Made by a program: the position numbers and the translations under genes
Shown here: positions 1 through 64,000 of the stretch, in pieces
Layout of the letters: each line of letters begins with the position of its first letter
Position numbering within the stretch: position 1 is the first letter of the stretch
The notes under the pieces: model-generated
Databases searched by the model: none
What the model saw: the letters and a program-made list of their open reading frames with translations, nothing else
Told to the model about the DNA's origin: nothing
Source of the DNA: an uncultured delta proteobacterium
GTDB taxonomy: Bacteria; Myxococcota_A; Polyangia; Fen-1088
DNA: 64,000 bases
Assembly (NCBI GenBank): GCA_963737265.1
Contig: CAVTRY010000014.1
Span: forward strand, 96,001-160,000
Direction of reading: 5' to 3'

Positions 1-1558
1 CTTCGAGTATGTGAAGAACGCCGCCGATCCCAGGTGTGACGAGACCTTCAACCCGGCGATTCGCATGCGTGAAGTTAAAGCCGCTAATCTTCAGGTACTT
101 GTCGTTCCATGATACCAAGGTCGTCGTCTCTCGCTGGGATCTTCGCTCCCGAAGTAGGCGGTAATAGGCTGACGAAAACCCCGGTCGCTGAGATGCCCTG
201 AGCGCGGCCATCTTCCTGTAGTTCAGGTACCCGTCGCCATTCTCGACGTAGTTGTCTTTGAATTCCCGGCACAGGTATCCCTTCACGTTGGGATTGTCTT
301 CGACCTGCATGGCGTAAATATCGCCGCGCTTAACGAAGGAAGCCCCCGCCCCGGGCGCCGCCGCCCAGACGTCGATATCGAAAAACGACACCACGGCAAC
401 CGGATACCCGCTGAGAAGCTCATCCTCGAACTTCCACTTCGCCATCGCCAAGGTCAGGTTCTCGTCGATGCGTTGCTCGACCTCGGGATGATGGGTCGGC
501 TTGTAGGCCGTCTGGACCAAGAAGAAGCTGTCCCTCGGGGCCTTGGCGCGCAGGCGAACCAGCGACTCGCGAGCGATGCTTTGCATGTGCGTGGTGGCGC
601 GGCAGCCCCAGATGTGCCAGCGCGCGGATGCCTCGATGGCATTGGCCAAATCCGGCCATCTGCCGGTGTTGGCGGGCAGAAAATCCTTGGGGCGGGCATC
701 GAAGTCGGCGGGATCACGGGCGCCGTGAGTGTTAGTCAAATCGTCGGTGTTGTACAAAATAGGGCCGCCCGGATACGAGTGGCTAAAGATGCCCACCTCT
801 CTGACCGAGAATCGGTTCCGCTTCGCCACGCTGTCTAGGTAGGCGTACAGGTTCGTGATCGAAACATCCCCTGGCGCCGGCTTGGCGTTGGGTCGCTTGG
901 CTCGCACGTTTGCGCGGGTTTCATCGAGAATCGAATGAAATACCCGCAGCCATTTACCCCCGCGGGCACGGACGAAAGTCGAGTGAGACACCCGGCGACA
1001 GGACAGAAGCGTGATCGGCGTGCCGGGATTCAGTCGTCCCGCGCCCCACAGCGTTTCCAGTCGGCCCAGCGCGAACAAGTCGAAGTCAGTCCCCGGCGGG
1101 TATTCATGGGTGTGCAGATTTTCGACGTCGCTCTCGTAGTCCACCCCGGCGATGAACACGACCTCCGATGCGTCGTACATCGACACCTGGAAAACGATTC
1201 TGACCACGACGATGGTTCCCTTGACCGTCAGCCGCTCAAGATGCGGGACGACGGTCAGTGCGAGCCCGCCCTCGGGCGATGCGGCGAACTCACCCGACGG
1301 AAGCTTCTTCAAGGCAAGAGGCTGAACCACTGGCGACTTGCCTTCCGCGCGAACCACAAGACGCCACGAACCCTCGGTCGCGGCGAGCGCGCCTTTTTCC
1401 TGGTAGCTGCCTGCGGCGCCGTGGCCGTGGGTGGGCGGCACTTCGGCGAATTGAAAGTGGGTGTGCTGCTTGGGATCGAAGGCAAAGAGCGCGACCTTGG
1501 CGCCGCTAATCGCGGCTCCTGAGGCGTCCCGAATCTGAACTATCCACTCTTGCTTCAC
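1..1558 (-). CDS. Hypothetical protein, >519 aa, runs off the window; possible caspase/hemoglobinase-fold His-Cys domain
   Basis: Hand translation from GTG at 1558 (VKQEWIVQIRDASG...) is open to position 1. It is absent from the ORF track, presumably because the stop lies outside the window. Contains GIFSHSYPGGPIL and WHIWGCRAT. Confidence 0.7.
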   Translation of the reverse strand, partial: MKQEWIVQIRDASGAAISGAKVALFAFDPKQHTHFQFAEVPPTHGHGAAGSYQEKGALAATEGSWRLVVRAEGKSPVVQPLALKKLPSGEFAASPEGGLALTVVPHLERLTVKGTIVVVRIVFQVSMYDASEVVFIAGVDYESDVENLHTHEYPPGTDFDLFALGRLETLWGAGRLNPGTPITLLSCRRVSHSTFVRARGGKWLRVFHSILDETRANVRAKRPNAKPAPGDVSITNLYAYLDSVAKRNRFSVREVGIFSHSYPGGPILYNTDDLTNTHGARDPADFDARPKDFLPANTGRWPDLANAIEASARWHIWGCRATTHMQSIARESLVRLRAKAPRDSFFLVQTAYKPTHHPEVEQRIDENLTLAMAKWKFEDELLSGYPVAVVSFFDIDVWAAAPGAGASFVKRGDIYAMQVEDNPNVKGYLCREFKDNYVENGDGYLNYRKMAALRASQRPGFSSAYYRLLRERRSQRETTTLVSWNDKYLKISGFNFTHANRRVEGLVTPGIGGVLHILE

Positions 1559-1625
1559 GTCGGCACCCAGTCATTTGATGGCTCACCTGATGGCTCACCG
1601 AACTTCTCCGGGTCTGGATCGGGTT

Positions 1626-2057
1626 CTAGGGAGGTTCTAGGGTAGCAATGACCTCGATGCCCTGGTCTTGCTGCACCTCGGGTTTATCCGCGGGCTTTAT
1701 CAACACAGCGAGGGCATTCAAGTCGCGGTCGCGGGCGATCACCTTGTTCTTCCACAATGGCACGTCGCGACCGTCGGTCGAGACCTGCAAGCTCGTAGGA
1801 TCGTTTTCGTTCAACCAGCGAAAGGCGACCCGGACCCGGCCGTCGTCGTGAGCTCCATTTCGGATCTCCTGGCGCTGCACGTCCCCTGTTACTGTCAGGC
1901 CCAAGGTGAGATCGTCGGGCAATTCCGCGGCCACGCTCTCGTCCCACTCCAGCTCAAGCAATACCTGCGGTCGCAGGATGATTATCTTGTGGTGCTCGCC
2001 GGTCTCAAGCTGGATACCGGCCCGCATTTGCTCGATCGTTACTCGGTGTATCTTCAT
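1626..2057 (-). CDS. Hypothetical protein (143 aa)
   Basis: ORF with protein-like composition and GGTGAG RBS before ATG; same strand as, and just upstream of, the 1-1558 ORF. Confidence 0.65.
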   Translation of the reverse strand: MKIHRVTIEQMRAGIQLETGEHHKIIILRPQVLLELEWDESVAAELPDDLTLGLTVTGDVQRQEIRNGAHDDGRVRVAFRWLNENDPTSLQVSTDGRDVPLWKNKVIARDRDLNALAVLIKPADKPEVQQDQGIEVIATLEPP

Positions 2058-2173
2058 GGCTCACCCACTGGACAACTTCCGACTCTGGCGCGTGACCCTA
2101 TCACGCACACTATCGCCCAGCACGGCTCTTCGGGATGCGGTTCCTGAAGGCCGGTTTCGCCCGACAAGGGCCT

Positions 2174-2350
2174 ATGTCCACGGTGCCTGCCTCGCCCGAA
2201 ACCCGCGCCAGGCTCAAGGCCTTGGCCGAGCAGTCAGTGCCACGCGATGAATGGCGTCGTCGGTTGGCTATCCCGTTGTTGCCAGAAGAAATCGAGCATA
2301 CCCAGGCCCCTGGTACGCTGGGGTTCCGCCGGCGTTACCCCACGGTCGGA
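2174..2350 (+). pseudogene. Truncated remnant of a small hypothetical protein
   Basis: MSTVPASPETRARLKALAEQSVPRDEWRRRLAIPLLPEEIEHTQA(L)VRW(F)RRRYPT, read through homopolymer indels; abuts the converging GH12 remnant. Confidence 0.35.
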
Positions 2351-2376
2351 GAGTCGCAGGACCTTCCGGCCGGCTG

Positions 2377-2575
2377 CTACTGGACGTTGGCGCAGAACTG
2401 CTTGACTTGAAGTCCGTCGCCGCCGCCCCAGACCTCGAAGCCGGCGAAGATGATGCTGAGGTACATGCTGGGGGGTGATGCCGTACTTGTTCCTGACGGC
2501 GTCTTGGATAAAGGCATTGAGGTCGAAGCTTAGCTGCGCTAGCAGTGCGCCGCTGACCACATAGGATATACACGG
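2377..2575 (-). pseudogene. C-terminal remnant of a GH12-like glycoside hydrolase
   Basis: After removing one extra C it reads CISYVVSGALLAQLSFDLNAFIQDAVRNKYGITPSMYLSIIFAGFEVWGGGDGLQVKQFCANVQ*, resembling the GH12 C-terminal 'YL..v.AGFEpW.GG' acid/base motif. No N-terminal part is present. Confidence 0.55.
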
Positions 2576-2718
2576 TTCGAGGCGGCAGCTCTAAGAATTC
2601 CATCGCACGCACCTATGGCACGTTTGGACGATGGCGCAGCGGCGATTGGCCAAAGAGAAGGTCCGGAACAGCCTTGAGGCCGTCCGGTGCGCGAACCGGC
2701 CCTCGGCTACTTCCTCAT

Positions 2719-3819
2719 CTATTCCTTGGCGCTGAACTGCTCCTCCTTCTCGTCGGGCTTGGCGGCGGCGCCGAACTTGCCGGCCAGGTAGGCCTTGGCC
2801 ATGTCGTCGAGCGACACGACGGGAACCTTGGCGGCGTGGCCGGCCTGGCCGAACTGCTTCATGCGCTCTTCGCACACCTTCTGCATGGCAGCGCGCGCCG
2901 GGGTCAGGTAGTAGCGCGGGTCAAACTCGGCTGGCTTCTCGGCGAACGCCTTGCGGATGGCGCCGGTAATGGCCAGGCGGTTGTCGGTGTCGACGTTGAT
3001 CTTGCGCACGCCAGCGCGGATGCCGCGCTGGATTTCCTCGACCGGCACGCCGTAGGTTTCCTTCATGGCGCCGCCGTGCTTGTTGATGATGGCGCAAAGC
3101 TCGGCTGGCACCGAGCTGGAGCCGTGCATGACCAGGTGGCAGCCCGGCAGCTTGGTGTGGATTTGCTCGATGCGCTTCATCGCCAGCACGTCGCCGGTGG
3201 GCTTGCGCGAGAACTTGTAGGCGCCGTGACTGGTGCCGACCGCGACCGCCAACGCGTCGAGGCCGGTGCGGCCGACGAAGTCGACGGCCTGATCGGGGTC
3301 GGTGAGGAGCTGGTCGAGCGACATCTTGCCCTCGGCGCCGTGCCCATCTTCTTTGTCGCCCATGCCGCTCTCGAGCGAACCCAGGCAGCCGAGCTCGCCT
3401 TCCACCGACACGCCAAAGCGGTGGGCAATGTTTACCACCTCGCGCGTCACCGCCACGTTGTATTCGTAAGCGGCCGGCGTCTTGCCGTCGGCTTCGAGCG
3501 AGCCATCCATCATGACGCTGGTGAAGCCGTAGCGGATCGCGCTCACGCAGGTCTCAACCGAGTTGCCGTGGTCCTGGTGCATGACGATAGGAAGCTCGGG
3601 GTAAAGCTCGGACGCGGCCAGCATCAGGTGGCGCAGAAAGTTGTCGTTGGTGTACTTGCGGGCGCCGCGCGAGGCCTGGACGATGACCGGGCTTTGCGTC
3701 GCGCGCGCGGCTTCCATGATTGCCTGGATCTGCTCCATGTTGTTGACGTTCAGGGCGGCGACCCCATAGCCATTCTGGGCGGCGTGATCGAGGAGGGGAC
3801 GAAGTGGAATCAGCGGCAT
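2719..3819 (-). CDS. fba: Class II fructose-bisphosphate aldolase (CbbA-type)
   Basis: [39 protein letters not shown] and KINVDTD motifs. Confidence 0.97.
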
Positions 3820-4200
3820 AGAAGGAGCTCCAATCGATGAATTGGTTGGGTTGAATCCGAGACGAGCGCCTTGGTCCTACAACACGGATCGGGCGGTCGG
3901 TAGGCAGAAATGCGTCGAGAGTTTGGTTGGGCTTTGGGCAAGAGCCGCGACGTCGATACCGGCGTTGCAATTCCAGCTCGGCTTCTTCGTCTTGAAACCC
4001 AGGTGGGGTAGATTGTGCCGCGTGAAGAATCCCGAACGGGGCAACGACGACAAGTTCCAAGCCTGGCTGGCGCGCCACCCAGGCACCGACCAACCGCTCG
4101 GAACCTTGGTGTCGAGAGATACGGTCGGCCGGGTTGCCCCATTTCTCGCGCAAAGTCCGGCGGCCAAGCGACGCGCGCGAAAGTCGAAAGATCAAGCGCT

Positions 4201-4560
4201 GTGATCGCAACAACCTGGTTGAAGTCGCCCGTGTTCGTGGTGGTGGCGACGCAATCGCTGTTCACCATCGGCGATCTCATGGCGCGCGCGAATATGCGCA
4301 AGCACGGGTTCACCGCGGCCGCGTTTCTGAACCTCGGTTTTCTGGCCTATTTCCTCATTCGGCAAGTCGCCATGTTCGGCCAGCTCTACGTTCTTGCCAC
4401 CGTGCCCATCGGCAAGACCATGGCGCTCTTCGGTGCCGTTTCCATCATTTTCGCCAACCTGCTCGGCGTCTTGCTCCTCGGCGACCTGCTGTCGCTGCGT
4501 TCCTACGCCGGCGTCGCCCTGGCTGTGCTCGCGTTCACGGTTATGAGCTTCGCGAAGTAA
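4201..4560 (+). CDS. Small EamA/SMR-like (DMT superfamily) membrane protein, ~119 aa
   Basis: Four hydrophobic segments ending ...LLGVLLLGDLLSLRSYAGVALAVLA; likely GTG start at 4201 within ORF 4015..4560. Confidence 0.7.
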   Translation: MIATTWLKSPVFVVVATQSLFTIGDLMARANMRKHGFTAAAFLNLGFLAYFLIRQVAMFGQLYVLATVPIGKTMALFGAVSIIFANLLGVLLLGDLLSLRSYAGVALAVLAFTVMSFAK

Positions 4561-4706
4561 ACCTCCCTAGCCGTGTGACGGTGGCATTCGGAGTCTTGCC
4601 GCCGACGAATTCGACCTGATCGATGTCCCTTCGTCTGTCTTGGAACGTGGGGTATCATCGCCGCGTTAGCGATTTTCCGCACATTCGCAGGCTCCCACGC
4701 GCCAAT

Positions 4707-4967
4707 ATGTCCACTCGATTTTTCACCAACCTCGGCAGCAACACACTCCTTGCCAAGCTTGAAGGCGTCTTTCACCACAACCCGGACATCGAGTGGTTCG
4801 ACGCCCTGGTCGGCTACCTGCGAGCGTCCGGCTATTTTGCGTTGCGCCCGCACCTTGAAAAGGTGCCACACGTGCGCATTCTCGTCGGAATCGATGTCGA
4901 TGAAATCGTCGCGGACTACCACAAGCGGGGACTCCTTTTCCTCGCCGACCCGGCCAGGCCGCCTTGA
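4707..4967 (+). pseudogene. N-terminal stub of a PLD-domain/SNF2-type helicase
   Basis: MSTRFFTN...FDALVGYLRASGYF...VRILVGIDVD resembles the N-terminus of large PLD-helicases found with R-M systems; ends after ~86 aa. Confidence 0.6.
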
Positions 4968-5605
4968 ACGATGAAGAGCTTGCGCTCAAGGACAGCTCGC
5001 TCAGCGTCTATCTGACCGAAGCGGTGAAGCAGGGTCTGGTTCACGACGCCGGGCGAGGGTGGTACTCGCGCCTCGCCGATCGCGTGGCGCTGGATCCCAA
5101 GCCCGTTGCCAGGCTGGTTCGCGCGGTCGAAAAGGCGTTCCCATTGCTCGACTTCACCGTCTGGAGCACGGCGCAGGTGAACCCGTGGATGCACCACTTG
5201 CTCGCGCAGCCCGTGGCGTTTCTGCACGCCCCGGCGGACACGCTGGAATCCATCGGAGAAGCACTGGTCGAGTTGAAATGGAACGTGGGGATCAATCCAC
5301 CGCCCAGCACCGCCGCCAAGAGCGTCGAGCCGAGCGAGAAGACCGTCGTCCTGCGCCCCACGCTGTCGAAACAGCCCATCGCTGAGGGTCGTCAGGCGCC
5401 GATCGAGAAGATTCTGGTGGACCTGATCGTGGAGGCCCCGCTGCTTTCGTTGATGGACAGTTCCGAGGCGCAAGCCGTTGTCCGGAACGTGCTTGACGTG
5501 CATCTAGCTAATATTGCTGCCATCCAACGCTATGCCGACTCGCGTCGCGTTGCCTTCGAAGCGATTAACCAACGCCACTCAATCGCCTCTAGTGGCGTTA
5601 GTTAA
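4964..5605 (+). CDS. DUF6577-like putative type IV TA antitoxin, probably N-terminally truncated
   Basis: wHTH-like SLSVYLTEAVKQGLVHDAGRGWYS, VWST..NPWMHH and IEKILVDL motifs; directly upstream of an AbiEii gene. Confidence 0.7.
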   Translation: MNDEELALKDSSLSVYLTEAVKQGLVHDAGRGWYSRLADRVALDPKPVARLVRAVEKAFPLLDFTVWSTAQVNPWMHHLLAQPVAFLHAPADTLESIGEALVELKWNVGINPPPSTAAKSVEPSEKTVVLRPTLSKQPIAEGRQAPIEKILVDLIVEAPLLSLMDSSEAQAVVRNVLDVHLANIAAIQRYADSRRVAFEAINQRHSIASSGVS

Positions 5606-5610
5606 TCGCT

Positions 5611-6728
5611 GTGTTTCAAGCCCAAGCCTTCACCGTCGAGTGGATCCGCGCCCAAGTGCAGGACGCTGGGAAATTGCGACCCCGGGATCCTTGAAAAGTG
5701 CGTTCACGCCCTGACCTTGCTCGGTCATCTGGCCGAAAGCGGCCTGCCGTTTCTTTTCAAGGGCGGCACCAGCCTACTCCTGCACCTGCCCGAACCACGT
5801 CGCCTCTCGCGCGACATCGACATCGTGTGTGGCCAGCCAACGCACGAGGTCGACACCGTGGTGGTGCGGATCGGTGGGCGGGCTCCATTTCTGCGCTGGG
5901 CGGAAGACCCGCGCGGGGGCGCGCGGCTGCCACGGCGGCGGCACTTCAAATTCTTCTACCGATCCGCGCTGCCGGGGAATCCCGAGACCGAGGTCTTGCT
6001 CGATGTGGTCGAGGAATCGCGCGAAACCCATGAGGTCGTGAGCCTTCCCATCCGCACCAGCTTTCTGCGGCCAGAGCGAGAAGTGGCTCGTGCGCATCCC
6101 GACCATCGAAAGCCTGCTCGGCGACAAGTTGACCGCGTTCGCCCCATCCACGACCGGAATACCACTGCGCAACGCCGATGGGTCGGAGGCCGACGTGCAG
6201 CAGGTTGCCAAGCAGCTTTTCGACGTCGGTGCGCTGTTCGATGCAGCCAGCGACTTCGTCGTAGCGGACAAGGTTCACGCCGCTGTGTGCGCTCTCGACG
6301 CAGAGTACCGAGAATCGCGGCCGACACGCGAGCAAGCCCTCGACGACACATGGCGAGCCTGCCTTGCGATGACGGCGACCAAGCCAGCGATTTGCGCGGG
6401 GTATCCAGATGGGCCGCTGCTACACGCAGGGCTCGACCGCATGAGAGGGCACCTTATCGAACCGAAATATGTGGCGGGCCAGGCCGCTCGTCAGAAATTG
6501 GCCGCGAAAGCGGCGGTGCTGGTGGCCCACATGCGCTCAGGCGCCATGTTCGACTTTGCGGCCAATCGGTACACCGGCAGCTCTACCCAGTTGGATGCCG
6601 TGCGGGCAGCAACTCTCAACGGCACCGATCTCGCTTGGCTCGACAAGATGAAGACGGTTAACCCTGAAGCGTTTCATTACTGGCATCGGGCCGTGCTTGT
6701 ATTCAAGGCAACGAGTTTTGGCAAATAG
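5611..6728 (+). CDS. AbiEii/AbiGii-family nucleotidyltransferase toxin (two +1 frameshifts near 5652 and 6085, likely sequencing errors)
   Basis: Reconstructed MFQAQAFTVEWIRAKCRTLGNCDPGILEKCVHALTLL; FKGGTSL and RLSRDIDI in ORF 5717; ESLLGDKLTAFAP and KQLFDV in ORF 6090. Confidence 0.8.
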
Positions 6729-6733
6729 ATGCA

Positions 6734-7402
6734 TCACTTGTGGCTGGCCATCCCCACATACACGACATGAACTCGTCCACCTTGGCCGCTCCGGTGGCGC
6801 TGGACGGAGAAGCCGGCGGCGGCGAGTCGGTCCTCGAAGGCGCGGTCGCGCTCTTCGGACCAGACGGCAAAGGCGCCGCCGGGCCGCAGCGCCGACGACG
6901 TGCGCGCGAGAGCGTCGGCGCCATACAGCGGATCGCGGGCGCTGTTGGTCGCGGCGTGCGGGCCCTCGTAGAGATCGAGGACGATGGCGTCGAAGTGGCC
7001 GGCGGGCGCGCGCGCGATCGCCTGCGCCACATCGGCCACGACGATCTTCACGCGCGGATCCTCGACCGCTTTCCGGGTCAGGAAGGCGAGCGGTCCGCGG
7101 TTCCACTCGACGAGCGGGCGGTTCAGATCCACCACTGTGAGCCGCGCGCCGGCCGGCAAACGGTCGAGGGCCGTGCGCAGGGTGAAGCCCATGCCGAGAC
7201 CGCCCAGTAGCACCTTCGGTCGCGGCTTGTCGGCCAGTGCGGCACAGGCGAGGCTGGCAAGCTCGTCTTCCGAGCGGTGCGCGGCGCTGGTCATGAGAAT
7301 CCGGCCGGCGATGGTGATGAGGAAATCTCGGTCGCCGCGACGGCGCAGTTCCATGATGCCTTCGCGGGTCTGCACGCTTTCGATGATTTGCCAGGGGAGC
7401 AC
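6734..7402 (-). CDS. Spermidine-synthase-like class I SAM-dependent methyltransferase
   Basis: VLLGGLGMGFT SAM motif, FDAIVLDLYEGP, LRPGG; likely GTG start at 7402. Confidence 0.85.
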   Translation of the reverse strand: MLPWQIIESVQTREGIMELRRRGDRDFLITIAGRILMTSAAHRSEDELASLACAALADKPRPKVLLGGLGMGFTLRTALDRLPAGARLTVVDLNRPLVEWNRGPLAFLTRKAVEDPRVKIVVADVAQAIARAPAGHFDAIVLDLYEGPHAATNSARDPLYGADALARTSSALRPGGAFAVWSEERDRAFEDRLAAAGFSVQRHRSGQGGRVHVVYVGMASHK

Positions 7403-7502
7403 GGCCGTGACTCTACCTGACCGGCGAGCACCGAAGCACGGATCTCTCGCGGACGCACGCATGGGTTTGATCCGGAGCCGTTCCCTGGTAGCAGTAGGGG
7501 CG

Positions 7503-10292
7503 ATGTCGTCTCCCAAAATGTCCGCGGTCGTGTTTCGTGCCGCGGTATTCGCCGGACTTCTGGTCGGTATCGTCGATGGCGTGCGCGCCGCTGCGCTCGG
7601 GCACCTGCGCGTCCTTGGGCTGCTCGCCTGTTTGATTCTGACCGCCGGTTGCGATGTGCTGGCGGCGGCAGCGGGTGGCGCGGTCCTGGCGTTGCTGCTA
7701 GGAATAGCGGGTTGGGGACGGAAGACGAAGGCCGGCGCGCTCGGCGCCGTTGCCGGTTGGCTAGTCGCGGGGGGCGCGGCTGCCACCGCGGTCGCGGCGG
7801 CAGTTCAAGGAACCGCCGTGCGCAACAACCGTTTCCTCGCCGCGGGCGTGGTGGTGTTGGCTTCGCTGGTTGCGGCGCTGGCGGCTTGTTTCTTGGGGCC
7901 GGCGCTGGTCCGCCTGTGCCACCGTTTTCTTCACCTCCGGGCGAAGGCCGAGCTCCAGGATGCACACCTGAGCGCGGCCGGAATTCTCGTGCTTGCTCCG
8001 TTGGTAGCCGTCGCCGTGGAAGCCACCGTGTTTTTCGTCGTGTGGCGCACGCGCGCGCCCTTGCGCCAGGACGTCCTACTTGCACGAGAGGCTTGGGCCG
8101 CGTGTCTGACCACGCCTCTTCCGTTCTTGCTTTCCTGGACCAGCGCTCGCTTTTCCCGCGTGCGCTGGTGGCAAGGCGCGCTGGTCGCAGCCATTCTCTT
8201 CGGCGCACCAACCGCCTCTCTCGTTCGCTTGCGCTGGGCGCAGGATTTTCAGTTCTTGCCTTGGCCGATCGTGGTCGCTGTCGCCAGCATGGCCATCGTC
8301 ACCGCTGGCCTCTCGGTTCTTCTTCGCGACCGCACGCCAAGCCGAAAGTGGAATCTCATTGTGGTTGCCGGCCTGCCAATTTTCGCCCTCATCGCGCTCT
8401 TCACTGCATCGGAATACGAACCCGCGCGCAAGGCGGCTTCGGCGCGGGCCGGTCTCGTCGGCGACTTCCTTGCCAACGGCCAGCGCTTGTTCGACTTCGA
8501 CCACGACGGCTATGCACGCTTTCTCGGCGGCGGCGACTGCGACGACCGCGATCCCGGACGCAACCCCGGCGCCACCGATTGGCCCGACGACGGAATCGAC
8601 CAGGACTGCGACGGCAAGGACGCCACCGCCGCGGTCCTGCGCTCGCCGCCGTTCGAGCCCGTGCCCAACGCGGTTCCCGCCGATTTGAAGATCCTTCTTG
8701 TCACCATTGATACCCTGCGCGCGGATCACTTGGGTTGCTACGGTTATGCGCGGCCCACCTCGCCCAACCTCGATCGCTTGGCTGGCGAGGCAACGTTGTT
8801 CGTGAACGGCTGGGCCCACGCCCCGTCCACGCGCTATTCGATGCCCGCCATCGCCACCGGCCGCTGGCCGTCGGCTATCGAATGGGACGAATCGATCTGG
8901 TGGCCGCGCATCGCGCCCAGCCAGCGCATGATCGCCCAGTCTTTCAAGAGTCTCGGCTACACCACGGCGGCTTTCTACGCCTATCTCTACTTCAACCTCG
9001 CCGATAGGCGCGGCTACGAGCGCGGGGTCGACTACTACGACGACACCTGCGCGGCCTTGCATATGAACGTCAGCGGCCCGGCTGAGTCAGTTGGGACATC
9101 GGCCCGGCAGATGGCGGACAAGGGCATCGCCTTCCTGCGCGCGCACGGGCAGGAGAAATTCTTTCTGTGGATGCACTTCTACGATCCGCACCTCAACTAC
9201 GAGCGCCACGCCGAGGCGCCCAACTTCGGCGCTGCGCAGGCCGACCTCTACGACGGCGAAATCTGGTTCACCGATCAGCAATTCGGCCGAGTGCTCGACG
9301 AATTGCGCGCGCTTGGGCTGTGGGACAAGACCGCCATCATCGTGGTCGGCGACCACGGCGAGTCGTTGGGCGAGCACGGCATCGTGGCCCACGGCTACCA
9401 TTTGTATTCGCCCCACACCAAGGTGCCGTTCATCGTCCGCGTGCCAGGACTGCCGAGCCAGCGGCTGACCACGCCGGTCGGCCATGTCGACCTGGCCCCG
9501 ACCATGGTGAATCTGGCGCGCGGCCCGCACGAACCGTCTTTCCTCGGCCGCTCGCTCGTCGACCTCCTGGCCGGCAAGCCGGCGCCGCCCCCCCGAGGTC
9601 CCGTTTTTCAGGAGGTCAGCTACGAGGGCAACGTCAAGCGGCGGGCTCTGGTGACGGCGACCCATCACCTTATCTGGAACTGGACGCCAGACAACACCAC
9701 CGAATGCTACGACATCCTTCACGATCCCGGCGAGACGAAAGATCTCTGGGGTACAGCCGATGGCGAGCCCGTCTGTTCGCAATTGAAAGAAGACCTGCGC
9801 AGTCGGGTTGCCCTGCTGTCGCTCCCACCGGGCTACAGCGAAAAAGTTGCCTTCGGGTTCATTCCCGCGGGATCGCCCGTGCCGGCGCCTGCCCAGGCAA
9901 TCGATGCGCGCATCGGTTCCGCCCTGCACGTCTCGGGCTACGACCTTTCTTCGCAGACGGTTCGGCGCGGCGACAGCGTCGAGCTTGTCACGCACTTCGA
10001 GGTGCGCGGTGCCATCGAACCGGGCTGGAAGTTGTTCTTTCACATGGACGGCCCAGGCGGCTTCCGCAACCTCGACCACGTTCCTGTCGAAGGCGCCTAC
10101 CCCATGGAGCGCTGGCACCCTGGCCAGCGCATTCGCGACCGCCTGCACATCACATTTCCGCCGACGTCGCCCGCTGGCGTGTACTCGGTCTACGTCGGCC
10201 TTTTCAAGGGCGGCCAGCGTTTGCCCGTTAGCCCCGCCGGTACCAGCGACAGCCACGACCGGCTGCGTCTGGCGACGATATTGGTGCAGTAG
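7503..10292 (+). CDS. Membrane-anchored sulfatase-like hydrolase/transferase (alkaline phosphatase superfamily)
   Basis: Multi-TM N-terminus; DCDD...PGA...DGIDQDCDG metal-binding motif; ILLVTIDTLRADH, HFYDPH and GDHGE...EHG motifs. Confidence 0.85.
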   Translation: MSSPKMSAVVFRAAVFAGLLVGIVDGVRAAALGHLRVLGLLACLILTAGCDVLAAAAGGAVLALLLGIAGWGRKTKAGALGAVAGWLVAGGAAATAVAAAVQGTAVRNNRFLAAGVVVLASLVAALAACFLGPALVRLCHRFLHLRAKAELQDAHLSAAGILVLAPLVAVAVEATVFFVVWRTRAPLRQDVLLAREAWAACLTTPLPFLLSWTSARFSRVRWWQGALVAAILFGAPTASLVRLRWAQDFQFLPWPIVVAVASMAIVTAGLSVLLRDRTPSRKWNLIVVAGLPIFALIALFTASEYEPARKAASARAGLVGDFLANGQRLFDFDHDGYARFLGGGDCDDRDPGRNPGATDWPDDGIDQDCDGKDATAAVLRSPPFEPVPNAVPADLKILLVTIDTLRADHLGCYGYARPTSPNLDRLAGEATLFVNGWAHAPSTRYSMPAIATGRWPSAIEWDESIWWPRIAPSQRMIAQSFKSLGYTTAAFYAYLYFNLADRRGYERGVDYYDDTCAALHMNVSGPAESVGTSARQMADKGIAFLRAHGQEKFFLWMHFYDPHLNYERHAEAPNFGAAQADLYDGEIWFTDQQFGRVLDELRALGLWDKTAIIVVGDHGESLGEHGIVAHGYHLYSPHTKVPFIVRVPGLPSQRLTTPVGHVDLAPTMVNLARGPHEPSFLGRSLVDLLAGKPAPPPRGPVFQEVSYEGNVKRRALVTATHHLIWNWTPDNTTECYDILHDPGETKDLWGTADGEPVCSQLKEDLRSRVALLSLPPGYSEKVAFGFIPAGSPVPAPAQAIDARIGSALHVSGYDLSSQTVRRGDSVELVTHFEVRGAIEPGWKLFFHMDGPGGFRNLDHVPVEGAYPMERWHPGQRIRDRLHITFPPTSPAGVYSVYVGLFKGGQRLPVSPAGTSDSHDRLRLATILVQ

Positions 10293-10368
10293 CCACCGGA
10301 GAACGCCCAGAAATCTATGGTTGACCGTCCACTTCCGCGCTAAAGCCCACGCTCGCACGAGAACAGCC

Positions 10369-11508
10369 GTGATTTACGCCGACTACAACGCGACCACTCG
10401 CCTCGATCCCGAGGTGCGGGCGGCGATGGACGAGGCGTTGGACGCCGGGTTTGGCAATCCGTCGAGCATTCACGCCGCCGGGCAGGCGGCACGGCGGCTG
10501 GTAGATAGGGCGCGCGCGCAGGTCGCCCGGCTCGTGGGCGCGGCGCCCGAGGAAATTGTGTTCACTGGCGGCGGCACCGAAGCCGACAATCTGGCGGTGC
10601 TCGGCGTGGCCAGCGCGGCGCCGCGCGATCGCCCAGGCATCGTGACCAGCGCCGTCGAGCACCAAGCCGTTTTGGCCCCTTGTGCCTTCCTGCAAAAGCA
10701 GAGCCACGAGGTCACCTTTCTGCCGGTCGATGGCGCCGGCCGAATCGATCTCGCGGCGCTGGAGGCCGCCGCCAAACCCGACGTCGCGCTGGTGTCGGTG
10801 ATGTTCGCCAACAACGACACTGGGACCATCCAGCCGGTAGCCGAGGTAGTGAAGGTAGCGACGGCTTGCGGTACCGCGGTTCACACCGATGCGGTGCAGG
10901 CGGCCGGCAAGCTGCCCATCGACGTGAAGAAGTCGGGGGTGTCGCTGCTCTCGTTCTCGTCGCACAAGATCCACGGACCCAAGGGGGTGGGCGCTCTCTA
11001 CGTCCGGCGCGGGGTGGCTCTGGCACCGCTGGTACACGGCGGCCGGCAGGAGCGCACGCTGCGGCCTGGAACGGAAAACGTGCCCGGCATCGTCGGATTT
11101 GGCAGGGCGTGCGAGCTGGCGCAGGCACGCCTGGAAGCCGACAGCCGCCGCGTGGCCGAGTTACGCGCCCACTTCGAAACGCAGATTCTGGCGCGCGTTC
11201 GCGGCACTCGATTGAACGGCGGCGGCGATCGCTTGCCCAACACGTCTAATATCGCCTTCGCCGGCCTCGATGGCGAGGCCATCACCATCAACCTGGACCT
11301 GGCCGGCATGGCGGTATCCACCGGCGCGGCGTGCAGCTCGGCCGACAAGACGCCCTCGCACGTGCTGGTCGCCATGGGCCAGTCGGCGCTGGAAGCGCGC
11401 TCGTCGGTGCGTTTTTCCTTCGGCCGCGACAACACCGATGAAGAGATCGACCGAGCGGTAACCCTGGTCGTTCAAACCGTAAACATGCTGCGCGGGGCGC
11501 GACGATGA
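10369..11508 (+). CDS. iscS: Cysteine desulfurase (IscS/NifS family)
   Basis: IYADYNATT, FTGGGTEADN, HTDAVQ, SSHKIHGPKG (PLP lysine) and STGAACSS motifs; GTG start at 10369. Confidence 0.93.
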   Translation: MIYADYNATTRLDPEVRAAMDEALDAGFGNPSSIHAAGQAARRLVDRARAQVARLVGAAPEEIVFTGGGTEADNLAVLGVASAAPRDRPGIVTSAVEHQAVLAPCAFLQKQSHEVTFLPVDGAGRIDLAALEAAAKPDVALVSVMFANNDTGTIQPVAEVVKVATACGTAVHTDAVQAAGKLPIDVKKSGVSLLSFSSHKIHGPKGVGALYVRRGVALAPLVHGGRQERTLRPGTENVPGIVGFGRACELAQARLEADSRRVAELRAHFETQILARVRGTRLNGGGDRLPNTSNIAFAGLDGEAITINLDLAGMAVSTGAACSSADKTPSHVLVAMGQSALEARSSVRFSFGRDNTDEEIDRAVTLVVQTVNMLRGARR

Positions 11509-12585
11509 GTGAGCGCATCGTCGTGGCCATGAGCGGCGGCGTGGACAGCAGCGTGGCCGCAGCGCTGCTCCGGCAAGCAGGGCATTCCCTCGTCGGCGTC
11601 ACGCTGAAATTGCAGGAATGCCACGACGCCCACGGCAGCAAATCCTGTTGTGGCGTCGACGGAGTCACGCGCGCACGCGACGTGGCCGCCAGCCTCGGCA
11701 TCCCGCACTACGTGCTCGACTGTGTGAAGGATTTCGAACAGCTCGTGCTGCTGCCGGCGTGGCAAGAATACGCGGGAGGCCGAACGCCCAGCCCGTGCTT
11801 GCTGTGCAACGAACACGTGAAGTTCGGCTTGCTGCTCGACTGGGCCGAGCGCCTCGGCATTCCGCGCGTGGCCACCGGCCACTACGCGCGCCTGGAAAAG
11901 GACGAAGCCGGCCAGACGATGCTGCTGCGCGGCTGCGACACGGGCAAGGATCAATCGTATTTCCTCGCCGGTCTGTCGCTCAGCCAGCTCGGACGCGCGG
12001 CCTTTCCCGTGGGACATCTGCGTAAGCCCGAGGTACGCGCCTTGGCCAAGAGCCACGACCTCCCCACGGCAGAAACGCCCGAAAGCCAGGACGCATGCCT
12101 GGTTCGAGCCGGGCCAGTCGTTCTCCGAGATGTTGCGCAAGCGCTTCGCTGCCCCGGCGAAGACCGGCGAGATTGTCGACGAGGCCGGCCAGGTGGTCGG
12201 CCAGCACGCCGGCATTCACGTGTTCACCATCGGCCAGCGCAAGGGGCTGCCCGCGGGCGCGGCCTCGCGCCGCTGGGTCAAGTCCATCTCGCCCGAAACG
12301 GGCCAGGTCACCGTGACCGGCAACGCGGCCGAGCTCGTGGGCACCGAGTTCGTGGCCAAGAGGGTCAACTGGCTCGACGGCCCGCTGCCTGCTGCGGTCC
12401 TGCCGTGCTCGGTCCAAGTGCGCTATCGCCACGCCAGCGAACCCGCCACCGTCGAGGCCCTGGCCGACGGCAACCTGCGGGTCATCCTGGCCAAGCCCGT
12501 GAAGGCCATCACCCCGGGTCAAGCCGCGGTCTTCTACGACGGCGACCGCACCCTCGGTCGCGGCTGGATCGCTCCCCCTACGTGA
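11505..12585 (+). CDS. mnmA: tRNA-specific 2-thiouridylase MnmA (one +1 frameshift near 12103, likely sequencing error)
   Basis: AMSGGVDSS, TPSPCLLCN, ATGHYAR, KDQSYFL and ESQDAC in ORF 11505; FTIGQRKGL, VRYRH and ITPGQAAVFY in ORF 12130. Confidence 0.92.
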
Positions 12586-12835
12586 GATGCAGACGGGTGA
12601 ACCGGTGCCCGCGTGCAGCAACGCGAGCGACGGCGTGTTTGTTCCCGGCCACGGTGTCGTCATCTGGATCTTCCTCATCCGGAAGGATTTCTGGACGTCA
12701 TTCGGTCTGGACAAGGAGTATCTTCTTGTCTGTCACGCTGCTGGCCAGCGGCTTCGTCCAAAATACCATTTCAGACAGTCAGCTGAACGGACGCTTCCCC
12801 GCGCGAATCCCAAACCCAGACTTTGACGTGCATGC

Positions 12836-13834
12836 ATGAGCCTCGACGACGCCACCCCGCCTAATGTCCCAGTTGAGATTTCGCTGGTTGTACCTGTCTA
12901 CCAGGGTCAGCAGACGCTGGAGGCCCTGGCCGCGGAGATAGAGCCGCTTACCGTCACCCAGACCACCCGCGCGGGAGGGACGTTTCGCGTGGTGGAGTTA
13001 CTGCTCGTGCATGACGGCGCGGTCGACGACTCGGCCCGCATCATGAAGCTGCTCGCCGAACGTTACGCCTTCGTGCGACCGATTTGGCTGTCGCGCAATT
13101 TCGGCCAGCATCCGGCAACCTTTGCCGGACTCGCCAGCTCCGTTGGCGAATGGGTGGTCACCTTGGACGAGGACGGCCAGCAGGATCCTCGCTACATCGG
13201 CGACTTGCTCGATCAGGCGCTGAGCGCGCGCAGCCGGCTTGTTTACGCGAGTCCCACCAACGCGGCTCCTCACGGATTCGTGCGTAATGCATTTTCCACC
13301 TTGGCCAAGTGGCTATTCGTGAGCGTGCTCGGTGCCAACACGGGCCGGTTCAACAGTTTTCGCCTGATCGAAGGCGAAGTCGCGCGCGGTGTGGCGGCCT
13401 ACTGCGGACCCAATGTCTACCTCGACGTCGCCTTGTCCTGGGTCGTGGGTGCGGCCGAGCGCTGTCCAGTGAAACTTCGCGAAGAGCGCGGACGACGGTC
13501 AGGGTACACGCCTCGGCGTCTTTTGCGCCATTTCTGGCAGCTTGTGCTCTCTTCCGGAACGCTCCCGTTGCGCCTCATTGCCCTGGTCGGACTTGCCTCG
13601 GTTGTTTTCGCCGTGTTCTTCAGCCTCGTTCAGATCTGGAATCGACTTCACAACAAGATCCCCGTGCAAGGCTGGACCTCGACGATGATCGTCATGAGTC
13701 TGTTCGCCGGACTGACCTTGCTGTCTATCGGAATCGTCGCCGAGTATTTGGGCTTCAGCGTTTCCATGGCAATGGGCAAACCCGCCTACATGATTGTGTC
13801 TCGTCCACGCGAGGATCTCGCCAAGGAGCCATGA
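12836..13834 (+). CDS. GT2 polyprenyl-phosphate glycosyltransferase (ArnC/GtrB-like)
   Basis: SLVVPVY, LSRNFGQHPA, TLDEDGQQDP; two C-terminal TM helices with GWTS and GIVAEYL. Confidence 0.9.
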   Translation: MSLDDATPPNVPVEISLVVPVYQGQQTLEALAAEIEPLTVTQTTRAGGTFRVVELLLVHDGAVDDSARIMKLLAERYAFVRPIWLSRNFGQHPATFAGLASSVGEWVVTLDEDGQQDPRYIGDLLDQALSARSRLVYASPTNAAPHGFVRNAFSTLAKWLFVSVLGANTGRFNSFRLIEGEVARGVAAYCGPNVYLDVALSWVVGAAERCPVKLREERGRRSGYTPRRLLRHFWQLVLSSGTLPLRLIALVGLASVVFAVFFSLVQIWNRLHNKIPVQGWTSTMIVMSLFAGLTLLSIGIVAEYLGFSVSMAMGKPAYMIVSRPREDLAKEP

Positions 13835-14859
13835 GAGCGCCCATCGTTTGGGTGGTGGGCGCGACCGGCCTGCTGGGAGCGGCTGTCGTCCGCGGGCTGG
13901 GAGGGATGGTTTGGCGACCGGACAGGCCTTTTGCGTGGGGTGACGAAGCTCGGCTGGCAAGCGGCTTGCGCGATGCGGTCCACGCGTTTGCAACCCAAGT
14001 CGGGTCCGAGTCGGCTCGGCCTTGGGCGGTCTGCTGGTGCGCGGGTGCTGGTGTGGTGTCCACGTCGGCGTCGGCGCTCGCGGCGGAGACAAGGGCATTT
14101 CACCTGTTCCTGCAGCTGCTCGGCGCCGAGCAGCGTTTGCTGGCAGTCCCTGGACACGTGGCGCTGGCAAGCAGTGCCGGGGGCGTCTATGGAGGCAACA
14201 CGGAATGTCCCATCACCGAGGAGACCTTGCCCCAGCCCATTTCCGACTATGGTCGTGCCAAGCTGGAACAGGAACGGATGCTGCTTTCCTGGGCCGGCAG
14301 CCTGCCCACGCTGGTCAGCACCCTAGTGGCGCGTTTCTCCAATCTCTATGGCACTGGGCAACGTCTCGACAAACCGCAGGGACTCATTTCGCATCTGTCG
14401 CGCTGCTTGATTTTCAACACTCCTGTGCATGTCTACGTGTCGCTCAACACCATCCGCGACTATCTGTTCGCCGAAGATGCCGGTCGCCTATTTGTCGCGG
14501 GTCTTGGGAGGCTCGCGATCGAAGCGCGTGGAAACGGTCTGCACGTCACCAAGATCTACGCGTCCGAGCGCGAGATCTCCATCGCCTGTTTGCTGGGTAT
14601 CCTCCGCCGGATCTCGCGTCGCCGATTGCGGGTCATCTCCGGCTTGCACCCGGGAAGCTCACTCCAGCCGCGACGACTCCAATTCCGCTCGCGCGTGTGG
14701 CGCGCGCGGGATGATGGCGGGGGCAGACTGGTCGAGCTCGTGGCAGGGCTGAGTCAGGTCTATCGCGACCAGCTTGCGCTGTTCCGTCGCGGCCTCTTGC
14801 CGCCGCCGTCGCATACGAGTCCCATCACTTTGCGACCACCCAGCTTGGGAAGAGCGTAG
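13831..14859 (+). CDS. NAD-dependent epimerase/dehydratase
   Basis: WVVGATGLLG Rossmann motif, ASSAGGVYG, YGRAK (YxxxK), RFSNLYG, RDYL; ATG overlaps the upstream stop. Confidence 0.88.
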   Translation: MRAPIVWVVGATGLLGAAVVRGLGGMVWRPDRPFAWGDEARLASGLRDAVHAFATQVGSESARPWAVCWCAGAGVVSTSASALAAETRAFHLFLQLLGAEQRLLAVPGHVALASSAGGVYGGNTECPITEETLPQPISDYGRAKLEQERMLLSWAGSLPTLVSTLVARFSNLYGTGQRLDKPQGLISHLSRCLIFNTPVHVYVSLNTIRDYLFAEDAGRLFVAGLGRLAIEARGNGLHVTKIYASEREISIACLLGILRRISRRRLRVISGLHPGSSLQPRRLQFRSRVWRARDDGGGRLVELVAGLSQVYRDQLALFRRGLLPPPSHTSPITLRPPSLGRA

Positions 14860-14874
14860 GGGAGGTGCAGTCGC

Positions 14875-15114
14875 TCAGTGGCTGAGTTTCTTGTCGATGA
14901 GCACCAGCAGATCGCCCACGTTGTTCAACCCGACAACCTCTCCGGTGCCGAATCTGATCTTGAAGGCCTTCTCGATCTGAACGATCAGCCTGACGTTCTT
15001 CAAGGAGTCCCACCCTGGGACATCCTTTGCGGATGTGCTGTCCGCAAGCACGATGCTGTCGTCGTCAAACAAGTCGCGGAAAATCTCCTGCAGGCGATCT
15101 CGATGCACCGACAT
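14875..15114 (-). CDS. Acyl carrier protein (WDSL type)
   Basis: LQEIFRDLFDD...DVPGWDSL...IEKAFKIRF; GGAG RBS; next to FkbH. Confidence 0.9.
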   Translation of the reverse strand: MSVHRDRLQEIFRDLFDDDSIVLADSTSAKDVPGWDSLKNVRLIVQIEKAFKIRFGTGEVVGLNNVGDLLVLIDKKLSH

Positions 15115-15137
15115 CGCTCCTCCCTCGTCAGTCAATT

Positions 15138-16967
15138 TCATTCAATCACTATACAGTGGCCCCGTAGCATACGCTGTTCGCTCAGATCGAATTGCCAGGT
15201 GGTTCCGTCGGCGTCACCTGGGATCTCCTTGAAACCGAGGTCGGCGTAGTGTCCGCTGACAAGCTTGTTCTTGGCGGTGGGTAAGTAGCGACCCACGATC
15301 ACGCGAAGGCCTCGACCTCGACAAAACTCCACCAGGCGCTCCATCTCAAGGACCTCGACGCCGCGCTTGAGAACTCGGCAGCTCATCACCCAGTTGTCGA
15401 TTACGAGAGAGCTCTCCTTGACACGCCCGATGACGACGCTGATGAGCCCATTGGCGCCGAACCGGTCGTCGAGCCGGATCGTCGACGTGTAAGCCTGGTC
15501 GTTGCCGACCAGCGCCTGCACCTCCGCCTCGGTCATGCGGCGGGTGGTCAGGTTGAACTGGTTGGTCTTGTTGATGAGCTGGGTCGCGCGCGCCAGGTTC
15601 CTCTCGGTGACTGGCTCGATCCCAGCGCGCATCTCGAGCCGTTGAAGGAAGTCGTCGTAGCCCCTGGCCCCGGCCTCCAGCTTTTCGCGAGCCTGGTTTT
15701 GCTGGAAGAACTCTCCCCGGATCTGATCTTCTTGCGTCACTGACAGCGTGTCGAAGAGATTTGCGCCGTCCAGCTTCTGCACGAACAGCGAGGGATCCTC
15801 GGGTACGTCAATCACCGTCACGTCCGGCAGACTGGTGCGAACCAGGTGACGCTCTGCGGGGTTGTCGTCGAAGAAGACCATCGCGTCGAGCTCGATATTG
15901 AGTCGCTCGGCAATCGACAGGAGGCTCCGGTCCTTGGGCTCCCAACCCGCCACAAAGCAGGATATGTCGCTCTCTTTCAAGATCATGTCCCGGTGCTCGC
16001 GGAACGGCGCGAGCGCGTTTTCCGGTTCGTTCTTACTGGCCACCGCCAGCAACACGCCGCGCTCCTTGAGCGCCCGCACGTAGGCCTGGAACTGCTGAAA
16101 AGCCTCGCCTTCCGGCTGCCCCACTCCCAGTCGAATGCCGCGCAGGCCATCGTCCCCGATTACGCCGCCCCACAGCGTGTTGTCTAGATCGAGCACCAGG
16201 CACTTCTTGGATTTTCCAAATAGCGCGCCCAGCATCGCGGCCAAACGATCAGCATAGTGCGGCTGGCATTCGAAGCTGACGGCGGTCTTGGTTTCGTTCC
16301 ACAGACGCGCGTCGAACCAGCGACCCTTGCCCCAGATTGCCGAAAGTTGCTCGATGTCGTTAACGTAGACCCGTGGCGGCAGCGCTTGCGCCAGCGCCTC
16401 GTTCAAAGCCCTGATCATGCCGTTGCGGCTACCGGCGGCGACCACGTCTAGCGTGCCATAGGGTCGCTCGACACCGGTCTCGAAGTTGTTCACCACCAGC
16501 GGACAACCGAAACGAACAACGGCGGCCCGAAAGAGGTCGAGCAGGCGCTCGGCCTGGTCGCGCACGAGTCGGGGGGGATCCTCCGCGAACAGCGGAAACG
16601 TCAGGTTGCGGCTCGAGACGTGGAGATGAATCACGTCGGGCGCGAACGCGCACAGCGCAGGAGATTCGGACCAGATCTCCTGTTCATAGAGCCCGAAGTC
16701 GCTTTCGTAGGTTGTGAGCGCCAGCCCGCGCCGGCAGGCAAAGAGCCGAACAAGCGGCGTTAGAAAATGGGTGGTCGCTCCGCCAAGAATCGCCAGACGT
16801 TTTTGGGTCGGGATGCGCGCCGACACGATTTCGGCCGGAATCTTGCCGAGCTGATCGGCGGCATACTCCACCACTTCCAGGGCGTCGCCCGGCTGGACGC
16901 GCAGCATGAGATCGAGTGCCTCCCGGTACCGGTGGGCCTTCATCTGCTGCTTGATTTCTGCCTTCAT
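15138..16967 (-). CDS. FkbH-family HAD-IIIC phosphatase/glyceryl transferase
   Basis: KCLVLDLDNTLWGG, ASKN, FFDDNPAER, KTNQFNLTT, DRFG and MSCRVLKRGVE motifs; start may be as far up as 17012. Confidence 0.92.
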   Translation of the reverse strand: MKAEIKQQMKAHRYREALDLMLRVQPGDALEVVEYAADQLGKIPAEIVSARIPTQKRLAILGGATTHFLTPLVRLFACRRGLALTTYESDFGLYEQEIWSESPALCAFAPDVIHLHVSSRNLTFPLFAEDPPRLVRDQAERLLDLFRAAVVRFGCPLVVNNFETGVERPYGTLDVVAAGSRNGMIRALNEALAQALPPRVYVNDIEQLSAIWGKGRWFDARLWNETKTAVSFECQPHYADRLAAMLGALFGKSKKCLVLDLDNTLWGGVIGDDGLRGIRLGVGQPEGEAFQQFQAYVRALKERGVLLAVASKNEPENALAPFREHRDMILKESDISCFVAGWEPKDRSLLSIAERLNIELDAMVFFDDNPAERHLVRTSLPDVTVIDVPEDPSLFVQKLDGANLFDTLSVTQEDQIRGEFFQQNQAREKLEAGARGYDDFLQRLEMRAGIEPVTERNLARATQLINKTNQFNLTTRRMTEAEVQALVGNDQAYTSTIRLDDRFGANGLISVVIGRVKESSLVIDNWVMSCRVLKRGVEVLEMERLVEFCRGRGLRVIVGRYLPTAKNKLVSGHYADLGFKEIPGDADGTTWQFDLSEQRMLRGHCIVIE

Positions 16968-17162
16968 TTTGCTTGCGCGCCCCGTTCGCGCGGTGGCGGC
17001 AAGTGTAGACAACGCCGCTTCGTTTTGTCTATATTCTCAATCATTGTCCTAAAGAAGTCCCTGACGTTGGCGCATTTGTCGTTCAAGAATCAGCGCGAAT
17101 CGAATCGGCCCTGCTAAGGGGTAGCCGATCCATCGGGGACGCGGTAGCAGAGATCGCCATCC

Positions 17163-18587
17163 ATGCTGTTCAATAGCTTCGAGTTCCTGATCTTTCTGAC
17201 CGTCGTCTACGGCCTCTATCTGGCGCTGCCGCACCGGCTTCAGAACTGGATGCTGCTCGCCGCCAGCTACGTGTTCTACGGTTGGTGGGACTGGCGCTTC
17301 CTCAGCATCATCCTTTTTACGACGGTGCTCAACTACCTGGTCAGTCTCAAGGTGTCGCGCAGCACGAGCGACCGATCTAGAAAGCTGTTTCTCAGCATCT
17401 CCGTTATCTGCAACCTCGGGTTGCTGGCCGTCTTCAAGTACTTCAACTTCTTCGTCGGGTCGTTCATCGATCTCGCGCTCAGGCTCGGGTTTCATCTCCG
17501 GTGGGAGCCGCTGCACATCATCCTGCCAGTCGGGATTTCCTTCTTCACCTTTCAATCGATCGGCTATTCTATTGACGTCTACCGGGGTCAGATCAGTCCG
17601 CCCCGCCGCTTCCTCGATTTTGCGCTGTTCGTGGCGTTCTTCCCGCAACTGGTCGCAGGACCGATCCAGCGCGCGACCAATCTGCTGCCCCAGGTAATCG
17701 CGCCTCGTCGGATCGTTCTCGATCAGGTCACCCGCGGCGCGTTCCTGATCCTTTACGGCTTGTTCAAGAAGACGGTCATCGCCGACGGCCTAGCAGGCAG
17801 CGTCAATGACGTCTATAGCTCGGTGGGTGGGAGCTCTGGACTGGATGTCCTGCTGGCCACCTATCTATTTGTGCTCCAGATCTACTGCGATTTTTCCGGC
17901 TACACAGACATCGCGCGCGGTGTCGCCAAGCTGATGGGGTTCAACCTTTCGAAAAACTTCATGACGCCGTTTTACGCCGCCTCACCCTCGGAGTACTGGA
18001 CCCGATGGCACATCAGTCTGTCGAGCTGGGTGAAAGACTACGTTTACCTGCCGCTGGCGCTCCGCTACCTGCGGCGCAGTGACAGCAAGGTCAACGAATA
18101 CAAGCCACATCTGTACGCGATGGTGCTGATGGGTCTGTGGCATGGCGCTGCCTGGACCTATATTCTGTGGGGCGTCTATCACGGATTCATGCTGGTGGCG
18201 TGGGACGCCATCAAGTGGCCCAGGGCAGGGAAAAAGCGGCGGCCATCGATCCCGAAGCCGATCCGGATCGCGTTCTACTTCCAGGTGACCGCGCTCAGCC
18301 TGCTGATTTTCCGGGCGAACTCGGTCCGCCAAATCGGCGAGCTCTTGTGGTCGCTGACGGGCGGGTTGTCGACCAAGCGGCTCAGCATTCCCTTGCCTCC
18401 GACGGCAACCTTGCTGGGTATCCCACTGTTTCTCGTGCTCGATTTTCTGGCCTTCCATCACTCGAGCGATCTCTACTATCGCAAGTGGCCAGATGCGATG
18501 CGCGGCGCCCTGGTGGCCACGCTCTTCATTCTGGTATTAATGGGTTGGTCCAATGCCCCGGCAGAGTTCATCTACTTCCAGTTCTAA
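17163..18587 (+). CDS. MBOAT O-acyltransferase (AlgI/DltB-like)
   Basis: MLFNS.EF, LPVGISFFTFQ, FFPQLVAGPI, YCDFSGYTD, WTRWHISLS, GLWHGA and terminal FIYFQF. Confidence 0.94.
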   Translation: MLFNSFEFLIFLTVVYGLYLALPHRLQNWMLLAASYVFYGWWDWRFLSIILFTTVLNYLVSLKVSRSTSDRSRKLFLSISVICNLGLLAVFKYFNFFVGSFIDLALRLGFHLRWEPLHIILPVGISFFTFQSIGYSIDVYRGQISPPRRFLDFALFVAFFPQLVAGPIQRATNLLPQVIAPRRIVLDQVTRGAFLILYGLFKKTVIADGLAGSVNDVYSSVGGSSGLDVLLATYLFVLQIYCDFSGYTDIARGVAKLMGFNLSKNFMTPFYAASPSEYWTRWHISLSSWVKDYVYLPLALRYLRRSDSKVNEYKPHLYAMVLMGLWHGAAWTYILWGVYHGFMLVAWDAIKWPRAGKKRRPSIPKPIRIAFYFQVTALSLLIFRANSVRQIGELLWSLTGGLSTKRLSIPLPPTATLLGIPLFLVLDFLAFHHSSDLYYRKWPDAMRGALVATLFILVLMGWSNAPAEFIYFQF

Positions 18588-19704
18588 TCCGACGGCACTC
18601 GCGCCGCCGCAGTCCTTCTCGCTTAGGAAGCTGGGGCGTACCGCGTTCTTCTTCTTGCTCTTCCTGTTGCTGTTCGAGCTCGGGACCTGGGCGGTGTTCA
18701 CCAAGACCCGCCTGGCAGGCGGGTCGCTGCACAGGTTTCTTTGGTACGGAACCTCCTACGAGACGAAGCTGCGCGATTTCGTCAACACACCTAACCAGCC
18801 CGCGAACTCGCTGCTCTATGCGGGTTGGCTGGGCGACGGAAAGCTGCGGTCGCTGCCTGCGGACATCGACGTGACCGTCTACGGGATGTCCTTTTCGGCA
18901 AACCTGAGCGAAGCCATGCGCGAGCTGCGGCCGGAGATAAGGCAACGGGTGGTAGCCGGCCCAGGGGCACCCCTCAACCACACGTACGCCATGTACCAGG
19001 TCGACAAGAAACTGCGCAAGACACGCTTCGCGGTCATCGGCGCCACCTCGGGCGCGGTGCAAGAGATCCTGCTCATGAACCGGGGCAGCTTGTTTTTGGA
19101 TTCAGCGTTCCCGTACTTCTTTCCGCGTTACAAGGTTGATCATGGGAACGTGGTGCTTGCGGCCGATTCCCTCGTCAACTCGGCGGACGAGCTGCGCACG
19201 GCACTCAACAACCCCGAAATCTGGCGGCGCCAGTTGGCGGTGCTTGCGGAGAATGACGATGGCTACCGTCGCTTCTTCTTTGCCGGCGATCCGCTGGATG
19301 CGAGCGTGCTGGGTCGTCTCGTGCGCCGAGGGCTCTCGAAACACCACCTTCAGGACTACTCCAGCAAGGTCCTAGGACCGTCCGGCTTTCGGCGCGACCA
19401 CGAAGCGCCACAGCTTTTTCGGGCCTTGTTGCGGCAAATGGTACGCGAGCTGCGCGCCGAGAACGTGCAGCCCATCGTGGCGCTCTTCTCGCTGCAGGGC
19501 CACGGAAACCACCTCTATTCGCTGGTGGAGGACATCTTGCGCGACGAGGCAGTCCCTTATGTAAATTCCTACGACTTCTGCCATTCGGATGACCGCAGCA
19601 AGTACCAGCCCAATCTCCACTTTGTCCACGAGTGCGACCTCTTGTTCGCGCGGCGCACACTTGAAATCATGGACGCCATCGATAAAGCCAGGTCACCCAT
19701 GTGA
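18553..19704 (+). CDS. Periplasmic partner of the MBOAT (putative SGNH/AlgJ-like acyltransferase)
   Basis: N-terminal TM anchor, VYGMSF (GDS-like) and a late PNLHF motif; overlaps the MBOAT 3' end by 35 nt. Confidence 0.6.
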   Translation: MPRQSSSTSSSNPTALAPPQSFSLRKLGRTAFFFLLFLLLFELGTWAVFTKTRLAGGSLHRFLWYGTSYETKLRDFVNTPNQPANSLLYAGWLGDGKLRSLPADIDVTVYGMSFSANLSEAMRELRPEIRQRVVAGPGAPLNHTYAMYQVDKKLRKTRFAVIGATSGAVQEILLMNRGSLFLDSAFPYFFPRYKVDHGNVVLAADSLVNSADELRTALNNPEIWRRQLAVLAENDDGYRRFFFAGDPLDASVLGRLVRRGLSKHHLQDYSSKVLGPSGFRRDHEAPQLFRALLRQMVRELRAENVQPIVALFSLQGHGNHLYSLVEDILRDEAVPYVNSYDFCHSDDRSKYQPNLHFVHECDLLFARRTLEIMDAIDKARSPM

Positions 19705-20042
19705 AGTCCGCGCCGCCCAGAACACACTCTACCTTCGATGTTCTCGGTTATTGTCGCTGACGTGACCGTCGGGCAAGTATGGCGCCACATCGAGAGCTAC
19801 CAACCCGACGTCATCGTCGTCTCTATCCGACCATCCCGCCATCCAGAACCGTCTAGACGGGGGAAGGAAACGCGGGCAGACTTGCGATTGTGCATGCCTG
19901 CATCCGCGAATAGTAGACAGAGGCGGGGGTTCTCGAATTCGCACGCCGACGGCGTAGAGGGGCCGATCGATGGCGGTCGGAAGCGTTCCTCCGTTGAGGT
20001 CGAACGCGATTCTCAACGCGACCACACGGCGGAAGCTCGACC

Positions 20043-21721
20043 ATGAATACCATCGAGAGCGCGACCGCCCGGCTGCCCAGACGCCACGTGGAACGGGTTA
20101 TTCTTCCGGCTGTGATCGCGCTGCTGGCGATCCTCGCGTGGCACGCCCGTTGGGATCAGGACGACGCATTCATCTCGTATCGCTACGCCCGGAACTGGAT
20201 CGACGGCTTCGGCGTCGTTTGGAACCCGGGTGAGCCCGTCGAGGGCTACAGCAACTTCCTTTGGGTGGTCGTGCTCGCGACCCTAGGTGCTCTTGGCATC
20301 CCGCTGACGACGGCCAGTTATTTGGCGTCCATCGGGTGCTTCGTCGGCAGCCTGGCGGCGACCTACGCGCTCGCACAAACGGTTCTGAAGAACCACGTAC
20401 TCGCCCTGCTGGTGTGCCTCTTGGTGGGACGAACTACAGCTTTTTCTCGTACGCGACCGGAGGCCTCGAGACCCAGCTCGAGGCCGTTCTCAGCCTCATC
20501 CTGCTCAACGTCGGGGCCCGCGTCACGATTCATCGCAAAGCCTCGATCGGCGTGCTCATGGCGACCAGCGCGGTTTGCGCCTGCGCAGTGATGACGAGGC
20601 CGGACGGCGTCCTGCCCGCAGGCATCCTCGCCGGATGGATCACGCTGGTCCTGTTCGACGCCAAGACGTCGTGGCGCACCTGGTTGCTGCAAATTTTGGC
20701 GCTCGCGGCGCCCGGGGTCGCTATTCTCGCGCGATGGGTGGCCTGGAAGATCCACTTTTACGGCAACTGGCTGCCGAACACATACTACGTGAAGCTTGGA
20801 ACCATCCACCCGCAGACCCTCGAGCGCGGCGCCATCTATGTCGGACTGTTTCTCGCATCCTATTGGCTCTTGCCGGTCCTCCTGGTGCTGGCATTCCAGG
20901 CTTTCAAGAAACTCAAGAAGGGTGCCTTGCCCAGCGTGAGGCTCTCGCCCGCTCTCATGATGGCTCTCCTGGTGTGCGTGACGTTCGCCTATATCGTCGT
21001 GGCCGGTGGGGACATTATGGAGTTTCGCTTCATCGTATCCCTCGTCCCCCCCATCTTCGTACTCGTCGTGAAGTGGCTGTCGGAGCTACTTCCGCGATCC
21101 GTGTTTTTTGTCAGCGGAATTCTCGCCCTTGGAAGCATCTCGCACGGGTTGTTCTTCCCGCGTTACGTGACACCGCCAGGAATCGGGTTCATTCGGGGGT
21201 TGGAATATAACGTCACGCGCGCAACGACGACGAGCTGGTCAGCTATTGGAATAGCCATCGGACGCGGGTTGCCTGTCGATAGCACGGTGAAGATCGCAAT
21301 GACACCGGCTGGCGCGATCCCGTATTACAGCCGACTGCGTTCCGTGGATATGCTTGGGCTGAACGACAAGTGGGTCGCGCGATACGGACGCCCCCGGCAG
21401 CTTTGCGTTGTGTGCACGGGGCACCAGCGACTGGCGGACGTTCACTACCTGCGGTCCGTGGGTACGACGTTGATCGTCGGTCATCCACAAGTCGGAACGC
21501 AAGCGGAGTTCCGGGACGCGGACTTCACACGCATCCTGTCGGCGATGTTTTACGACGAGAAAATGGATTTTCAGGAGATTCCGAGTGGCGCTCGGATGCT
21601 GATGATCCCGCTCGATGCCACGCACGGCGTGTTCGTCGTGTACCTGACGCCGCACCCCGACGTCGAACGAGCTCTCATGGAAGGCCGCTGGTTGGCGCGG
21701 CCGCTTCTTCCGTCCTCGTGA
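20043..21721 (+). CDS. GT-C fold membrane glycosyltransferase (AftB-like N-terminus); -1 frameshift near 20428, likely sequencing error
   Basis: DDAFISYRYARN...NPGEPVEGYSNFLW in ORF 20043; GLET, TRPDG, PNTYYVK, AGAIPYYS and DMLGLND in ORF 20261. Confidence 0.75.
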
Positions 21722-21741
21722 CGTGGGCAAATGCGTCGGTC

Positions 21742-23013
21742 TCAGGACGATGCGGGGACGTCAAATAGCTCCCGTGTCCAACGGGCGCGCCGATCCAGCC
21801 ATGCCTCTTGCGTGTTCGCCTTTGCAAATTCGACAGCTTTGCGAAATGAGCCATCGAGTCTTTCTCGGTTTTGGCTGATATCGGCAATGGCTCGGCCCAT
21901 TGCATCAATATCTAGCCAGGGAAGGAGAGCCACGGCCGCTCCAGCCGCAGCTAGCTCGCGATAGTAATAGGTATCGTACGCAAGGATGGCTTGACCGGCG
22001 GCCATAGCGTCCATCGCGCTCCTAGGTGTGTCTTGACTGAGCGGTGCAGCTAGGAGCACGTGGCACTGGTAGAGCAGCTCAAAAACCGAGTTGAACGGGA
22101 CGGGACCGTGAAAATGTACCAGTTCGCCAAGTTTCAACGCTTTGGTCAGGGCGGTCAGCCCGGCCAACTCAGGCCCGCCGCCGATGATTTGGAAACGGAT
22201 ATTCTTGGCCCCAAGGCCGATTGCACGATGAAAAGCCCGCAGCATGTGGTCGACGCCCTTGTAGGCGACCAAGCGGCCAAAGTAGGTGAATACAACGGGC
22301 GTTGCGGGATCCAAAGCCGCACAGACCTTCGCAGCGAGCTTAGCAGGTGTGATGACTTGACTCTCCCCAAAAGCCGCATCCAGAAAATTCTTTACGTTCG
22401 AGCGGCCCTTTCCGTAGTCGCTGGCCAGTTCTTCACCTTTGAGAAGTATCAACGAGAAGAGACGAACGCCAATGGACTGTTGGACATGAGCGAAGGAATT
22501 GTGAAGTACTCGCGTGACGAGGTAGTCCTTGCGCGACCATCGACCTGTCTTGAGATTCATTCTCGCGGTGGTGCGATTGTCGATATCCGTGACACTGATC
22601 GTCTTTCTCCCAATTGCCCGAGCCATCAGGAGCGCAGGAAATTCGAATGGACGATAGAGGGACGAATTGCCGGCGTGCACGAGAGACGACTTTCTGACTT
22701 CGGTCCATAGCACCCGTAGTACGTTGGGCAGCTCAAGTAGGTAAGACAGTCGACCTATCTCGGCGGAAAATGCAGTCTGAAATCGGATGTTTTCACGGGC
22801 CTCGTCCACGACCGATAGGTGAGACTTCTGAGTCTCGTACTGCGCAGGGGACATATTGGGTGCCACCAGCACCATATCCTCTGCCAGGGGGCCGAGCTTC
22901 TCTTTCAACTGGCGCAAATGCAACACAAAGGCGCTCTCCATCGCAAACCTACCTTGCAAGGTGCGATAGCCAGGAACCGAGATGACGATGAGATAGGTTC
23001 GATTAGCCGCCAT
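21742..23013 (-). CDS. Glycosyltransferase, GT-B fold (family 4-like)
   Basis: YFGRLVAYKGV, IIGGGPE and DTPRSAMDAMAAG motifs. Confidence 0.85.
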   Translation of the reverse strand: MAANRTYLIVISVPGYRTLQGRFAMESAFVLHLRQLKEKLGPLAEDMVLVAPNMSPAQYETQKSHLSVVDEARENIRFQTAFSAEIGRLSYLLELPNVLRVLWTEVRKSSLVHAGNSSLYRPFEFPALLMARAIGRKTISVTDIDNRTTARMNLKTGRWSRKDYLVTRVLHNSFAHVQQSIGVRLFSLILLKGEELASDYGKGRSNVKNFLDAAFGESQVITPAKLAAKVCAALDPATPVVFTYFGRLVAYKGVDHMLRAFHRAIGLGAKNIRFQIIGGGPELAGLTALTKALKLGELVHFHGPVPFNSVFELLYQCHVLLAAPLSQDTPRSAMDAMAAGQAILAYDTYYYRELAAAGAAVALLPWLDIDAMGRAIADISQNRERLDGSFRKAVEFAKANTQEAWLDRRARWTRELFDVPASS

Positions 23014-23143
23014 TCATTCTCCGGGAACCGAAACTATCAGATCGTTGGCGGGTTTGCCACCGTCACGCCATGATCGAGTTGGCGCCGCAATCAGTCATTC
23101 GTGCGCTCTTGTGGACCACGGTCAGATCAAATAGATTACGGCC

Positions 23144-24160
23144 ATGTCGTGCGGTTCACACAGCCGATCGGGATCGCAGACGGTTCGCTTCGTCCACCGT
23201 GACGCACGGCTGGTTGAACGCATTCTCAGCCTGCCGAGCAACGCTTTGCCTCTGGAGATGTCGCCCCCCCTCGACATCAGCGAAGGCGCCAACGCCTGGA
23301 TCGCCCAAAGCTTCATGCACCTTCGCCGTCACGGTCTTCCGGTCCAACTGGCGTCGACCCTTTCGCCTAGCCATGTGAACGTGCTTCACTACGATCATGT
23401 TCCTGGCTGGAAGAGGTTCCCGTTTTGGGCGTTCTTTGCCGTGGTTCAGGCAGACCGGCCAAGGCCCATGATTGCCGATGTCCGCATGGTTCAGAACAAA
23501 CTCTGTATTCAGGATGTGGATCGGGACCGATTCGTCCCCCTTTGGTCTCAACCATGCCTACGCCCGCGCGATCCTGCTCGCGGCGACCGATTGAGCACGA
23601 TTGCCTACATGGGACTCGAGTGCTACTTGGCTCTACCGTTTCGGGAAGCCAAATTCAAGGAACGGCTCGCGGCTGCTGGAGTCTCCTTCGAGCCGCACTT
23701 TCGACCCGAGGAGTGGAGCGACTACAGCGCCGTCGACGCCATCTTGGCTGTGCGAAACGTCACGCCCTACGATCTGTCCATCAAGCCCGCGACAAAGCTC
23801 ATCAATGCGTGGAAAGCTGGCGTTCTTCCCCTGCTTGGGCGGGAGCCCGCCTATACGCAAGTGGGGCGCCCTGGTGTCAACTATTGCGAGGTTTCAAGTG
23901 CTGAAGATGTCATCCGCGCCGTTCATTGGGCGCAGGATAATCCAGCTGATGCAGCTCGGGTGCGGCAGTCAGGCGCATGCGCCTTTCAGATGTACAATGA
24001 TGAGCAGACAATTCAGCGTTGGGTCGAGATCCTTGCCGGGACACTTCTTCCGGCATTCGAGCAGTGGCGCCGCGAAGGGGCGCTGAGTCATCTCCTGAAG
24101 CTCCCGGGTCGGCTAGCGAAGCATCGACGCGAAGCAGCCTTCTTCCGTGCCAACATCTGA
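23144..24160 (+). CDS. Putative glycosyltransferase-like protein
   Basis: WSDYSAVDAILAVR...KPATKLINAWKAGV resembles a GT-B C-terminal motif; located in the glycan cluster. Confidence 0.65.
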   Translation: MSCGSHSRSGSQTVRFVHRDARLVERILSLPSNALPLEMSPPLDISEGANAWIAQSFMHLRRHGLPVQLASTLSPSHVNVLHYDHVPGWKRFPFWAFFAVVQADRPRPMIADVRMVQNKLCIQDVDRDRFVPLWSQPCLRPRDPARGDRLSTIAYMGLECYLALPFREAKFKERLAAAGVSFEPHFRPEEWSDYSAVDAILAVRNVTPYDLSIKPATKLINAWKAGVLPLLGREPAYTQVGRPGVNYCEVSSAEDVIRAVHWAQDNPADAARVRQSGACAFQMYNDEQTIQRWVEILAGTLLPAFEQWRREGALSHLLKLPGRLAKHRREAAFFRANI

Positions 24161-24290
24161 CAAGACGGTGCATGGGCGCTCCCGCCGAAGCTGGCCTCGG
24201 CGACGCGTGCGCGCTCCTGTGCGCCCTCGATGCCGTGCAGCCCGAATAGGCTGACCCGGGTCCTGTTGCGACGAGGCTGACGCCGGTAGG

Positions 24291-25601
24291 CTAATCTGGG
24301 AAGGGCATGCCGAAGTCGGGCCTAGCGGCGCGCCGCAGAACCCAGTCGTAGACAGCCGCGATCTGGTCAGCCTTGCGATCCCAGGTAAACCATCGTTCCA
24401 CGCGCGAACGACCAAGGGCAGCCTTGGCGACCACCTCGCCCGGCCGATCAACAAGCACCTCCATCTGGCTGCGCAGCTTTGCAATGATGGTTTGGCGTGG
24501 GCCGAGCGGCACTAGGTACCCGGTCGCAGGGGTAACCAATTCGGCGGGTCCCGCGTAGTCGACCACGACGGGAACCACGCCCGACGCCATGGCTTCTAGC
24601 ACCACGCCACCTCCAAATTCTCGAATGCTGGGAAAACCCAGGACATGCGATTGACGCAGCCGTGCCGCAACACCGGTGCGATCCAGCCACCCACTGAAGG
24701 TCACCCCTCGACTCAGGTGGTGCTCACCGACCAGGTGTTCCAGAGCTACTCTTTGCGGACCATCGCCAATAATCTCTAGGAGTACTTTCCCCTTCTGGAT
24801 CAATCCGGCACAAGCCTCGATCAACATGTCCGCGCCCTTGTAGGGCACGAGTCTGCCTACGAAGACCACTCGAAGCGGAGCACGAACGGATGGCCGGTTG
24901 TCACTTTCCGCAAAAGTCTCGGGCGAAATGGCATTCTCAGGAACATAAACGGCTTTGGAGCACCAAGGCGCTCCCAATTGCTTCCAAGTCGACCGCGAGC
25001 CGACGAGGATAGCGGCGGCGCTTTCCCGCATGCTCCGGTAGCCTGGCAAGAGGCGATAGGCATCTCGCACATAGGAAAGCCATTCGCGTTCTTGCCGCCG
25101 AGCTTGGGAAAACTCGCGCGGCCAGGGTACGCCGCCGTTGAGTGGGCCCACCACGAACGGGACCCCAAGTGCCTGGAGTCGATGGGCGATGCGGCTGGGC
25201 GTGGTCGGGCTGAGTGGTGTCACCCGATGGACGATGTCCCATTTGCCAGCACGAAACTCCGGTTCAAAACGTTTCCACAGTAGACGCTCAAACCAGTAAT
25301 AGGAAGGAACGGACATTGCGGTCATCAGTGTCCATGCTACCCCTGGGGAGCCGCGCAGCCGGTCTGCAAGCCTCGACATCGGCGCGGCCACCGCCTCGCT
25401 GTCGAGGGCGGTGAAGTCGCTCTCGGGCGACCAGCCGGCCCGCGCGATGGCGGCGGCGTTGCGTTTCTGAGTCACCAGATGAACGTCGGCCACTTGCCGC
25501 AGGGCCGCCGCGATCGACCACCCAACGAGCGGAACGCTGACCCATTCGGGATTAGCCGCCTCCGCAATGACCATGACCCGGGTTTTCTTGTCAGTTTTCA
25601 T
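24291..25601 (-). CDS. Glycosyltransferase family 4
   Basis: AEAANPEWVSVPLVGW, FVGRLVPYKG and FPSIREFGGGVVLEAMASG motifs. Confidence 0.9.
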   Translation of the reverse strand: MKTDKKTRVMVIAEAANPEWVSVPLVGWSIAAALRQVADVHLVTQKRNAAAIARAGWSPESDFTALDSEAVAAPMSRLADRLRGSPGVAWTLMTAMSVPSYYWFERLLWKRFEPEFRAGKWDIVHRVTPLSPTTPSRIAHRLQALGVPFVVGPLNGGVPWPREFSQARRQEREWLSYVRDAYRLLPGYRSMRESAAAILVGSRSTWKQLGAPWCSKAVYVPENAISPETFAESDNRPSVRAPLRVVFVGRLVPYKGADMLIEACAGLIQKGKVLLEIIGDGPQRVALEHLVGEHHLSRGVTFSGWLDRTGVAARLRQSHVLGFPSIREFGGGVVLEAMASGVVPVVVDYAGPAELVTPATGYLVPLGPRQTIIAKLRSQMEVLVDRPGEVVAKAALGRSRVERWFTWDRKADQIAAVYDWVLRRAARPDFGMPFPD

Positions 25602-25671
25602 GGACTGATGACGAGAGATCCTGTTGCAATCCTAGAGATCAGCACGAGGGTGTCAACTGCTGCAAGTGCCG

Positions 25672-27792
25672 CTACCGATTGAGTCCAAGCGGGGGAAGAC
25701 CAAATCCTCCGCGGACGTAGTCGTTGATGACAGTCGCGGTGTACAAATTGCTCCAGGTGGCTTTGGACTGTCCACGAACAGCAGTATACAAGTCGGTCAG
25801 CTTTAGTGAAAATTTGGCCATGTAGGTGTCCAGGTTCAGCCCTGGACTAGGATAGGTGACTGTTTGAACAGCGGACGCAGTCTCGCCACTGGCCGCAACC
25901 CATTGAGCATAGGTTTGTTGTGCGTTGTTAATGAGCGCAAAATTGGACGATTTAGAGGCCGAGTAGATATTCCCAGAATACGTTAGCGGCGCAAACGGTC
26001 CACTCTGCGACTGCATTGCTGCGCCAAGGCCGCCATCTTGAATCGTGTTGCTGCCGATTAGAATGTTAGACCAACCCGATTGTGGTTGCAGCGCGATGCC
26101 CTGAACATTGACCTTGTAAAGCAAATTGTTCTGAATCGTCACGTTCGAGCTCACCGAGGTAGTTTGGTCGGTAGACTCCAAATAGATCGCGAACGTGTTG
26201 CCCGTGAATGAGAAATCTGAGAAAATGTTCCCGCTAAGCGTCGCGTTGGTGACAGTCGACAGATCTATTCCCCAACCAAGTCCACGCCCAGTTGGATTGT
26301 CGCGATTGATCTGTAATAAAATATTGTTGGCAATACTTAGTCCGTTGATACACGATCCGCCGGATGGGACAGGGTCGCCGTCGTTCTTCTGGAAGTTGGC
26401 GCTAATCCCGACCTCACCCTCAAAAAAGAGATTGTTGCTGATCGCGACATTTTTGACCTTGTTGATGCCCTCAGACATGAGCTTCATGTGAAGACTTCCG
26501 TCACGCAAGAACATGTTGTTGCGAATAACTGTATTGGTGAGGTTGAATGTGTACATGTGATGATTGAAGACATCGGCGGGAACGAGCGCTTGATCGTTCC
26601 AGGAATTGTGGTCGAAAATGTTCTCTTCGACCAGAACGCCATCCACGGTGTATAGGTATATCGCCTGTGAGTGGCCATCAATGCCATACATATCCGTCAG
26701 CACGCAACGACGGACGGTGAGATTCTTGGGGGCCGGTCCTCCCGCAAGTTGGACACTTATTCCGCCACCCATGAAATGAACAAAGCAGTCTTCAAATAGA
26801 ATGTCATCTCCCCCATCGAGCCAACTTACTGCAGAGTTGTCGTGACCTGCCGCCTTGCCGCTGCTATCATGCACGAATTCTGGTGCGCTCGGATCCCGGT
26901 TCACATCATAGAACTCCAGGCCAATGAAGTAGACGTGAGACGTGACGGTGCTGCCGTTGTGGTAGACTGTACTGTCGCCAGCACCGGCAGGATTGGGGCG
27001 AATTTGCGGTCGGGCAGCCGTCGCCGAGCTGGCGTAACCGGAAAACAGCATCGGTTCGTCCGCCGAACGGCCCCCCGCGCCGGAGACGGATCCTATTTCC
27101 TCTGACCATATCTCGCCCGCCTTCAGGAGAAGCCAGTCCGGATATCCCGGCCGCATCAAGGCTTTGGCCTTGGCGATAGTCTTGAAGGGGGACGGTGGAA
27201 TCTGCGTCTGCGCTGTCTGGCCGGATGGAATGTCCTTCCCCAGCAAGAACGCACCCGTGCTGTCGTTCCCGCTCTTGGAGCTCACGTAAATAAGCCGGCT
27301 GTCCGCCGAGGGGGTCACAATAGTCCAGCCATTGGGATCCCGTGCCACATGAAGCCCTGAACCAGCGCCGGCATCGATGGTCACCACCGTCCCGCTGTCG
27401 GCGGTGGACACTATCGTCCCGCTGTCGGCGGTGGACACTATCGTCCCGCTGTCTGCCGTAGGCGCTATCGCCCCGGTTGTCACCGTGACTGCGACGCTGG
27501 CCTGTGACCCGCTGTACTTGGCACTCACGTGATACGTTCCGGAGCTGCCGGGTGCCGTATAGAGGCCTTGTGCAGTCAGAGTGCCGCCAGCATCGCCCTC
27601 CGCCAGCGACCAGGTCGCGTTCGAGAGGCGTTGGTCGTTGAACGTTGCCTGGAACGGAACCATTTGGCCTGGCGCTATCCTAGCGGAGCTCGGCTGGATT
27701 GTGAGGGCTGACGCTCCTTTCGAGCTGGCGCAGCCCGCGCCTGCCAGAGTTGACACCAGGAACAGAACGCAGGATGTGACTACGTGTTTCAT
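25672..27792 (-). CDS. Lipoprotein with Ig-like domain and right-handed parallel beta-helix
   Basis: Lipobox LAGAGC; Big_2-like TIQPSSARI...TWS...G.YTAP; Asn-rich I.NN.F repeats; visibly more AT-rich than its neighbours. Confidence 0.8.
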   Translation of the reverse strand: MKHVVTSCVLFLVSTLAGAGCASSKGASALTIQPSSARIAPGQMVPFQATFNDQRLSNATWSLAEGDAGGTLTAQGLYTAPGSSGTYHVSAKYSGSQASVAVTVTTGAIAPTADSGTIVSTADSGTIVSTADSGTVVTIDAGAGSGLHVARDPNGWTIVTPSADSRLIYVSSKSGNDSTGAFLLGKDIPSGQTAQTQIPPSPFKTIAKAKALMRPGYPDWLLLKAGEIWSEEIGSVSGAGGRSADEPMLFSGYASSATAARPQIRPNPAGAGDSTVYHNGSTVTSHVYFIGLEFYDVNRDPSAPEFVHDSSGKAAGHDNSAVSWLDGGDDILFEDCFVHFMGGGISVQLAGGPAPKNLTVRRCVLTDMYGIDGHSQAIYLYTVDGVLVEENIFDHNSWNDQALVPADVFNHHMYTFNLTNTVIRNNMFLRDGSLHMKLMSEGINKVKNVAISNNLFFEGEVGISANFQKNDGDPVPSGGSCINGLSIANNILLQINRDNPTGRGLGWGIDLSTVTNATLSGNIFSDFSFTGNTFAIYLESTDQTTSVSSNVTIQNNLLYKVNVQGIALQPQSGWSNILIGSNTIQDGGLGAAMQSQSGPFAPLTYSGNIYSASKSSNFALINNAQQTYAQWVAASGETASAVQTVTYPSPGLNLDTYMAKFSLKLTDLYTAVRGQSKATWSNLYTATVINDYVRGGFGLPPLGLNR
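27388..27459. repeat. 27-bp tandem repeat (~2.7 copies) encoding a TADSGTIVS linker
   Basis: cgtcccgctgtcggcggtggacactat twice plus a partial third copy. Confidence 0.9.
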
Positions 27793-28223
27793 TTTTCACC
27801 CGTCTGCGATTGTAAACCAAATAGGCGAGAAAGTATTGAATCGGGTCGCCGCTAATTTGGCAAAGATGCCCTTTGGCATGTGTGCCGGTGTCTTACCGAC
27901 TGCGCGGGGATCCATCTGCACCGGACCGAAAATGACAGCTGCGTCAGCTGCGCGTCTTGGGGGTAGCGCCCTCGACAAAAGTCGGTATCCTTGGCGCGTT
28001 TCCGAGACGATTTGAGGAAGCTGAACCAACGATGGATGACCACCCGACCGTTCCTGGCAAAGGCATCGTGACCGATTCCCTCACGACCGGGCGCTCGCCC
28101 AAGGCTAGCCGAGCCGAGCCTTCGCGTCTCGCAGGGAAGTCAAGGTGTCTGGGAGGCTAGCGACCGCGATAAAGACTGGTATTCTTACGCGCGTTTCCAA
28201 GAGTCTTTAAGCAAGAAGTGCGA

Positions 28224-31216
28224 ATGATGGCTGCCAATCTGACTGCTCCCGGCGAGAATGTGGTTCCCGCGCCTTCTGGGGTTGTCATCGCGGCTACCTT
28301 CACGGTAAATCCCATCACCGAGTCGCTTTCCCTCTTGCTGCAGGAGGCCAGGCTTGCGCTGCCGACCGAAGTAGTGCCCTACGGGCAGGTGTTTCAAGAG
28401 CTCCTTGACCCATCGGGCCGTTTCGCGCGGAATCGCAACGGGGTCAACGTCGTGTTGATTCGCTTCGAGGATTGGCTGAGCGGCGCGGACGCAATAGCCG
28501 AGTTGACGGCGGAAACACGCAGCGCGGTCGAACGGAATGTCCGCGATCTCGGAGCGGCTATACGAGGAGCGGCTGCGACCACGCCCGTTCCCATCGTTCT
28601 CTCTATGTGCCCGCCGTCACCCATCCTGACCGGCGACGCGGAAGTTCGGCGACTTTTTCGCGCGCTGGAGGATAGGCTGAGAACGGAAGTCGCCACCACG
28701 CCGAGCGTGCACGTCCTGTCCATGGCTTGGGTTGCGAGCTGGGACACGGCGTCCGTACACGATCCGGAAGGAGACCGCATCGGCCACGTGCCATACACGG
28801 CGCGTTTCTTTGCGGGCCTCGGGCTGGCCCTCGCACGTCTCATCCATGCGCTCAAGTGCTCGCCAATGAAGGTGCTGGTGCTCGACTGCGACAACACCCT
28901 TTGGAAAGGCGTGGTAGGCGAGGATGGCGCTTCCGGCATCGAAATCACAGAACCGTACCTAGAGGTGCAAAGATTCGTGCTCGAAGAAGAAGCGCGCCGG
29001 CATGATTCTCTGCCTCGCCAGCAAAAACGTCGAAGCCGACCTGTTGGAGGTGTTTCAGGACCGCAAGGAGATGGTGTTGCGACGGGACGACATCGTTGCC
29101 ATGCGCGCAAACTGGTTGCCCAAATCCGAGAATATCCGCGCCCTCGCGGCGGAGCTGAATCTTGGCCTCGACAGTTTCGTCTTCATCGATGACAACCCCG
29201 TCGAATGCGCTGAGGTCGAGGCAGCATGTCCGGAGGTGCTCGCGTTGCAACTGCCGGTGGGCGACGACGACGACCCTGCCACATTTCTTCGCCACGTCTG
29301 GCCGCTCAACGTTCTTCGTGTGACCGACGAGGATCGACGTCGCAGTGAGATGTATCGTGAAAACCTCGAGCGCGATCGATTTGGCAAGGCTGCGGGGACC
29401 CTCACCAGTTTCCTGGCTGGGCTCGAACTTGAGGATCGGGTTTACGACGCCAACCGCCAGCCAGCTGGCCCGCGCGGCCGAGCTCACCCAACGCACCAAC
29501 CAGTTCAACCTGACCACCCGCCGCCGCAGCGAGGCGGAGATTGAACAGCTCGCCAAGGACGGCTGGCTGTGTCGCGTGGCGGAAGTGCGCGACCGATTCG
29601 GCGACTACGGTTTGGTCGGGTTGGCCATCGTCGCGCCGGAAAAGAATTCCTTGGTGGTGGATACCTTCCTCCTTAGTTGCCGAGTTCTCGGCCGTGGCGT
29701 CGAACATGCGATGCTACGCGAGCTTGGCAAACTGGCAGAGACGGCGGGAAAAAGTCGAGTCGAGATTCTCTTTGTCCCGACCAAGAAGAACCAACCCGCG
29801 CGAAACTTCCTCGACAGCTTGGAAGCGGACGCGCGCGAGGTTTCCGCCGAGGGCCTGCGCGTCGCGCTGTCGACCGCGCGAGCTTGCAAGGTGGCGTATT
29901 GCCCAGGGGACGCGCCCGTCGACTTGCCCACCAACGACAATCCCCAGGCGAGTATTCCGCAGAGTGATGGCCTCCCGAGGTCCAAAATCTGGAATCGCCT
30001 CGCCCGCATCGTTGCCACACCGGAAGACGTCCTGGCCATCTTGGAACGGAATGCTCGCCACGCGAGGGTGACAAGCAAGCCGGTAGTTCCACCTCGCACC
30101 GATACCGAGCGCAGACTTTGCGCTATCTGGAGCGACATTCTCTCTATTTCCGAGGTCGGCGTCGACGATGACTACATCGCGGATCTCGGCGGTACTTCGC
30201 TTCTTGCCGTCGCTATCTTCGCGCGCATCGAGCGAGAGCTAGGCGCACGTTTGCCTCTGGCCACCTTGGTGGAGACACCCACCATCTCCGGAATCGCCGC
30301 GCGCATCGATCGGCCAAGCGACGTTCATTCGCTCGTGCTGTTGCACCGGAGAGGCAGCGAGACTCCGCTCTTCCTCGTGCACGATGCGGATGGCGAGATC
30401 CTGCTCTATCGCAATCTCGCTGAGAGGCTGAGCGATAGACCGGTTTATGGAATCCAGCCGCAAAGCCGGTCGGACGCGCCGATTGCACACACCCGAATCC
30501 GCGACATGGCGGCCCACTACGTCGCCGAAATTCGCAAAGTGCGCCCTCACGGACCCTATTTGCTCGGCGGCCTCTGCGCTGGCGGGATTGTCGCCTACGA
30601 GATGGCGTTGCAACTGGAGGACAAGGGTGAGAGCGCGAAACTCGTCGCGGTCTTCGACGCCGCCGACGTCGAGGCTCAGCGCAAACCCCATATCGAGAGC
30701 AAACGACGACTGCTGCGCATCCAACAGGTCCTCGACGGTCCCTCGGCACGCCAGGCGGCGAGTGCGTTGCTGTCTAAGTTGGTCGGGTATGCGGCGTACC
30801 AATTGAACAGCCGAACCAAGGCTGCGTGGAACAAGATGGCAGTCGCGACCCTGCGATTCTGCTTGGATCGAGGCCTGCCGATCCCGCCCTGGGCGCGCAA
30901 CCTCACGGTCCGGACGGTCTACACGGTCGCTGAGGCCGAGTATCTTCCCACTCGATCGGTGCGCGAAGAGATCCTCCTTTTCCGCGCTACCGAGGGCGAA
31001 GGCTCGGACGAACCCTACACTCGCCTCTACGTCGATCCGCTGCTTGGCTGGGACAAGCGCAGCACGCAAGGAACGCGCGCTTTCGACGTGCCCGGTGGCC
31101 ACGGCAGCATGTTGCAAGAACCTCATGTGGCAGCCACGGCCGAGATCTTGCGGTCCCACCTTGCATCCACGAGACTAAAGCCCATCTCAGGGGCCGCCGG
31201 AGGCGTGGCTGCGTGA
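28224..31216 (+). CDS. Multidomain FkbH - carrier protein - thioesterase (two +1 frameshifts near 28985 and 29430, likely sequencing errors)
   Basis: VLDCDNTLWKG (ORF 28218); ASKN and FIDDNPVE (ORF 29002); RTNQFNLTT, LSCRVLGRGVE, DLGGTSLLA (Ppant Ser), GPYLLGGLCAGG and PGGHGSML (ORF 29345). Confidence 0.82.
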
Positions 31217-32241
31217 CGGAACGATCCGGGCCTCTTTCTGATCGACCCCATCTCGGCGTCGTCATTATCGGTCGCAACGAAGGCGAGCGGTTGCGCCGGT
31301 GCCTCCTCTCTTTAACGGAGCGTGCGTCGTGGCTGGTCTACGTGGATTCTGGATCCATCGATGGCAGCGTCGCGCTGGCGGCGGAAATTGGCGCGCACGT
31401 CGTCGAGTTGGATCGTTCTCTTCCCTTCACCGCAGCCCGAGCGCGCAACGCGGGATTCGCCAAGCTGCGCGAGCTCGAATCTGCTCTCGCGTTGGTCCAG
31501 TTCGTCGACGGGGATTGCGAGGTGGCCGCCGACTGGCTTGAAAAGGCGATCCCGCAAATCCTCAGCGATCCTAGGTTGGCGGTCGTGTGCGGTAGGCGAC
31601 GCGAGCGCTATCCCAAGGCATCCATTTACAACCGGTTGTGCGACATCGAGTGGAACACAACCGTCGGCAATGCGGATGCGTGCGGCGGTGACGCCCTGAT
31701 GCGGAGTGGGCCGCTGTCCGAAGTGGGCGGCTACAATCCTGAGTTGATTGCCGGCGAAGAGCCCGACCTTTGCCTGCGTTTGCGCCAGCGCGGATTTCGC
31801 ATTTTGCGCATGGATGCGGAGATGACGTTGCATGATGCCAACATCACTCGATTCTGCCAATGGTGGAGACGAAGCGTACGCAGCGGACATGCCTATGCCG
31901 AAGGATTCACACGCCATCGGCGCGAGCCCGGGAAATACTGCGCCAGGGAAGTGCGGAGCAATCTCGTGTGGGGTGCCATGCTGCCCGGCCTGATCCTCGC
32001 CCTCGTCGTACCATCTGCGGGCTGGAGCCTGCTCCTCATCCTCGCCTATCCGGTGCTTGCCTTGCGTGTGTTTAGATCGAGCCGTCGCCGCCGCGGGTTC
32101 TCCGTCGAGGATGCGAGTCTCTTCGCCGTGTTCTGTACGCTCTCCAAGTTTCCTGCGGTCTACGGACAATTTCGCTATTGGGCCAGACGCCTCCTCGGCA
32201 AGCGCAGCACGCTCATCGAGTACAAACACGCTGGTTTGTGA
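31213..32241 (+). CDS. Glycosyltransferase family 2
   Basis: VVIIGRNEGERL, VDSGSIDGS, ARARNAG, FVDGDC and GEEPDLC motifs; C-terminal TM segments. Confidence 0.9.
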   Translation: MTERSGPLSDRPHLGVVIIGRNEGERLRRCLLSLTERASWLVYVDSGSIDGSVALAAEIGAHVVELDRSLPFTAARARNAGFAKLRELESALALVQFVDGDCEVAADWLEKAIPQILSDPRLAVVCGRRRERYPKASIYNRLCDIEWNTTVGNADACGGDALMRSGPLSEVGGYNPELIAGEEPDLCLRLRQRGFRILRMDAEMTLHDANITRFCQWWRRSVRSGHAYAEGFTRHRREPGKYCAREVRSNLVWGAMLPGLILALVVPSAGWSLLLILAYPVLALRVFRSSRRRRGFSVEDASLFAVFCTLSKFPAVYGQFRYWARRLLGKRSTLIEYKHAGL

Positions 32242-32246
32242 ACCCG

Positions 32247-32900
32247 TTACAGCTTGATCACGCCCTGTCTCAGCGCGAACTTGACCAAGTCGGTCCGGTT
32301 ATGGATGTCGAGCTTCAGCATGACCCGCTCGCGATGGGACATGGCGGTCTTCACGCTGATGCCGAGGCACTCGGCGACCTCCTTGTTGGAATTGCCTTCC
32401 GCCACCAGCTTCAACACCTGCTTTTCGCGATCGGTCAGGCTCTGATAGCGTTCCTCACCGCTGCCCAAGCCGGGGTGCGGCGCTGCGGGCGCAAGCACAT
32501 CGCGGGCCAGCGAAGGGTCGAGCACCAGACCGCCGCGATGGACCGCGCGCACCGCCGAGGCCAACTCCGAGCCGGCGGCCTTCTTGAGAATGTAGCCCGA
32601 GGCGCCGCTCTTGAGAAAGCGAGTCACGTACTCGCGGTCATCGTACTGGGTCAACACCAAGATCTTGGCATGTTGGTTTTCGTTGCGAATCGCCAGCGTC
32701 GCCTCCAGTCCACCGAGGCCGGGCATGTTGATGTCCATCAGAACGACGTCCGGGTCGAGGTGGCGCGTAGCTTCGATGGCCTCCTTGCCGTCGGCCGCCT
32801 CGCCCACCACGTCGAGATCCTCGCACAGGTTGAGAAGCGCGCGAATTCCCTCGCGGACTAAGGCGTGGTCGTCGGCAATGAGAATGCGGATTTTAGTCAA
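32247..32900 (-). CDS. NarL/LuxR-family response regulator
   Basis: ILIADDHALVREG, DVVLMDI, LTDREKQVL...SNKEVA; TTG start at 32900 with AGGAG RBS. Confidence 0.93.
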   Translation of the reverse strand: MTKIRILIADDHALVREGIRALLNLCEDLDVVGEAADGKEAIEATRHLDPDVVLMDINMPGLGGLEATLAIRNENQHAKILVLTQYDDREYVTRFLKSGASGYILKKAAGSELASAVRAVHRGGLVLDPSLARDVLAPAAPHPGLGSGEERYQSLTDREKQVLKLVAEGNSNKEVAECLGISVKTAMSHRERVMLKLDIHNRTDLVKFALRQGVIKL

Positions 32901-34638
32901 GGCTCCTGTCCTTCTCGAAAGATTCCTCGAAAGATTCCTCGAAAGGCACGCGCAGCACGATCCGGGTTCCGGCCTCCGCGGAGGAGAATACCTCGGCCGA
33001 GCCTCTGACGATGGCGAGACGCTCGCGCATGCCGAGCAAGCCCAGGCCGCGCCCGGACGGGCCGGGTTGGGCCACGCTGTCCGGATCGAAGCCATGCCCA
33101 TCATCTTCGATCTCGATCTGCAGGTGCCCTTCTCTCTCTTCGACCTGGATCAGCACTTGCTCCGCGCCAGAGTGTCGGGCCACGTTGCGAATGGCTTCTT
33201 GCACGGCTCGGAAAAGGGTGGTTTCGCGCACCGAGGTCAGTTTGTGCATGGGCTCGCTGACTTCGCAGCGGAACGCAATCCCCGCGGCGGCGAGGTGGTG
33301 GGCGGCCAGCCAACGGATGGCCGGGAAAAGCCCCAGGTCGTCCAACACCGCCGGGCGAAGCTCGTAGATGAGCGCGTGCACGTCGGCAAGGGTCCGGCCA
33401 GCGAAGGCGCGGGCCTCGGTCAGACGCTCGCGTCCGGCATCCGCCGTGGGGGCGGACAGCGCCGCATCCAGTTTCATGCCGAGCGCCGCGAGGGTCTGGC
33501 AAGTCTCGTCGTGCAGCTCGCGCGCGATGCGCCGGCGCTCGTCCTCCTGAGCCGAAACGAATTTGGTCAGAAGCTGCCGCAGCTCCTGCGTCCGCGCCAG
33601 CACGCGCTGTTCGAGCACGTCATGGCTGCTCGTCAGCTCGTCCATGGATTTCTTGAGGGCCACCCGCATCGCCTCCAGCGAACGACCCAGCTGCCCCACT
33701 TCGTCGTCGGCTTGCGCCGGCACCGACGCATTCAAGTTTCCGTCGGCGATGCGCTTGGCCGCGATGTTGAGATCCTTGAGCGGTTCGGTCACGCTGTGGG
33801 TAGCACCCCAGGAGAAAAGCAAGGCCAAGATCAGAAGCAGGGGCGACAGCAGGAGCATCCGACGCCCCTGAAGATTGAGGGGACCCAGCGCTTCGGCGCG
33901 CGGCTGGCGCAGAACGATCCGCCAAGGCGCCAGCGTCAGCTTGGCCTCGGCCTTGATATCGGCGCTGTCATCGTCCGGCGGCACAGTTGGCAGATTGGGG
34001 TCGGTGCTGACCATGACCTGGCCCCGCTCGTCGAGCAAGGTCGCGCTTCCGCTGCCAAGACGACCCTGCCGGAGAACGGCCAGCCAGGTGGGCGCGGCCG
34101 GATTCGCGACCGCGCACACCAGGTTCGTCACCTGTCCATTCCAGTCGCGCACCGGCACGAGCAAGACGAAACGACTGCGCCGCGGGTCGGCCAGATGCAC
34201 CACGCCCTGGCGGCCAGAGGCTAGCGCCGCGTCGACTTCGGGCAAGGCCAGCAACGCTTGGTCGGCCGAGGTCTGGTGTCGAAATTCCTGCCACAGAATC
34301 TTCTTGTCCGAGGCAACGACCACGATGGCGTCAAGGATGGGCGAGCGCAGAAAGGTCGAGCGCAAAGCACGCTTGGCATTCCCGGTCGCCCAATCCTCGG
34401 GCGTTCCGATAGCCGCCGAGAAACCGGCAAGGTTCTCGCGAAGCTCGTAGTCGAAATGCAGCGCCAGGCTCTTGGCCAGAAGCTCGTGCTCGCCGAGGAG
34501 ATGGCGCGAAACATCGTCGATGGTCGACGTTAGGGCCCACGCCGCCAGCGCCATGGGGGCGAGGGCGCCGAAACCCACCAGCAACGCAACCCGCTTGCGG
34601 ATGCCATAGGGGCGTTTTCTTGCAGGTGACGCCATCAT
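32893..34638 (-). CDS. Sensor histidine kinase (HAMP + HisKA_3, NarX-like)
   Basis: Two TM helices, HAMP, ERRRIARELHDE H-box, QEAIRNVARH, DDGHGF and GLGLLGMRER. Confidence 0.92.
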   Translation of the reverse strand: MMASPARKRPYGIRKRVALLVGFGALAPMALAAWALTSTIDDVSRHLLGEHELLAKSLALHFDYELRENLAGFSAAIGTPEDWATGNAKRALRSTFLRSPILDAIVVVASDKKILWQEFRHQTSADQALLALPEVDAALASGRQGVVHLADPRRSRFVLLVPVRDWNGQVTNLVCAVANPAAPTWLAVLRQGRLGSGSATLLDERGQVMVSTDPNLPTVPPDDDSADIKAEAKLTLAPWRIVLRQPRAEALGPLNLQGRRMLLLSPLLLILALLFSWGATHSVTEPLKDLNIAAKRIADGNLNASVPAQADDEVGQLGRSLEAMRVALKKSMDELTSSHDVLEQRVLARTQELRQLLTKFVSAQEDERRRIARELHDETCQTLAALGMKLDAALSAPTADAGRERLTEARAFAGRTLADVHALIYELRPAVLDDLGLFPAIRWLAAHHLAAAGIAFRCEVSEPMHKLTSVRETTLFRAVQEAIRNVARHSGAEQVLIQVEEREGHLQIEIEDDGHGFDPDSVAQPGPSGRGLGLLGMRERLAIVRGSAEVFSSAEAGTRIVLRVPFEESFEESFEKDRSLD

Positions 34639-35180
34639 GGCGCGGCCTCGATCATCCTTCTTGCCACCCGGAGCAATTCCACCGTGCGTCCGTTGAAGCG
34701 CAAGACGGTGGCGCCCGATGCGCCAGCCCATTCCATGTCCTGCCAGACCGAGCCATCCGGGAGCGCCTCCGCCTTTAAGGATGCGGAATATCCCTTTTCG
34801 AGCGGAACGGCGATCTCGTGGAAGCTGGGCAGCGGCACGCGCAATGCCGCGGGAATTTCCTTGCCGCGGGCACGGAACAGGGTAAGTCGAATGCGACGGT
34901 CTTGGCGCCACTGCATGGCTACCGAGGCGGCGGGTTCGGGTTTTGCGGTTACGCGAATTCCGCCGGCAAGCGGTTCATAGGCAGCGAAGAGATCGGGGAA
35001 GAGATCAGGGAAGAGGCGTAGGCCCGTTCGCGCTTCCGCCTCGGCGAGGTTTGCACAGAGCCGCACCCCCGACGGTATGCCAGCGAGCCAAGCGGGGATG
35101 GCGTCGGCGGTGCGCAGCACGAGGGCCGTGCCGCCAAGGACAACCGCCAGCACCAGGCCCGCGCGCCCCATGTCCTTCAC
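34635..35180 (-). CDS. Hypothetical exported/membrane-anchored protein
   Basis: Hydrophobic N-terminus GLVLAVVLGG; stop overlaps the kinase ATG; start uncertain (35180 or 35171). Confidence 0.6.
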   Translation of the reverse strand: MKDMGRAGLVLAVVLGGTALVLRTADAIPAWLAGIPSGVRLCANLAEAEARTGLRLFPDLFPDLFAAYEPLAGGIRVTAKPEPAASVAMQWRQDRRIRLTLFRARGKEIPAALRVPLPSFHEIAVPLEKGYSASLKAEALPDGSVWQDMEWAGASGATVLRFNGRTVELLRVARRMIEAAP

Positions 35181-35200
35181 CGAGTGCCTTCCGTTGTGGC

Positions 35201-36154
35201 TCACGCGACCGTGAAAAAGAGTATGACACCGAGTCCGACCGCCAGCGCAACAAAACCCCAGCGCGCGGACGCCCCTGGAGATTTCGCGCGTTCGTCGAAC
35301 AGCACGCGGCAGCGGCGTTCGATGGCGTGCAGATGGAGATCCTGCCATGCGCTGGCGCCGAGTTGGTTTGGATTCGAACCGGAGAGGCCTATGACCTTTT
35401 GCAGACCACGCGCTAGAGGACGCGGGCTGCCCATGGAGTGGGCCGCGGTAGCGTCGGCCCGTCGCTCGATTTCTTGCACTGCCGCTCGCGCGACGAGCTG
35501 GATTGCTGGATTGAAGAAAAAGAGCCCGCGCGCAAGCATCAGCCCCCACCCGAGCGCGGGATCACGCCGTGCCACGTGGCTCATCTCGTGTGCCACGGCT
35601 GCTTCCAGCTCGTCAGGCGCCAGCCACTCGACCAGACCCGTGGAGGCGACGATGGTCGGTCGGCGAAGGCCGCGACACATGAGAATCGGCTGCCGGGTGG
35701 CCTCGACCAGAAGTCTAGGGGCGGAAACGCCGAGAACAGCCGCTGCCCGTTCCACGGCGACGACCAATGCCTTGGGGGCCGCGACCACTTCATTCCGTTT
35801 GGCCCTACCTCGCATGACATCCCATGCGAAGGGAATCAGGTCGCGCAAGAACAGTGCGGTTCCGATCAAGGCCAGCGCGACCACCAAGGCGGCTCCTGGA
35901 TGTATGCCCTGCCATTGAATCTTGGCGAAGTGGCTTCCCGAGAAGATCGCGCGTTCATCGCGAAAGGTCTCGCCCCGACGAAAAGGCGCCAGCAGCGAGA
36001 AGAACGGGGTCAGGACAACCGGACAGGCCAGGGCAAACAACCAGAAGCGGAGGCGAATTGGTGCTGCGTGGACAGGGCGCAGCCGGAGAAACGCCAGGGT
36101 CGCCACTGCCGCGACGATGCCGTGAAGGATGGTCTCGGCCGCCAGAGCGCGCAT
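35201..36154 (-). CDS. M56/BlaR1-like membrane zinc metallopeptidase
   Basis: TM helices, PTIVASTGL, AVAHEMSH (HExxH), FFFNP and ERRAD motifs. Confidence 0.85.
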   Translation of the reverse strand: MRALAAETILHGIVAAVATLAFLRLRPVHAAPIRLRFWLFALACPVVLTPFFSLLAPFRRGETFRDERAIFSGSHFAKIQWQGIHPGAALVVALALIGTALFLRDLIPFAWDVMRGRAKRNEVVAAPKALVVAVERAAAVLGVSAPRLLVEATRQPILMCRGLRRPTIVASTGLVEWLAPDELEAAVAHEMSHVARRDPALGWGLMLARGLFFFNPAIQLVARAAVQEIERRADATAAHSMGSPRPLARGLQKVIGLSGSNPNQLGASAWQDLHLHAIERRCRVLFDERAKSPGASARWGFVALAVGLGVILFFTVA

Positions 36155-36155
36155 C

Positions 36156-36890
36156 CTATTTCCGAGCGGGATCGTCTTCGCGGTCGCGGAGCAAATCCGC
36201 TGCTTCCTCGGGAAACATCCTGGCGTACTCCAGCGGGTGCTCGTGGCGCATGCGCGCGCGCGAGATTTTGCCGGTGAAGATGGACTTGTCGAAGGGAAAG
36301 ACCTCGGGTGCGAAGTGCGCGTTGTAGAGGTGCCAGATGACGACGACGAGAAAGCCCATGAGGCCTTCATTGCTGTGGGCCACTTTGGCGGCGGGAATGA
36401 TCTGGCCGGGTAGAAAATGCGTGGCCGCGATAGGGAAGAGGAGCACGAATCCCGTGGTGATCATCACCAAGCTGCCGAGCACGAGTCCCCAGTATTCGAA
36501 TTTCTGCTTGTAGTCGAAGCGGTCGAAGCGCGCGCGCACCTCCGAGACGCGCAGGTAATAGCGCAGCGTGATCGCGGCGTCGCGAAAGTCCTTGCCCGAT
36601 AACATCATGGACGACGAGGAGCGGCCGGTGATGACTCCGGACAGCACGGTGACGAGGTGGGCGAGCGTCAACCCGGAGACGAGCACGCCCGCGATCCGGT
36701 GGAAAAGCCGAACCTGAGCGATGCCACCAAGCGCGCTCACGATTGCCCTGGCAAACGCGACATCGTGAAACTTCTGCGGAAACCCGGTGATGACCAAAAC
36801 CGAGAAGAGTACCGTCACGAGCAGGTGATCCATGCGGTCGCGACGACCGAAGCGAACGACGTAATCCGTGTCGACTTTTTTCTGGGTCAT
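36156..36890 (-). CDS. Cytochrome b subunit (FdnI/HydC-like)
   Basis: RMDH...ITGFP, HRIAG, RFDYKQKFEYWG, AHSNE, WHLYNAH and HEHPLEY; ATG at 36890. Confidence 0.85.
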   Translation of the reverse strand: MTQKKVDTDYVVRFGRRDRMDHLLVTVLFSVLVITGFPQKFHDVAFARAIVSALGGIAQVRLFHRIAGVLVSGLTLAHLVTVLSGVITGRSSSSMMLSGKDFRDAAITLRYYLRVSEVRARFDRFDYKQKFEYWGLVLGSLVMITTGFVLLFPIAATHFLPGQIIPAAKVAHSNEGLMGFLVVVIWHLYNAHFAPEVFPFDKSIFTGKISRARMRHEHPLEYARMFPEEAADLLRDREDDPARK

Positions 36891-37966
36891 CGATTCACCA
36901 CTGCACGCCAGAGGTGGAGCAGAATCTGAAGTATGAGTCCTCCCACGGTGAATGGGACGATGAATGCGTAGAAGAGCTTTACCAAGAAGACGAGTGGCGT
37001 GCGGTGCAGCGACGGCTGGTAGTGACTCATCCAGGCCGCCGGAAAATTCTGGGAGGCGCCGGGGTGGCATTTCTGGCAGGTCTTCACCAGGTTCGCGCGA
37101 AAGGCGGGAGCATCCGCACCGGTGACCTTGCCAATGTCGTGGATGCCGTGGCAGTCCACGCACAGGGCGACCACGCGTTCGCTCCCGCTGGTCTCGCCCT
37201 TCGCGCCGAAGCTGGCGGTGGTGCCGTGAAAGTCGGCCAGGTAGGTCGATAGCACGTTGGTCGATAGGCCGTACTTGCCCATCAGCTTCTCGTCGGCGTG
37301 GCACTTGCCGCACAACGCGGGCGTGCTCATGAGCCAAGCCTTGTTTTTCGGGTCGGCGATGTCGTGCGAACGGTGGCAGTCGGTGCACACCGGGACGTCC
37401 TGATTCTGCTGCGTCAGCAATGCCTTGCCGTGGACGCTCCTGGCATAGGCTTGGGAAATCAGCTCGTGACAGCCGGCGCAGGTTCGCGAGATGCGCGAGC
37501 GAGGCTCGGCGGGGCGGGCTATGTCGTGCGAGCCGTGGCATTTCACGCACGTTGGTGCGAAGACATCGCCGCGCGCCTGAAGACCGTAGTGAACGCTGTC
37601 CAGCGTCTTGGTGTAATTCTCGAAATGGCAGGTCTTGCAGGCCTCTCCGAAACTCGAGCGAAAGTGCGCCAGGTCCTCGTAATGGCGTTTAGGGTGCGGT
37701 ACCTCGTCCAGACCGACGTGACAATCGGTGCAGCGCAGGGCCTTGTGAACCGATCCGGCGAGCAAATCCTTGTTCATGAACAAGGGCGCTTCCTCGCCAT
37801 TTTCCAGCGTTACCGTGAGTTTTTCGTCGCCGTGGCAGCTTAGGCAGCCATCGGACTCGTCGGCCATCGCGGCCATGTTCACGGGTGGGACCATGGACGC
37901 CATGACCATGGCGAGCATCCCGACGGTGAAAACATGTTGTGCCGGCCGCAATCTCATCGACAACAT
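36887..37966 (-). CDS. Nonaheme c-type cytochrome with C-terminal membrane anchor
   Basis: Nine CxxCH motifs counted; signal peptide; C-terminal TM helix. Confidence 0.9.
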   Translation of the reverse strand: MLSMRLRPAQHVFTVGMLAMVMASMVPPVNMAAMADESDGCLSCHGDEKLTVTLENGEEAPLFMNKDLLAGSVHKALRCTDCHVGLDEVPHPKRHYEDLAHFRSSFGEACKTCHFENYTKTLDSVHYGLQARGDVFAPTCVKCHGSHDIARPAEPRSRISRTCAGCHELISQAYARSVHGKALLTQQNQDVPVCTDCHRSHDIADPKNKAWLMSTPALCGKCHADEKLMGKYGLSTNVLSTYLADFHGTTASFGAKGETSGSERVVALCVDCHGIHDIGKVTGADAPAFRANLVKTCQKCHPGASQNFPAAWMSHYQPSLHRTPLVFLVKLFYAFIVPFTVGGLILQILLHLWRAVVNR

Positions 37967-38149
37967 TTAGATCATCGTCGGTTCGTGACAAATCTGCGCC
38001 CGCAAGGTATCCCGGCGGCCACAGGCGCCGAAGATATTTCCGATCTACCACCTCCAGGTCCAATTATCGAAAGGTTCGATAGGGTAGATTGCGGCCACCA
38101 ACATGCATGCGTCGCGGAACCACAGTTCTGGGCAGCCGCGTACGACCGC

Positions 38150-38425
38150 GGAACGGGCAATGGCATGGCTCGGGGCCGGTTCGGTTCGGTGGCGCCCTCT
38201 TTCGCGGGCGGACGTTTTTCGAGCGCGGTCTTGGCGCGTACTACTACGCCGCCAAGTGGCTGGTGGCGCCGCTGGCCCATGCTTCGGGTGGCATTCCATT
38301 GTGGAATCCCTTCTTCGCCTCGGGCCAGCCCTTCGCGGCCAACCTCGAACACGAGCTGTTTCACCCCCTGGCCACGCTCTTCCTCCTGCTTCCTTTCGAA
38401 TGGGCGTTTCGCTTGCAGGTCACGA
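38150..38425 (+). pseudogene. N-terminal fragment of a YfhO-like GT-C membrane protein
   Basis: GIPLWNPFFASGQPFAANLEHELFHPL resembles the PLWNP...G.PF.AN....FYP motif; the frame ends shortly after. Confidence 0.55.
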
Positions 38426-38445
38426 GACACCCCCTATCCCAATCC

Positions 38446-38483
38446 TAGGGTGTTTTCCCTAGACCGCTAGGGACTTTTCCCCA
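38446..38483. promoter_or_regulatory. Two tandem imperfect palindromes, putative NarL/LuxR-type operator
   Basis: TAGGGTGTTTTCCCTA (38446-38461) and TAGGGACTTTTCCCCA (38468-38483), 22 bp apart, between divergent genes. Confidence 0.5.
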
Positions 38484-38582
38484 ACGGAACCAGGGATCGG
38501 CCGCATTGGCGAGACCAGCCCTGAGGTGTAGCTTTAGGTCAGAAGCAAATTACGGAATCTGGGGACCGAAAAGGAGTACGAC

Positions 38583-38987
38583 ATGACAACCGCAGGCTCA
38601 ATGGTCAAGGGTGGTTTCTACCTCAACCGAGACAAATGGGACATCCTCACGGTCGGCGGCAAGGAAGGCGTGCTGCCCGGCGCGGCGGGCGAGCGCTATC
38701 TGCGGCTCCCAGTGCTGGCGGTGGTGTTGTTGGCGCCGCTGCTCGGCGGTCTTTTCGTGGTGTTTCTTCCTTTCATCGGCTTCGCGCTCGTAGTGCAACA
38801 CCTGGCTAGGCTGTCGCTGTCGGGCATGAAGCGCGCCGGTCGTGGTCTGGTCTTCGTCATCACGCCGGCCTGGCGCCCGGGCGAAGCCTACTTTGCCGGC
38901 AAGGAACACGAGCAAGAGCACGCCAAGGATCCCGCCGCATCCAAGGTAGACGGAGCGATCGACAACGACAAGAACCCCCAAAAGTAG
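38583..38987 (+). CDS. Hypothetical membrane protein (134 aa)
   Basis: AAGGAG RBS; central hydrophobic hairpin APLLGGLFVVFLPFIGF. Confidence 0.8.
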   Translation: MTTAGSMVKGGFYLNRDKWDILTVGGKEGVLPGAAGERYLRLPVLAVVLLAPLLGGLFVVFLPFIGFALVVQHLARLSLSGMKRAGRGLVFVITPAWRPGEAYFAGKEHEQEHAKDPAASKVDGAIDNDKNPQK

Positions 38988-38988
38988 C

Positions 38989-39888
38989 TCAGCGAAGCAA
39001 GGCGTAAATCGCCAGGCCTGCGATGACAAGACCGATGGTCACCGCGGTGGTGCCTATGATGCGACCGACGGTGATGAGCGCGAGCGACGGCGGCTCCGCG
39101 AGAACCTTCTCGAGGGCGTCCTCGGCGACCAGACGCTCGTACTCGGCCGGGCGTTCGTGCTTGAGCTCGTCGACGGAAACGCGGCCTGTGAAGATCACGA
39201 GATCCATGGGGAACTTGTCCGGCCGCAGGTGGCCGTTGAAAAAATGCACCGTGAAGATGAACACCATGGCCATCAGGGCCTCTTCGCCGTGGACCACGAG
39301 CGCGATGTTGAAGACCCAGCCGGGCAGAAAGCGGGCGAAGAAGGCCGGGAACCACAGCATGAGGCCGGACGTACCGATGATCGCCATGCCCCAGAAGACC
39401 GCCCAGTAGTCGAACTTTTCCCAGTACGAATAGCGATCGAATCGCGGCTGGGGGCCGAGCCCAACGAACCAGCGGAAGTGCTGGACGAGCTGAACCAGAT
39501 CGATGGGCTGCGGCACCAGAGATTTCGGTCCCCACAGCATGCCGTAGTCCTTGCGGACGAACAGGCGGTGCGCCAGCCGGGCCAGATGGGTTGCAAAAAC
39601 CAGCATCAGAGTGACCGCAGCGATGCGATGAAGAACGCCCGTCACGCGGTAGCCACCGAGAAGATTCGCCAGGGTCGTGGCCCACGGCGCCTGGGGGAAC
39701 AGCAGTGGGATGCCGGTGAGAGCGAGAGTGAGGAAGCTCGCCATGAGCACGCCGTGAATCAGCCGGTCGTTGCGATGGAAACGCAGAACGAAACGCGAGC
39801 GCGGAGTCTTGCCTGACGAATCGGTCGACGAAACCGGCGCCGGTCCGGATTGCTCCGCCGCTGGCTGGCCTTTGCCTACTTCCGTCAT
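38989..39888 (-). CDS. Cytochrome b subunit (FdnI/HydC-like), paralog 2
   Basis: RLIH...LTGIP, HRIAA, RYSYWEKFDYWAVFWG, VHGEEA, VHFFNGH and HERPAEY; ATG at 39888. Confidence 0.88.
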   Translation of the reverse strand: MTEVGKGQPAAEQSGPAPVSSTDSSGKTPRSRFVLRFHRNDRLIHGVLMASFLTLALTGIPLLFPQAPWATTLANLLGGYRVTGVLHRIAAVTLMLVFATHLARLAHRLFVRKDYGMLWGPKSLVPQPIDLVQLVQHFRWFVGLGPQPRFDRYSYWEKFDYWAVFWGMAIIGTSGLMLWFPAFFARFLPGWVFNIALVVHGEEALMAMVFIFTVHFFNGHLRPDKFPMDLVIFTGRVSVDELKHERPAEYERLVAEDALEKVLAEPPSLALITVGRIIGTTAVTIGLVIAGLAIYALLR

Positions 39889-41183
39889 GGCGCCTTTCCC
39901 TTCGCTTGCATCCGCCGTCGAAGAATTAGCGATCGGCCAAGCCACAGCATCGTGTGCAGCCCGAAGAAGGCGAACACGCTGATGAGCATGAGCTTCATTC
40001 CTTCCGCAATAAAGTAAAGTAGCGGATTTCGCTCGCGGCTGTGCGCGTCGGCGTGGGGATCGTAGCGAGAAAACTTGTCCGAGGCGCCCGCGTGACACTT
40101 GCGGCAGGTGTCGGCGCGCCGGCCGGCGGAGATGAGGGATTTGGGATCCTTCTTGGCAAGAATCTCGTGCGTGCCGTGGCAATCCGCGCAGGTGGCGGCT
40201 CGACTGAAGCCCAGGGCGGACACCTTGCCGTGAAAGGTGTCTCGAAAGGTCCGAATTGATTCCTTGTGACAGGTGCCGCACTCGTTGACCAGGGCCATCT
40301 TCCAGGTTGCGTCGACAACCTTGATGTCATGGGCGGTGTGGCAGTCCGCACACTCGGCCGCGCGGGGATTTCCCTCGCGCAGGGCCGCTGCATGCACGCT
40401 GGTCTCGTAGATGTTGCGGATGCCTTCGTGGCAAGCTCCGCAGGTCTTGGAAATATTGTTGCGATTGACCCGGCTCTTGTCGTCCGAAGCGCGGCGAATT
40501 TCGTGATTGCCGTGGCAGGTGGCGCAGGTGGGGGCCACGAGCAGGCCGCTCTTGTTCAAGGCCCGACCGTGGATGCTGTCCTCGAAGTGGGCCGGCACGT
40601 TGCCAATCGCGATGTGGGCTTTGGCGATGACGGCCTCGTCGGCGTGGCATTTGCTGCAAGTGGCGAGGATATTGAAATGGTAGGTCTTGGAGAGCGGGTC
40701 TTTCGAACTACGAATGTCGTGGATGCCGTGGCAGTCGCTGCACCAGGCGGCGGCGCTGTCGCTGGACTTGCGGCGCGAGCCCGCGTGAACGCCAAGATCG
40801 TAGGCCTTGACGGCGTCTTCGTGGCACTGCGAGCAGTTGGGCTTGGCCAGCTTTTCGCCGTGAGGCAGGTCTTTCCCTTGCAGGTCGACGTGGCAGTCCA
40901 CGCAGGCCAGATTGATCTGTCCATGCACGGACTCGGGAAAGGTGTCGCTTACTGCGGGAATCGCGCGTCCCTTGCTTCGGTCGACGCTGTTGCCGTGGCA
41001 CCCCAGGCATTCGTCGTTGGCAGGGGACAACGCCGCGGCGGCCACGGAGGCGGGCACGGCCGGCGGCTCCGCGGGCACGGCCGCCCCCAACGCACGCCCC
41101 GAAAACACGACCAAGGCCGTCGCGTAGGTGCCCAGTTTGATCGCGGTCTTCAAACCGCCAAGGTCCATCGTCGTGAGCGCCAT
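39885..41183 (-). CDS. Undecaheme c-type cytochrome with C-terminal membrane anchor
   Basis: Eleven CxxCH motifs counted; signal peptide; C-terminal TM helix with FFGLH. Confidence 0.9.
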   Translation of the reverse strand: MALTTMDLGGLKTAIKLGTYATALVVFSGRALGAAVPAEPPAVPASVAAAALSPANDECLGCHGNSVDRSKGRAIPAVSDTFPESVHGQINLACVDCHVDLQGKDLPHGEKLAKPNCSQCHEDAVKAYDLGVHAGSRRKSSDSAAAWCSDCHGIHDIRSSKDPLSKTYHFNILATCSKCHADEAVIAKAHIAIGNVPAHFEDSIHGRALNKSGLLVAPTCATCHGNHEIRRASDDKSRVNRNNISKTCGACHEGIRNIYETSVHAAALREGNPRAAECADCHTAHDIKVVDATWKMALVNECGTCHKESIRTFRDTFHGKVSALGFSRAATCADCHGTHEILAKKDPKSLISAGRRADTCRKCHAGASDKFSRYDPHADAHSRERNPLLYFIAEGMKLMLISVFAFFGLHTMLWLGRSLILRRRMQAKGKAP

Positions 41184-41396
41184 CTTGCTGCCGAAGGTCG
41201 TGCGGAGAGTCGGTGGTATACTACCATAACGCCGCTGCCCACAAGACCCAGTTGGCCGGTCCGCAGCTAAATCTACCAGTTGCGTCCTGTTTCGCGGTTG
41301 TGTCTCGCGGGCGCCAACAAACGTAGATTCGAACCGGCCAGATGCCTTCGCCGTCAGAAATCAGGCATGGAGAGACCGCTTTGATCTCGGGTGGCG

Positions 41397-42878
41397 CTAT
41401 CCTAACGGAAGCTCGACGGTAAAACGGGCGCCTCCCAGGGGCGACCGGCTCACGGTCACGTCGCCGCCGTGGTCGATGACGATCTTGCGGACGATGGCGA
41501 GTCCCAAGCCCGTGCCGCCCTCGCGGTGGGTGACGTAGGGGTCGAAGATATGTTGACGTTCAGACTCGGGCACGCCGGGGCCGTTGTCGTCGATGAAGAT
41601 GGCAGCTCGCCTTTGCTCGCGTTGCATCTCGGCGTGGATACGCACCTCCGGCTGACGACCCGCGCTTTGGGCGGCTTGCATGGCGTTCTCGACGAGATTG
41701 GCGATCACGCGGCGGAACAACGTCTTGTCACAAAGGGCGGGCACGGGCGCTCGACTCGGCTCGACGATCACCAGCCCCTGCCAATCCGGTTGCAGGCGGA
41801 CGATGTCCACCAGCAACGACGTTATGTCGATGGCAAGCGGATCGACCTTGGGCAATTTGGCGAGGGCGGAGAAGTCATCGACCAGGCGGCGCAGTCCCGT
41901 GATTTCCTCGCGCAGGATCTCGGTGGCGGTGTCGAGCAGCCGCTTATACGAGGCATCGTCGCCGCGGTACTTGGACGCAAGCTCCTGCACGGCCAGTTGG
42001 ATTGGCGTGAGTGGATTCTTGATCTCGTGGGCCAGCCGCCGCGCCACTTCCTGCCACGCCGAAACCTTTTGCAGGTACTCGAGGCGCGAGCGGGCTTGGC
42101 CGAGCTCCGCCACCATGCCGTCGAAGGCGCGCCCGAGCTCCGCCAGCTCGTCCTTGCCGGCGAGCGCGACGCGCACATGCAAATCGCCCGCGCCCACGCG
42201 TCGGGCAGCCTCGTGCAGACGCGCCACCCGCCGCGTCACCTGGCGCGCGAAGAACCAGCCAAGCAGCGGAGCCGCGGCCAGCATGACGAGCACGAGCAGG
42301 ATGTACTGGCGCAAAAAGCGGGGAATGACCAAGTCGTAGACGCGGCCGAGTTGCTGTTCCTTGTCGATGGCATCGCGCAGAGAGAGAAAATTTTCGTACA
42401 TGTCGAGCGGAATGCCGAAGGTCAACTCCAAGATACGCGAGGGCTGATTATCGGTCGCCTTCTTGCTCGTCTTCTTGCTCGTCTTGCTCGGCAAGGCCAC
42501 GACGATAGGCGGGGCTTCGCGCGAGCGCGAGAGCACGGCGGGCCCGTTTTCCCACACGTCGACTTCTTCATCGCCGTCGAGCAAGCGCGCGCGCAGCAGG
42601 CCTTCCGTCGCCGCCAAGCTCGCCATCTCGGTGACGCCGCCGGCAGCGATGATCTGGGCGCGACGGCGAAACTCGTCCTTGCGATCGGTGAAGTAGGAGC
42701 GAAAAACCTCAGCCGCGTGCTTGGATGCGTTGGCGACTTGTTCGGACTGCTCGATGGAGAAGTCGGCAAAGCGGTGCACGACATAGTAGAGCGCATAGGC
42801 CGACAGCAGCGCCGACAGAAATGCGACCAGCAGCATTTCGCCCAGCATCTTGAGGGCGAAGCGCCCAGGCCACCTCAC
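41397..42878 (-). CDS. NtrY-like sensor histidine kinase
   Basis: AWQEVARRLAHEIKNPLTPIQL, NLVENA, DDNGPG and GTGLGL motifs; HAMP domain. Confidence 0.9.
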   Translation of the reverse strand: MRWPGRFALKMLGEMLLVAFLSALLSAYALYYVVHRFADFSIEQSEQVANASKHAAEVFRSYFTDRKDEFRRRAQIIAAGGVTEMASLAATEGLLRARLLDGDEEVDVWENGPAVLSRSREAPPIVVALPSKTSKKTSKKATDNQPSRILELTFGIPLDMYENFLSLRDAIDKEQQLGRVYDLVIPRFLRQYILLVLVMLAAAPLLGWFFARQVTRRVARLHEAARRVGAGDLHVRVALAGKDELAELGRAFDGMVAELGQARSRLEYLQKVSAWQEVARRLAHEIKNPLTPIQLAVQELASKYRGDDASYKRLLDTATEILREEITGLRRLVDDFSALAKLPKVDPLAIDITSLLVDIVRLQPDWQGLVIVEPSRAPVPALCDKTLFRRVIANLVENAMQAAQSAGRQPEVRIHAEMQREQRRAAIFIDDNGPGVPESERQHIFDPYVTHREGGTGLGLAIVRKIVIDHGGDVTVSRSPLGGARFTVELPLG

Positions 42879-43531
42879 GGCGGCGACTCCAGCGGTGCCT
42901 TGAACGGCTGCGAGACGATCTGGACGAGCCGCTCGCTGTCCTCGATGCGCGGGTTCACGAACACACTGACGAACGACCCGAAGAAGTTGTCGCCCGAGCC
43001 GGTTCTTCCCCGGCCGCTTGGGCGGGACAGCCAGCGCCGCACATTGGTGACGAGCTCCTCCGAGATGGGATTCAGATCCGCGCGAACGCTGAGGTGATAG
43101 GTCGCACCAGGATCGAGCTTGTCGATGTCGATGAGCGGAAACGCGGCGAGCTTTGTCGCAATAGCCACGGCGGCCTCGGGGGTGGTCACCACATGGACCT
43201 CTGGTTTGGTCGGCTCATCGGTCGAGGTGCGCACGCGAATCTTCTCGTCCCACAGATCGTAGACGATTTCGGAAAGGCGCGTGGCGTGCGCAACCGGCTC
43301 GTCGCTGCCCTCGCGCAGAAGTACCACGCGAATCAGGACGCGCGTGGAAAACCCGGACAGCAGGCGATCCACATCGCGCGGTTGGAAAACGTCCCGAAGC
43401 CCGACGCTGGCCACCAGCTTGTCACCCTTGCGCGCGATCCCCGTGGTGCGGACGTGCGGCGCGGCGGCCGTGGCCGTCGTTGCCAGCATGGCCGAAATCG
43501 CAACGCCGAGAAAAGCTGCCCGCCAGGTCAT
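42875..43531 (-). CDS. Exported protein, DUF4390-like
   Basis: Signal peptide, IVYDLWDE motif, and position immediately upstream of an NtrY-like kinase. Confidence 0.65.
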   Translation of the reverse strand: MTWRAAFLGVAISAMLATTATAAAPHVRTTGIARKGDKLVASVGLRDVFQPRDVDRLLSGFSTRVLIRVVLLREGSDEPVAHATRLSEIVYDLWDEKIRVRTSTDEPTKPEVHVVTTPEAAVAIATKLAAFPLIDIDKLDPGATYHLSVRADLNPISEELVTNVRRWLSRPSGRGRTGSGDNFFGSFVSVFVNPRIEDSERLVQIVSQPFKAPLESPP

Positions 43532-45009
43532 CAGAAGGGGATCCGGCCGATGGCGTTGGCCACCGAGAGGGTGAAGATGCCGATGTAGGTATCGAGACGG
43601 ATGCCGAGATCCGCGGTGAGATCGGGCGCGACGGCGTGCGACAAGGAGAGATTGCTGTTTCTGAGGTCGTCCGGGTTGGACAGCGCGAACACGCCGAAAG
43701 CCGCGAAGGCGTCGCCGCGATAAAGCAACCCGTGTCGGCTCCAGACGGGAACTGCGTACTCGACGAGGACTCGTCCGGCGAGGTTGTTGTAGCGACGAGC
43801 CGCACTGCCGGTGCCGAGAAAATCGAACGACGGCTGGGTCGAAAAGTTGAGTCCGAGCGCGCGCGGCGGCAGCAGTTGGTTGAGGTCGCCGACGAAGAAG
43901 CGATCGAAATAGGGCGCGTCGCCCGCGATGCCGCCCAAGAATCCGTGGATGCCGATGACGTGCCCCGAGCGCAGCAGGAAATACGACGAGGACTGGGCCA
44001 CGCCTTTGACGAAGCCATAGTTCGAGGCGAGCGCCGACGTACTGGCTTCGACCGACAGCGAGATGTGGTGGCCGCCGCGAGGAAGCACCGGATCCGAGCG
44101 CGAATCGATGTCGAGGGTGAGGCCGAGCGTTGCGAGATGGCTCGCGCCGTCGCGCACGGCAAAGGGGATCTCGACGATCTGACCATCGGGTGTCGTCTGT
44201 GTGCGGTCACCGGGAAGGTCGGCGCGAATGGACTCGAAGCGTGCTTCGCCCAGCAAAAAGAAGGTGCGCGACAAAACCCGGCCCGCGCCGACGGTTCCGC
44301 CCAGCCGGCGCACGTTCGCCGCGACGAAGTCGGCCGGAGCGGAGCTGCCATCGCCGCCGCTTGTGCGGAAGAACTCGCTGCCGCGCGAGGCAGTGAAGCT
44401 TGCTTGCAGCGCGAGGCGGCCCGAGAAGAAGGTGGGCGGGCCGGCCATGTGCAAGGCGCCGGCGAAACCAGGCTCGGAGCCCGCGACTTTCGGCCGCGTG
44501 GAGCCAACGAAACCGCCGCCGAGGGAAAGCCCGCGGCCGAAAAGATTGCGCTCGGTAGCCGCCAGCCCGCCCCACACCGCCGTCGCCTGGCTGGTGCCCA
44601 AATAGACCGCATCGAGAATCACGGTGCCGCGCTCCTCCACCTCGACCACGAGGGTGGCGAGGCCGCGGCGTTCGCCCCTGGCCAGGGAAAGGTGCACGTC
44701 GAGAAAGAAGCCGAGCGAAAGCAGCCGCAGTCGTGCCAGCCCCACGCGCGCGTCGTTGGCCGCGACGACATCCCCAGGCACGAGCCCCACCTCGCGCAGG
44801 ATGAGCGCGGTCTGGGTCTTGTGGTTGCCGCGCACTTCGATGCGTTCGAGCCGATAGCGCGGCTGAAACGCGGGGTCGGGCGGGAATTCCGGCAAGCCTA
44901 GAGCAGCCGGACTGGCTGCTTGCTGCGCCGCCAGCAGTTCGCTTTCAACCGATCCAGCGAACGCTACGCGAGAGAAGCCGATCAAGAACAATGCACAGAG
45001 GGTGCGCAT
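43531..45009 (-). CDS. Omp85/BamA-TamA family outer membrane protein (single POTRA-like domain)
   Basis: IEVRGNHKT...ILRE POTRA, VEVEER, ERNLFGRG, IDSRSDPVLPRGG; ends in Phe. Confidence 0.85.
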   Translation of the reverse strand: MRTLCALFLIGFSRVAFAGSVESELLAAQQAASPAALGLPEFPPDPAFQPRYRLERIEVRGNHKTQTALILREVGLVPGDVVAANDARVGLARLRLLSLGFFLDVHLSLARGERRGLATLVVEVEERGTVILDAVYLGTSQATAVWGGLAATERNLFGRGLSLGGGFVGSTRPKVAGSEPGFAGALHMAGPPTFFSGRLALQASFTASRGSEFFRTSGGDGSSAPADFVAANVRRLGGTVGAGRVLSRTFFLLGEARFESIRADLPGDRTQTTPDGQIVEIPFAVRDGASHLATLGLTLDIDSRSDPVLPRGGHHISLSVEASTSALASNYGFVKGVAQSSSYFLLRSGHVIGIHGFLGGIAGDAPYFDRFFVGDLNQLLPPRALGLNFSTQPSFDFLGTGSAARRYNNLAGRVLVEYAVPVWSRHGLLYRGDAFAAFGVFALSNPDDLRNSNLSLSHAVAPDLTADLGIRLDTYIGIFTLSVANAIGRIPF

Positions 45010-45098
45010 GGAGCAGCGGCGATTCTACAGAGGATTCAAGCTAAGTGGCGAATCGTCGTGGCGGCGGCGGATTCGGCCGCGCAGGACCCGCGAGCCCT

Positions 45099-45848
45099 TT
45101 AGTTGATGCTTATCCGCGGCGCGAGGGCCACGGCGTGAACCACGGAGTCGAGGCGGCGCTGCACTTCTTCTGACGGATTGAGGAGGGTCATGCGTTCGAG
45201 AACGAAGCGCAGCCGTTCCTGGTCGCCGCGCAGCTCGTAGATGGAGCGCAGGTTGTTGAGCATGCGTAGGACGATCTGGCGGCGCGACGCGGGCACCAAG
45301 TACTGTTCATCGACGTCGCCGGGATCGCCAGTCGCCGATTCGTAGATCGATTGCAACGCAGCCCGCGTAAGCACCCGACCATCAAAGGGATCGATGGTGG
45401 CCATGTCGCCGGTGACCTTGGCGGCGCGCACGAGGAAGTGACCGGGAAAGGAAATACCTTCGGCGACGACGCCCGCGCGCCGGCACACGCCGAGCAAGAC
45501 CACCGCCAGCGAAAGCGGGTTCCCGGTACGTCGGTCAATCACGTGGTTGAGAAAGCTGTTTTGCGGATCGTAGTAGTCCGTCACGTTGCCGCGAAAGCCA
45601 AGCTCGCCGTACAGCAACCGCAAAATGGGCATGATGCGATCCGCGGGTGATGGGCCGCATTGGGGATAGAAGCGCAGCTTGATGCGCCCGAGCTCGCCCA
45701 TCACGTCGAGCTTGTTGACGTACGACTGGATGTCGAGGCCAGGATGTTCGGGCTCGGCCAGGAGCAAGGCCAGGTGCTCCACGTCCAGCTTGTCTTCCGC
45801 CCTCGACATAAGGTGCGCGAACAGCAGCAGATCGGCCTGGCCACTCAT
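45099..45848 (-). CDS. SirB1-family transglutaminase-like protein
   Basis: GFRGN..DYYDPQNSFLNHVIDRRTGNPLSL, GISFPGHFL, IDPF and RMLNNL motifs. Confidence 0.9.
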   Translation of the reverse strand: MSGQADLLLFAHLMSRAEDKLDVEHLALLLAEPEHPGLDIQSYVNKLDVMGELGRIKLRFYPQCGPSPADRIMPILRLLYGELGFRGNVTDYYDPQNSFLNHVIDRRTGNPLSLAVVLLGVCRRAGVVAEGISFPGHFLVRAAKVTGDMATIDPFDGRVLTRAALQSIYESATGDPGDVDEQYLVPASRRQIVLRMLNNLRSIYELRGDQERLRFVLERMTLLNPSEEVQRRLDSVVHAVALAPRISIN

Positions 45849-46001
45849 AGGTGATAAGGAAGATAGCAGAGCATGGACCCAAGGCATCTGCTTTCTTGGC
45901 CAAGGGAGATCATAGATCGATGATCGTCAAGACCTCTGGCAAGCGACGGCGGCGATAGTAAATCGACGGGAATTGCCCAAAGGCCCGAAACCAGCGTCAA
46001 T

Positions 46002-48071
46002 TTACTGGCGCGAAGGTTCCGCCAGGCGCGCTTCGATCTCGGCCAGCCGCGCTTCAAGCGCGGGAACGCGCGCCGCCGCCATGGTGGCAGCCTGGTACTG
46101 CGTTTCGAGGTCGAAGAGACGCTCGTATACTTCCTCCGGATCGGGGGCTTCCGCGCGTAGCTCGGAAAGGCGGCGCTCGCGCTCGTCGCTAGAGCGCACG
46201 CGCTGCTCGAGCTCGGCCAAACGCTCGGCATCGGCGGCGTGAGCGGCCTTGGACTCGAGGAGCGTGACCTCAAGCTCGGCCAGGCGCGCAGCCGCTCCCG
46301 CGCGCGCAGCCGTGCACTCGGCAAGCGCAGCTTCGCCCTCCGCCAAGCGCATCGTCTCGATGGCACGAGCAGCTTTGCACTCGGCGAGAGCAGCTTCGGC
46401 TTCAGCCAAGCGCGCGGTATCGGCCAGGCGCGCGGTGTCGGACTCGGCGAGTGCGGCTTCGGCTTCGCTTAAGCGAGCACGAAGCGTGTCGGCTTCGCCG
46501 CGCAGGGCCGCGACGCGCGCCCGCGAATCGTCGAGCTCCGCCTGTTCTCGTCCCCTCGCCTCGCTGTCCTTCGCAGTCGTGTACTGCGCGCGCAGCAGGA
46601 GACCTTCCAGCTCGGCCAGGCGAGAGCGTCGCTGGCGATCGGCGTTCTCCACCTCGGCCAGCGCCTTTTTCAGCTGCTCGACTTCCGCGGCAGCGGCGGC
46701 CTGACGCTTCTCGCTCGTCGCCAATTCATCTTCGAGCTCGGCCACCAAGCTTCCCTGCTCGTTGGCGGCATCGCGCAGCCGGTTCATCTCTTCGACGTGG
46801 GCGGCGGCAGCCTGGCGATATTCTTCGATCGCCTGCCCGCGCACCTTGAGCGTCTCCAGCAGCTCGTTCTCTTGTTGGGATTGTGATCGCCCACGCTCGC
46901 GCTCGCTGCCCAGGCTGGCCAGCTCGGCACGCGCGCGGCCAATCTCGTCCTCGGCGGCGTCGGCCCGCCATAGCGCATGTTGATTGGCGGTTTCCAGCGC
47001 CGCGATGCGATCGTCGCGCTCGGACAGGGCCGACTCGCGCGCAGCGAGCTCACTCTCGCGCCGCCTTAACTCTTCGGTCAGGTACGGGTCCGGCGCTGGT
47101 TCGCCCGCGCGAAGTCCCGCGGTCAGGCGCTGGGCCAGCACGGTCATCTCTTCCGTCGTTTTGCGCGTAAGATTGACGACCGATTCGTCGGCCTCGATGA
47201 GCGCGTGGCGCAAGCGGCGCACTTCCTCGTCGAGCTCGGCGCGCGCCTCGGCGGTGCGGCGCAAGCGGGCGCGCAGCTCCTCGATTTCTTCGCTCTGCGC
47301 GCGCGACACCCGCACGAGGCCCAGGGTCTTGCCCTCGCTTTCGGTCAGGCGTTGGCGCAGCTCCGCAAGAACGGTGTCGGGCGCCTTGCCGGAAACGCCC
47401 GCTCCTGCTCGTTCGTGCGACGGTCCGGCGCAAGCGTCGGCGGGGATCTGCACCAGGGCGTAGCCGAGTGGATGGCGTTCATTGGGGCCGGCCAGGGCGA
47501 TGTAGTGGGTAGGCTCTTCGCCTGCGCGTAGGGCAAGCTCCGGGTCGACGCGCAGGTCGGCGGCGGCCTCGTCGAATTCGGCGATGCCGTAGGCCGCAAA
47601 GGGCGTCTGGCCGAACATGCGAACGGTAGCGAAATGCGGGGTCAGAGCGTCGACGACATCGTAGTAAGGAACGCCCTCGCCTCGGTCGCCATTCTGTACG
47701 ACACAGGCCAGTTGGCCACCGGGTGCCACTAGGGCAAGCAGCGCGGAAAGTGGCACCGAACTACGGCCGCGCAGCACGTCCGCAGCATCGGGCACCAGCA
47801 CCAGATCGAATGCCCCAGACGCGTCGATGGAACCCGACGCCATGGTGACGAAGCCCAAGGCGCCCTCGTGGTTCCGCGTTCGCGCTATGGAGAGTTCGCG
47901 CGGGCCGCACGCGCCAATCACGCTGCTCGCTCCCAAACGAACCAGGTGGGCCGCGGCCTCGCCCGTGCCGCAGTCGACTTCGAGCACGCGCCGTCCGACG
48001 ACGAGAGGCCGCAAGTAGCTATACACGGCCGCGCGGCGAATACCGCTCTTGGGCATGGATTGGTCGGCCAT
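46002..48071 (-). CDS. Methyltransferase-like N-terminal domain fused to a long coiled coil
   Basis: RVLEVDCGTG degenerate SAM motif, followed by several hundred residues of E/A/R/L-rich heptads. Confidence 0.75.
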   Translation of the reverse strand: MADQSMPKSGIRRAAVYSYLRPLVVGRRVLEVDCGTGEAAAHLVRLGASSVIGACGPRELSIARTRNHEGALGFVTMASGSIDASGAFDLVLVPDAADVLRGRSSVPLSALLALVAPGGQLACVVQNGDRGEGVPYYDVVDALTPHFATVRMFGQTPFAAYGIAEFDEAAADLRVDPELALRAGEEPTHYIALAGPNERHPLGYALVQIPADACAGPSHERAGAGVSGKAPDTVLAELRQRLTESEGKTLGLVRVSRAQSEEIEELRARLRRTAEARAELDEEVRRLRHALIEADESVVNLTRKTTEEMTVLAQRLTAGLRAGEPAPDPYLTEELRRRESELAARESALSERDDRIAALETANQHALWRADAAEDEIGRARAELASLGSERERGRSQSQQENELLETLKVRGQAIEEYRQAAAAHVEEMNRLRDAANEQGSLVAELEDELATSEKRQAAAAAEVEQLKKALAEVENADRQRRSRLAELEGLLLRAQYTTAKDSEARGREQAELDDSRARVAALRGEADTLRARLSEAEAALAESDTARLADTARLAEAEAALAECKAARAIETMRLAEGEAALAECTAARAGAAARLAELEVTLLESKAAHAADAERLAELEQRVRSSDERERRLSELRAEAPDPEEVYERLFDLETQYQAATMAAARVPALEARLAEIEARLAEPSRQ

Positions 48072-48208
48072 TGGCGCAGCACTATATACAATAAGAAGCG
48101 GCATCGGCACCTTTGGAGCCCACGTCGATCGAATTATTGTTGCGGTGCTGCTTGCCCTTCGGCCCCAAGCCGACTATAAATCCCCTCCTTCACACGAGGT
48201 TTCGCGTC

Positions 48209-48430
48209 ATGCCCAAGATGGGGATTCACCCAAGCTATCAGCCCTGCACGATTTCCTGCGCCTGCGGACACAAGGTAGATACCTTCTCCACGCGCGGGTC
48301 GTTCATGGTGGACATTTGTTCGAACTGCCACCCGTTCTACACCGGGAAGCAGAAGTTCTTGGACACTGGTGGCCGTATCGAGCGCTTCAACAAGAAGTAC
48401 GGCCGCCCGAGCGCCACGCCGACGGAATAG
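48209..48430 (+). CDS. rpmE: 50S ribosomal protein L31 (zinc-binding type)
   Basis: GIHPSY...CACG...[24 protein letters not shown]. Confidence 0.96.
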
Positions 48431-48472
48431 GGGATTGGGCCGCGCGGGCCTTGCCGCGGGCTCGCGTTCTTT

Positions 48473-49558
48473 ATGCTCGACAATCTGCTGCTCGCCAAGC
48501 TGGCGGCTGTCGAGAGCCGCTTCGACGAGCTGACCGGTAAGCTCTCCGATCCGGAGGTGCTGGCGCGCCCGCAGGCCATGCTGAAGCTGGCCAAGGAGCA
48601 CTCCGACCTGCGCGAGCTGGTGGACACCTTGCGCATCCATCGCGCCAACGGCCGGCGCATCGACGAAGCGCGCGAAATGCAGAAGGATCCCGAGATGCGG
48701 GATCTGGCGCGCCAGGAAGAAACCGAGCTCGGCGCCGAACAGCTCCAGCTTGAGGAACGCCTGAAGCTGCTGCTCTTGCCCAAGGATCCCAACGACGACA
48801 AAAGTATTTTGCTCGAAATCCGCGGCGGCACCGGCGGCGAAGAAGCGGCGCTGTTTGCCTCCGACCTGTTTCGCATGTATTCGCGCTTCGCCGAACGGCG
48901 ACGCTGGAAGGTCGAGATTCTGTCCATGTCGAGCGCATCGGCGGGCGGGCTCAAGGAAGTCGTGGCGGCCGTGGAGGGTCGCGGCGCCTATGCCCACCTC
49001 AAATACGAATCGGGCGTCCATCGCGTGCAGCGCGTGCCCACCACCGAGGCGCAGGGGCGCATCCACACCTCGACTGCGACGGTGGCCATCATGCCCGAGC
49101 TCGAAGACGTGGATATCAACATCGACCCCAAGGATCTCAAGATCGAGGTCATGCGTTCGGGCGGCCCCGGCGGCCAGTCGGTCAACACCACCGACTCCGC
49201 CGTGCGCATTCACCACATTCCCACCGGCCTTTACGTTCACTGCCAGCAGGAAAAGAGCCAGCACAAGAACAAGGCCATGGCCATGAAGATCCTGCGTTCG
49301 AAGCTGTACGAGATTGAGCTCGAAAAGCAGGAAACCGCCGAGCGCGAGGCCCGGCGCAGCCAGATCGGCAGCGGCGATCGCTCGGAGAAAATCCGCACCT
49401 ACAATTTCCCCCAAGATCGCCTGACCGACCACCGCATCGGCTACACCCGGCACAATCTGCCCGCCATCATGGACGGCGATCTCGAAGACATCATCAGCAG
49501 CCTGCGCTCGCATTTCCAGGCCGAAGCCCTGCGCGGCGACAATCCGCAAAAACCGTAG
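48473..49558 (+). CDS. prfA: Peptide chain release factor 1
   Basis: [19 protein letters not shown] (PxT), GGPGGQSVN and RTYNFPQ motifs. Confidence 0.96.
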
Positions 49559-49607
49559 GGCACGAGACGAAGTTGACGAAGGCCCCGCGGCAGGGAAACC
49601 TTCGAGC

Positions 49608-51446
49608 ATGCGCAGCCCTTCGCTCTTCGCCCCCGAACCAGGATCTGGTTCCACGCTTCGTTCGCGAGCCGACGTTTCCGACGCCGACCGCTGGGATCTC
49701 TCCAAGCTCTACGCCAACGACGCGGCTTGGGAGAGGGATCTCGAAAGTTACCGCGCCATGAGCGAGCGGATTCCCTCGTTCAGGGGCACGCTCGGCAAGG
49801 ACGCGGAATCGCTGGCGGTGGCGCTTGGCTTTCTGCGCGACTTCGGCAAGGTCGAGGAACGGCTCGCAGCCTACGCCAACCTGCGCGAGGCCGAGGACCA
49901 AGGGCTGTCGGAGGCGCGCGATCGCTCGGCGCGTTTCATAATGACCCAGGCCGAGGCTCAGGCCGCGTGGAGCTACCTCGATCCCGAGATTCAGGCCATT
50001 CCCGACGAGCGCATGGCCGGCTTCCTCGCGCATCCGGCACTGGCGGAGTTCGCGATTTGGCTGCGCAAGGTCCTCCGCTTTCGGCCGCACGTTCTTTCCG
50101 AAAAGGAAGAGCGGCTGCTGGCGATGCAGATCGAGGCCAACCAGACCGCCTCGAACGCCTTCACGGTGCTGACCGATGTCGACTTCGATTTCGGCACGCT
50201 TGAAACGCCCGACGGCACGCGACCGCTCAGCCATTCCTCATTTCCGAGCTTCCTGCAAAGTCGGGATCGCGAAGTGCGACGGCGCGCCTACGCTCTCTAC
50301 TACGCGCAGTACGACCGGCACAAGACTACGCTTGGCGTGCTGTACGCGGGATCGGTCCAGCTCGATCGCTATGCCGCGAAGGTGCGCAACCATGCCTCGG
50401 CACGCGCCATGGCGCTGTTTCCCGACGACATGCCCGAATCGGTCTATGACAACCTGGTGGCGGCGGTGAACGCGGGCTTGCCGGCGCTGCACAGGTATTA
50501 CGAGATCCGTCGCAAGTCCATGAAGCTCGACGAGCTTCGCCATTACGACGTGCGCGTGCCGCTGGTGGCGGGTGTCAGCTGGCGCCACAGCTATGACCAG
50601 GCCGTCGATGTCGTGCTGAAGGCGCTGGCGCCGCTGGGCGAGACGTATGGCACGGATCTCGGCAACGGCCTGCGCGGCGGCTGGGTCGACAGGTACGAGA
50701 ACAAGGGCAAAAATTCGGGCGCGTTTTCCTACGGTTGCTACGGCGCCGAACCCTACATCCTGATGAACTTCAAAGAGGACTTGCTCGACGACCTGTTCAC
50801 GCTCGCGCACGAAGCTGGCCATTCCATGCATTCGTTCCACAGCGCGCGCAACAACGCCTTTTTGCACTGGCACTACACGACCTTCGAAGCCGAGGTGGCG
50901 AGCACCTTCAACGAACAGCTCTTGCAGCGCTATCTCATCGACCACGCCGATTCGCCCGATGAGCGCGCCTATCTCGTCAACAAGGAGGTCGATTCCATCA
51001 TCGGCACGCTCTTCCGCCAAACCATGTTCGCCGAGTTCGAGGCGCGCGCGCACGCCCTGGTGGAATCGGGAACGCCGCTCACCGTGGACGTGATCCGCGC
51101 CGAGTACCGCGCGCTGCTCGAACGCTACTTTGGCCCCGGCATGAAGCTCGAAGCGACGAGCGATCTCGAGGGCCTGCGCATCCCCCACTTCTACCGCGCG
51201 TTCTACGTCTACACCTACGCCACCGGCATCTCCGCCGCCATTACGCTGGCCAATCGGGTGCTGACCGAAGGCCCCGCAGCGCGCGAAGACTACTTCGCCT
51301 TCCTGCGGTCCGGAGGCTCGCGCTACCCCCTGCAGTCGCTGAAACTGGCCGGCGTCGACATGGTCAGCTCCGCGCCAGTACAAGCCGCCATCGCACGTTT
51401 CGAGAAATTGGTGGGCGAGCTGGCTCAGTATCTGGGCGTGAGCTAG
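49608..51446 (+). CDS. pepF: Oligoendopeptidase F (M3B)
   Basis: WDLSKLY, GWVD.YEN.GK.SGAFS, TLAHEAGHSMH, AEVAST and IPHFY motifs. Confidence 0.93.
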   Translation: MRSPSLFAPEPGSGSTLRSRADVSDADRWDLSKLYANDAAWERDLESYRAMSERIPSFRGTLGKDAESLAVALGFLRDFGKVEERLAAYANLREAEDQGLSEARDRSARFIMTQAEAQAAWSYLDPEIQAIPDERMAGFLAHPALAEFAIWLRKVLRFRPHVLSEKEERLLAMQIEANQTASNAFTVLTDVDFDFGTLETPDGTRPLSHSSFPSFLQSRDREVRRRAYALYYAQYDRHKTTLGVLYAGSVQLDRYAAKVRNHASARAMALFPDDMPESVYDNLVAAVNAGLPALHRYYEIRRKSMKLDELRHYDVRVPLVAGVSWRHSYDQAVDVVLKALAPLGETYGTDLGNGLRGGWVDRYENKGKNSGAFSYGCYGAEPYILMNFKEDLLDDLFTLAHEAGHSMHSFHSARNNAFLHWHYTTFEAEVASTFNEQLLQRYLIDHADSPDERAYLVNKEVDSIIGTLFRQTMFAEFEARAHALVESGTPLTVDVIRAEYRALLERYFGPGMKLEATSDLEGLRIPHFYRAFYVYTYATGISAAITLANRVLTEGPAAREDYFAFLRSGGSRYPLQSLKLAGVDMVSSAPVQAAIARFEKLVGELAQYLGVS

Positions 51447-51524
51447 ACCGCCAGCCTTTGCCGCAGCACGATGGCTTGCCGGCCCCGGTCGCACTAGGCT
51501 CGTCGATCTTCTACCTGCCCGGCG

Positions 51525-51530
51525 TATAAT
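51525..51530 (+). promoter_or_regulatory. -10 box (TATAAT), probable leaderless start of the Uma2 gene
   Basis: TATAAT lies 6 nt before ATG 51537; no Shine-Dalgarno between them. Confidence 0.5.
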
Positions 51531-51536
51531 CTCCCT

Positions 51537-52103
51537 ATGCTCAATCCTGGGGTTCGCGCGAACGTGCCGTACACCTATCAGGAGTACTGCTATCTGCCGA
51601 ACGACGGCCGTCGCTACGAGATCATCGAGGGGGATCTTTACGTGACACCTTCGCCTTCTTCCATGCACCAGACTGTTTCACGTCGCCTGCAGTTCGCGCT
51701 CATGAGCCAGCTCGAGGTACCGGGGCTAGCCTACATCTTCGACGCCCCGTATGACGTTATCCTGGCCGAGACATCGGTGGTCGAGCCCGACCTTGTCATC
51801 ATTCGCAAGAGCCGCCGCGGCAGCATCTCGAAGCGTGGTTTCGAAGGGGCGCCCGACGTGGCCGTCGAGATCCTTTCGTCCTCCACCTGCGGCAACGACG
51901 TGTTCTTGAAAAAGGCCGCGTACGCCAGGGCTGGCATTCAGGAGTATTGGATCGTGGAGCCCGACCTCGGCCACGTCGAGGTATTTCGCCTGAAAGAGAG
52001 CGGTTACGATCAAGGCGTGCTCTTCGACCGTTCCGCCACCCTGACCTCACCGTCGTTTCCCGAAGTGGCCATCCCCCTCGCACCGATCTTCGAGCCGCTT
52101 TAG
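51537..52103 (+). CDS. Uma2-family endonuclease
   Basis: RYEIIEG, PSP..H, VEPDL, GAPDVAVEILS and Y..AGIQEYWIV motifs. Confidence 0.92.
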   Translation: MLNPGVRANVPYTYQEYCYLPNDGRRYEIIEGDLYVTPSPSSMHQTVSRRLQFALMSQLEVPGLAYIFDAPYDVILAETSVVEPDLVIIRKSRRGSISKRGFEGAPDVAVEILSSSTCGNDVFLKKAAYARAGIQEYWIVEPDLGHVEVFRLKESGYDQGVLFDRSATLTSPSFPEVAIPLAPIFEPL

Positions 52104-52287
52104 GGGCGCCTGCAGTTTCTAATCGCGCGGCGAAAACCGCGAGAACGGCGCTCGCTTTCGGCCCGTGCTCGCTGCCCACCTCCCCGCGCGGGCCTGGCAA
52201 TGCTGCGCTAGGAGGCAAAGGCTGGCAAGCGCAAGTAGCTGACTTCATGGTGGTTTAACCTGGTTTTCTGGCACTCTCCCGGCGCCC

Positions 52288-52315
52288 TTGACAGCGGCGG
52301 GTTGGTGCTTAACCT
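52288..52315 (+). promoter_or_regulatory. Putative sigma70 promoter for fmdB-groES-groEL
   Basis: TTGACA-N16-TAACCT. Confidence 0.5.
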
Positions 52316-52367
52316 TTGTCTACCTGCTTCGCAGAGCAGCAGAACAAAACTAGACACCGAGCGACAG

Positions 52368-52739
52368 ATGCCAATTTACGAATACGAATGCCAGGCCTGC
52401 AACCATCGCTTCGAGGAATGGCAGAAGATGTCCGACAAGCCGGTCAAGGTTTGTCCGAAGTGCAAGGCGCGCAAGGTTGACAAGCTGATCAGCCACACGT
52501 CGTTCCAGCTCAAAGGTGGCGGTTGGTACAGCGATCTCTATTCCAGCCAGAAGCCGGGAAGCTCGGACAAGTCGGGCGACAAGCCCGAGTCGTCCGCCAG
52601 CAGCTCCGGGACGGGCGCCGACAAGAAGTCGGGCGCCGAGTCCAAGGCCGGCGAAACATCAGGTTCCACGTCCACGACCACGGACAGCAAAGACAAGAGC
52701 AAGGGCAAAAAGGGCGCGACCAAGGCAGCGGCTGCCTAG
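52368..52739 (+). CDS. FmdB-family zinc-ribbon protein
   Basis: MPIYEYECQACNH...CPKC...SFQLKGGGWYSDLY plus a low-complexity S/K tail. Confidence 0.92.
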   Translation: MPIYEYECQACNHRFEEWQKMSDKPVKVCPKCKARKVDKLISHTSFQLKGGGWYSDLYSSQKPGSSDKSGDKPESSASSSGTGADKKSGAESKAGETSGSTSTTTDSKDKSKGKKGATKAAAA

Positions 52740-52830
52740 CACCGTCTGCCAGAGCAGAGCGACCTGAGCGCCGCGCATGACCGTTCGGACGTGTCCGAAC
52801 GGGTTCATTCAATCAAGGAGAAAACGGAAA

Positions 52831-53118
52831 ATGAAAGTCAGACCACTCTACGATCGCATCCTCGTCAAACGCGTTGAGGAAGAAACCAAGACCGCCGGCG
52901 GGCTCTTCATCCCCGACACCGCCAAGGAAAAGCCCCAGAAGGGCTTGGTCGTTGCCGCGGGCAACGGCAAGCTTCTGGAAAACGGATCGATTCGCAAGCT
53001 GGACGTCAAGGAGGGCGACAAGGTTCTCTTCTCCAAGTACTCCGGCAACGACATCAAGATGGACGGCGTCGAGCACTTGATCCTCCGCGAGGACGATGTC
53101 CTCGCCATTCTCGAGTAG
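52831..53118 (+). CDS. groES: Co-chaperonin GroES
   Basis: [14 protein letters not shown]...[15 protein letters not shown]; AAGGAG RBS. Confidence 0.97.
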
Positions 53119-53136
53119 ATACGAAAGGAAATCATC

Positions 53137-54792
<1,656 letters not shown>

Positions 54793-54797
54793 GTAGA

Positions 54798-54923
54798 CCC
54801 GCGCTCTGGCTTCGGCGGGCAAGGCCCGCCTCCGCCAAATGTCCGTGATGGGAACCCTGAAAGGGTTCCCAAACCCTCCCGCGCTCTGGCTTCGGCGGGC
54901 AAAGCCCGCCTCCGCCAAACGTC
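54798..54923. repeat. Left part (~1.5 units) of an 80-bp REP-like two-hairpin tandem array
   Basis: Nearly identical to the units at 58474-58717; hairpins TGGGAACCC-tgaaa-GGGTTCCCA and GGCGGGC-aaa-GCCCGCC. Confidence 0.9.
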
Positions 54924-55062
54924 GGGTTTGCCCGGACATTCGCGTCATCGACTGAATTACCGGGCAGCTAAAGGAATTGGCGGGCAACCGCGCCGCAACT
55001 AGCGAATGGGGCGGCGTCGCGTTACCATGGCGACGACTCTCAACCCCACCGTGGAGGCTCGC

Positions 55063-55254
55063 ATGAATTCCGACACGCAAATGATCGTCCTTGGCGTCGA
55101 AGCGGTCCTTGGCATCGTCATCCTGTTCGCTCAGGTCAAGCTGTTCTCCATCGCGTCCACATTGACCGATTCCAAGACGAAGCTGACCGCGATTAGCTCC
55201 ACCTTGGACGCGATCCTTCAGGAAATGCACAAGAACCGGGACAAGCAAGCGTAG
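55063..55254 (+). CDS. Small membrane protein (63 aa, TM + amphipathic helix), transposon passenger
   Basis: GGAGG RBS; MIVLGVEAVLGIVILFAQV hydrophobic stretch. Confidence 0.6.
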   Translation: MNSDTQMIVLGVEAVLGIVILFAQVKLFSIASTLTDSKTKLTAISSTLDAILQEMHKNRDKQA

Positions 55255-55263
55255 GATGAATCC

Positions 55264-55431
55264 ATGCGAAAGACTCCCTGGCATTCGACCAAGAAGGGCA
55301 CGAGGCACTACCACAACAACGGAAAGTGCGGTCCTGGGGGCGAGATACCAGACCGCAATCGAGCGACGGGACCTGGCACAGGGTTGACCCTTTGCGAAGA
55401 CTGCAAGAAGCTCAACAGAGATGGCAAGTAG
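55264..55431 (+). CDS. 55-aa putative zinc-binding protein, transposon passenger
   Basis: Hand translation MRKTPWHSTKKGTRHYHNNGKCGPGGEIPDRNRATGPGTGLTLCEDCKKLNRDGK*, with H-x4-C and CxxC; below the ORF-track cutoff. Confidence 0.6.
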   Translation: MRKTPWHSTKKGTRHYHNNGKCGPGGEIPDRNRATGPGTGLTLCEDCKKLNRDGK

Positions 55432-55435
55432 GAAG

Positions 55436-55828
55436 CTAGGCACGAAGCTTTCCTCCTCTCCACTTCGCTCGCTGGTCATGCTTCGGATCTTCGCGTAGAG
55501 CATCGGTCCTGACGAATTCGATTTCCCACTGCGGCCCGACAAGCTCTAGATCGAGGACATCCCAAACCCTGCAAAGACGGGCTACTTTCAGTCCATTCTG
55601 CTGTGCCACCGCGACCGCGCGCAGTCCTTCATAGTGTTCCCCGCTGAACCATACGGTGGGATCCCTTCGTGGGTGAGTATCGCCACCCTCGCAGGATTCG
55701 ATGGTTTCAATCCCGCCTTCTTGCAGAAGACGCACGGCCCTAGCAATGCCCTGATCGATAGGACGCGCGCCGCGACCTTCGGGAGGGGTTTTCCGCTCCC
55801 GCGTTATTGCCGAGCGCGATCCTCTCAT
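55436..55828 (-). CDS. Hypothetical passenger protein with D.GI..V..L...G.ET..SCEG motif
   Basis: ATG at 55828 overlaps the stop of the HTH gene (ATGA); IDQGIARAVRLLQEGGIETIESCEGG. Confidence 0.65.
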   Translation of the reverse strand: MRGSRSAITRERKTPPEGRGARPIDQGIARAVRLLQEGGIETIESCEGGDTHPRRDPTVWFSGEHYEGLRAVAVAQQNGLKVARLCRVWDVLDLELVGPQWEIEFVRTDALREDPKHDQRAKWRGGKLRA

Positions 55829-56109
55829 GGCCTGACACCTACTTCTGGCCCACGTCCACAATGTGGGCATGTTCCGGCCAGAGGGTACCTCCCAGACACC
55901 ACGTCATCGAATAGCACGCACGCCAGCCTGGATACCTGGAAGGCCAGATTGACCGACGCTGGGTTGACGCCCTTGTCGATGTTTTTCATGGTGCTCAACT
56001 CGAAGCCAAGCGCCTTGGCGAGCATCTTCCACGTGCCCACTCGAATGCGCAGGAAGCGCAGAGCGGCCATGACGTTCGCCCGCTGCTCCTTGCTCAGTCC
56101 GCGTCTCAC
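55825..56109 (-). CDS. XRE-like HTH protein with C-terminal CPHC
   Basis: WKMLAKALGFELSTMKNIDKG helix-turn-helix pattern; GTG overlaps the transposase stop (GTGA). Confidence 0.7.
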   Translation of the reverse strand: MRRGLSKEQRANVMAALRFLRIRVGTWKMLAKALGFELSTMKNIDKGVNPASVNLAFQVSRLACVLFDDVVSGRYPLAGTCPHCGRGPEVGVRP

Positions 56110-57341
56110 GCTGTCACCTTCCTAAGAAAGCTTGGCTCTATGCCGAGCTTGTGCATGGCCATGACCAAGCACGACAGATTGTGACAGAGCACCTTGCACA
56201 AGATCTCGTTAACCTGTGCGGTGAAAGTCTTGGAGCGCACGGACTGGCCAAACTTGCGCTTGACCGCTGAAAAGGTGCTTTCGATGGCGCTGCGCTTGGA
56301 GTAGGCCGCGAGAAAATCCTCGTGCTTAAACATGAAGACCGCGCGCATCTTGCGCCACGCTGGCGATCCATCGTCCTGGCTGTTGATCTTGAAAGGTATG
56401 AATGGCGAAGCGCCGGCGGCTTCGATGGCGGCTAGATTCTCGTGCCCGAGATACGCCTTGTCCGCCGAGACTTCTGCCATGCCTACGAAGCGTTGCTTCG
56501 TAGCTTCCACCAAGCCGGGGAGTTGGGGAGAGTCCGCGCCGCTGCTGTCCGTAACCCGGACGGCGGTGATGATGTTTGTCGATGTTCCGATCATCGCGTG
56601 CGCCTTCAGCCAGGTATGCTCCTTCATCTCGCGTCCGTACTTCTGATCATACCAGCGACGGCAAATGGCAGTGCCAAAACCAGTCGAGTCCACCGCAAAG
56701 GCAGTCTCGACGGCGGCCAGGGGCTCCGCGCTTTGTTCTATCAGCTTCGTCAGAAGCTCGGTCACCTCGACCTTGTCGAAGTAGTCGATGATCGTGTTGT
56801 AGCGTGGCACCTTGGTCATGTGGCCAGCTTCGCCAGACGCTTCCAGGTCTGTCGTCGCGCGACGGGCGGACATCGCCACGTAGACCTTCATTACCATCGC
56901 AAAGACGGCGTCAGAGAGAGGCACTGGCTTGCGACCACGGCCCGCATGCGCCGGAGTCTTGATGCCGTCGCAGAGCCCACGCAGAAGGTGCTCAACCGTC
57001 TCCTTCTCCTCGCACTGGGCGGTGTTGTAGGCGTTCCAGTCGCGATCTTGCGGCGCCCGGCTGTAGCTGATGGACTGGGTAACAACGTCTCCCTTTTCAG
57101 ACTTCGCAACCGTCTGTGCGAATTCCACGGCCCACTGGTGCTTGCAGCGTATGCGGCGAAGCTCGAAATCGGGGCATGAGCAGGTGCCTTCCGCCACGTT
57201 GACGAGGTAGCCGCCCGATGGCTGGGTTTGCGATGGCACAAGCCAAGTCACGCCCGCCACGCACTTGATCCGGTTGTCATGCGAAAGCATCCTGCCGCGC
57301 TCTTGCCGAAGATCCGTTGTGCTCGCCTGCGTTGTCGTCAT
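56106..57341 (-). CDS. DDE transposase (IS5/IS4 superfamily) with N-terminal SWIM zinc finger
   Basis: CSCPDFELRRIRCKH (SWIM), DWNAYN, AVDSTGF, WLKAH, ADKAY, and YSKRSAIESTFSAVK matching Y-x2-R-x3-E-x6-K. Confidence 0.92.
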   Translation of the reverse strand: MTTTQASTTDLRQERGRMLSHDNRIKCVAGVTWLVPSQTQPSGGYLVNVAEGTCSCPDFELRRIRCKHQWAVEFAQTVAKSEKGDVVTQSISYSRAPQDRDWNAYNTAQCEEKETVEHLLRGLCDGIKTPAHAGRGRKPVPLSDAVFAMVMKVYVAMSARRATTDLEASGEAGHMTKVPRYNTIIDYFDKVEVTELLTKLIEQSAEPLAAVETAFAVDSTGFGTAICRRWYDQKYGREMKEHTWLKAHAMIGTSTNIITAVRVTDSSGADSPQLPGLVEATKQRFVGMAEVSADKAYLGHENLAAIEAAGASPFIPFKINSQDDGSPAWRKMRAVFMFKHEDFLAAYSKRSAIESTFSAVKRKFGQSVRSKTFTAQVNEILCKVLCHNLSCLVMAMHKLGIEPSFLRKVTA

Positions 57342-57347
57342 GATTAT

Positions 57348-57415
57348 ATGTATACATTAGCGCGCGTGAAGATGCAAGGTAAATGTGTTGACAATAACAT
57401 GACGCCTGGTATCCT
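57348..57415. promoter_or_regulatory. Divergent sigma70 promoters for the transposase and RHH genes, with a palindromic site
   Basis: Minus strand TTGCAT-N17-TATACA, 7 nt before the transposase ATG. Plus strand TTGACA-N16-TATCCT, 6 nt before ATG 57422. Palindrome ATGTATACAT at 57348-57357. Confidence 0.6.
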
Positions 57416-57421
57416 CAAATC

Positions 57422-57604
57422 ATGAGCCCAGCACCACGCAAAAAGGCGTCAGAGCGACGCGAGACGCCACTCCAGATCCGTCTGACCGCAGAGGAAAAGA
57501 AGATGTTCACTGAGGCGGCCGACCGCGACCACCTATCAATATCGGCGTGGCTACGCCTGGCGGGCCTTCACGCCATCGAGAACCGACACAAGCTGAAGGG
57601 ATGA
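57422..57604 (+). CDS. Ribbon-helix-helix DNA-binding protein (DUF1778/MobC-like)
   Basis: LQIRLTAEEKKMFTEAADRDHLSISAWLR strand-helix-helix pattern. Confidence 0.75.
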   Translation: MSPAPRKKASERRETPLQIRLTAEEKKMFTEAADRDHLSISAWLRLAGLHAIENRHKLKG

Positions 57605-57606
57605 TC

Positions 57607-58332
57607 CTACTCGTCATCGCCCTGACTGGGTGTCAGGCTGATTCCAAAATCACGAACGTCCTTACGCATCTCGACGATGACCTCGCTAATGTCTTCAATG
57701 TTTGAGTAGCGAGGCTTAGGCGATCCAACGATCTTGCCGCGTTTGTTCACATCCAATCTGGGTTTGCCCAGAATCTTCACTAGTTCGTCGAGCACCTGAC
57801 TCCGGAAGGCAGCGTTGTTCTTCAGTTCCTCAGTGTTAGCCCCAACGATGCCGCGTAGAGAACTCAACGAAGCCGAGAAATCCTCACGAGCCCCGCTCAC
57901 CCGAGCGGATTGAGTTTGATCGTACTGCTCCATGGCTTTCAAAAGCGAGGCAGAAACAGCCGCGAGTTGATCCGCAACCGGCGTTTCAAAGCCTGACAGC
58001 TTCTTCTCAAGACCCGCCAACCTGTTTTCATACTGCAACCCACGCCGCGCGTTTGCTTGAGTTTGTAGCGCGAAGTGAAGAACCAACATTGCCCACAGCG
58101 CGAAAGCAAGATTCAACAGAATAGCTCCGAGTCTTGCCTCGACGGATAGAAGCTGAGGCAATCCAAGAAAGAAGATGCACCCCAGGACGGTCACAACCAG
58201 CACACCGGCAATGATCTCTGCCGTCCTCGGGTTAAGACGTGGCATGACCCGCTCCGCCAAGCGCAAAAGACCAGCGATTGCTACAAACTCGATGAGCGCC
58301 CCTATGGCGGCTCCCAGAATGATGTCTCGCAT
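57607..58332 (-). CDS. Hypothetical membrane protein (3 TM + helical tail), transposon passenger
   Basis: Three hydrophobic segments then heptad-like region; more AT-rich than the host genes. Confidence 0.65.
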   Translation of the reverse strand: MRDIILGAAIGALIEFVAIAGLLRLAERVMPRLNPRTAEIIAGVLVVTVLGCIFFLGLPQLLSVEARLGAILLNLAFALWAMLVLHFALQTQANARRGLQYENRLAGLEKKLSGFETPVADQLAAVSASLLKAMEQYDQTQSARVSGAREDFSASLSSLRGIVGANTEELKNNAAFRSQVLDELVKILGKPRLDVNKRGKIVGSPKPRYSNIEDISEVIVEMRKDVRDFGISLTPSQGDDE

Positions 58333-58473
58333 GGCGCGCGATGCTACCACCGCCGCCCCCGCGCCGTAAGCACGCCGCAGCGCCCGCGTGGCCCATCATG
58401 TCACCGGCCCCTTTCGGGAATTGCCGGGCAGCCGGGGGAATTCTCGGGCAGGTGAGAATTGGCGGGCAAGCCC

Positions 58474-58717
58474 CCAAACGTCCGTGATGGGAACCCTGAA
58501 AGGGTTCCCAAACCCTCCCGCGCTCTGGCTTCGGCGGGCAAAGCCCGCCTCCGCCAAACGTCCGTGATGGGAACCCTGAAAGGGTTCCCAAACCCTCCCG
58601 CGCTCTGGCTTCGGCGGGCAAAGCCCGCCTCCGCCAAACGTCCGTGATGGGAACCCTGAAAGGGTTCCCAAACCCTCCCGCGCTCTGGCTTCGGCGGGCA
58701 AAGCCCGCCTCCGCCAA
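58474..58717. repeat. Right part (3 identical units) of the 80-bp REP-like tandem array
   Basis: ccaaacgtccgtgatgggaaccctgaaagggttcccaaaccctcccgcgctctggcttcggcgggcaaagcccgcctccg three times, with no spacers. Confidence 0.95.
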
Positions 58718-58812
58718 CGCGGTCGCCCGAAAAGGTACTGTCTAGAGCGCCCGGCAGTTTTCCCGTCGGGCGTTTTTCTAGCGCCCTCCGCGGTGGCGGT
58801 TACAATGGAAGC

Positions 58813-59208
58813 GTGATCGCCGAAGTCGTGGACAATCGCAGAAGAGATCCTCGCATCGAGGTCTTCGCCCAGGCCGAGGTAAAGGCCAAGGATGTCCAGA
58901 TCATGGAGGTCCGCAATGTGTCCACGGGCGGGATCTATCTCGTCGGCACGTCCGCCCAATATCCCGACCTGGCTCCTGGCAAGGATCTCGGCCTCGTGAT
59001 CTTCGGCCTGGAAGATGGCTTGGGCGACGACCCGACCTTCAATATTGTCTGCCGTGCGCGCATCATTCGCATCGACGAGGGCTTTCCGGGCAAGCGTCCG
59101 CCCGGTTTCGGCGCCACCATCGATCCCATCGACGAAGACAACCGCGACCGCCTGACCAACCTGCTTTTGCGGGCCGACCATTTCCGGGCGGGCGATCCGC
59201 GCCGGTAG
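58813..59208 (+). CDS. PilZ domain protein
   Basis: RRRDPR (RxxxR) and NVSTGG (D/NxSxxG) c-di-GMP motifs. Confidence 0.85.
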   Translation: MIAEVVDNRRRDPRIEVFAQAEVKAKDVQIMEVRNVSTGGIYLVGTSAQYPDLAPGKDLGLVIFGLEDGLGDDPTFNIVCRARIIRIDEGFPGKRPPGFGATIDPIDEDNRDRLTNLLLRADHFRAGDPRR

Positions 59209-59262
59209 TCGCGACAAGCACGAAAGTAGCGGAAGCCGCGGCCGAGTGGTAACAGGAAGAGA

Positions 59263-59634
59263 GTGTTGCGGCTTCTTAGGCTGATGTTCTTCCTGGGCTG
59301 TCTTGTGGCCCTGGCCTGGTTTGGCATGACCGTGCCACTCGGGGATCGAACCCTGTTCGAGCACGTGCAGGCGATCTTGAAAACGAATGCGTCGCAAGAT
59401 CTCTTGCGCGGCACCAAGGAAAAAATGAGCGACCTCGTGGATCGCGCGACCGACAAAGTCGTCAAGGGCGTTGCCAGGAATACGCCCAGCCAGGTCAACT
59501 CGCGCGGCGAGGGCGCGGGGCAAGAGCCAGGCGTCACTCCGCCTCCGCCACCTCCGATGGAAGACTTGCCCGCCAAGGATCGCAAGGCGCTGCGCGGGAT
59601 CATCGGGCAAGGTCGCCCCGTGAACAACCCGTGA
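59263..59634 (+). CDS. Hypothetical membrane-anchored protein
   Basis: N-terminal TM, TVPLGDRTLFEH motif and Pro-rich linker; lies between PilZ and cyaY on the same strand. Confidence 0.7.
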   Translation: MLRLLRLMFFLGCLVALAWFGMTVPLGDRTLFEHVQAILKTNASQDLLRGTKEKMSDLVDRATDKVVKGVARNTPSQVNSRGEGAGQEPGVTPPPPPPMEDLPAKDRKALRGIIGQGRPVNNP

Positions 59635-59645
59635 TGGGAAGAAAA

Positions 59646-59978
59646 ATGGAAGAGAACGATTACCGCCAGCGCGTGGATGAAATCTTCCGCCGCATCGACG
59701 CAGCCTTCGAAAACGTGGATCCCGATCTGGCTGAATCGGACTATGCCCAGGGCACGCTGGTCATTACCTTTCGCCAGGCGCACAAGTTGATCTTGTCGCC
59801 GCAGACGCCGCTGCGACAAATCTGGATGGCGTTTCGCGACCGCGCCTGGCATTTCGCCTTTGCAGAGACGAGCGGGCGACCAGAAACGTGGACCGACGAC
59901 CGCGGCCAGGGCGTGGAGTTGCTGGGGCTCATCGCAGAGCTAGCGCGCGAAAACGCCTCGTCACAGATAGCGTTCTGA
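59646..59978 (+). CDS. cyaY: Iron donor protein CyaY (frataxin-like)
   Basis: Acidic first helix, GTLVITF and ILSPQTPLRQIWMA...WHF motifs. Confidence 0.85.
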   Translation: MEENDYRQRVDEIFRRIDAAFENVDPDLAESDYAQGTLVITFRQAHKLILSPQTPLRQIWMAFRDRAWHFAFAETSGRPETWTDDRGQGVELLGLIAELARENASSQIAF

Positions 59979-59982
59979 CGTT

Positions 59983-61818
59983 CTAGATCGGATAGTCAGG
60001 CGGTCCCACGGAGCCGCCCATGGTGTGGCCTTCGCGCCACAGGGCTTCTTCCATGGCTGCAAGCAACGGCCCAATGGTTTGTCGGTCGAGCGCGCTCACC
60101 GCCAAAACGCGGCCGCTGTCTTCGAGGATGGCTCTCTCCTCGGTCTGTAGGCGGTCGGCCTTGTTGTAGACCAGCAGGCGCGGCGTCTCGGCCAGATTCA
60201 AATCGCCGAGGATGCGCTCTACCGCGGTGATGTGGGCATCGCGATCCGGATCCGATGCATCGACCAGGTGGAGCAAGAGATCGGCGTTGTCCAGCTCCTC
60301 CAGCGTGGCGCGGAACGCTTGCGCGAGATCCTTGGGCAGATCGCGTATAAATCCCACGGTGTCGGCGAGAATCAACTCTCGCTCGCGCGGGAAGCGCAGC
60401 CGGCGGGTGGTCGGATCGAGGGTGGCGAAGAGCTTGTCTTCCACCAAGACGTCGCTGCCGGTGAGACTGTTCAGCAGGGTGGACTTGCCAGCGTTGGTGT
60501 AGCCCACGATGGCGACGACAGGCAGTCCGTGGCCTTCCCGCGCAGAGCGCCGGTTCGCGCGCTGGCGGCGGGTTTGCTCGATGTCTTTTTCCAAGCGATG
60601 CAACCGCTCGCGCGCACGGCGGCGGCCGATTTCTAGCTTGGTCTCGCCCGGGCCGCGCCCGCCAATGCCTCCCACCAGGCGACTCATCATGGTGTTTTCT
60701 TCCTGCAGTCGCGGCAGGCGATAGCGCAATTGCGCCAGCTCGACTTGCAGCTTGGCGTCCCGGCTGCGCGCGCGCTGGGCGAAGATGTCGAGAATCAGAA
60801 TGGTTCGATCGATCACCTTGAGATCGGTAAACGACGCGATGGCATGGGCCTGGCCCGGCGACAGATCAGGATCGAAAATCAGCACGCTGGCATCGAACTG
60901 CATGGCGCGCACAAGCACGTCCTCGAGCTTGCCGCGACCGATGAGGTAGCGCGGATCGGGTTCGGGCCGTCGCTGCACCGCCACGTCCACCACCAGAATG
61001 CCGGCGGTTCGGCACAGCTCGCGCAGCTCGTGTACGCGGCTATTGTCTTGGGAACCCTGGGCGGGTTCCCAAACCTTCCCGCGAGGCTCCGCTGCCGGCA
61101 AAGCCGGCAGGCTCCGCACGCGACTATTGTCTTGGGAACCCTGGGCGGGTTCCCAAACCTTCCCGCGAGGCTCCGCTGCCGGCAAAGCCGGCAGGCTCCG
61201 CACGCGACTATCGCCGCGCGATTTGCCGATCTCCGCCACGACCAGCAGGGCGCGCTCGGCCGAGCGGGTCGCGCGCGTGGAGGGCAGCACGCGCTCGAAT
61301 TCTTCTTCCAGCGCGGCGATGATCTCGGCGGGATCGACGGGCGCGCGGTGGAACGGCGCGGGTGGCAGTGAGACCCAGGGCGATTTGCCTTCGCGGGGTG
61401 GGACCAGGTGGGCAAGGTGAAGATCGGCGGGCCGGCCTTCGTGATTGACGCCCACGGCGGCGACGAGATCCAGGCGCAAGAGAGCGAGATCGACGAGATC
61501 GTCGCGCGACAGGGTTTCGTTGCGCAAGTGGGTGTGCACCAGGCGTAGCCCGCGAAAGCGGCCGTGACCAGCGCGGAGGCGTCCGACCTCGGGCAGAACG
61601 ATGCGCGAGGCGTCGCCCACGAAGACATGCTCGATATCGCCCCGGCGTGAGATGAGCACGCCGACTTGGCGCCCGATGCTTCGCGATACCTCGCACAAGT
61701 AGGCGCCAAGCTCGGCCGAGACGACATCGTTGGGCGCGACCCGTCGGCGGTACACGCGTTCGAGGGCCGACAGCTCCGAGGGCTTGAGGCCCGCGCGATT
61801 TCCCGTCACCTCGTGCAT
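59983..61818 (-). CDS. hflX: GTPase HflX (long N-terminal form) with a 56-aa in-frame repeat insertion
   Basis: [51 protein letters not shown] and NKAD motifs. Confidence 0.95.
61034..61211. repeat. 84-bp tandem palindromic repeat (2 units) inside hflX
   Basis: Two identical 74-bp cores separated and flanked by acgcg(g/a)ctat; encodes [28 protein letters not shown] twice. Confidence 0.92.
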
Positions 61819-61839
61819 GCGGGCTCAAAAGTGTTGATA

Positions 61840-61895
61840 GGGAAACCCTGGGAGGGTTTCCCCAATTCCGCGACAAGCGCAGCGACGTCGCGGAA
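61840..61895. repeat. Divergent two-hairpin element related to the 80/84-bp repeats
   Basis: GGGAAACCC-tggga-GGGTTTCCC followed by TTCCGCGAC...GTCGCGGAA. Confidence 0.55.
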
Positions 61896-62082
61896 GGCGG
61901 CAGAAAGAGGGGCCTTTCCAGGAGGGACGCGCCACCCAGTTGGAGCGATGAATGGTGGTCGTAAACGTCGTTGTCGTCGTGGCCCTGGCCGTGGCCGACG
62001 AAGATCACTCCGGCCACGGCCACGACCTTCTGCACCTTTCGCGGAATTACGGGCCGGGCTTAGCCCGCCTTCGCCTACCGGA

Positions 62083-64000
62083 CTACGTCGGATTTTCATC
62101 GCCCGAACGGGAGACGGGCGGCACCGGCGAGGTGCCCCGGTCATCGAGCAGGGTCAGCGCCACGCTGACCGCGCGTTTCGCCTTGTCGATGGTCTTCTCG
62201 TCGTCCTTGATTCTGCGGTAGGCGCGCAGGGCTTGGTCCTCCAGATCGGCCACCTTGCTTTCGAGCCCGGTGATGCGGTCGCGGGCCTGGCCCAGCTTGA
62301 CCTCCCGGTCGCGCACGTCCGTGCGCGAGGTGTCGAGCTCGCCCTCGACGCGCAAGAGCCTGCGGTGGGTCTCCGCCAGTTCTTCGTTGCGCGCGTTCAA
62401 CTCGACTTCGATCTCAATCGCACGTGCCTGTGCTTGCGCCACATCGGCTCGGTTACGCTCGGCCGTCTCGGCCTTCTCGGCCAGGTGGCGCCGCTCCATC
62501 TCGGCTGTGGCGGCCTGGTGTTGTTCGTCGCGCGCTTGTAATTCGGAGCGCCGGCGCGCGTCGGCGAGGTCCAGGTCGCCCGCGCGACGCGCCTCGGCCT
62601 CCTCCAGCTCGCGGCGGCGCCGATCCTCGGCTGCGGCCAGGGCGTCGTCGGAATTGCGGCGTTGCTCGGCGAGGTCGTTCTTGTAGTCGCGATCCTTTTC
62701 CTCCAAGCTGGTCTGAGCGGCACGCTTCTCATTCTCGGTCGCGGCTGCGTGCTCCTCGCGCAAGACCGACAGGGCCTTCTCGTGCTCGCGACGAACGCGT
62801 GCAAGCTCGATCTCGTGGCCCTCCTCAAGCGAGGCGGTTTCTTCGCCGTGGCGCCTGTGAAGAAGCTCAATCTCGGCGGTATGGTTCGCGGTCAGGCGGC
62901 CAATCTCGGCTTGGACTTCCGCTTCCCGCGCGGATTTCTCCCCTTCGCGGTCATCCTTGAGGCGCGCCAATTCGCCGCGGTGCAACTCCTCGTCCTCGGC
63001 AATCTTGGCTTCGAGATCGTGGCGGACGCGATCGACCTCCGCGCGTGCACGATCTTCGAGGGTCGTCAGGCGTTTCTTGAGCAAATCGAGCTCGTCGTGG
63101 TTCTTGCCGATTTCGATGTGCGCATCGTCGAGTCGAACCTTGAGCCCGCGCTCGCGTTCGAGGCTCTTTTCCTTGTCCTGGCCAAGAGCCATCACTTTCT
63201 CGTTGGCGTGCATCAGGCTCTTCTCGAAGATCAGCATCTTCTCTTCGAGATCACGGCGCGCGCGCTCTTGCTCGCGCATGCGATCCTTGTGGTCGAGGAT
63301 CTGTCGATCCTTGGCGTCGACGGCGTCGCGCAGGTCGAGAACCTCTTTCTCCTTGCGATTGATGGTCTCGCGCAGGCCGAGCAGATCCCTTTCCTTGTGC
63401 AGCGGTTGCGCCTGAAGGTGCGATCGCAGATCGTCGATCACGGCGGCCAACTCGCGCTTTTCGTCCTCGAGATCGTGCACCCGTTTCTGCAAGTCGCTGA
63501 AGGCGGCGTCGTTGGCGGTGGTCGCCGCATAGGCAACCGCGGACGTGTTACGCACCTCATCGGGCAGCGGCGGCACATCCTCGGCCGAGCGACGCAGAAG
63601 GTCGGTGTCGCCCTCGACCTCGGCTGGAGGAGCGAGCATTTCGGCGGTAGCAGGTTCGGGGAACGGCACTGGCTCGGGAACCCCGTCCCGATCTTCGCCG
63701 GCTGGCGCCTGCTGGTCGAAGACGAGGCCCGGCAGGTCTTCGGCGTTGAACGCGTGTGGCACCACCCGGGTCGCTCCCTCTTCAACCCAACCCTCGTTGT
63801 CAGGGGGCGGTGGCATGGTGAACGGTGCGCTCGCCACAACCTGGTCGAGCGGCGGTGGCACCGCCACATTTTCGATTGCTTGCACCGGCGGTGGCGTCGA
63901 CATTTCCAGGGCATCGAACGCAGCTTCCGCTTCCTTTTCGAACATGGCGTCCAGCACGGGGTGAATGCCAAATTGATCCGCCGTTTCGGGCGAGCCGCCC
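62083..64000 (-). CDS. Large coiled-coil protein (5' end outside the window)
   Basis: Frame stays open to the window edge (GGSPETADQFGIHPVLD...); acidic Pro-rich linker then a long E/R/K-rich heptad region. Confidence 0.8.
   Translation of the reverse strand, partial: GGSPETADQFGIHPVLDAMFEKEAEAAFDALEMSTPPPVQAIENVAVPPPLDQVVASAPFTMPPPPDNEGWVEEGATRVVPHAFNAEDLPGLVFDQQAPAGEDRDGVPEPVPFPEPATAEMLAPPAEVEGDTDLLRRSAEDVPPLPDEVRNTSAVAYAATTANDAAFSDLQKRVHDLEDEKRELAAVIDDLRSHLQAQPLHKERDLLGLRETINRKEKEVLDLRDAVDAKDRQILDHKDRMREQERARRDLEEKMLIFEKSLMHANEKVMALGQDKEKSLERERGLKVRLDDAHIEIGKNHDELDLLKKRLTTLEDRARAEVDRVRHDLEAKIAEDEELHRGELARLKDDREGEKSAREAEVQAEIGRLTANHTAEIELLHRRHGEETASLEEGHEIELARVRREHEKALSVLREEHAAATENEKRAAQTSLEEKDRDYKNDLAEQRRNSDDALAAAEDRRRRELEEAEARRAGDLDLADARRRSELQARDEQHQAATAEMERRHLAEKAETAERNRADVAQAQARAIEIEVELNARNEELAETHRRLLRVEGELDTSRTDVRDREVKLGQARDRITGLESKVADLEDQALRAYRRIKDDEKTIDKAKRAVSVALTLLDDRGTSPVPPVSRSGDENPT

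Follow-up and report, generated by a model that had tools for sequence, protein, structure and literature searches.

How does a transposon come to lie within a tandem array of host hairpins, one of which resembles the transposon's own end, and does that resemblance reveal how the landing site was chosen? The locus lies in a stretch of 64,000 nucleotides ('the window'), in an array that begins 6 bp past the stop codon of groEL (Table 1). An earlier note on this DNA had proposed that the transposase selects its target by binding a motif resembling its own ends, supplied by a host repeat family. We find that the insertion site is non-random, and favour, at a probability of a little under 60%, a reading in which a cargo-carrying transposon of the IS903 group has its target set by distance from a palindrome, recognised through structure or symmetry.

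Starting from the insertion site itself, we see a perfect 9-bp target-site duplication, CCAAACGTC, flanking the element on both sides. Removal of the element together with one 9-mer restores a continuous array, as had been claimed: the lag-80 self-match of the rebuilt empty site extends over 361 nt, or 4.51 units, with two mismatches, both within the first partial unit. For the right-hand part of the array, Tandem Repeats Finder gives a period of 80, 3.0 copies and 100% matches. Each unit comprises two hairpins, 'A' (GGGAACCCTGAAAGGGTTCCC) and 'B' (GGCGGGCAAAGCCCGCC), and folds with a z-score of -5.85, none of 200 shuffled sequences (0/200) folding equally well. The full units contain GGCGGGCAAAGCCC (e.g. 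54894–54907), which is separated from the duplicated 9-mer by 7 bp (GCCTCCG) and not by the 8 bp given earlier; the right end of the element terminates ...GGCGGGCAAGCCC (58461–58473).

Copies of hairpin A are spread across the genus: this genome has 39, and four congeners have 32, 122, 137 and 158, as compared with 0–2 per strand for a reversed-pattern control. In the manner of REP/BIME sequences, the repeat is made up of short G+C-rich palindromic units that form arrays at several loci; REP copy number is usually greater than 100 per genome, according to PMC2817692. The Y1 (RAYT) transposase model PF01797 has one match in the genome, at 21.8 bits and under the cut-off of 23. The array at this locus is intergenic, yet two 84-bp units lie in frame within an hflX-like open reading frame.

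The transposon is present once in its own genome (blastn), which leaves the suggestion of 'many safe landing sites' weak for this genome. Taken alone, the window is a modest case: what it shows is one element, present once, in an intergenic repeat of an unremarkable kind. The same genome has two further members of the family (C11 and C13), which sit outside repeats. In contigs from soil runs, DNA identical to both ends of the window element runs on into other DNA, and the right end plus the 247-aa open reading frame (57596–58473) occurs letter-for-letter in a more abundant context.

Table 1. Coordinates of the transposon, its genes and the surrounding array, numbered from the first letter of the window
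Feature	Position	Strand	Details and basis
groEL, 551 aa, upstream gene	53137–54792	+	ORF list; name from reading the translation
Left array part: 37-nt partial unit, one full unit and left 9-mer	54798–54923	+	blastn, periodicity
Hairpin B, tip-like, GGCGGGC AAA GCCCGCC	54894–54910		Centre 17 bp from duplication centre
Target-site duplication, left copy CCAAACGTC	54915–54923		Sequence, scan, rebuilt empty site
Whole transposon	54924–58473		3550 bp; inverted ends and duplication scan, blastn vs genome
Left end, type 2	54924–54986	+	Tip GGGTTTGCCCGGACATTC
Left-end inward sites	54954; 54974		GAATTACCGGGCA and GAATTGGCGGGCA, respectively; orientation opposite to tip
Cargo ORF, 82 aa	55006–55254	+	One hydrophobic stretch; ORF list, family searches
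Cargo ORF, 55 aa, cysteine-rich	55264–55431	+	58% identity to one other element (L042/L071)
Cargo ORF, 144 aa, start uncertain	55436–55870	-	58% identity with L042/L071
Conserved accessory gene, 94 aa	55825–56109	-	Start overlaps transposase stop
Transposase, 411 aa	56106–57341	-	Pfam, invariant columns, NCBIfam
Ribbon-helix-helix-type gene (NikA/RelB-like), 60 aa	57422–57604	+	Divergent from transposase gene
Cargo ORF, 247 aa	57607–58350	-	N-terminal half membrane, by reading
Right end, type 1	58418–58473	+	Three sites, single orientation
Right-end sites	58418; 58438; 58456–58473		GAATTGCCGGGCA, GAATTCTCGGGCA and GAATTGGCGGGCAAGCCC, respectively
Target-site duplication, right copy CCAAACGTC	58474–58482		Sequence, scan, rebuilt empty site
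Right array part, 3.0 units, 100% identity	58474–58717	+	Tandem Repeats Finder, blastn
Hairpin A GGGAACCCTGAAAGGGTTCCC, first right of insertion	58488–58510		Centre 21 bp from duplication centre

The transposase contains an N-terminal SWIM zinc finger (residues 45–74, with C54, C56, C66 and H68; PF04434, E 2.3e-8) and a DDE_Tnp_1 domain (residues 212–389; PF01609, E 1.3e-21, 77.8 bits vs a cut-off of 23), in which the catalytic residues D218, D294 and E354 are accompanied by Y347-R350-E354-K361, in the Y-(2)-R-(3)-E-(6)-K spacing that is the signature of IS5-family/IS903-group transposases. Each of these catalytic, signature and zinc-finger residues is invariant in 12 relatives. The best NCBIfam model, IS5 NF033579 (IS5_2), covers residues 123–389 at 133.6 bits, under its cut-off of 140. 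At least 4090 proteins belong to the family at E <1e-10, among 8000 candidates scored; it is found in soil and peat metagenomes, and its members are named only 'transposase'.

Element ends in the family carry three repeats of a putative transposase site, with tips that read GGCTTTG(CCC/ATC/CAC/CCT). The GGCTTTG consensus is found in all accepted ends under an acceptance rule that itself required that tip, and ends from a tip-independent duplication scan likewise start GGCTTTG. The window element's own tips, GGGTTTG and GGGCTTG, are unlike this consensus; off-consensus tips and a single copy, with which this copy may be inactive, count against the explanation we prefer. Twenty paired family insertions, with sizes of 2614–7806 bp, have a 9-bp duplication, 19 of them exactly; four further pairs (L039, L048, L083 and L085) are offset by 1 bp.

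The 94-aa protein encoded next to the transposase, whose gene is present in 84 of 104 related loci, is an Xre/lambda-repressor-like helix-turn-helix protein with a C-terminal CPHCG; compared with solved structures, its profile finds PbsX/Xre regulators (best E 3.5e-4), and its structural model (pLDDT 88) has top Foldseek matches that are all lambda-repressor-like but weak (E ~0.04, TM ~0.5). The 60-aa protein matches Pfam PF21983 at 32.3 bits (cut-off 27), its NCBIfam matches falling below cut-off, and tblastn finds its gene in 20 of the 104 loci. Cargo varies among related loci, from 1 to 4 kb: the 82-aa open reading frame has no family match and no homologue among the 104 related loci, and that of 144 aa has no match in Pfam or NCBIfam. 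Judged from its sequence, the element is a cargo-carrying transposon and belongs to a branch of the IS903 group (IS5 family) that has yet to be described. A simple insertion sequence of IS903 type was also considered as a candidate, and is excluded by the 411-aa SWIM protein, the three-site ends, the accessory gene, the cargo and the size of 2.6–7.8 kb.

With 74 insertion events of relatives mapped, giving 91 unique flanks of which 90 entered a test of palindrome distance, we see that in 20 of the 90 the centre of a palindrome lies 19–23 bp from that of the duplication (mode 21, mean 20.9, s.d. 1.5), as compared with 0–3 flanks in each of five control windows of equal width; a secondary peak, at 29–33 bp, contains 7 flanks. 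Measured by its foot, a hairpin falls between -18 and -12 in 21 of the 90 flanks (2–7 in control windows), and at least six unrelated sequence types, from different organisms, are represented among these 21 hairpins. Type-1 and type-2 ends face hairpins in a ratio of 10:10. In the commoner geometry, then, ~21 bp, or about two helical turns, separate the centre of the duplication from that of a G+C-rich palindrome; in a rarer one the two centres coincide, exactly so in two insertions with both flanks (L043/L100 and L044), with four single flanks (L042, L047, L051 and L053) resembling this arrangement. Neither the sequence of the palindrome nor the orientation of the element matters to the geometry. 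The window conforms to the commoner case, in that hairpin A lies at the family's modal distance of 21 bp, its foot being at -16 to -18 in 7 flanks that include the window's right flank.

A stem of at least 7 is present in 33 of 91 flanks vs 12.3% of 3000 random 60-mers, a background drawn without regard to gene annotation; surviving insertions are filtered by selection towards harmless, hairpin-rich intergenic sites, and this counts against the reading. In genome G036, where hairpin A has 158 copies in 6.5 Mb, all four mappable ends (4/4) lie in or next to hairpin repeats. The proposal that the host repeat family serves as a landing site is borne out by eight insertions, made by different relatives in both orientations (4:4), at one position of the two-hairpin unit: a hot spot, CCCGCG(C/A)T(C/G), in the spacer that separates hairpin A from hairpin B. 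Mapping of relatives had been suggested as a check for enrichment in this repeat at the same offset; a recurrent position in the repeat is indeed seen, but in another spacer and with another offset and orientation, the hot spot being the A-to-B spacer and the window insertion lying in the B-to-A spacer of the same repeat family, on the opposite side of hairpin A.

The rule is a preference, or else is limited to some subclades, since most flanks are without a palindrome: 70 of 90 have none in the 19–23 bp peak, 58 of 91 have no stem of at least 7 within 60 nt, and the palindrome-associated share of mapped insertions is about a quarter to a third. Hairpin-bearing flanks come from few repeat families (A/B type, G-run/C-run type and GGACC type), and flanks within a family are related rather than independent, so that a sequence hot spot particular to each family could look alike. 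The targeted flanks also have phased C-runs in common, and sequence, not structure, may therefore be what is read.

Could such a pattern arise with no targeting at all, from a weak CC...GG preference followed by survival in harmless spots behind genes, in terminators and in repeats? The weakness of the position-specific composition signal (C 46–56% at -9 to -7, G 46–53% at -3 to -1), the palindrome-free majority of flanks, the placement of C11 and C13 in this same genome and the occurrence of identical ends elsewhere in soil contigs would all agree with this. Selection, however, cannot fix the distance to a palindrome to within ~2 bp (a single 5-bp interval takes in 20 of the 90 flanks), nor can it put eight different elements on the same 9-mer of a repeat unit, and the four G036 ends likewise speak against it; we consider the explanation unlikely.

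The resemblance between hairpin and transposon end invites comparison with IS30 and IS911, which insert beside sequences resembling their own ends. Hairpin B would then be bound as a pseudo-end, with insertion at a set distance; and, as for those elements, the window offers a right-end match, 13 of 14 positions agreeing with one indel, 7 bp from the duplication. The family consensus 10-mer is found exactly in hairpin B. Taking as 'tip-like' any 10-mer within one mismatch of the family tip GGCTTTGCCC, we find one in 9 of 91 flanks, as compared with 0.83% of 20,000 random 60-mers from this genome and 27 of its 3053 perfect hairpins (5 of the 27 being this array); with background rates so low, the resemblance is unlikely in random sequence, though a single hairpin family underlies it. 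Of the 21 flanks with a hairpin next to the insertion, six contain a tip-like hairpin (L006, L037, L050 and L056, with L048 and L083 on the far side), and in L054 the ends of two elements are 11 bp apart.

Set against this, the motif is missing from 82 of 91 flanks, and a flank matches its own element's tip no better than the tips of other elements (mean 6.15 vs 6.11 over 93 flanks, Wilcoxon p = 0.26), the window's left flank matching its own tip less well (8.5) than the mean for others (10.4). The offset beyond the 10-mer is 10 bp at the hot spot and 8 bp in the window, with opposite orientations, whereas IS30-like insertion would call for a constant offset. The hot spot also takes insertions where hairpin B bears no likeness to a tip (L036 and L059) or is absent (L058), in the latter case by an element with the tips GGCTTTGATC; the centre of hairpin B in the window lies at 17 bp, off the 19–23 bp peak; the tip-like hairpins derive from one or two repeat families, making the effective sample very small; and the identical ends in soil-run contigs adjoin DNA in which the tip-like motif is absent from the 30 letters shown past each. 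We regard recognition of a pseudo-end as decidedly improbable. Targeting of hairpins and repeats is supported; end mimicry as the general rule is not. Where the earlier note had opposed its idea to random sites lacking the motif, the outcome is mixed: most flanks are motif-free, but the 21-bp peak and the hot spot make the sites non-random.

Returning to the palindrome-distance reading, the transposase would, by analogy with IS903-type elements, bind three repeated sites at each end and cut the target with a 9-bp stagger, the element being pasted in to leave a 9-bp duplication. Arrays of two alternating hairpins would provide spacers flanked by palindromes, as for the window copy with A at 21 bp and B at 17 bp. 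The target-capture complex may read the structure or symmetry of the palindrome, for instance as an extruded hairpin, through atypical groove geometry or bending, or via a protein bound there; candidate readers are the N-terminal region of the transposase, with its SWIM finger, and the Xre-like accessory protein. If so, the end-likeness of hairpin B would be a by-product, both containing GGC-WWW-GCC.

In enterobacteria, REP/BIME elements serve as binding sites for nucleoid proteins and gyrase, and a host protein sitting on the repeat hairpins might similarly recruit or position the transposition complex. A fixed, orientation-independent distance is equally compatible with a symmetric protein on the DNA and with DNA structure, and the repeats are conserved genus-wide; yet with at least six unrelated hairpin sequences in different organisms, one sequence-specific host protein would not suffice. 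Such tethering is the least probable of the accounts considered here. A structure-guided 'ruler' we hold only tentatively, as a possible but doubtful mechanism: the SWIM transposase, perhaps with its Xre-like partner, would measure from an extruded hairpin or cruciform, or from the palindrome's centre of symmetry, inserting two helical turns away or exactly on the centre, and a tip-mimicking repeat hairpin could be a co-evolved decoy or docking site.

Amongst known systems, IS903 is a simple element with single inverted repeats, a transposase of ~300 aa and no cargo. The window family differs in its 411-aa protein with an extra N-terminal SWIM zinc finger, in having three site repeats per end and not one inverted repeat, and in carrying a conserved Xre-like gene, a small ribbon-helix-helix gene and 1–4 kb of variable cargo. 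Identity to enterobacterial plasmid IS5-family genes is ~27% and confined to the catalytic part, none of 749 plasmid records covering 80% of the window transposase. What is shared with IS903/IS903B is the DDE_Tnp_1 domain with Y-R-E-K, the GGCTTTG tips and the 9-bp duplication; a section of PMC10569121 gives IS903B inverted repeats starting GGCTTTGTTGAATAAATC and a direct repeat of 9 bp. Target choice is in both cases tied to symmetric sequence outside the duplication, as far as Table 1 of PMC2577343 describes it for IS903 (symmetric flanks outside the 9 bp, with the motif WTTYA-N9-TRAAW); the signal in IS903 is a pair of A/T-rich pentamers beside the duplication, and in the window family a palindrome ~21 bp off.

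Recurring positions within extragenic palindromic repeats are also a feature of REP-targeting elements: IS1397/ISKpn1 (IS3), IS621, ISPpu9/10 and ISPa11 (IS110), ISRm22 (IS4), ISRm5 (IS256) and ISNm1106 (IS5). REP fragments around such elements are a broken target and not part of the element, in the relevant passage of PMC1525189, and the restored array here matches that picture; the same source has IS30 requiring an H-HTH motif to bind specific targets. In the strong cases tabulated in PMC1525189 all copies lie in repeats (5/5 to 10/10), whereas the window family is palindrome-associated in the smaller share given above. It further differs from the REP-targeting elements in lying next to hairpins, or between them, at a defined spacing, in using unrelated hairpin sequences, in carrying cargo and, for the window element, in belonging to a myxobacterial lineage.

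The Mutator-like (MULE/MuDR) transposases of eukaryotes, which we compare together with the bacterial IS256 family, combine a SWIM zinc finger with a DDE domain and have multiple subterminal repeats. The window element is alike in its SWIM (PF04434) plus DDE arrangement, its 9-bp duplication (also listed for Mutator in Table 1 of PMC2577343) and its multiple subterminal repeats; its catalytic domain, however, is of IS4/IS5 type (PF01609) and not Mutator/IS256 type, and its SWIM is N-terminal where that of Mutator-like transposases is C-terminal. The shared SWIM was probably acquired independently.

To our knowledge, the target choice of DDE transposases is understood for only a few elements. 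If the palindrome-distance reading is correct, a family that inserts at constant spacing from stable palindromes of whatever sequence would offer a simple and testable case in which DNA shape or symmetry, not sequence, is read, and would explain the accumulation of mobile DNA in hairpin repeat arrays. Describing the family would improve the annotation of myxobacterial genomes. Should the ruler mechanism hold, a large family of cargo transposons of soil myxobacteria, so far undescribed, would have a means of docking harmlessly beside terminators and repeat arrays.

The array interrupted by the element, a cargo transposon, is built from an 80-bp unit holding two hairpins: A (GGGAACCCTGAAAGGGTTCCC) and B (GGCGGGCAAAGCCCGCC), the latter being the one that resembles the outermost letters, or tip, of the element. 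Folded as single-stranded DNA, two such units give z = -5.85, with 0 of 200 shuffles equally good. Identical 9-mers (CCAAACGTC) lie on both sides of the element and, in agreement with the earlier note, its removal leaves a continuous array; the empty site, rebuilt by script, is 361 nt long with 80-bp periodicity (4.51 units, 2 mismatches). Because excision gives a seamless array, the units belong to the target; the alternative, that they are part or product of the element itself, is ruled out. The resemblance between end and unit also stands—the right end of the element reads GGCGGGCAAGCCC and array units contain GGCGGGCAAAGCCC—with the gap from this motif to the 9-mer measuring 7 bp, not 8 bp as first given.

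Hairpin A is a genus-wide repeat, with 39 copies in this genome and 32-158 in four congeners (a reversed-pattern control gives 0-2 per strand); an Rfam search of positions 52500-62000 of the window, with E values allowed up to 1, matched nothing. The same repeat family is also present at 61036-61212 as a pair of 84-bp units in tandem, in frame within the gene for an HflX-like GTPase; each carries hairpin A plus a B-type hairpin (CTGCCGGCAAAGCCGGCAG), and together they put a hairpin repeat into coding sequence, adding a repeated stretch of ~28 aa. The sole match to a Y1 (RAYT-type) transposase in the genome (L136; G000:C16:130409-130666) reaches 21.8 bits where the cut-off is 23.

Location of the principal features in the window and, where prefixed G000 (the window's own genome), on its contigs C11 and C13
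Feature	Coordinates	Strand	Description
groEL	53137-54792		upstream of repeat array
Element	54924-58473		3550 bp; interrupts array of 80-bp units
Transposase, 411 aa	56106-57341	minus	SWIM zinc finger, residues 45-74; DDE_Tnp_1, residues 212-389
HflX-like GTPase ORF	59983-61818	minus	611-aa frame, kept open despite repeats
Family member	G000:C11:1185974-1187481		full-length; GGCTTTGATC tips; only left end found
Relic	G000:C13:250676-252936		2.3 kb; transposase gene truncated; no duplication match

The two ends of the element (left, GGGTTTGCCCGGACATTC; right, read inward, GGGCTTGCCCGCCAATTC) are identical at 15 of their first 20 positions, and each carries three GAATTNNCGGGCA-type copies of a putative binding-site repeat, all in one orientation at the right end and with the inner two inverted relative to the tip at the left. 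Aligning 12 relatives shows no variation in the transposase at C54, C56, C66, H68, D218, D294, E354, Y347, R350 and K361. Its stop is overlapped by an accessory 94-aa gene, present in 84 of 104 related loci, whose product matches Xre/PbsX regulators in a profile comparison with solved structures (best E 3.5e-4) and gives a model of pLDDT 88 with weak Foldseek matches (E ~0.04), all lambda-repressor-like. A 60-aa ribbon-helix-helix-type gene lies upstream in the element, and the remaining four cargo ORFs find 0-2 hits each among the 104 loci. Two cargo genes, of 55 and 144 aa (55264-55870), occur together again in a relative with GGCTTTGATC tips (L042/L071:7588-8088; 58% identity), which points to a small cargo module swapped between elements.

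Scanning for a 9-bp duplication and inverted ends, independently of tip sequence, gives the traits of the family: tips of GGCTTTG(CCC/ATC/CAC/CCT), a 9-bp duplication and a length of 2.6-7.8 kb. The ends of IS903B start GGCTTTGTTGAATAAATC and are accompanied by a 9-bp repeat (PMC10569121), and the best NCBIfam model for our transposase is an IS5 model, slightly below its cut-off. On account of these tips, the duplication, the IS903B ends and the IS5 model, we read the element as an IS903-group relative to which a SWIM domain, several sites per end, cargo and an accessory gene have been added; it does not qualify as a simple insertion sequence, nor, with PF01609 as its catalytic domain, is it accepted as a member of Mutator/IS256.

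By blastn and tblastn the element is single-copy in its own genome, where C11 carries a full-length relative at 58% identity and C13 a truncated relic, neither of them surrounded by a repeat; searching contigs with the single transposase protein gave 3 loci. Of 89 genomes of the order, 16 contain relatives, as do, at E 1e-60, 7 of 401 genomes sampled from the phylum; in this sample, own genome aside, none exceeds 47% identity. The closest relative (L055) is 92% identical and lies on a 2.2-kb contig without ends. At least 4090 proteins match at E <1e-10 among 8000 candidates scored, some from Polyangia bins and labelled, where labelled at all, 'transposase'; a plasmid collection yielded distant IS5-family genes only, and GGCTTTG is absent from the one plasmid region inspected (L135).

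Insertion sites were surveyed in 20 genome stretches, 80 metagenome loci (the best 80 of 146 relatives) and a few earlier loci; curation left 74 insertion events with 91 unique outer flanks (the DNA just outside an element), a set in which related sequences are non-independent and four left/right singles are probably pairs offset by 1 bp. Excluded were the L071 pair 2075-12192, whose tips are not GGCTTTG, and six candidates missing the subterminal repeats (L045 at 4287, L046 at 3193, L116 at 5341, L121, L122, and L130 at 3345). Manual additions were the ends that the duplication scan alone had detected (L044, L047, L048, L049, L070, L119, L131).

The duplications themselves show only a weak CCC...GGG tendency in composition. 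Palindromes with a stem of at least 7 are found in 33 of the 91 flanks, compared with 12.3% of random 60-mers from this genome, and their position is phased: 21 of 90 flanks have a hairpin with its 3' foot between -18 and -12, against 2-7 flanks for each of five control windows, and in 20 of 90 the centres of palindrome and duplication are 19-23 bp apart (mode 21, mean 20.9, sd 1.5). Seven flanks form a further group at 29-33 bp, other windows holding 0-3. By sequence, the 21 phased hairpins fall into six or more types (hairpin A, hairpin B, several of G-run/C-run type, others), and the two kinds of element end face them 10:10. In two insertions with both flanks available (L043/L100 and L044) the duplication is the exact centre of a palindrome, with a similar on-centre pattern at four single flanks (L042, L047, L051, L053).

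The repeat family found in the window also contains a hot spot: one 9-mer, CCCGCG(C/A)T(C/G), 7 bp from each hairpin in the A-to-B spacer, has received eight insertions of different elements (L036, L037, L045, L050, L056/57, L058, L059, L060), oriented 4:4. The window copy lies instead in the B-to-A spacer, used by 0 of 73 other events, at the same distance from hairpin A as the hot spot but on its opposite side; the centre of hairpin A is 21.0 bp from that of the duplication, equal to the family mode, whereas that of hairpin B, at 17.0 bp, falls outside the peak. Equivalent positions of a second two-hairpin repeat type are struck in flanks from two different sources (L048, L083), in the order G-run/C-run hairpin, target and, after another 14-15 bp, GGCGCGGCAAAGCCGCGCC. 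Elsewhere, a 2614-bp family member (L091:880-3620; duplication CATCTTCGG) lies within tandem copies of a 21-bp unit, GTCCCAAAGCATCTTCGGATC; this site is a further repeat array serving as target.

The earlier note had proposed that the transposase selects its target by recognising, in a host repeat, a motif resembling its own end. The proposal is supported in part: the distance peak and the hot spot favour targeting of repeats and hairpins, but mimicry of the end as its mechanism is not supported. Hairpin B does contain the consensus tip 10-mer exactly, and 9 of 91 flanks hold a tip-like 10-mer, compared with rates of 0.83% for random 60-mers and 27 in 3053 for the hairpins of this genome. Six of these nine flanks, however, are of hairpin-B type (one or two families), one abuts an element end and two have the motif 52 nt away; its offset and orientation in the window also disagree with those at the hot spot, which is occupied even without a tip-like B (L036, L059) or with no B at all (L058), and is hit by an element having GGCTTTGATC tips. 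Flanks are no more similar to the tip of their own element than to those of others (6.15 versus 6.11; Wilcoxon p = 0.26), the left flank of the window matching its own tip more poorly than the average other tip. Since the tip holds a small palindrome, GGC-TTT-GCC, a G+C-rich hairpin with an A/T loop may resemble it by composition. At L054:6640-6830, one family member ends 11 bp (TCAAAGGGGGG) before another starts; these neighbours may reflect either a hot spot that was hit twice or an insertion beside an existing end.

In contigs from soil sequencing runs of one study, the match to the element stops exactly at 54924 and 58473 and gives way to unrelated DNA (the right-end junction in three runs), so identical ends are present at other sites in the soil community; beyond each junction, a tip-like motif is absent within the 30 letters visible. 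One contig that jumps 55100-55417 but has just 28 letters of sequence at one edge was left out of the evidence. The runs listed as containing the sequence include none of RNA. No soil-run contig spans the junction as an empty site, although contigs lose rare variants and absence is not implied. The stretch 57596-58473 is difference-free in another context at ~76-fold word depth (~4 for the rest of the element); it comprises the right end together with the gene for a 247-aa cargo protein, and in soil contigs its inner side is joined to different DNA, which suggests mosaic elements with common end-plus-cargo modules.

Members of five families (IS3, IS110, IS4, IS256 and IS5) are known to insert into REP sequences (PMC1525189), and symmetric target motifs flanking the duplication are common, IS903 being among the examples (Table 1 of PMC2577343). 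The present family differs from known IS5/IS903 systems in pairing a SWIM domain with an IS5-type DDE domain and in its composite ends and cargo; a literature search, with ISfinder outside its scope, found no description of a SWIM-bearing IS5/IS903 transposase. Unlike known REP or symmetric targeting, its apparent signal is a palindrome that may have any sequence but keeps a fixed spacing. The best explanation, to which we give a probability of a little under 60%, is that an IS903-type transposase captures its target in phase with a palindrome; some part of the complex would read the palindrome, whether through its structure, its symmetry or phased C-runs.

Follow-up and report, generated by a model that had tools for sequence, protein, structure and literature searches.

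Here, we present an analysis of a discrete 3,550-bp insertion in the window, the whole 64,000-nucleotide stretch of DNA under study, from an uncultured delta proteobacterium. Positions 54924-58473 are confirmed as a real insertion flanked by an exact 9-bp duplication, and very probably this insertion is an intact, likely still mobile unit transposon ("transporter IS") from a large family akin to the IS903 group. Judged from its sequence, the transposase is a full IS903-like (IS5-family) DDE enzyme with a 100-aa SWIM module added N-terminally, and SWIM-bearing IS903-like cargo transposons appear to form an undescribed family. A preliminary description of this DNA had proposed a transporter-IS subgroup with an N-terminal SWIM finger, an interpretation that our findings support. 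The features of the element and its flanks are listed in Table 1.

Table 1. Features of the element and of its flanking target array (window coordinates)
Feature	Position	Strand	Remarks
Left flank, ~1.6 units of 80-bp REP-like tandem repeat (target array, outside the element)	54798..54923	.	
Left 9-bp target-site duplication copy, CCAAACGTC	54915..54923	.	
B end, terminal site (GGGTTTGCCCGGACATTC), read inward	54924..54941	+	
B end, two subterminal sites, GAATTACCGGGCAG (54954-54967) and GAATTGGCGGGCAA (54974-54987)	54954..54987	-	Offsets 32 and 52, opposite to terminal site
o82, 82 aa, one hydrophobic helix; weak cargo candidate	55006..55254	+	GC3 0.81
o55, 55-aa Cys-rich small protein; two-gene module with o144	55264..55431	+	
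o144, 130 aa from Met at 55828	55436..55828	-	2 homologue clusters; rare protein
hth94, 94 aa, weak XRE/Cro-type HTH, invariant C-terminal CPHCG	55825..56109	-	PbsX-family regulator, E 0.008
Transposase, 411 aa: SWIM module (aa 1-100) and complete IS903-like DDE_Tnp_1 enzyme (aa 101-411)	56106..57341	-	
Putative divergent sigma-70-like promoters (consensus matches only)	57343..57415	.	
rhh60, 60-aa ribbon-helix-helix (RHH) protein, NikA-like	57422..57604	+	PF21983, E 1.1e-7, above cut-off
mem247, 247-aa cargo ORF with an apparent hydrophobic N-terminus, then long polar tail	57607..58350	-	Database gene call starts later, 212 aa
A end, three direct sites: 58418-58431, 58438-58451, terminal 58456-58473	58418..58473	-	Offsets 43, 23, 5
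Right 9-bp target-site duplication copy, CCAAACGTC	58474..58482	.	
Right flank, three perfect copies of the 80-bp REP-like unit (target array)	58474..58717	.	TRF: 3.0 copies, 100% matches

The preliminary description placed the element, including the duplications, at 54915..58482 and called the 9-bp duplication exact; both hold on reading the sequence, and deleting the element together with one 9-mer brings the 80-bp tandem unit back into phase. It also proposed looking for an empty site downstream of groEL in related genomes. None of 7 same-genus genomes carries the element in the orthologous groEL-PilZ spacer, and all seven of its ORFs are absent there; these genomes represent other species (flanking-gene identity of 67-77%) and not alleles of the same strain. 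Positions 57596-58473 recur with 100% identity in contigs of three soil runs (X1, X2, and X3), which pass into other sequence exactly after 58473. These runs also contain the window's sequence, and the evidence for the second flank comprises assembled contigs, possibly including those of the source sample; no soil-run contig aligned to the region spanned an empty site. The boundary is significant because the repeat phase is restored, the orthologous spacers are empty, contigs break at 58473, and the end structure recurs in relatives. The GC content of the element is 58% compared with 63% for the contigs, the exact element is present once in the genome, and Rfam gave no match at E <= 0.1 in 54600-58900. 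Separately, we observed one weak contig joint from 55100 to 55417 (side of 28 nt, depth of 3.4).

The terminal 18-mers (GGGTTTGCCCGGACATTC and GGGCTTGCCCGCCAATTC) are equal at 14 of 18 positions. When inverted repeats were scanned for without bias in the 5 kb on either side of the transposase, the 18-bp terminal inverted repeat (TIR) lay outside the 12 best pairs, so that alone it is not above chance. Accordingly, one might suppose an ordinary short IS with its true ends beside the transposase, in which case the outer TIR and duplication match would derive from the 80-bp repeats and the other ORFs would be host genes; the 9-mer does lie in a tandem repeat, so identical flanking 9-mers are possible without transposition. 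However, the 9-mer occurs once per unit in the uninterrupted array and twice around the insert, no end-like site cluster adjoins the transposase in the window, and 26 other elements share the outer architecture in unrelated flanks. Together with the restored phase, the same-genus relatives that lack the ORFs at this locus, and the contig break, these results already contradict the short IS, to which we give virtually no probability.

Pfam searches identified both domains expected from the preliminary description, i.e., SWIM at aa 45-74 (E 2.3e-8) and DDE_Tnp_1 at aa 212-389 (E 1.3e-21). The intact 411-aa enzyme and the DSTG, WxKxH, DxAY, and Y-R-E-K motifs noted there are conserved in a 25-sequence alignment, in which D218-S-T-G, W244-x-K-x-H248, D294-x-A-Y297, and Y347-x2-R350-x3-E354-x6-K361 are invariant (K246 at least 90%), as are the SWIM CxC...CxH zinc ligands. 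The best NCBIfam model is IS5_2 (NF033579) with 133.6 bits, just under its cut-off of 140, and in BLASTP, aa 101-388 align with aa 15-298 of an ordinary IS5_2-type transposase (28% identity, E 1e-17), starting at a common (D/N)W..YN motif. IS5_2 is also the top-scoring model (386.8 bits) for the IS that encodes this comparator, a plain IS of 1,047 bp with GGCTTTG termini (GGCTTTGTTG) and a 9-bp duplication (L134, plasmid NZ_AP018454.1), which bears out the earlier link to IS903. A PDB profile search with the transposase alignment gave 0 matches at E <= 0.01. Homologues are abundant, with >4,090 database matches, of which the best 120 span 348-458 aa, and 804 clusters at 50% identity (E <= 1e-30); GC varies from 27 to 68% across the family, and one of the homologous transposases recovered by protein search bears an archaeal label.

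Using a blind end search that required a GG start, a TIR of at least 12/16, and a 9-bp duplication, we found 27 distinct complete elements of 2,561-8,531 bp. Matches were obtained in 20/76 loci, 18 of them with GGCTTTG-like termini and representing 17 distinct elements, and in 10/25 viral-contig loci; reversed-sequence controls gave 1/76 and 0/25. L089, L101, and two extra pairs in L142 (non-GGCTTTG termini, 12/16) were judged to be chance matches and left out of the counts. The duplication, itself a search criterion, is exact in 25/27 elements. Among the termini of the 26 relatives, 25 begin with GGCTT and one (L088) has GGCCTTG/GGCGTTG; the termini of the window element read GGG(T/C)TTGCCC. 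Thus, the check on homologues suggested earlier came out in favor of the transposon: in the 27 elements, the outer ends lie far from the transposase, the 9-bp duplications are kept, and the content varies.

The ends are tripartite and asymmetric, with three sites of ~13 bp each, lying in direct orientation at ~5/23/43 at one end and at 5 and then inverted at 32/52 at the other. The imperfect 18-bp TIRs of the preliminary description therefore exist as termini; however, they are not simple TIRs, since each end comprises a phased trio of sites, with a layout that differs between the ends. All six sites of the window element are recognizable at the family offsets, and the offsets recur while the site sequence differs per element (TTGCCC..AATT, TTGCACATAAAGT, TTGTGTAAAAAGT, and TTGCCTCAGAAGT). 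At least one further site was found at 28/34 ends versus 151/5,100 internal pseudo-ends, and at least two further sites at 15/34 versus 11/5,100. The full 3+3 pattern reached the threshold in only 6/17 elements analyzed (7/17 when scored against either terminus), and the 10 viral-contig elements showed it only in part; three elements carry the transposase in the reverse orientation with respect to the two end types. When the genome was scanned for the end geometry without a sequence constraint, GC-rich repeats dominated the output; with a GGCTTTG-like start, the scan returned only known ends and solo ends, and no partner end turned up for those at C11:1185890, C14:446525, and C1:24245.

The family is low in copy number, with a match in 7/400 sampled genomes of the phylum, one each. 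The single copy in the genome and the imperfect terminal match would fit an old insertion that was once mobile but is now fixed and inactive, with decayed ends (14/18) and genes kept for other use, as would the two other genomic copies, which are rearranged or degraded: in the C13 copy, the transposase is truncated and contains a TGA, and there is no duplication; for the C11 copy, no partner end was found. On the other hand, the duplication is exact, the transposase is full length with all catalytic residues and zinc ligands, the six sites are in place, and an end of 100% identity occurs at another flank in the same community (contigs). Moreover, imperfect terminal matches occur also in other members with exact duplications. 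We therefore regard an inactive element as improbable and favor the intact transposon.

The GTG start of hth94 overlaps the transposase stop codon (GTGA), and the ATG of o144 overlaps the hth94 stop codon (ATGA). The putative promoters read TTCACG-16-TATAAT toward the transposase and TTGACA-16-TATCCT toward rhh, and a 10-bp palindrome (ATGTATACAT, 57349-57358) adjoins the -10 box of the former; three promoter-like sites were found versus 1.0 +/- 1.0 in shuffles. Conservation in relatives backs both hth94 and rhh60. The small gene upstream of the transposase encodes an RHH protein at 27 loci; at 24/71, its place is taken by an unrelated zinc-ribbon protein, and exchanges between the two are frequent. 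Of 65 loci, 31 have the HTH gene. Thus, the regulators ascribed to the element do recur; however, the upstream gene may be of either type, and the HTH gene is confined to roughly half of the 65 loci. Two candidate roles were dropped: RHH as a fixed part of the transposition machinery, because two unrelated families swap even between near-identical transposases, and hth94 as the reader of the end sites, because the sites persist in elements without hth94.

All six further ORFs of the preliminary description exist, and conservation backs four of them (hth94, rhh60, o55, and o144); the predicted cargo slots are present on both sides. The six ORFs have no family in PADLOC or PHROGs. The cargo of the window element consists of four small, rare proteins. 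o82 had no family match in profile searches including PADLOC and PHROGs, GC3 being its sole support. Copies of o55 and o144 that are 58% identical occur in L042, and the module at 55331-56016 is found also in other contigs with 17-25 differing letters in 343-681 nt. mem247 has 2 homologues of 191 aa and a 100% identical copy elsewhere in the same runs at ~20-fold higher contig depth. In the family, methylase or restriction genes are carried by 8/27 elements, other cargo in relatives includes a kinase, HTH-M78 proteins, and a HigB-like toxin paired with an HTH protein, and most cargo ORFs are without a Pfam family.

The element lies in an array of REP-like units, the left flank (54798-54923) being 98% identical to 58517-58642. 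Folding of one 80-bp unit gives two hairpins (dG -20.5 kcal/mol, z -3.84). Such hairpins are rare, numbering about 19-27 in the 6.55-Mb genome, and REP-like units host 9/11 elements of this genus. Within the unit, the second hairpin reproduces 13 nt of the transposon terminus (GGCTTTGCCCGCC); insertions are found ~22-25 bp to either side of the center of this hairpin. Because the target hairpin copies the terminus and the insertions flank its center, we suggest that in this genus, the transposase is recruited to REP-like units by end mimicry. The case for REP targeting is drawn from related genomes within a single genus, and the 12 metagenome elements had no target sequence in common.

How might such an element move? 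We infer that the SWIM-bearing N-terminus reads the phased sites, because the transposase is the only protein common to all elements and because ordinary IS903-type enzymes have a short N-terminal stretch there. Several protomers would build an asymmetric transpososome, which would cut at the GG termini and join the target at positions staggered by 9 bp. The back-to-back promoters are most likely repressed by the product of the small divergent gene (RHH here and zinc-ribbon elsewhere), and hth94 and o144, both in translational coupling with the transposase, may tune activity or the choice of target. More speculatively, and as a possibility that we hold with low confidence, these elements could represent an undescribed class of prokaryotic transposons, in which an IS5/IS903-type enzyme with SWIM reads three sites per end, forms a Tn7/Mu-like asymmetric transpososome without rve or ATPase, is steered to terminus-mimicking REP hairpins, and serves as a low-copy shuttle for restriction-modification/defence-type cargo across bacteria. 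If so, the four orphan proteins of the window element would become candidates for novel roles in defence or counter-defence.

It is also conceivable, if rather doubtful, that the same object is already catalogued, e.g., as an IS5-family IS with passenger genes in ISfinder or TnCentral. The family is very large and widespread, so some member is probably known to curators, and SWIM and DDE_Tnp_1 Pfam calls are already precomputed for many homologues; the transporter IS concept itself exists, as laid out in PMC9330008. However, full-text literature searches yielded no paper linking SWIM with IS5/IS4-type bacterial transposases, the sole paper retrieved with both SWIM and DDE_Tnp_1 concerning a ciliate genome. 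In addition, database sources name the homologues just "transposase", the protein falls under NCBI's IS5 family cut-off, and among 749 matching records in PLSDB, 0 plasmids cover at least 80% of the query and none covers the SWIM part.

The standard picture of an IS5-family element is a minimal IS with one gene and simple inverted repeats, and complex asymmetric ends were previously tied to integrase-type transposons. Our findings suggest that in one lineage, which comprises hundreds of clusters at 50% identity, the IS5 chassis has become a cargo carrier with complex asymmetric ends; the basic principles of transposition are unchanged. They provide testable annotation rules for thousands of "transposase" genes together with 2-8 kb of cargo (GGCTTTG termini, 9-bp duplication, and 5/23/43 versus 5/32/52) and a new vehicle to weigh in the spread of restriction-modification and other small defence genes. 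Moreover, they point to a natural case of REP/end-mimic targeting that could explain safe-site insertion, and the compact single-enzyme system might become a genetic tool for GC-rich soil bacteria.

Among known systems, the closest are the IS903-group IS of the IS5 family. IS903 has 18-bp inverted repeats and 9-bp target repeats, and termini in its group begin with GGC. The family of the window element shares with this group the DDE_Tnp_1 core with DDE and Y-R-E-K, the NF033579 model, and the 9-bp duplication, and with the plain 1,047-bp IS the GGCTTTG-type termini. In contrast to the group, it adds the 100-aa N-terminal SWIM module, has three sites per end and non-equivalent ends instead of one inverted repeat, and measures 2.6-8.5 kb with accessory and cargo genes (seven ORFs in the window element) instead of ~1 kb with one ORF. 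In transporter IS (tIS), as described in PMC9330008, passenger genes within one end pair move with the transposase. The window element resembles tIS and unit transposons in having non-transposition genes inside one end pair and one target duplication; the cargo of its family, however, is often restriction-modification and not resistance genes. To our knowledge, none of the tIS groups is defined by a SWIM-IS903-type enzyme.

The ends of Tn7, phage Mu, Tn552, and IS21-type elements contain several transposase-binding sites that differ in number or orientation, so that the two ends are functionally distinct; these elements use retroviral-integrase-type (rve) transposases and generate 5-bp duplications. 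The likeness to the window element is restricted to this end architecture, as the latter uses an IS4/IS5-type enzyme and 9 bp, and its 7 ORFs contain no rve or AAA+ domain and no Tn7/Mu-type ATPase or target-selector gene. Eukaryotic PIF/Harbinger elements have an IS5-related DDE transposase, subterminal binding sites, and a 3-bp duplication, and Harbinger adds a small DNA-binding protein. The HTH gene translationally coupled to the transposase in the window element is reminiscent of this arrangement; however, the duplication is 9 bp, and the absence of the HTH gene from 34/65 loci speaks against its being essential in the family. MULE/MuDR transposases and FAR1/FHY3 likewise combine a CxCxnCxH SWIM finger with a DDE transposase. 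In MULEs, SWIM is C-terminal to an IS256-like core, whereas in the window element it is N-terminal to the DDE_Tnp_1/IS5_2 core, arguing that the two fusions arose independently. Finally, IS1397, ISKpn1, and ISPpu9/10 insert into repetitive extragenic palindromes, as the window element does into REP-like units; what sets the window element apart is the enzyme family and that, in its genus, the REP hairpin copies 13 nt of the transposon's own terminus.

Four independent lines of evidence, i.e., the phase of a repeat, an empty orthologous site, a second flank, and base composition, support the window element being a true insertion, as the preliminary description had proposed on the basis of its imperfect TIRs and exact 9-bp duplication. 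The terminal 18-mers agree at 14 of 18 positions; by itself, this match is unremarkable because an unbiased inverted-repeat scan around the transposase left the terminal pair outside its 12 best pairs. The contig carrying the window, C14, is part of a 25-contig genome of 6.55 Mb. (i) An 80-bp tandem array lies to the right of the element, the left flank (54798-54923) is 98% identical to 58517-58642, and both flanks belong to one 80-bp array. The duplicated 9-mer corresponds to bases 1-9 of the 80-bp unit; the array ends directly after the left 9-mer, the right 9-mer opens a full unit, and deletion of the element body together with one 9-mer yields a continuous array. (ii) The empty site looked for behind groEL in related genomes is present in all seven same-genus genomes examined, in which the groEL 3' end adjoins the PilZ gene without the element (compared stretches of 141-281 nt); REP-like units are found at this junction in four of the seven. 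(iii) Soil runs in which sequence of the window is also present yielded assembled contigs with a 100% identical copy of 57596-58473, at a contig depth ∼20-fold higher than that of the rest. In contigs of three runs, unrelated sequence begins exactly after 58473; therefore, this end occupies a second location in the same community. Because these assembled contigs may include the source sample, we consider them supporting evidence only. (iv) The GC content of the element body is 58% compared with 63% for the contigs.

Positions of the features discussed (window coordinates unless a contig or locus is named)
Feature	Position	Remarks
groES and groEL	end at 54792	
9-bp duplication, left copy	54915-54923	CCAAACGTC
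Element body	54924-58473	3,550 bp
Overlap of hth94 stop and o144 ATG	55825-55828	ATGA
Overlap of transposase stop and hth94 GTG	56106-56109	GTGA
Internal 13-mer	57760-57772	GGGTTTGCCCAGA; within the 247-aa cargo ORF
9-bp duplication, right copy	58474-58482	CCAAACGTC
80-bp tandem array	58474-58717	3.0 copies, 100% matches
PilZ gene, then frataxin-like gene, then HflX-type GTPase gene	from 58813 onward	
HflX-type GTPase ORF	59983-61818	minus strand; Pfam GTP-bdg_N/M, MMR_HSR1
Two in-frame 84-bp REP-like units	61034-61211	directly before the GTPase N-terminal domain
Paralogous element (L002/L005)	C11:1185890-1187800 and onward	intact; 59% transposase identity
Degraded copy (L003/L006)	C13:250675-252937	2,263 bp
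Solo end with site array	C14:446525	beyond the window
Solo end with site array	C1:24245	
IS3-type IS nested in L041	L041:4679-5901	HTH_Tnp_1 and rve ORFs

The 411-aa transposase contains the Pfam domains SWIM (aa 45-74) and DDE_Tnp_1 (aa 212-389), in agreement with the preliminary description, and the motifs named there all occur in it. Across 25 aligned homologues, they are invariant or conserved to 90% or more, and so are the CxC...CxH residues of the SWIM finger, C54, C56, C66, and H68. Among the NCBIfam models, IS5_2 (NF033579) scores highest, with 133.6 bits, slightly below its cut-off of 140. To interpret this model, we used the best plasmid match as a comparator, i.e., a 1,047-bp IS with the termini GGCTTTGTTGCAC, a 9-bp duplication, and a transposase that scores 386.8 bits on IS5_2. 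IS903 has 18-bp repeats and generates 9-bp duplications, and the comparator directly displays the same features. Based on BLASTP, aa 101-388 of the window transposase align with aa 15-298 of the comparator transposase (28% identity, E 1e-17). Therefore, the window transposase is a complete IS903-type enzyme extended at its N-terminus by ∼100 residues, in which the SWIM finger lies.

A search of 5.8 billion proteins with the transposase yielded more than 4,090 matches; the top 120 of these are 348-458 aa long and, where they carry a name at all, are called only "transposase." With E ≤ 1e-30, the transposase has matches in 804 clusters of 50% identity. Of 12 other genomes of the same genus, 6 contain it, compared with only 7 (a single match apiece) of 400 genomes sampled from the phylum. 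We collected loci from relatives, metagenomes (80 loci), and viral contigs (25 loci) and searched them blindly for ends with a GG start, a match of at least 12/16 between the ends, and a 9-bp duplication in which no more than one mismatch was allowed. Among 76 loci from relatives and metagenomes, 20 had a match, of which 18 were GGCTTTG-like (17 distinct, L123 and L125 being the same), compared with 1 of 76 in the reversed-sequence control; among 25 viral loci, 10 had a match, all GGCTTTG-like, compared with 0 of 25 in the control. We excluded as chance the two matches of the first set without such termini, along with two additional pairs at locus L142. The resulting 27 distinct complete elements are 2,561-8,531 bp long, and the duplication is exact in 25 of them, so that the 9-bp duplications recur in homologues. 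A looser search by end architecture identified both ends at 22 loci, mostly 3.3-8.5 kb apart. At these loci, 314-5,273 bp separate the transposase from one end and 60-7,001 bp separate it from the opposite end; thus, there is room for cargo on either side of the transposase, as had been suggested for the window element. No cargo-free form of ∼1.5 kb was seen among the loci with both ends found. The 7.4-kb element at locus L041 of the relative G010 owes its size in part to a nested IS3-type IS. The right duplication is followed by G, which is also the first base of the element, in 9 of the 17 first-set elements; thus, the cut could lie one base over in these, or there may be a target preference for G at this position.

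The ends are more complex than simple inverted repeats. Counting inward, the A end (58473 side) has three ∼13-bp sites as direct repeats at offsets 5, 23, and 43, and the B end (54924 side) has a terminal site at 5 and two oppositely oriented sites at 32 and 52. The same tripartite asymmetric plan is present in the degraded C13 copy and in elements of relatives. Using a threshold of at least 10/13 matches to an end's own terminus in the 17 first-set elements, we found at least one further site at 28 of 34 ends vs 151 of 5,100 internal pseudo-ends and at least two at 15 of 34 vs 11 of 5,100. The full 3+3 pattern reaches the threshold in 6 of the 17 elements (7 if scored against either terminus), and the remainder are partial. 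The offsets are constant while the site sequence varies between elements, in DNA of 27-68% GC, as expected of a putative protein-binding array. In three elements (L116, L126, and L129), the transposase gene is inverted relative to both end types. A 13-mer inside the window element is oriented like the left terminus and agrees with it at 12 of 13 positions; no additional sites follow this 13-mer, which could be a chance match, a relic end, or a regulatory site.

The small ORF hth94 overlaps the transposase gene on one side and o144 on the other, and it lies directly downstream of the transposase gene in 31 of the 65 loci with enough sequence, and most of these loci group in a single clade of a quick tree of the transposases. 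When 10 members are combined into a profile, it matches XRE/PbsX-type HTH regulators weakly (E 0.008), and the C-terminal CPHCG is invariant. Elements that end 60-84 bp past the transposase lack hth94 and retain the sites. The divergent small gene upstream of the transposase belongs to either of two unrelated families, a NikA-like RHH protein as in the window element or a CxxC...CxxC zinc-ribbon protein; sufficient sequence was available for 71 loci, of which 27 encode the RHH type and 24 the zinc-ribbon type, with neither detectable in 20. The type switches at least 19 times on the transposase tree, which is a quick tree only. The pairs L039 and L040 as well as L041 and L059 have near-identical transposases (tip branches of 0.01-0.06 on the quick tree) with a zinc-ribbon vs an RHH gene upstream. 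The region beside the transposase promoter is a hot spot of gene replacement. The 80-bp spacer here contains two back-to-back sigma-70-like promoters and the 10-bp palindrome ATGTATACAT. Because two unrelated families replace each other at this position, we consider the small gene product a probable exchangeable repressor outside the transposition machinery. If so, the SWIM-bearing N-terminus of the transposase would be the likeliest reader of the end sites.

The 80-bp unit at the target folds as two hairpins, and first hairpins of this type number only ∼19-27 in the genome. Nine of eleven elements of this genus sit within REP-like units; three are inserted at CCCGCGCTC, and the window copy is at CCAAACGTC. 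Both sites flank the second hairpin GGCGGGCAAAGCCCGCC at ∼22-25 bp from its center, and its complement, GGCTTTGCCCGCC, is identical to the first 13 nt of the L040 and L100 termini. The transposase may be recruited to the REP-like unit by end mimicry; we propose this tentatively because the genomes are related to one another, the number of events is small, and no shared target sequence was seen among the metagenome elements. Some metagenome copies also lie in structured or repetitive DNA: L116 adjoins the apparent end of another family member, L088 lies within a perfect hairpin, and L123 lies within a short tandem repeat. The HflX-type GTPase ORF contains two in-frame 84-bp units with a hairpin of the type GGGAACCC...GGGTTCCC, as in the target array; a REP-like element thus appears to be tolerated within a coding region.

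The genome contains further copies. The paralogous element on contig C11 begins with a B-type end, followed by hth94, transposase, RHH, and, judged by eye, an N6-methylase-like gene, the putative start of which overlaps the RHH stop; its second end was not found. ORFs resembling an AbrB/Doc-type toxin-antitoxin pair (by eye) lie directly outside its B end. In the copy on contig C13, the transposase breaks off near residue 277 and contains an internal TGA; this copy retains two intact tripartite ends but lacks a target duplication. Two solo ends with site arrays have no partner within reach. The one on C14 and the C11 element have a 17-nt terminus in common, which points to either an assembly break or a rearrangement between copies.

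The cargo of the window element consists of o82, o55, o144, and a 247-aa membrane-type ORF, none of which has a family in Pfam, NCBIfam, PADLOC, or PHROG; across the whole database, there are two homologues of the 247-aa ORF and two homologue clusters for o144. The o55/o144 pair is present in inverted orientation in L042, a relative's element of similar size, and other soil-run contigs contain a diverged version of the pair that differs at 17-25 letters over 343-681 nt and is bounded by breakpoints at 55331 and 56016. These contigs share only the diverged module 55331-56016 and the identical module 57596-58473 (100%) and differ elsewhere. The inverted pair and the diverged copy show that the elements are mosaics, and, given the sharp breakpoints, members of the family recombine in blocks. 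One contig lacks 55101-55416, which is a weak observation with a shorter side of 28 nt. As anticipated in the preliminary description, cargo varies between homologues: DNA methylase or restriction genes are present in 8 of the 27 complete elements, i.e., XamI or BstXI, each with a methylase, a C5 methylase together with an HNH nuclease, or Type IIG/I-like fusions. The cargo of others includes a HigB-like toxin paired with an HTH partner, a protein kinase, HTH-M78 proteins, or the nested IS3-type IS. The majority of cargo ORFs across the elements have no family.

Altogether, the observation of a SWIM-bearing, passenger-carrying transposon holds, and its interpretation is supported and extended. 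It is possible, if rather doubtful, that this group is already catalogued in ISfinder or TnCentral. Transporter IS are treated in PMC9330008. In a full-text literature search, with matches judged from titles and abstracts, no SWIM-bearing IS4/IS5-type bacterial elements were described. By its enzyme core, termini, and duplication length, the window element is an offshoot of the IS903 group; however, it differs from this group in size, in having more than a single ORF, in its complex rather than simple repeats, and in its curated-model score. Multi-site ends are likewise found in Tn7 and Mu, and the window element resembles a unit transposon with ends of this style but has an IS5-type enzyme. 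MULEs also have a SWIM fusion, and the fusion described here is independent of theirs.
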